Part shown: positions 1 to 18,276 of the stretch, in pieces
Layout: each line of letters opens with the position of its first letter
Numbering within the stretch: position 1 is the first letter of the stretch
NCBI GenBank assembly: GCA_045863855.1
Contig: BTVV01000122.1
Location: 1-18,276, forward strand
Direction of reading: 5' to 3'
Length of the DNA stretch: 18,276 bases
From: Planctomycetota bacterium
GTDB taxonomy: Bacteria; Planctomycetota; SZUA-567; H5-PLA8
Position numbers and translations under genes: made by a program
Notes under the pieces: generated by a model
Told to the model about the DNA's origin: nothing
Databases searched by the model: none
The model's input: the letters and a program-made list of their open reading frames with translations, nothing else

Positions 1-1
1 A

Positions 2-775
2 CAAAAGAGCCTCTCCCTAACGCTGGGGGTGGTACATAAACTGGGGGCAGGTCAGTTGAATTTGGACAATGACGACGCCCCGCCGTTTATCGATAGCTTG
101 CCATACGCGTTTCCCAACCCGGCAGGCGTCGGACAGCCCGTAACCTTCTTCCTGGCCGCCGCCGATCCGGAAGGCGTGGAACTCACGATCACTTGGGATT
201 ATGGCGATGGCAGCTCGGACAAGGCAGGTCAGCATACCTACGCGACGCCGAATACCTACCATGTAGTGGCTACCATCTCGGATGGTACGCATTCGATTAC
301 CGCCGAGTTGGACGTGGTGGTGCAAAGTCAGTCGGAAGAGCTATATGTTCGCCGGTTGTCCGGTAACGCTCGATTTGGATCCGCGGATCGCGATTCGGTC
401 TTGGTGTCAGCCTATCTGCGCGGGATTCCAGAGAGCCTGGATCTGAACGGCCTGACCCTGACCGCGGCCGTCGGCGGAGCCCAGTTCTCGGTGGTGCTGG
501 ACGCAAAGGGCTTTGGCCGGGTGGGGCGAAGCAGGGCGTCGGTTCGGCGACTTCGGGGTACCGACATGACCCTGGTTACCGTAACGATGAATGGCGCCTT
601 ACGCGATGCCTGGGTGGATGAAGGGGTGGTTCCTGGGACTCCGCCGCCATTCACCTTCACGACCATGCAAGTAACGATGACTTTGGACGGTTATTCTTAT
701 TCGGGCAGCCCGCGAGTACTGCTGCGGGGCAATCGCTCCGGGCTGATCGGAACTTTCAAATACTCCCGAAACTGA
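2..775 (+). CDS. PKD (Ig-like) domain-containing protein, C-terminal part (5'-truncated by the window edge)
   Basis: The frame is open from base 2 (QKSLSLTLGVVHK...), so the GTG at 29 is probably internal. PKD signature: PVTFFLAAADPEG-ELTITWDYGDGS...HTYATPNTYHVVATISDG. A further ~150-aa beta-rich domain follows; stop TGA at 773-775. Confidence 0.85.
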   Translation, partial: QKSLSLTLGVVHKLGAGQLNLDNDDAPPFIDSLPYAFPNPAGVGQPVTFFLAAADPEGVELTITWDYGDGSSDKAGQHTYATPNTYHVVATISDGTHSITAELDVVVQSQSEELYVRRLSGNARFGSADRDSVLVSAYLRGIPESLDLNGLTLTAAVGGAQFSVVLDAKGFGRVGRSRASVRRLRGTDMTLVTVTMNGALRDAWVDEGVVPGTPPPFTFTTMQVTMTLDGYSYSGSPRVLLRGNRSGLIGTFKYSRN

Positions 776-789
776 ATGCGCTATGAAGT

Positions 790-829
790 CCAGGGGGCAT
801 CCTCAAAGCACAATGAGGATGCCCCCTGG
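790..829 (+). terminator. Perfect 16-bp inverted repeat, probable terminator or mRNA 3' hairpin
   Basis: CCAGGGGGCATCCTCA (790-805), 8-nt loop, TGAGGATGCCCCCTGG (814-829), starting about 15 nt after the PKD stop. The U-tract is weak (TTGCTTC). Confidence 0.7.
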
Positions 830-970
830 TTGCTTCACGGTTTTAGGATTTAGTCGGACCGCAAGCTCTATGATCTAAATGCCTTCTACAAATCCATTGT
901 CGATCCCCTGCAGTAAATCAGACCGACCGAAACTACGCCCCAATGGTTCGCGGGTCGAGCGTTGCAGCGT

Positions 971-1007
971 TGCCGAATTTTCGGCATGGAATGAGGAAAC
1001 TTCGGCA
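971..1007. promoter_or_regulatory. Tandem palindromic transcription-factor sites, putative enhancer (UAS) for a sigma54 activator
   Basis: Perfect TGCCGAA-N2-TTCGGCA (971-986) and degenerate TGAGGAA-N2-TTCGGCA (992-1007), 21 bp apart and roughly 85-120 bp upstream of a -24/-12 motif. Confidence 0.6.
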
Positions 1008-1089
1008 TTTCGTGTGAATCCAGCAAGTCTCATGCATGCATTTAGGCGCTCTTTCCTCAGCGGCCACGTTGCATCCGATAAGTGGTCGC

Positions 1090-1106
1090 TTGGTACTCCA
1101 GTTGCG
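1090..1106 (+). promoter_or_regulatory. Putative sigma54 (RpoN) -24/-12 promoter
   Basis: T-TGGTAC-TCCAG-TTGC-G matches TGGCAC-N5-TTGC with one mismatch and has exact GG-N10-GC spacing. It points towards the CBS gene. Confidence 0.6.
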
Positions 1107-1300
1107 GTTGCCTTCATCGCAATCCGGGCCGAGCAGTTTGGAGAACGAGTGAGATGGGGTGCTGTGGGGCGTTTGAGCGAGTGGGGCGGATGTGCAGTAC
1201 CTGTCCACTCCTATGGCAAGCACGTAACGTCGCAAAGGTCTCTGGTGTAGCCAAGCCGTACACAAGGATCCTTCACTTACGGGAAGAAAGGAGCACGGAA

Positions 1301-1756
1301 ATGAGATTGCAGGAGATCATGCGGACCGAGGTTGAGAAAATTGAAGCTGAGCGGCCCCTGGAAGAAGCTTGGTCGATCTTCGCGCGCCGAAGAATTCATC
1401 ATCTCGTAGTCACACGCAATGGATCCGTCGAAGGAATTCTCTCTGAACGCGACTGCGGAGGACGCCGCGCTGAGATGCTCGATAAGGGCAAGCGAGTGGC
1501 CGATGTTATGACGAGGCGGGTCGTGACGGCGACGCCCGATACGACGATTCGCAAAGCCGCGAACTTGCTGCGTGGACACGCAGTGGGCTGTCTGCCCATC
1601 GTGGAGAAAGGCAGACTGAAAGGAATCGTCACCTTCACCGATCTGCTGGAATTGCTCGGACGTGGAACCATCGTCCCGCCGCGCTCCTCCGAAAAACAGG
1701 GCGTGCGCTATCTCCATGCGAGGAAGAAGCCCCTACCTCGGAACCGATCCGCCTAA
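1301..1756 (+). CDS. CBS domain pair protein (151 aa; possible alternative in-frame start at 1154)
   Basis: SD AAAGGAG precedes ATG 1301. Two CBS repeats: LQEIMRTEV...IHHLVV...GILSERD and VADVMTRRVVTATPDTTIRKAANLL...GCLPIVE.GRLKGIVTFTDLL. Confidence 0.9.
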   Translation: MRLQEIMRTEVEKIEAERPLEEAWSIFARRRIHHLVVTRNGSVEGILSERDCGGRRAEMLDKGKRVADVMTRRVVTATPDTTIRKAANLLRGHAVGCLPIVEKGRLKGIVTFTDLLELLGRGTIVPPRSSEKQGVRYLHARKKPLPRNRSA

Positions 1757-1796
1757 GCGTCAGATCCGGACCCGCGATTGGGAGAGTGCAACTATC

Positions 1797-3065
1797 ATGG
1801 TACGCACCCCGGCAACGATGGTCGAACGAGCGGTACCGATGGGTTTCCACGCAGTTGCGTATCGCTCAGGGCGCGTGGGGTCTGCCCTGCTTATTAGTCT
1901 CTTGTTGGCCTTGGGAGGCCCAGCGATTGGCCAAGACGGTGATCTGAATCCCGATGCCGACGCTCCAAGCGTTCAAAAGTTCGATTCCGAAGAACTTCGC
2001 AGCCTGCTGGCGCCCCTCGCGTTGTATCCAGACGCTTTGCTGGCCCAAATCTTTCCCGCCAGCACCCATCCGCTGCATATTGTAATGGCCCAGCGGTTCC
2101 TCGACGCTGGCGGCGATTCAGCACACCCGCCCGCAAACGCCCATTGGGATGGCAGCGTAGTGGCCTTGCTTTCGTTTCCCACGGTACTGAAGCGCATGTC
2201 CGACGATCTTGAATGGACCGAAAGACTGGGCTTCGCCGTGACGTACCAGATGGAGGAGGTAACCGACACCCTCCAGCAGATCCGCGCAGAAGCGCATGCT
2301 GCGGGAATCCTGCCATCCAACGATAAGCAAACCGTTATCGTGGAGCATGAGGTCATTCGCATTGTTCCGGCCGAGCCCGAGGTTATCTACGTTCCGGTAT
2401 ACGACCCTGCAGTAATTTTCATTCGGCATGACCGTTGGGAACCATTCATCATATTCAGCCTAGGCATTCGCTGTGGTTTCTGGTTCTTCAACGATTTCGA
2501 TTGGCGGCATCGCCGCATCTATGTGCACCATTTCTGGCATGCTGGGCGCTGGGTGCGCCCCAGCTACCCCTACTGTTGGCGGCCCCCCGTGCGTCCGATT
2601 AACAGGTGGCAACTGCGTGATCGAAGGTGGATTCCCTCGCCACCTGTACGTCCGGCAATACCGGCGCCGACGCGTCCCATAGCGCCCCTGAGGCCGAGCG
2701 TACCGGCTGCGCCTGTGAACCCTCCTCGCCTGCCGCATCCTGCCACGCCCACTCGTCCAACGCCGCCTTCCCGTCCGGCTGTAACGATACAACCCGCGCC
2801 GCCAAGTCGGCCGCTTGGGACTCGGCCACCTGTAAGACCGCCTCTACGCCCGACCGAAGGATGGGGAACAACCCGGCAGCAGACGACGCGGGAGTCGAAT
2901 CGCGGTGCAAACAGCCGGACGGGTGAAATCCGACCGGTTCCGGCGCCGCGAACTATTCATCCCGCGCCATCGCCTTACCAGTTCAGGCCGCAAGACAGGC
3001 GCGGCACTCAGCGTGAATCGCAGCGCGGCTCGTCCAGCCGTGGCGGCACTAGACGCGGTCGGTGA
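1797..3065 (+). CDS. DUF3300 family exported protein with Pro/Arg-rich low-complexity tail (start uncertain: 1797, 1818 or 1839)
   Basis: Family motifs LLAPLALYPDALLAQIFPASTHP, WDGSVVALLSFPTVL, WTERLG and IRIVPAEPEVIYVPVYDP. Hydrophobic signal-like segment SALLISLLLALGGPAIG. Lies directly upstream of DUF2950, the usual pairing. Confidence 0.9.
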   Translation: MVRTPATMVERAVPMGFHAVAYRSGRVGSALLISLLLALGGPAIGQDGDLNPDADAPSVQKFDSEELRSLLAPLALYPDALLAQIFPASTHPLHIVMAQRFLDAGGDSAHPPANAHWDGSVVALLSFPTVLKRMSDDLEWTERLGFAVTYQMEEVTDTLQQIRAEAHAAGILPSNDKQTVIVEHEVIRIVPAEPEVIYVPVYDPAVIFIRHDRWEPFIIFSLGIRCGFWFFNDFDWRHRRIYVHHFWHAGRWVRPSYPYCWRPPVRPINRWQLRDRRWIPSPPVRPAIPAPTRPIAPLRPSVPAAPVNPPRLPHPATPTRPTPPSRPAVTIQPAPPSRPLGTRPPVRPPLRPTEGWGTTRQQTTRESNRGANSRTGEIRPVPAPRTIHPAPSPYQFRPQDRRGTQRESQRGSSSRGGTRRGR

Positions 3066-3105
3066 CGCCGTATTTTGATCGGCACAAGATTAAAGGAGAT
3101 TGAGA

Positions 3106-4074
3106 GTGACCCCCATACACCACTCCGCATGCTGTGCATGGCTTTCGACCTGCGCCTTGGTATTCGTACTTAGCTTGGCGACTGCCATAGGTAGCCGGGC
3201 AGGCGAAGTCTCGAGCGACGTATTGCGACAGCGGGTCTTCGATACTCCGGCGGCTTGTTGCAAAGCGCTCCTCGATGGATTCCAGAGCAACAACGACGAA
3301 GTTCTGCTGGACGTGTTGGGGCACGAGCACCGTGACCTGGTCGTGCAGTCCGACAAGGAGGCGGCGAAGACCATTCGGAAAAAGATCTACGATCTGGCGC
3401 AGGAATCCTTGAAGTTCGAGACCACAGGCGACAGGAGCATTGCGATTCTTGGGCTCAAGGCGTGGCCATTTCCCATTCCTATGCTCAGGCAGCAAGGGAA
3501 CTGGGCTTTCGACACTGCGGCCGGCAAGGAAGAAATTCTCAATCGTCGCATTGGCCGCAACGAACTTCGAGCCATCGACTTCATGCGCGCCTATCCGGAG
3601 GCCCAACTGAGATACGCCGCCGTGGATCGTGACGGCGACAAGGTGTTGAAGTACGCCAAGCGGCTGATCAGTTCGAATGGCGCGCAAGACGGTCTTTATT
3701 GGCCTACGGTAGCCGGCGTGCAGGCCGAGCCAAGCCCCCTGGCGCCGATGATCGTGGATGATGGCGCGTTCTTGGATGGCGACGGCACCAACATTCCCTA
3801 CCACGGCTACTATTTCAAGGTGCTGACCCGTCAGGGATCGCACCCACCCAATGGCAAGTACGACTATGTGATTAACGGAAACATGATCGCGGGCTTCGCG
3901 CTCGTGGGCTGGCCCGCGGACTACGGCACCTCAGGCATCATGACTTTTGTGGTAAGTCATCATGGGCTCGTCTACCAGAAAGACTTAGGGCGCGAAACGG
4001 AAAAGGTCGCACGCAAAATGGATCGCTATGACCCGGACGCGAACTGGGCGGAGGTTGAGTCCGAGAGGGAGTGA
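3106..4074 (+). CDS. DUF2950 family exported protein
   Basis: SD AAAGGAG (3092-3098) lies 7 nt before GTG 3106. Motifs WPFPIP, FDTAAGKEEILNRRIGRNEL, DGLYWP, PYHGYYFKVL, GFALVGWPADYGTSGIMTFVV and VYQKDLG. N-terminal hydrophobic segment. Confidence 0.92.
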   Translation: MTPIHHSACCAWLSTCALVFVLSLATAIGSRAGEVSSDVLRQRVFDTPAACCKALLDGFQSNNDEVLLDVLGHEHRDLVVQSDKEAAKTIRKKIYDLAQESLKFETTGDRSIAILGLKAWPFPIPMLRQQGNWAFDTAAGKEEILNRRIGRNELRAIDFMRAYPEAQLRYAAVDRDGDKVLKYAKRLISSNGAQDGLYWPTVAGVQAEPSPLAPMIVDDGAFLDGDGTNIPYHGYYFKVLTRQGSHPPNGKYDYVINGNMIAGFALVGWPADYGTSGIMTFVVSHHGLVYQKDLGRETEKVARKMDRYDPDANWAEVESERE

Positions 4075-4122
4075 TCGGCAAGCGCCCAGATGGGTTCTGT
4101 GGTCTAAGAAAGGGATTGCGCC

Positions 4123-4311
4123 ACGATTCAGATTATGCGCATCCTCGTGTATACGAACTTTTTCAAAGCCGCTGCAAAGGCCTTGCCGTACGCAACCAGC
4201 CTGGCACTGGAGTACAAGGCTGAATTACACGTGATTCACGTGAATGGTTCAAGGGCTTATCGCCTCATCCACTGCAGACCATACGAAGGCGGAAGCCGCA
4301 AAGCGCTTTGA
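4123..4311 (+). pseudogene. Truncated universal stress protein (UspA family) gene; not in the ORF track
   Basis: Reads (T)IQIMRILVYTNFFKAAAKALPYATSLALEYKAELHVIHV, matching the Usp N-terminus (RILVPTDFS..A..AL..A..LA....AEL.LLHV). Similarity is then lost, with TGA at 4309-4311. An in-frame ACG (4123) behind SD-like GAAAGGGA looks like a mutated ATG. Confidence 0.75.
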
Positions 4312-4978
4312 ACAGTACGGGCTGGCGAGCACGAGCCACACTTCTGCCGCATGTTCTGTACGCGGATCACCCTAGGGTTCACGCGCAGCTTCACTACCCT
4401 AGCCAAGGCCCGGCGTCGAAGTTTCTGCGTGGGGTAGAGGGAGATCTTCATCAACGGCTACTTGGCAAGGAGCGTGGCGACGGCCTCGTCGACGACGCGC
4501 GAGCGCTCGTCCTTCTGGAGTGCGAGCAAGGGGCGGTAGGCATGGTCTTTTCCTCCTTGCGGGTTAAGAAAGCACAGTGAGTGTTCATCACTATGGCAAT
4601 GGCGCAATGGTCAACTCAATGCAATCCTTGAACTGCCTTAGAAGCCAGTCCAGAGACAAACACCCGTGCCAAAGGTCCATTGTGCATCATGGCACTCATT
4701 GGTACATCTGGTCCACTAGTTCCAAGCCAAAGTCTGTGAAGTGATTGAGGTTGCTTGTATAAGTTGTGGTGGGACAACCCGTCACAAGATCGGGTTTTCG
4801 AAACCCAGTCTCTCAGCCATAAGAACCGCATCTTAGGAGGCTCTATTATGGCTGTTTAGCATCTCTACTTGCGATACTGTCAACCTAACCTTAACAGGCG
4901 GTTGAATCCTGTCGCCCCGACCACTCTCCAAGAACGTCAGAGCGCCAGACACCGCGCCGTCTACACCCAGCACTCCGC

Positions 4979-6109
4979 TTACTTGCCCTGAAAGGAGAGC
5001 AGCTTCGTACGCGCCGGCGTATGCCATTCGGCGTTAAACAGGCCCGGAGCATCGGGGGTAGGCAGCTTTTCTTGACTCATGTCGCGCGAAATAGCCGCGG
5101 CCATGGCGCGATGATCGTATGCGACCAGTTGCGTGGGACTTCGCACTCCTTTAAGCGCCTGAGGCATCTCGCTTCGAAAAATCATGCAGGGTGCCGAACG
5201 CATCACACTCGCAAGCCGTTCTGGTTGCCGACGGCAGAGTTGCATGTACCAGTAGTCCCGTTCGAAAACGAGGCCCTCGTCCGGTCGTACGGCCAGCGCC
5301 TCGAGGTACGTTTCAGGCTTAACCCGGCCCCCAGGTGCGTATCGCACGCCGAATCCTTGTGCGCGGAGCAGGATTTCCAGTTCGTCCGGCTGGTTTGGAA
5401 TTTGTACGGAACTTGGGCATGGCACCAACGCCGACGAGAGACCCGCTTCCCGCCACTCGCGTAGCGCCTGCAACAAGGCGGCCGTTCGATCCAGGCGGTA
5501 CGTGGCGGGAAAAGGCGACGCCAAGGCGTCGATCGTCACGACCCGCAGGCCGGCATCTGAAATCATGCTGACCGTGTTGCGATCGGCTTCCGCGGGGCAG
5601 AACCAGATCAAGAAATCCAGACTACGCCTTAAAATACCGCGCAGGAACGAACGCCTAATCTCCTGCCCTTGGGAGTAAAAGATAAAATTCGCCACGAAGG
5701 ACTGGTGCCGGAGATCCTCTTCAAGGGTCGTGAAAAAGGTACGCCATTCGGAGTACAGCAAAAAACCCGGCAGCCAGATCGGAATGCCGACAATGCCGCG
5801 AACGGTCGAACGTGCCTGGGAGCGTCGCGAAGGGATTTCCGTGGAACTGCTGCGAATCGTGACCAACCGCCCTTCCCCGCGCAAACGCTCGTACGCTCGA
5901 GCGACCGAGCGAAGCGGCACGCGGAAAAACGCAGCCACGTCGCGTAATGCGTAAAAGGTACGCGGGCGAGTGCGCCGCAGTCGTCCCACCGCTGCGCGCA
6001 GGTGCTCCTCGAGCAGCGCCTGCCGGTTGGCTTCCGGTGGAAAGCCAGTGAAATCGGTGCAAGCCTGCGCAAGCGGAGGCAGGTCGCGGGAAACTCGTCG
6101 GCGCGCCAT
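4979..6109 (-). CDS. Transcriptional regulator: GntR-type winged HTH plus probable LacI/periplasmic-binding-protein-like effector domain
   Basis: FYALRDVAAFFRVPLRSVARAYERLRGEGRLVTIRSSST fits the GntR wHTH. It is followed by GIVGIPI...FFTTLEEDLRHQSF, resembling the start of a LacI-type sugar-binding fold. Divergent from the giant-protein operon. Confidence 0.75.
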   Translation of the reverse strand: MARRRVSRDLPPLAQACTDFTGFPPEANRQALLEEHLRAAVGRLRRTRPRTFYALRDVAAFFRVPLRSVARAYERLRGEGRLVTIRSSSTEIPSRRSQARSTVRGIVGIPIWLPGFLLYSEWRTFFTTLEEDLRHQSFVANFIFYSQGQEIRRSFLRGILRRSLDFLIWFCPAEADRNTVSMISDAGLRVVTIDALASPFPATYRLDRTAALLQALREWREAGLSSALVPCPSSVQIPNQPDELEILLRAQGFGVRYAPGGRVKPETYLEALAVRPDEGLVFERDYWYMQLCRRQPERLASVMRSAPCMIFRSEMPQALKGVRSPTQLVAYDHRAMAAAISRDMSQEKLPTPDAPGLFNAEWHTPARTKLLSFQGK

Positions 6110-6115
6110 GCAACC

Positions 6116-6144
6116 ATTATGTATACATTGTGTTTCTGCCGCAA
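6116..6144 (-). promoter_or_regulatory. Sigma70-type promoter for the regulator, with an overlapping palindromic operator
   Basis: The minus strand reads TTGCGG (6144-6139) - N17 - CATAAT (6121-6116) - 6 nt - ATG (6109). The perfect palindrome ATGTATACAT (6119-6128) overlaps the -10 element and spacer. Confidence 0.65.
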
Positions 6145-6215
6145 GGGTTCGCCGTCCGGACTATACAGTGGAACGCCGCGAGTCGGCAGGCGCGGTCATC
6201 CTGAAGGAGTCCTCC

Positions 6216-9200
6216 ATGCGTACTACAGTTCTGTGCTTCATTCTGCTACTTCTTACCCTGCCTACACTTGCGGCCGATAAACCCAAACCGGAAGGTGGCA
6301 AGAAAGCCAAGGAACGCCGCGCTCAGGAAGCCGAACCGGTGCCCCCGCCCGGCCCCCAAATTCTGCTCCCGCTGGGCCGAAGCGCGTACCAGACCAACGA
6401 ACGAGTCGATCTGGCGTACCTCCGCTACGGTACGGAAGCACTTCCCGCCGGTACGCTGGAACTCCAACTGTCCGGCCCTGCGGGCAGTGCGTTCGAGACA
6501 TCCTTCCCAGTGGAAGCCGTACCGGCCGCAACCGGTGCGGCTCAGCGGACCGAACACTTCCGACTCGACGCACGCTTGCTGCGTCCCGGCGCGTACGTAG
6601 CTACGATCCGTTGCGACGGCGCAACCCAACAGCTCGCCTTCGATATCCACTCGCACATCCGCAAGACCAGCTTTCGTATCATCGATTGGGGCGGCAGCGG
6701 CAACGGAGCCGATCAGGTGCGCTGTGGCGAAGAAGGCACCGGCATCAACTTAATGCTCGCTTCGGCGGCGGGGCACGACCAGAGCGCGAACATCCGTGGC
6801 GGTATGGATTACATGCGCAACTGTACGATGGGCGGCGGGCACCAGATGGATCTGAACCGGAACAACGACTGGTCGGACCCCTACGTGCTGACCGGCGGAA
6901 TGGCTCGCGTGGCGCGCCAAGCGCTACGAGACCGGACTAGCGGGAATACCATCGGCGTACACTTCTACGACGAACCAGGGCTGACCTGGCTAAAGCATCA
7001 CCGCACCGGGATCGACAGCCCCAACAACATCCCTTCCCAGGATTGGGCCTATAAAGCCACCTTGGGCGAAGAGCCCGTTCAATACGACACGATCGATCCC
7101 TTAAAGCCTGCCGACGTCGACGCTTGGGAACGCGTGCTGCGCCAGAAACAGGTCTACCTCGAAGCCGGGTGGCGCATGGGACGCTTCGCCGTCGAATGGG
7201 TCGATCCGCGGCTGCTCTCGGCGACCCAGAGTATGTACGGGTGGCTGGCGTACGGCGACGGCTACTACTTCAACGTCACGCGCTCGCTTCCGATCAATAG
7301 CGGACACGGCGGGTACGACGATCTGGCTGGTGGATTCCTCGCCCCGGGATTTTTCTATGAATTCGGACGCATGCGCGATTACGCAAAGCCGGCATGGTAC
7401 CTCCCGCATTGGTGGGACCAGACGGCCTCCCCGCTCTTCCGCCTCGAACAGTACCTCACGTTCATGACCGGCGTACAGGGCATTGCCATCCCGCCGGGTA
7501 CGCGCACCGAATCGCCCGGTACAGGCAATCAGGACGACGGCATGTTGGAATCCAACCGGCTGATGGCGCGGCTGGGCACGATCTTCCATGCGATGCCGCT
7601 CACACGTCCGCACGTAGCGATCCTATATTCCATGTCGCAGAACGCGCTGGCCAGCGTACGCAGTGAAAATCTCATGCTCACCCAGGACTTCCCTGGGCAG
7701 GTCGAGCGTCTGCTGATGATGTACGTCGCCGGCAAGATGGCACACCAGCCGCTCTTTCCCATCGTGGAAGAGGATGTCCTGGATGGGACCCTGGCCGCGA
7801 ATCATCGCGCCGTGATATTGACAGGCATCGAACGACTGGATTCCAAAGTGGTCACGGCATTGACCGCCTATGCCGTGGCTGGCGGGCACGTCTGGCTCAC
7901 CGACGATTGCAAGATTGACGTTCCCGGATCTCGTCGCCTAGGTGCCGAGACGCACACCAAGATTTACGAAGAAGCCCAACGCATAGTCCGCGACGAGACG
8001 ATTAATCCGCTCTTGCGCCGCAACTTGGGCTGCGCCGCGCGCAGCGCCCAAGCGTACTACCGTGCGTGCGGGCCGCTGGCCGAGGCGCTGAAGCAACGCT
8101 GCGTCGAAGCCGGCATCGCACCGGTGCTCGAGTGCGATCATCCGCATGTCTTCGCCACTCGCCACGCACAGGGCGACGTCGAATATTTCTTCCTGGCCAA
8201 CGCCAATTCCGACAACGACGAAGTAAAGGAAGGCCGTTTCAACGCAACGCGTCCGGCGCGCGCGAAAGTGGCGCTGCCTCATGCGCAAGGCGCGCTGTAC
8301 GACGCGGTTCGCGGTGGGCCGGCTTCCGAGTTTACGCCGAACGATGGTAAACTCACGGCCGATCTCCGCTTCGGCACCGGACAGATGCGGGTCTTCGCGC
8401 GAACCGCCCGGCCGATTGGCGCCGTCCAGGTTTTTACGCCGCTGGTACGAGCCGGTAACTACGCCTTCGACCACGTCCCGCCAGTGGCTCTGGAACTGCA
8501 AGCCGTCGTCCTCGACGACCGCGGTCAGGTTTTAAATGGCGCGATTCCGCTCTCCGTGCGCGTAACCGACCCGCTTGGCGATGTGCGTTTCGACCTGTTC
8601 CGCTCTACCGAGCAAGGGGTCCTTCGCATCCAGCTTCCCTTAGGCGTTAACGACGCGTCCGGCACTTGGCGGGTGGCGATCAAAGAGTTGCTAAATCAGA
8701 AGGAAGGCGAGCAGACCTTCGTCACCCAGTCGCCGGCGCAGTGCGGTGCGCTGCTGGGCGCCACCCGCCGAGCGGTTTACCTCCCGGCCGACGAGGCCAA
8801 CATGTTCCGCTTTTTCCGATTGCATAGGAGCGTGGCGCTGGTCGTGGGCAATGCCGAATACCATAAAACGCAAGCCGAGCGGCTCGCGGGAACACTGGCG
8901 CGCTGGAACATCGCCTGCACGGTAGTCCCGGCTGCTTCGCTGAAGAAGAAGGAACGAAATGCGGAGATGAAGAAAACATGGCCGGGCGCGCCAGGGCATC
9001 CGGATCTCGACATGCCTGGCGAAGCCGCGATTCTCTTCGGAGCGCCGGAAGACGATACGCTGATCGCGGCGATGTGCCCCACCGCCAAAGCGCCCAAAAA
9101 CTTGGCGCCCTACACTCCCTTGCGGGACTGTTACCCCGGCCGAGGTCGCGGGATGCTAGCGTGGCAGGTCGAGGCCCTAGCCTATTCCAAATACGAAAGT

Positions 9201-10604
9201 ATCGCCTGTATAGCCTACGACGCCGAAGGCATGGCCGAAGCCGTCGGCACACTCTGCGAAATCGCCAACGGCTACCGCGCCGCGACGGATACGATCCTGC
9301 CCGGCAAGGCGCTCTTGAAGCCGGCGCATGTGCCTGCATCTCTTGCGCCCGCACTGCGCATCGAACGGCTCGCGGCACTTCCCGACCGCGCCGATTACCT
9401 GCAAGCTCTTCCCGACTCGACCTTGCTAGCGGCCTCGTGGAGTGGCTGGATACATAAACTGAAAGCCGATGGCTCGTTTCAGAGCGAACACGTATTGCCC
9501 GGCGCGACAGAACCGCTCGTGGCGGCCAACGCCGAAGGCACGGTCTGGGCATCAGCCCAATTCGACCGCTTGACGGTCTTTAAGGATGCGGGCGAAGTGG
9601 TTTTCGAGACTCCGTTGCGTTTCCTGGACCCGCGCCTGCGCCAAATCCGTCCGTCTCCAGCCAGTGTCGTGGCCGTCTCGGCCGACGGAAGTTTGATCGC
9701 TGCGGGCACCGAATCGGGTCATTTGCGGCTCTGGGCGTCCGACGGCCAGGAACGCTTTGCCTATGGAGGCGCGAACCAGGACGAATACGACAAGTATTCC
9801 ATAGAGCGTAAGGCGTTCATGGCGGTAAAAGCCGAACGCGACGCGAAACTCAAATTGTATAAAGAAGAAATGGAGGTCTGGATTAAAGCCGACGCCGCCT
9901 GGCAGCAGGCTCCCGCCGAAACGCGTGGCGCTCGACCAAAGAAGCCCGCTCCGGTTCCCAAAGGTCCCCAAGCGCCGCGTTTCGATACACCCGAACCGTG
10001 CCACCGGTTGATCTTTAGCGCCGACGGCTCACGCCTGCTTGCCAGTTTCGAAAGCTACACGATCGTTGTCGATACGAGATCTGGAAAACTGCTTGCCGAA
10101 CTGGCCGATACGGCCTGCGCGCGCCCGGATCGCATCGGCGATGAGTTCGTCCTGCTCACGCAAGCCGGCGAACTAGCGCTGCTGACCGCAGACGGCGCCG
10201 TAACTTCGACGCTGCGTGTGCTGCCCGAAGGCGAAGGTCAGACCGCCAAACCCGGCCAGCCGCTGCCGGATACGCTGCTGGGCGTTTGGCCCATCGGCGA
10301 CGGCGCGCTAGTGGCCAGCCATCAGGGGCGCGTCTGGCGCTTCAAAAAGCCGAGCGGCGAAGGTTCGTCGACTCCGCTTTGGGAAGACCGCTACCCCGAT
10401 CGCTTAGTGAAATTCGTAGCGCCTGGTGCTTCGTGCGCGGCCGTAGCCTATTGGGGCGGTACCGTGCGGCTGCTCGACGGCGGAACCGGAAAGCTACTCG
10501 CGTCGCACACTTTCGAGCAGGACGTGGCGGCGTTGGCCGGCACGGGTTCGCGGTGGACCGTTGTCCTGGCGGACGGCCGAGTCTATGCGCTCAGCGCGCC
10601 GTGA
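6216..10604 (+). CDS. Giant secreted protein A (1462 aa): Ig-like, glycoside-hydrolase-like barrel, GH42-trimerisation-like, Ig/MG2-like and WD40/PQQ-like beta-propeller regions
   Basis: SD GAAGGAG precedes ATG 6216; signal peptide MRTTVLCFILLLLTLPTLA-AD. GH-like motif GVHFYDEPG; segment VAILYS...AVILTG...GGHVWL like GH42 middle domains; propeller blades VAVSADGSLIAAGTESGHLRLW, LIFSADGSRLLA and VAYWGGTVRLLD. Confidence 0.75.
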   Translation: MRTTVLCFILLLLTLPTLAADKPKPEGGKKAKERRAQEAEPVPPPGPQILLPLGRSAYQTNERVDLAYLRYGTEALPAGTLELQLSGPAGSAFETSFPVEAVPAATGAAQRTEHFRLDARLLRPGAYVATIRCDGATQQLAFDIHSHIRKTSFRIIDWGGSGNGADQVRCGEEGTGINLMLASAAGHDQSANIRGGMDYMRNCTMGGGHQMDLNRNNDWSDPYVLTGGMARVARQALRDRTSGNTIGVHFYDEPGLTWLKHHRTGIDSPNNIPSQDWAYKATLGEEPVQYDTIDPLKPADVDAWERVLRQKQVYLEAGWRMGRFAVEWVDPRLLSATQSMYGWLAYGDGYYFNVTRSLPINSGHGGYDDLAGGFLAPGFFYEFGRMRDYAKPAWYLPHWWDQTASPLFRLEQYLTFMTGVQGIAIPPGTRTESPGTGNQDDGMLESNRLMARLGTIFHAMPLTRPHVAILYSMSQNALASVRSENLMLTQDFPGQVERLLMMYVAGKMAHQPLFPIVEEDVLDGTLAANHRAVILTGIERLDSKVVTALTAYAVAGGHVWLTDDCKIDVPGSRRLGAETHTKIYEEAQRIVRDETINPLLRRNLGCAARSAQAYYRACGPLAEALKQRCVEAGIAPVLECDHPHVFATRHAQGDVEYFFLANANSDNDEVKEGRFNATRPARAKVALPHAQGALYDAVRGGPASEFTPNDGKLTADLRFGTGQMRVFARTARPIGAVQVFTPLVRAGNYAFDHVPPVALELQAVVLDDRGQVLNGAIPLSVRVTDPLGDVRFDLFRSTEQGVLRIQLPLGVNDASGTWRVAIKELLNQKEGEQTFVTQSPAQCGALLGATRRAVYLPADEANMFRFFRLHRSVALVVGNAEYHKTQAERLAGTLARWNIACTVVPAASLKKKERNAEMKKTWPGAPGHPDLDMPGEAAILFGAPEDDTLIAAMCPTAKAPKNLAPYTPLRDCYPGRGRGMLAWQVEALAYSKYESIACIAYDAEGMAEAVGTLCEIANGYRAATDTILPGKALLKPAHVPASLAPALRIERLAALPDRADYLQALPDSTLLAASWSGWIHKLKADGSFQSEHVLPGATEPLVAANAEGTVWASAQFDRLTVFKDAGEVVFETPLRFLDPRLRQIRPSPASVVAVSADGSLIAAGTESGHLRLWASDGQERFAYGGANQDEYDKYSIERKAFMAVKAERDAKLKLYKEEMEVWIKADAAWQQAPAETRGARPKKPAPVPKGPQAPRFDTPEPCHRLIFSADGSRLLASFESYTIVVDTRSGKLLAELADTACARPDRIGDEFVLLTQAGELALLTADGAVTSTLRVLPEGEGQTAKPGQPLPDTLLGVWPIGDGALVASHQGRVWRFKKPSGEGSSTPLWEDRYPDRLVKFVAPGASCAAVAYWGGTVRLLDGGTGKLLASHTFEQDVAALAGTGSRWTVVLADGRVYALSAP

Positions 10605-10629
10605 ACCGGCCATTCGGAGGGAGCTTCGC

Positions 10630-13600
10630 TTGATTTCGCGCGTGCGTCCTAACTGTCGACTCGCCATGATCTTGGGGGCGTTCGCTTCGGCCGCGCTGGC
10701 GGGCGCGGAAATGGAGCGCATCGAATCGCTGGAGTCGCCCCAGTTCGACCCTGAGCGTGCGGTACTGCGGGTTGGACGTGACGGACGCATCTGCTTGGCC
10801 TCGCCGAAGGAGCTTGAGCAAGGCTACGTGTTGCTTATGGCGCCCGACGGTTCGAATCGTTCCGGTCGCGAACTGGGCGCGTCCTTGCACATGGTCACGT
10901 CCAACGCACGCGGGGAATTCGGGGCATGCCACCATTCGTGGCAGAGTTCAGGACTGGCGACCTACGACGCATCAGGCGAGCCGGCGGCGAAGAGTGCCGG
11001 AAAGTACACGCAGGTCGAAGCCGGGGAAGCAAGCGGCGACTTTTACTTCCGCAGGGAAGGCGAGATTGTGCGCGTTGCGCCGGACGGGCAGGAAGTGCAT
11101 GCCTACTCGCCGCCGGGTGCTCTGTGGGGCCAGAAGCCCGCGGCCTTCCGGGTTCACGAAGGTTCCGAAGCGTTTTTCATCCTGGCCCAGGACCGCAAAA
11201 TTCATTGCGTAAGTTTCGACGGAGCCGAACGCTGGAGCGTTCCCGCGCCCTTTAACCTGCATACCGTACTCGCTCGCTGTGCGTTAGACCTCCCATTCGA
11301 TGTGGATTCGGATGGCACGCTCTACGTCTACGACCCCAAGACCTGCGCCGTTCAAGTCTATGCCGGCGGCGACGAAATGGGCGGGCCCGAGGCCCGTGGA
11401 TCGGTCAAACTCCCCGCCGAGCAGCTTGGTCCCAGCCCCGCCGCCGAGAAACAAGGCGTGCTGCAACTCGCCGTCGCGGGCAGCGACCTCCTTGTCTGCC
11501 GGCGGGTGCGCACCGACCCCGGCGAACTTTTCCAGCGCTACGAACTGAAATCAGGCAAGCTCCTGCAAACGATTTGTTCACAAACCCTGCGCTTGAAAGC
11601 CGAGTACGCCGAGAACGTTTGGCGAGCCGGGCAAAGCATACCCTTTACGATACGCGCGATGCTCGGCGCCAATGCCTGCGCGCCGCAGTGGCGCGTCTAC
11701 GCAGCGCCCTTCGGTTCCACCGCTTGGCAGGAATTTCCATGGTCCAACGACCGGCTGGAACTTCCGGCCGATGCCAGCGGGCTGTATAGGCTTCGCGTCA
11801 CTGCTTCCATCTCGCCGCGCCCCTTTTTCACCGCGGGCAAGGACATGCCTGCCGACCTGACCCTGGAAGGCGCCGTCGAGATTCGGCCGCCGCAATCCAA
11901 CGGTTCGCTCAGCGTGTACACGCCGGCCAATCGCGAAGCCTATGCCCGCGGGGAATCCATTCCCTTCAGAATCCTGGTGCGCGCCGCGGATCCCAAACCG
12001 CGCAAGGCAAGCGTGGTTCTGCAAGCCGGCGCGCAAACGCTGCACTCGTGGTCCCTCGATGTGCGGCCCGGCGAGTCGGCGGCGCTCGAACTGCCCTCTG
12101 CTTTCACGAGGGTGCTGGCATCGGGGCGTTACGTGCTGTCCGCGCGCGCAGAAGGATTGGCCCCATCCGATCAATACCTCTGGATCGGTCCGGGGCCTTC
12201 CCGTCCGGTTTTTCGCACCCTCGATTACCGGGACTACGGAGAGTTTCAGGACCGTAAGTCCGCGGCCCATTTGTGGAACAGCGCCGACGCGGCCGCCGAA
12301 GAAGCCGCCGAACAGCGCCGGCTGGGCCGCTCCCTGCTGGTCCAACGCCTGGGCGTGTCGCCCACTTCCGGAGATCCTTTCGTCTGGAAGCACGAGCACC
12401 TCGCGCTGCTGGACAGCCTGCGGCAGCGCTTGGCCGCCGACCCCTTGGCTGCCGCGCCTGAAAAAGCAGACCTTGCGCCGCCGCTTGCGCAAGCCTTGTC
12501 CCAGTTGGGCGCGCAGGGCGTCGAACACATGTCGATCCTGATGAACAACGATGCCGGCCTGCCGCTCGGCACCGGATACGACAAGCGCAAGCCCGATGAA
12601 CTGCTGGCTCAACTCAAGGCCGTGACCGCATACGTGAAGGAGTTCCCCGCCTTCCGCGGCTGGACGTGGGCCGCGAACTGGTGGGTCTTTGCCAAACGCG
12701 GAGCCAAGGCTGCGCGCACGCCCGAAGAACAGGCGGCCTACAAAGCCGCGCTGGAGCGTGCTCAAACCACCGGCGCCTGGGATCCTGTCCTCGATACGGT
12801 CTGCGACGTTCGCCTGAGGTTAGCCGTGGAGGCTCAGGACCTTTTCAACGCCGCGTTGCGCGAACTGGCGCCGAAAGCCGTGACCGCCGTCTCCGGTCCC
12901 TTCCGCAACGTGGAGTGCTACCCACCCGTCACTTTTAGCAATGTGGACGAAGTGGACTTGCAGGCGCAGTTCGAGCAGATTTCCCTGCCCTATCATGCGG
13001 CCTTCGCGGTCGATTTTTACAAGCGGCCGGGCAAGGACGTGCTCTCCCATCCCGAACTGGGCAACGACCTCGGCACCGGCGATCAATTCCTGCCCAACTC
13101 GTTTATGAGCATCGCGCGCGGTTCGAATTCCTCGGGCTTCGCCAGCGGATACGGCTACCGGGAACCCGATCCGCGCACGAATCAAGGTGGCTGCCCAAGC
13201 ATCCAGCGCGCCTTTTTCCCTCTCATGGAAAGCCTAGGGCCCTGGCTTGCGACGCTGCACGACGACGACCGCGTGGCCATCGTCGCCTCCGCACGCATGC
13301 TGAAGACCGACAAGTGGCATCGCCTGACGGGGTTGCACTTCGGACGATTGTTCGAAGCCTGGGTCTCCTGCATGTTTGCGCATCATCCAGCCCGCATCGT
13401 TTTCGCGGAGGATGCGAACGCAGATCTGCTGGCGCGATACAAAGCCATCCTGGTGGTCGACCAGCGCTTCGAGTTGGAGCCGGGGTTGGCCGGCGCACTG
13501 AAGGCCGCGCAAGCGAAGGGGGTAAAGATCTTCCACGATGCCGGCTGCCTTGAAGCGGCAGTCAAAGGATTCACGCCGCTGGGCTTCGCATTCAATCGGT

Positions 13601-16032
13601 TCGAAAACGATCCCTCGCCTGCCGGCGACGACGCCGCATATTGGCGCATGCCGCAGTGGGCCAAGACGCATGCCAACGCGCTTCGCAAAGCATTGGCGGG
13701 TGCCGTCGAACCCATCGCGGAACTGGACGCGCCCGAAGTATGGGTCACCGCGCGTGCTGCAGGCGATGCGCGCTTTCTGTATGTCGTCAATCACACTCTG
13801 CCGCCGCTGCCCCCTGAGCAACTTTGGCGCATGAGTCTCTACCTCACGCACCGGCTACCGTTGACCATCCCGTTGCACACGGATGCGCAGGGCCGAGCGG
13901 TCTACGAGCTATTCGCTCAAGATCAGATCCCTGCCAAGGACGGTACACTGCTGGCCGATTTGCGCGGCGTTCCCGGCCGGATTTTCGCGTTGCTCCCGAA
14001 ACCGATCGGCGGCGTGCTGCTGCGCGGTCCCGAGCGGGCGCGAGCAGGCCAAGCCATCGCCTGGAGCGCCCAAGCCCGTGGGGAAGACGGTGCGCCGTTA
14101 AATGCAAGTCTTCCCCTCCTGCTTCGCCTGCTGGACGGCAGCGGTCGGACGATCGAAGAGCGCCCCGCCGTCTCCGGCCAGATGGCCGCACAAGGCGAGT
14201 TTACGGTCCCTTGGGGCTTCGAAGGCACATCGGTCACGCTGGAGGCACTCGAGCGCTTCAGCGGCAAAGCCAGCCGGTTGGTGATCGCCGTGGAACCTGC
14301 GGCCGATGCGTTTGCGGAACTTCCCGCGGCACCGGCCGCGCGAGACGGATCGCCCGACGCTTCACCGCGGCCCGCTCCCGAAACGGCTTTCGGTCCGCAC
14401 CTGCGCGACGTGGCTGTTTCCAGCGACGGCGCGACCCTGCTGATCAATGCTTTCAACTGGGATCGCAACGTGTACTTGATGGACGCGGACACCGGCGCCA
14501 CCAAGGCACAAGTTCGCTTGGGGCATTATTTCGCCTTTGAGCCCCAAGCGCTGGGGCGCGGATTTGCCGTACGCGGTTTCGATTTTAAATCGCCCGAAGG
14601 CTATCATTTGTACCTGCTCGGTTCTGACGGTGCGGCCGAGCGGCGTTTCGCGCTCCCCGCGTATCCGAAGCGCTTGCCTTGGCGCCACCTGCCGACGTTG
14701 CTGCGCGACCGCATCGACAATTTTGCAACCGCGCCGGACGGTTCTTGGGTCGCCGCCGCGGGCGACTTGGGACTGGCCGTTTGGAACCGAGATGGCGCAC
14801 TGCTCTGGAGTCAGGAATGGTGGAAGTCCGAACGCCGTGACGTCCGGCTTTTCGCGCCAGACGCCAAACTCCTATTCGTGATCGGCGCTTCCAGACTGGA
14901 ATCGTACGAGGCATCGAGCGGTAAGCCGCTCCAGCCGCCGCTCGACCTGGGCGGAGTCGGGGAGGTAACGGAGGTTATCGCGACTCCAGACGGCCGTACG
15001 CTCGCGTTGGGCGCGCCGGGAAACGGCGGGCAGATTTTGGTGCTTCGCGATCGTCAGATTGTGCTGCGCTACCCGTCGCCCTTCAGCGAAATGGCACTCT
15101 CCCCCGATGGCACGGCCTTGGCCGTAACGCGCATGGACAGTCTGCAGTGGGTTGCCATCGAACAAGGGCTGCGCTGGACCTACCGCGGCGATGCCCCGCT
15201 GCGCGCTCCTCGCTTCAGCCCCGACGGCGCGCGGCTCGCCTGCGCGACGGATCTCGGCACGCTTTGCGTCATGGAACGAGGTGGCCGTGTACTGCTCGAA
15301 CGCGACCTAGGCGCCCTGTGCGTTCCTGCCTGGCTGCCCGATGGCGACTTAGTTCTGGCTTCGTGGATGGGTTCCGTCCAGCGCCTGGACGGCGAGTACC
15401 GGCCGCGCTGGACCACGAATCTAAAGCCCGACACCATCGACCTTCGCACGCGACTGCTTGATCAGGATCCTACTCCCACGACACGCATCGAAACCTGGAC
15501 CAACGCAACCCCGTCCAACGCAGGCCTCACGCCCAATCTCCTGGCCGCGTACTCAGTGACCTTAAAATCATCCTGGGGCAAGCCCCTGAACCACGAACCC
15601 GAACTGCTCTGGGATGGGAAAGCCGACTCCGCCTCCGATCCATGGGTCGATTACTCGATTCTTTCGCACCAAGCCAAATCCGGCCCGCCGCCGCATATCA
15701 CCCTGTCCTTCAATCAGGACAAGGTACGCGTGACCGGCATCGCCATGTTCGAAGATCCGGCGCACCCCGCCTCGTGGCTGCGTGACTGCTCGATCGAAGC
15801 GTGGGACCTGGAGAAGAGTATCTGGGTGCGCGTGCAGGATTGTCTTTCGAACGCGGCACAGCATACCCATCTCTTCGCCAAGACCGTGGAGACGAATCAG
15901 ATCAGGCTGGTGTTACCATCTCTGAGTTGCGGAAACATGCGGCTGACCGAGTTGGTGTTGCTCGGCGAGCGCGTCGGGCCCTATACGCCACCGGGCAAGA
16001 AACCCAAAAAGCGCGGCAAAAACGCACCGTAA
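10630..16032 (+). CDS. Giant secreted protein B (about 1800 aa), paralogue of A, with an extra N-terminal propeller and a C-terminal discoidin/galactose-binding-like domain
   Basis: SD GGAGGGAG precedes in-frame TTG 10630 (alternative ATG 10666); signal-like RVRPNCRLAMILGAFASAALA. Propeller blades FDVDSDGTLYVYD, VAVSSDGATLL, ALSPDGTALAV and RFSPDGARLA. C-terminal F5/8C-like pattern HITLSF...VTGIAMF...VETNQIRL...MRLTELVL. Confidence 0.75.
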   Translation: MISRVRPNCRLAMILGAFASAALAGAEMERIESLESPQFDPERAVLRVGRDGRICLASPKELEQGYVLLMAPDGSNRSGRELGASLHMVTSNARGEFGACHHSWQSSGLATYDASGEPAAKSAGKYTQVEAGEASGDFYFRREGEIVRVAPDGQEVHAYSPPGALWGQKPAAFRVHEGSEAFFILAQDRKIHCVSFDGAERWSVPAPFNLHTVLARCALDLPFDVDSDGTLYVYDPKTCAVQVYAGGDEMGGPEARGSVKLPAEQLGPSPAAEKQGVLQLAVAGSDLLVCRRVRTDPGELFQRYELKSGKLLQTICSQTLRLKAEYAENVWRAGQSIPFTIRAMLGANACAPQWRVYAAPFGSTAWQEFPWSNDRLELPADASGLYRLRVTASISPRPFFTAGKDMPADLTLEGAVEIRPPQSNGSLSVYTPANREAYARGESIPFRILVRAADPKPRKASVVLQAGAQTLHSWSLDVRPGESAALELPSAFTRVLASGRYVLSARAEGLAPSDQYLWIGPGPSRPVFRTLDYRDYGEFQDRKSAAHLWNSADAAAEEAAEQRRLGRSLLVQRLGVSPTSGDPFVWKHEHLALLDSLRQRLAADPLAAAPEKADLAPPLAQALSQLGAQGVEHMSILMNNDAGLPLGTGYDKRKPDELLAQLKAVTAYVKEFPAFRGWTWAANWWVFAKRGAKAARTPEEQAAYKAALERAQTTGAWDPVLDTVCDVRLRLAVEAQDLFNAALRELAPKAVTAVSGPFRNVECYPPVTFSNVDEVDLQAQFEQISLPYHAAFAVDFYKRPGKDVLSHPELGNDLGTGDQFLPNSFMSIARGSNSSGFASGYGYREPDPRTNQGGCPSIQRAFFPLMESLGPWLATLHDDDRVAIVASARMLKTDKWHRLTGLHFGRLFEAWVSCMFAHHPARIVFAEDANADLLARYKAILVVDQRFELEPGLAGALKAAQAKGVKIFHDAGCLEAAVKGFTPLGFAFNRFENDPSPAGDDAAYWRMPQWAKTHANALRKALAGAVEPIAELDAPEVWVTARAAGDARFLYVVNHTLPPLPPEQLWRMSLYLTHRLPLTIPLHTDAQGRAVYELFAQDQIPAKDGTLLADLRGVPGRIFALLPKPIGGVLLRGPERARAGQAIAWSAQARGEDGAPLNASLPLLLRLLDGSGRTIEERPAVSGQMAAQGEFTVPWGFEGTSVTLEALERFSGKASRLVIAVEPAADAFAELPAAPAARDGSPDASPRPAPETAFGPHLRDVAVSSDGATLLINAFNWDRNVYLMDADTGATKAQVRLGHYFAFEPQALGRGFAVRGFDFKSPEGYHLYLLGSDGAAERRFALPAYPKRLPWRHLPTLLRDRIDNFATAPDGSWVAAAGDLGLAVWNRDGALLWSQEWWKSERRDVRLFAPDAKLLFVIGASRLESYEASSGKPLQPPLDLGGVGEVTEVIATPDGRTLALGAPGNGGQILVLRDRQIVLRYPSPFSEMALSPDGTALAVTRMDSLQWVAIEQGLRWTYRGDAPLRAPRFSPDGARLACATDLGTLCVMERGGRVLLERDLGALCVPAWLPDGDLVLASWMGSVQRLDGEYRPRWTTNLKPDTIDLRTRLLDQDPTPTTRIETWTNATPSNAGLTPNLLAAYSVTLKSSWGKPLNHEPELLWDGKADSASDPWVDYSILSHQAKSGPPPHITLSFNQDKVRVTGIAMFEDPAHPASWLRDCSIEAWDLEKSIWVRVQDCLSNAAQHTHLFAKTVETNQIRLVLPSLSCGNMRLTELVLLGERVGPYTPPGKKPKKRGKNAP

Positions 16033-16054
16033 TCAGCATGAAATCGGTAGTCCC

Positions 16055-16092
16055 GAAAATGAAAAAGCCGACGGGTGTAACCCGCCGGCTTT
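16055..16092 (-). terminator. Intrinsic terminator of the csp gene, possibly bidirectional
   Basis: Minus strand: AAAGCCGGCGGG-TTACA-CCCGTCGGC-TTTTTCATTTTC, a GC-rich stem with one G-U pair and a U-tract. It lies between convergent stops at 16032 and 16122. Confidence 0.85.
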
Positions 16093-16121
16093 CGGCATAG
16101 TGCCCGTGAGTGATAGATGCG

Positions 16122-16331
16122 TTAGCCGGCGACGACGCGCACGCGAGCAGCCTTCGGACCCTTATCGGACTGGACGGTTTCGAACTCGACCGCCTGGCCC
16201 TCTTGGAGGCTCTTGAAACCCTCGCTCTGGACCTCGCTGAAATGAACGAAGAGATCCTTCCCGCCACCATCGGGCGTGATGAATCCGAACCCCTTCTGAT
16301 CGTTGAACCACTTGACCTTACCGAGAGCCAT
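16122..16331 (-). CDS. cspA: Cold-shock protein, CspA family (69 aa)
   Basis: [18 protein letters not shown] (RNP1), DLFVHFS (RNP2), [13 protein letters not shown] and [15 protein letters not shown]. The symbol denotes the family; the exact paralogue cannot be determined. Confidence 0.97.
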
Positions 16332-16412
16332 TGACTGGCCTCCAACTAAATTCTTACGCTTCCTGGCTATCCATCACCACGGACAGATACTAGGCCTGAA
16401 GCATCGTTATTG

Positions 16413-16441
16413 ACAATAGGGTACGCGGGGGCCCGACACAA
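16413..16441 (-). promoter_or_regulatory. Putative sigma70 promoter for csp
   Basis: Minus strand TTGTGT (16441-16436) - N17 - TATTGT (16418-16413), implying a 5' UTR of about 75 nt. Confidence 0.45.
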
Positions 16442-16500
16442 ACGATTTTCCAAATATTCGAAGCTGCGAATTTCCGGCTCAAATCTCGATCCGAGGCCCC

Positions 16501-16540
16501 AAAAAGCCCTGAAAATCGAAGAGAATAGCTTCTTTCAGGG
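16501..16540 (-). terminator. Putative intrinsic terminator ending the E2-DUF2752 operon
   Basis: Minus strand CCCTGAAA-GAAG-loop-CTTC-(3-nt bulge)-TTTCAGGG followed by CTTTTT, about 220 nt after the DUF2752 stop. Confidence 0.45.
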
Positions 16541-16763
16541 GGCAGCCTTGCCACCCCTTATCCACTGCAGCCCCACGCAGGAGAGGTGCACCCTAACAAA
16601 CCACGCCTATTCCAGAGACGTCGATGGCCTTTAGACCAAACGGGCACTTTGCGGTCACGCCACGCATCCAACTGCCTCTCCGAAACCGTGCTTAAACTAG
16701 CCCGATTTTTTGTTCCTACCAACCTTCAAAAAAACAGTTGGTATGAGAGCCGAAATACGAAAT

Positions 16764-17237
16764 TTACCCCAGACTCAGCAGCCAATTTAGTCCCAAAGCT
16801 CCGGTTACGGCCCAGCCTGCGTAGTGCAGCATCGCGGCAACGCGGTTCAAACGTGGATGGCTTGGCCATCGGATCGCGCAAAGGCGATACAGCGCGGCCA
16901 CGGCTAAGAAGAAATAAAGCAAGGGCCCCATCCGGTGGGATTGAAGAGCGCCAAAGAAATCGCCGTGTGTCAGACGCACGAAAGACCGGCTCAGACCGCA
17001 GCCCGGACAATCGAAACCCAGAAGCCGCTGGCTTAAACATAGTGCAGGCATGGTATGCCCTGCGATCGACAGTCCACCGCTCCCGGCTTCGTAACTAAAT
17101 AGCAATGGAGTCAAAAGTAGAACCAAGCAGAAGCAGAGCATCGTGACATGATCGGCGCGGCCCTCGCCGCCGCCCGAATAGCGCAGCGAAAGGCCCCAGA
17201 ACGCCGACCGACGCGCAGGGGGAGAATCACCCTGCAC
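16764..17237 (-). CDS. DUF2752 family membrane protein (start uncertain: GTG 17237 overlapping the E2 stop, or ATG 17141)
   Basis: Family motif C-LSQRLLGFD-CPGCG-LSRSF...HGDFFGALQSHRMGPLL. Three hydrophobic segments: MLCFCLVLLLTPLLF, PLLYFFLAVAALY and AGWAVTGALGLNWLL. Confidence 0.85.
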   Translation of the reverse strand: MQGDSPPARRSAFWGLSLRYSGGGEGRADHVTMLCFCLVLLLTPLLFSYEAGSGGLSIAGHTMPALCLSQRLLGFDCPGCGLSRSFVRLTHGDFFGALQSHRMGPLLYFFLAVAALYRLCAIRWPSHPRLNRVAAMLHYAGWAVTGALGLNWLLSLG

Positions 17238-18138
17238 GCGCGGCTCGAGCTTTCTCGATGCATCCGTGACAGGCAAAATCCTCTTCTCCGCTCTTCATGC
17301 GAACTTTCTTGACGTGGTCCAGGCACGCGCTGGCGCCGCAAACCCGGCACGCCACCAGGCAATCGTGGCAGCGTCCCGCTTCACAGACCGCGCAATGCCC
17401 TGCGTGTTCGGAGCAGACCGCTTGCTGGCATGCCGCGCAGCGATAGCCGCATTTGGCACAGACGGAACGCTTGCAGGTCGAACAGGAGACCAGATCGCAC
17501 TTCAAGCAGGTTAAGCCGCTGCAAACGGGACAGCTCATCACACAATTTTCGCACGCCACGTGCAAATTCGTACACGCCTGCATTTCGCTGGGATCGCCGC
17601 GCTTGCCGCAGTTCGCACACGTGTCGCCCACCACCGCCGAACCGTCTTCTCGCCGCCCCGTCGCTTCGCCGACCGACAGAAGCGCGGAAAAGTCCGTCGT
17701 GTCCAGCGGCAGACGATCCTTGTTCTCCACGGCCCATTTGGCGGCTTCGCCATTCAGAGGGCTCTTGATGTTATAGGACTGAAAACTCAGCATCTCCGCG
17801 ATCCGCACGACCAGGTTGGCGAGCGACTCGCCGGCCGCCCAATGGTCGCCGATGCAGATGGCATGCGGCGCGATATTGGGATGAAAGACCGGGGTCAACA
17901 TGCGGCATTGTGGCGCCATGCGCGGATAGCTGCCCGTCAGCGTAATCTCGATCTGAAACTGATTGCGGATCTGAAAACCGCCGTCGAGACGCTTCTCCAT
18001 GCCCGTGACCAAATACTCGAGCTGATACTTCTCCGGCGGATTTCCCAGGGTCTTCTTGATGCGGATGCGGGAATCCTTGGTGAAGAAACTGCTGAGCTTG
18101 TCGTAATCGGCCTTGAGGCGCCGCAGCCGGACACTCAT
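17227..18138 (-). CDS. Ubiquitin-conjugating enzyme E2 domain fused to a C-terminal Cys/His-rich multi-zinc region (303 aa)
   Basis: UBC hallmarks: helix RLRRLKADY, FQIEITLTGSYPRMAPQCRMLTPVF-HPN-I, Cys95 (codon 17856-17854), downstream W, and SPLNGEAA. Residues 174-293 hold 14 Cys/His ligand pairs. SD GAAAGGGAG. Confidence 0.9.
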   Translation of the reverse strand: MSVRLRRLKADYDKLSSFFTKDSRIRIKKTLGNPPEKYQLEYLVTGMEKRLDGGFQIRNQFQIEITLTGSYPRMAPQCRMLTPVFHPNIAPHAICIGDHWAAGESLANLVVRIAEMLSFQSYNIKSPLNGEAAKWAVENKDRLPLDTTDFSALLSVGEATGRREDGSAVVGDTCANCGKRGDPSEMQACTNLHVACENCVMSCPVCSGLTCLKCDLVSCSTCKRSVCAKCGYRCAACQQAVCSEHAGHCAVCEAGRCHDCLVACRVCGASACLDHVKKVRMKSGEEDFACHGCIEKARAARAG

Positions 18139-18275
18139 GGCGTCTCCCTTTCGGTGAAGCTCAGCCAGCGTTCCTGCTCCCCGGCGTCGAGCAATTTCAA
18201 CAAGGTCATCGTACTGATCGCGAAGCTCAACCCTTCGGCCACCTGCGTATCTTCCGTCAACGTGTTGATTCCCAC
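18135..18275 (-). CDS. C-terminus of a trypsin-like (S1C/HtrA-type) serine protease, truncated by the window edge; not in the ORF track
   Basis: Translates to VGINTLTEDTQVAEGLSFAISTMTLLKLLDAGEQERWLSFTERETP*. VGINT...GL.FAI is the conserved end of the HtrA-type protease domain. Its stop overlaps the E2 start (ATGA). Confidence 0.75.
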   Translation of the reverse strand: MGINTLTEDTQVAEGLSFAISTMTLLKLLDAGEQERWLSFTERETP

Positions 18276-18276
18276 T

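Follow-up and report, generated by a model that had tools for sequence, protein, structure and literature searches.

Operons that bring together a ubiquitin-like protein (Ubl), E1, E2, JAB and RING components were reportedly predicted in bacteria in a computational study by Burroughs, Iyer and Aravind in Mol Biosyst in 2011, together with Prok-RING family-1 fingers and YukD-like Ubls. As far as the relevant passages of citing papers go, Ubl-E1-E2-JAB-RING operons in Planctomycetes are credited to Burroughs et al. 2011. No experimental study of a Prok-RING family-1 operon was found in the literature searched, where the papers retrieved under 'Prok-RING' were off-topic by title. The Ub-E1-E2-srfp(RING)-Rpn11 operon of Caldiarchaeum subterraneum has been reconstituted in vitro, according to the available part of its report (PMC5654768). 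Bacterial E1, E2 and JAB proteins acting on a Ubl or a target protein are also present in Bil (BilABCD), type II CBASS (Cap2/Cap3) and Bub, as described in the accessible sections of PMC11601596 and PMC11354881.

The operon and its assembly over two contigs

The window, the whole stretch of 18,276 nucleotides of planctomycetotal DNA analysed here, is one entire contig (C122), and its end carries the following features, all on the minus strand.

18135-18276, minus strand: 3' end of a RING-3TM-HtrA/DegS-type protease gene, last 46 codons and TGA (tblastn)
17227-18138, minus strand: E2 gene, 303 codons and stop, 303 aa
17674-18138, minus strand: UBC (E2) domain, residues 1-155 (Pfam UQ_con, Foldseek, invariant residues)
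17875-17883, minus strand: HPN motif of the E2
17854-17856, minus strand: catalytic Cys95 of the E2
17230-17619, minus strand: cysteine-rich tail of the E2, C174 to G303, with 27-28 conserved Cys/His
16764-17276, minus strand: DUF2752 membrane protein gene, 170 codons (170 aa) from a TTG at 17276 (start uncertain), last gene of the operon
16995-17009, minus strand: CPGCG motif of the DUF2752 protein

The three genes are co-oriented and tightly packed, in agreement with the original prediction. The protease stop and the E2 start share an ATGA (ATG 18138-18136, TGA 18137-18135), and the DUF2752 frame, counted from the TTG, overlaps the 3' end of the E2 gene by 50 nt. The protease frame is open to the window end (18135-18275) and encodes 46 residues, ...GLSFAIS...ERETP, followed by TGA. 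The same prediction held that only the distal end of a ubiquitin-like conjugation operon is visible, and both points were borne out: another contig of the same genome, C196, carries seven further genes and most of the protease gene, which places the genes for Ubl, E1, JAB and three RING proteins immediately upstream, and the whole arrangement is contiguous in a 99%-identical genome. The ten genes are, in order, those for a Zn-ribbon membrane protein, a YukD-like Ubl, E1, JAB, a multi-TM FHA protein, two RING membrane proteins, RING-3TM-HtrA, E2 and DUF2752. By tblastn, C196 holds all seven upstream genes at 84-99% identity to the L002 copy of the operon and ends with protease residues 1-397 of 454 (C196 positions 6685-7875); residues 409-454 are on C122, and about 11 protease codons are absent between the two contigs. 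The window genes are thus very probably the last three of a ten-gene operon split by the assembly, and its identity as a Ubl operon of the Prok-RING family-1 type is held with the same high confidence.

A terminator scan directly 3' of DUF2752 gave no convincing terminator. The neighbours of the operon are a cold-shock gene, a DUF3300/DUF2950 pair and giant ORFs. Over 16100-18276, RNA-library contigs cover the cold-shock gene alone, besides two short X16 contigs, and non-coverage of the operon carries no weight. The X16 contig of 162 nt spans the protease/E2 junction with 5 differences and stems from a related strain; it is a weak hint of expression of this region, DNA in the library being a possible source.

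Pfam profiles for the whole operon were run on the L002 copy and matched YukD (1.9e-9), ThiF (1e-47), JAB (9.6e-14) and FHA (3e-14), and Prok-RING_1 was recognised in three proteins, with scores of 32.0-38.6 bits (cut-off 29.1); the Trypsin_2, UQ_con and DUF2752 models were matched in this copy as well. For the ten operon proteins no NCBIfam model attained its cut-off. The Ubl is a single 96-aa domain, fused to the E1 in two loci; in all 23 distinct sequences printed, its C-terminus reads ...EITAG with 0-50 variable residues beyond it, and this conserved end is new here. The E1 on C196 is 97% identical to that of L002. In comparisons of 18-19 sequences, GAGALG and C188 of the E1 and E93, H157, H159, S167 and D170 of the JAB (18 sequences) were conserved in at least 95%.

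These products also bear on two readings of another kind, in which the operon would serve a sulphur-carrier (ThiS/MoaD-type) pathway or secrete effectors against the ubiquitin system of a eukaryotic host. The E1 does match the ThiF and MoeB models of NCBIfam, with scores below their cut-offs, and eukaryotic E2s are the closest to the operon E2. However, sulphur-transfer and cofactor genes are absent from the operon, which comes with a Ubl, an E1, a JAB and RINGs of its own, and the majority of its products are integral membrane proteins; moreover, the DNA runs with at least half of the words are bioreactor, sludge, sediment and soil metagenomes. Both readings are therefore given hardly any credence.

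With the type credited to Burroughs et al. 2011, the operon shares a YukD-like Ubl, a ThiF-type E1, an HPN/Cys E2, a JAB, membrane Prok-RING_1 fingers and occurrence in Planctomycetes and other phyla, and no difference is demonstrable in a comparison that draws on the abstract and on citing papers. With the Caldiarchaeum operon, as covered by the available part of PMC5654768, it shares a compact prokaryotic layout and a full E1/E2/RING cascade; removal of the pro-Ubl tail by the JAMM peptidase, which also deconjugates, is counted as a further likeness. The archaeal Ubl is ubiquitin-like with a di-glycine end, whereas the one found here is YukD-like with an Ala-Gly end. The present operon differs further in having several RING paralogues, in the membrane anchoring of all RINGs and of the JAB, and in the addition of an FHA membrane protein, the HtrA fusion, DUF2752 and the zinc tail of the E2.

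The immune systems differ more in their parts, to the extent that these are given in the accessible sections of the two reports. Bil has an E2 with a CEHH motif (PMC11354881), a two-domain ISG15-like Ubl and no RING, in contrast to the HPN/Cys E2, single-domain Ubl and three RING proteins found here. Bub has a catalytic-Ser E2 and a DUF6527 serine protease (PMC11601596), in contrast to the Cys95 E2 and a Trypsin_2/HtrA protease in which DUF6527 was not matched. Type II CBASS has a fused E1-E2 beside a CD-NTase, in contrast to separate E1 and E2 genes and ten products without a CD-NTase.

A defence module was among the functions raised in the original prediction; a module of this kind would tag phage or host proteins upon infection and use the protease as effector, in the manner of Bil or type II CBASS. 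In the part of PMC11601596 available, other bacterial E1/E2/JAB operons are immune systems, and both the patchy distribution (an E2 match at E <= 1e-20 in 42 of the 401 Planctomycetota genomes sampled) and the occurrence of the family in several phyla are as for a mobile accessory system. PADLOC gave domain-level matches of the E1 to CBASS E1-E2 (7.4e-11), of the JAB to a Cap3-type JAB (1.2e-6) and of the protease to RT-protease (2.3e-12). However, its E1-E2 models match the adenylation domain alone of the E1, nothing was matched by the E2, Ubl, RING proteins, FHA protein or DUF2752, and there was no system match for the operon. Defence genes are not among the neighbours named above, and an IMG/VR scan returned just five weak E2-domain matches at 29-35% identity, of which four or more lay on contigs of giant viruses. 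Identities across phyla of 47-78% for the E2 and about 70% for the Ubl were judged unusually high for defence genes. With no sign of it found by PADLOC, among the neighbours or in IMG/VR, a defence role is considered improbable.

The protease, E2 and DUF2752 proteins

The full protease, assembled from C196 and the 96%-identical L002 copy, matched Trypsin_2 (2.5e-20) and Prok-RING_1. Its alignment to DegS (1.1e-20) placed the catalytic His, Asp and Ser in register (TNRHV, DVDLVIL, GNSGG), and the closest solved relatives of the protease domain are the periplasmic DegS, DegP and DegQ. In five full-length copies (L002-L006) no PDZ domain was matched, and the protein stops about 15 residues past the protease domain. 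The description of an HtrA-type protease with no PDZ therefore holds for the full gene, C196 and L002 taken together, but is not visible from the 46 codons of the window. As in the DegS/HtrA family, the protein has a trypsin-fold domain with a His-Asp-Ser triad, anchored in the membrane and predicted to be periplasmic; unlike in that family, a PDZ domain is missing and the anchor consists of three helices placed after a cytoplasmic RING finger.

The E2 matched Pfam UQ_con with E 6.6e-11 and 42.4 bits (cut-off 27). Its AF2 model had a pLDDT of 89.5, and eukaryotic E2s were the best matches in Foldseek (E 1.7e-7); against UBE2A (1.3e-5) both HPN and the catalytic Cys were aligned. As H86, P87, N88 and C95 are invariant in 79 E2 homologues, its earlier description as eukaryote-like, with HPN motif and catalytic Cys retained, stands. 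The cysteine-rich tail, modelled with a pLDDT of 94.2, can be read as a rod of tandem zinc fingers with about seven zinc sites. In a Foldseek search of the tail against the PDB no match reached E <= 0.001, the best being the tandem LIM domains of LMO2 (0.012). A VIA wide search gave a best Z of 5.6, for FYVE-type fingers over the last ~55 to 80 residues, and none with Z >= 8; no family is named for the tail because 5.6 is below the meaningful level of the tool. The naming of a zinc-finger family, or of a built-in E3, was dropped in view of matches that were weak and generic.

DUF2752 (PF10825) was matched by Pfam with E 1e-15 and 58 bits (cut-off 27), and C80, C90, C93, R97 and F99 are invariant in 31 operon-linked sequences. 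The assignment of the start to the TTG is uncertain, as conservation is lacking in the part that precedes the first membrane helix; in relatives the frame likewise begins at or across the E2 stop. The protein has three hydrophobic segments, and its conserved Cys/CPxC motif probably faces away from the cytoplasm. Docking of the E2 tail by DUF2752 was dropped as a favoured idea, since the charge pattern suggests a Cys loop on the side away from the cytoplasm; a complex prediction for E2 and DUF2752 scored 0.00, which carries no weight either way. DUF2752 was not mentioned in the literature searched, and its place as a core part of the operon appears to be new here.

Membrane topology and proposed mechanism

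Topology was deduced from a home-made hydropathy count and the charge pattern, not from a trained predictor. By this crude count, hydrophobic segments occur in all operon products other than Ubl, E1 and E2, so the membrane association first suggested for the module was upheld. No segment was found in the Ubl (18/18) or in 33 of 38 E2s; the JAB has one in 20/21, and the two RING proteins have two in 32/43 and 35/41, respectively. Three segments were counted in 29 of 35 RING-HtrA proteins (31/37 by another count), and K+R in 26 of these proteins amounted to 75/390 before TM1, 15/319 in loop 1-2, 72/316 in loop 2-3 and 43/390 after TM3. RING-HtrA is thus probably N-in, C-out, with the protease across the membrane from RING and E2 because of the three segments and the positive-inside charge pattern; the periplasmic placement presumes that the RING faces the cytoplasm.

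This topology is at odds with the tag-and-cleave function put forward in the original prediction, in which a cytoplasmic protease would cut proteins tagged by E2 and RING in the same compartment. Translational coupling of the protease and E2 genes through the ATGA, their adjacency in 53/62 loci and the fusion of a RING finger to the protease would all suit such a function, as would the two hydropathy peaks seen, under one setting, in 8 of 35 RING-HtrA proteins, two passes leaving RING and protease on the same side. Three passes, which are new here, argue against it, as do the charge pattern and the periplasmic nature of the nearest solved protease relatives. Cleavage in the same compartment is thus rated doubtful, with a low probability.

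The preferred reading, a membrane-anchored Prok-RING family-1 Ubl conjugation operon, is given together with its mechanism a probability of about 80%, on the grounds of sequence comparison. By homology, the JAB would trim the Ubl to its ...EITAG end, and the E1 would adenylate it and take it onto C188, from which it would be handed on to the E2 at Cys95. The RING proteins, held in the membrane, would then direct ligation of the Ubl to targets on the inner side of the cytoplasmic membrane, and the JAB, anchored by one helix, would reverse the tagging. One of the RING proteins, with three membrane crossings, would bear an intact protease of the HtrA/DegS type beyond the membrane, in the periplasm. 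Because an unfoldase, a proteasome or any other degradation machine is absent from the ten products, degradation is not a necessary outcome of tagging.

The role tentatively favoured for this conjugation operon is to turn over membrane-spanning or envelope proteins, or to control their quality, such that clipping on the outer side is tied to Ubl tagging on the inner side. A more specific form of it, and a distinctly less likely one, is a trans-envelope machine in which the periplasmic HtrA, fused through three helices to a cytoplasmic RING E3 and assisted by the outward Cys motif of DUF2752, couples recognition or clipping outside to tagging of the same protein inside. In eukaryotic ERAD, RING E3s embedded in the membrane (Hrd1, Doa10) act with an E2 recruited to the membrane. 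As a working analogy, RINGs of both kinds may be compared as membrane ligases that tag proteins at the cytoplasmic face; the homology shown is that of the RING and E2 folds, and the present operon is without a Cdc48-type ATPase or proteasome. If such a machine existed, it would parallel ERAD or DegS/RseA signalling in bacteria, by logic and not by descent, and be driven by a eukaryote-like E1-E2-RING cascade, and a real transmembrane coupling would be a new bacterial link of envelope proteolysis to cytoplasmic protein tagging. Unlike the phage-defence systems studied so far, the operon has nearly all of its parts membrane-bound, and one of its ligases carries a fused protease whose probable place of action is the opposite side. 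Complete bacterial E1-E2-RING-DUB cascades with eukaryote-like E2s also bear on the origin of the ubiquitin system.

Linkage across related loci

Linkage was followed in 82 non-redundant loci from several phyla, picked by likeness to the window E2 and with near-duplicates remaining, so that the counts apply to the family of this E2. Of the 62 loci in which 400 bp or more of upstream sequence is available, 53 have a trypsin-domain (HtrA) gene directly upstream of the E2 gene; in the other 9 it is missing, most of them having a RING gene there instead. Where 600 bp or more of downstream sequence is available (59 loci), DUF2752 follows the E2 within 900 bp in 28 loci and within 2200 bp in 35, and it lies up- or downstream in the locus in 44; it is present in 13 of the 14 loci having both long flanks. 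Ubl, E1 and JAB are each found in 19, and FHA in 20, of the 21 loci that extend 7.5 kb or more upstream. Since it recurs in dozens of loci, the three-gene linkage is, by comparison of these loci, more than chance. The coupling to a protease and DUF2752, which had then been taken for an unrecognised arrangement, appears from the same order in 82 loci to be regular architecture of a widespread Prok-RING_1 family, the type credited to Burroughs et al. 2011, and not a new arrangement. Neither protease nor DUF2752 is indispensable to every version, because the protease gene is missing from the 9 loci mentioned and DUF2752 from one (L004).

In both Riflebacteria genomes (2/2) the operon is divided, with Ubl-E1-JAB-FHA-RING-RING at one locus and RING-HtrA/E2/DUF2752 at another. 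By gene order, the latter three thus appear as a sub-module kept together where the operon is split, an observation that is new here; with the EITAG end of the Ubl and C95, it provides handles for reconstitution.

The ubiquitin-like operon and its division over two contigs

The window is the complete contig C122 of a 6.9-Mb draft genome of 287 contigs. Three minus-strand frames, all in the same orientation, occupy its terminal 1.5 kb and are listed here with the gene directly downstream of the operon.

18135-18275, minus strand: protease, last 46 codons, the frame running to the window's end
17227-18138, minus strand: E2, 303 codons (Pfam UQ_con, 6.6e-11, above cut-off)
16764-17276, minus strand: DUF2752 protein, 170 codons from a TTG (Pfam DUF2752, 1e-15, above cut-off)
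16122-16331, minus strand: cold-shock (CSD) gene, assigned by Pfam

The three-gene packing described in the original prediction was confirmed in its frames, its UQ_con and DUF2752 assignments and its overlaps: the E2 ATG overlaps the protease stop in a shared ATGA, and the DUF2752 frame, counted from TTG, overlaps the 3' end of the E2 gene by 50 nt. The cold-shock gene has a promoter-like site (16416-16387) and a strong terminator-like hairpin (16093-16063); RNA-library contigs from three runs cover the cold-shock gene part of 16100-18276.

An intact operon was found in L002, a locus of a Planctomycetota metagenome-assembled genome, whose E2 is 99% identical to that of the window. It consists of ten co-oriented genes.

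Gene 1: zinc-ribbon membrane protein
Gene 2: YukD-like ubiquitin-like protein (Ubl), 96 aa
Gene 3: ThiF-type E1
Gene 4: JAB peptidase
Gene 5: FHA protein with multiple transmembrane segments
Genes 6 and 7: Prok-RING_1 proteins
Gene 8: Prok-RING_1/Trypsin_2 fusion (RING-HtrA)
Gene 9: E2
Gene 10: DUF2752 protein

In the window's own genome, genes 1-7 and residues 1-397 of the gene 8 protease lie on a second contig, C196, the end of which breaks the protease gene; this picks up on C122 at residue 409. A 2145-nt contig from an independent DNA run spans 16374-18276 and extends 242 nt past the window's end. The reading as a ubiquitin-like operon was correct, with Ubl, E1, JAB and RING genes upstream of protease, E2 and DUF2752. 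Absence of E1 and Ubl from the genome, which would have counted against the original prediction, is contradicted by their position directly upstream.

The arrangement had been thought unrecognised, a claim that does not hold, since the operon type has already been predicted computationally. The abstract of Burroughs et al. 2011 reportedly proposes prokaryotic RING E3s acting with E1, E2, JAB and YukD-like Ubls. A passage of PMC4197634 describes related uncharacterised ubiquitylation operons in Actinobacteria, Planctomycetes and Acidobacteria, crediting Burroughs et al. 2011, and passages of PMC3417536, PMC7159879 and PMC5654768 make the same point in general terms. The present operon is a further case of this predicted type. 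Its points of interest are the predicted trans-membrane topology of RING-HtrA and DUF2752 as a core part, together with the lack of bench work: in the literature searched, no experimental study of the operon type and no mention of DUF2752 were found.

Conservation across loci

At E <= 0.001 the E2 family runs to over 3,500 homologues, with Planctomycetota, Riflebacteria, Victivallales, Sumerlaeota and CSSED10-310 among their sources. Six genome and 80 metagenome loci were collected, and L009, L033, L036 and L051, with E2 domains identical to that of another locus, were left out, giving 82 that still include some near-duplicates; all were selected by similarity to the window E2, and the counts hold for this E2 family alone.

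A trypsin-domain gene lies directly upstream of E2 in 53/62 loci with at least 400 bp upstream, and in most of the nine protease-less loci a RING gene takes this place. Among the 59 loci with at least 600 bp downstream, DUF2752 occurs within 900 bp downstream in 28, within 2200 bp in 35 (some with a RING gene between) and on either side within the locus in 44. Where both flanks are long, 13 of 14 loci have DUF2752 and 13 of 14 have the HtrA gene directly upstream of E2. Ubl, E1 and JAB were each found in 19, and FHA in 20, of the 21 loci with at least 7.5 kb upstream.

In two Riflebacteria genomes (L005, L006, L090, L091) the operon is split into two loci on different contigs, one with RING-HtrA/E2/DUF2752 by themselves and the other with Ubl-E1-JAB-FHA-RING-RING. 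Because they form this separate locus, RING-HtrA, E2 and DUF2752 make up a natural sub-module.

The sole DUF2752-less locus among the 14, L004 (Planctomycetota), has LigD primase-polymerase and phosphoesterase genes after E2 in its place (10876-12755). L082 carries two DUF2752 paralogues (6582-6995, 10741-11310) and five RING-bearing genes in one operon.

Enzyme features and membrane topology

H86, P87, N88 and C95 of E2 are invariant in 79 sequences. Its AF2 model (pLDDT 89.5) best matched the eukaryotic E2s UBE2K, UbcH5c and Rad6 in Foldseek, from E 1.7e-7, and UBE2A matched by sequence (1.3e-5) with HPN and Cys aligned. E1 retains GAGALG, the DNRE stretch, four CxxC-type cysteines and C188; JAB retains E93, H157, H159, S167 and D170. 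The DegS match of the protease (1.1e-20) brings His, Asp and Ser into register, and no PDZ domain was found in the protease by Pfam.

In E2 residues 174-293, 22 Cys/His are invariant and a further 5-6 nearly so, which we read as about seven zinc sites. Modelled by itself, this tail gave short hairpins in a run with a helix last (pLDDT 94.2); it had no specific match in Foldseek (best E 0.012, tandem LIM) or VIA (best Z 5.6, FYVE-type). In the 74 E2 genes whose stop codon lies within the locus, the tail has at least 24 Cys in 52, 12-23 in 16 and fewer in 6.

At its C-terminus Ubl has ...EITAG and then 0 to ~50 unconserved residues, an extra Gly and then APV in the window's genome. In two in-frame Ubl-E1 fusions (L056:302-1795, 498 aa; L058:2340-3815, 492 aa) EITAG is internal, so that Ubl release would require a peptidase. 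This ending is compatible with a pro-Ubl trimmed by JAB.

Hydrophobic segments, counted by a crude Kyte-Doolittle method, numbered 0 in Ubl (18/18), E1 (16/19) and E2 (33/38), 1 in JAB (20/21), 3-7 in the FHA protein (24/24), 2 in the RING proteins (32/43 and 35/41) and 1-3 in DUF2752 (33/33). RING-HtrA has three between RING and protease in 29/35 (31/37 by a second count), with two peaks only in 8/35 at one setting. For 26 proteins with three clean peaks, K+R were 75/390 before TM1 and 72/316 in loop 2-3, 15/319 in loop 1-2 and 43/390 after TM3. From this positive-inside pattern, obtained by a simple method, we infer a cytoplasmic RING and a protease outside, as likewise in the related DegS, DegP and DegQ. 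The DUF2752 loop after helix 2 is strongly positive (70 K+R vs 11 D+E), which would likewise put the conserved C...CPxC loop outside the cytoplasm. Tag-and-cleave had been suggested; the RING-HtrA segment counts and K+R pattern argue against a protease that cuts tagged proteins in the same compartment.

Distribution and remaining genes of the window

A defence role had also been proposed. PADLOC gave no match for E2, Ubl, the RINGs, the FHA protein or DUF2752, and matches at domain level only for E1, JAB and protease; no defence genes were found among the operon neighbours. IMG/VR gave five weak E2-domain matches only, at least four on giant-virus contigs. An E2 match at 1e-20 occurred in 42/401 sampled Planctomycetota genomes (21/243 of those of good quality), and 16/44 Planctomycetota matches extend into the tail. 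This patchy occurrence resembles that of a mobile accessory system, but the sequences are unusually conserved.

The remainder of the window holds the following.

1082-1756: CBS-domain frame, ahead of the next pair
1662-3065 and 3100-4074, plus strand: adjacent DUF3300 and DUF2950 genes
4979-6109, minus strand: ORF of 376 aa, without Pfam family
5970-10604, plus strand: giant ORF of 1544 aa, weak MG2 match below the Pfam cut-off
10561-16032, plus strand: giant ORF of 1823 aa, without Pfam family

The two giant ORFs overlap.
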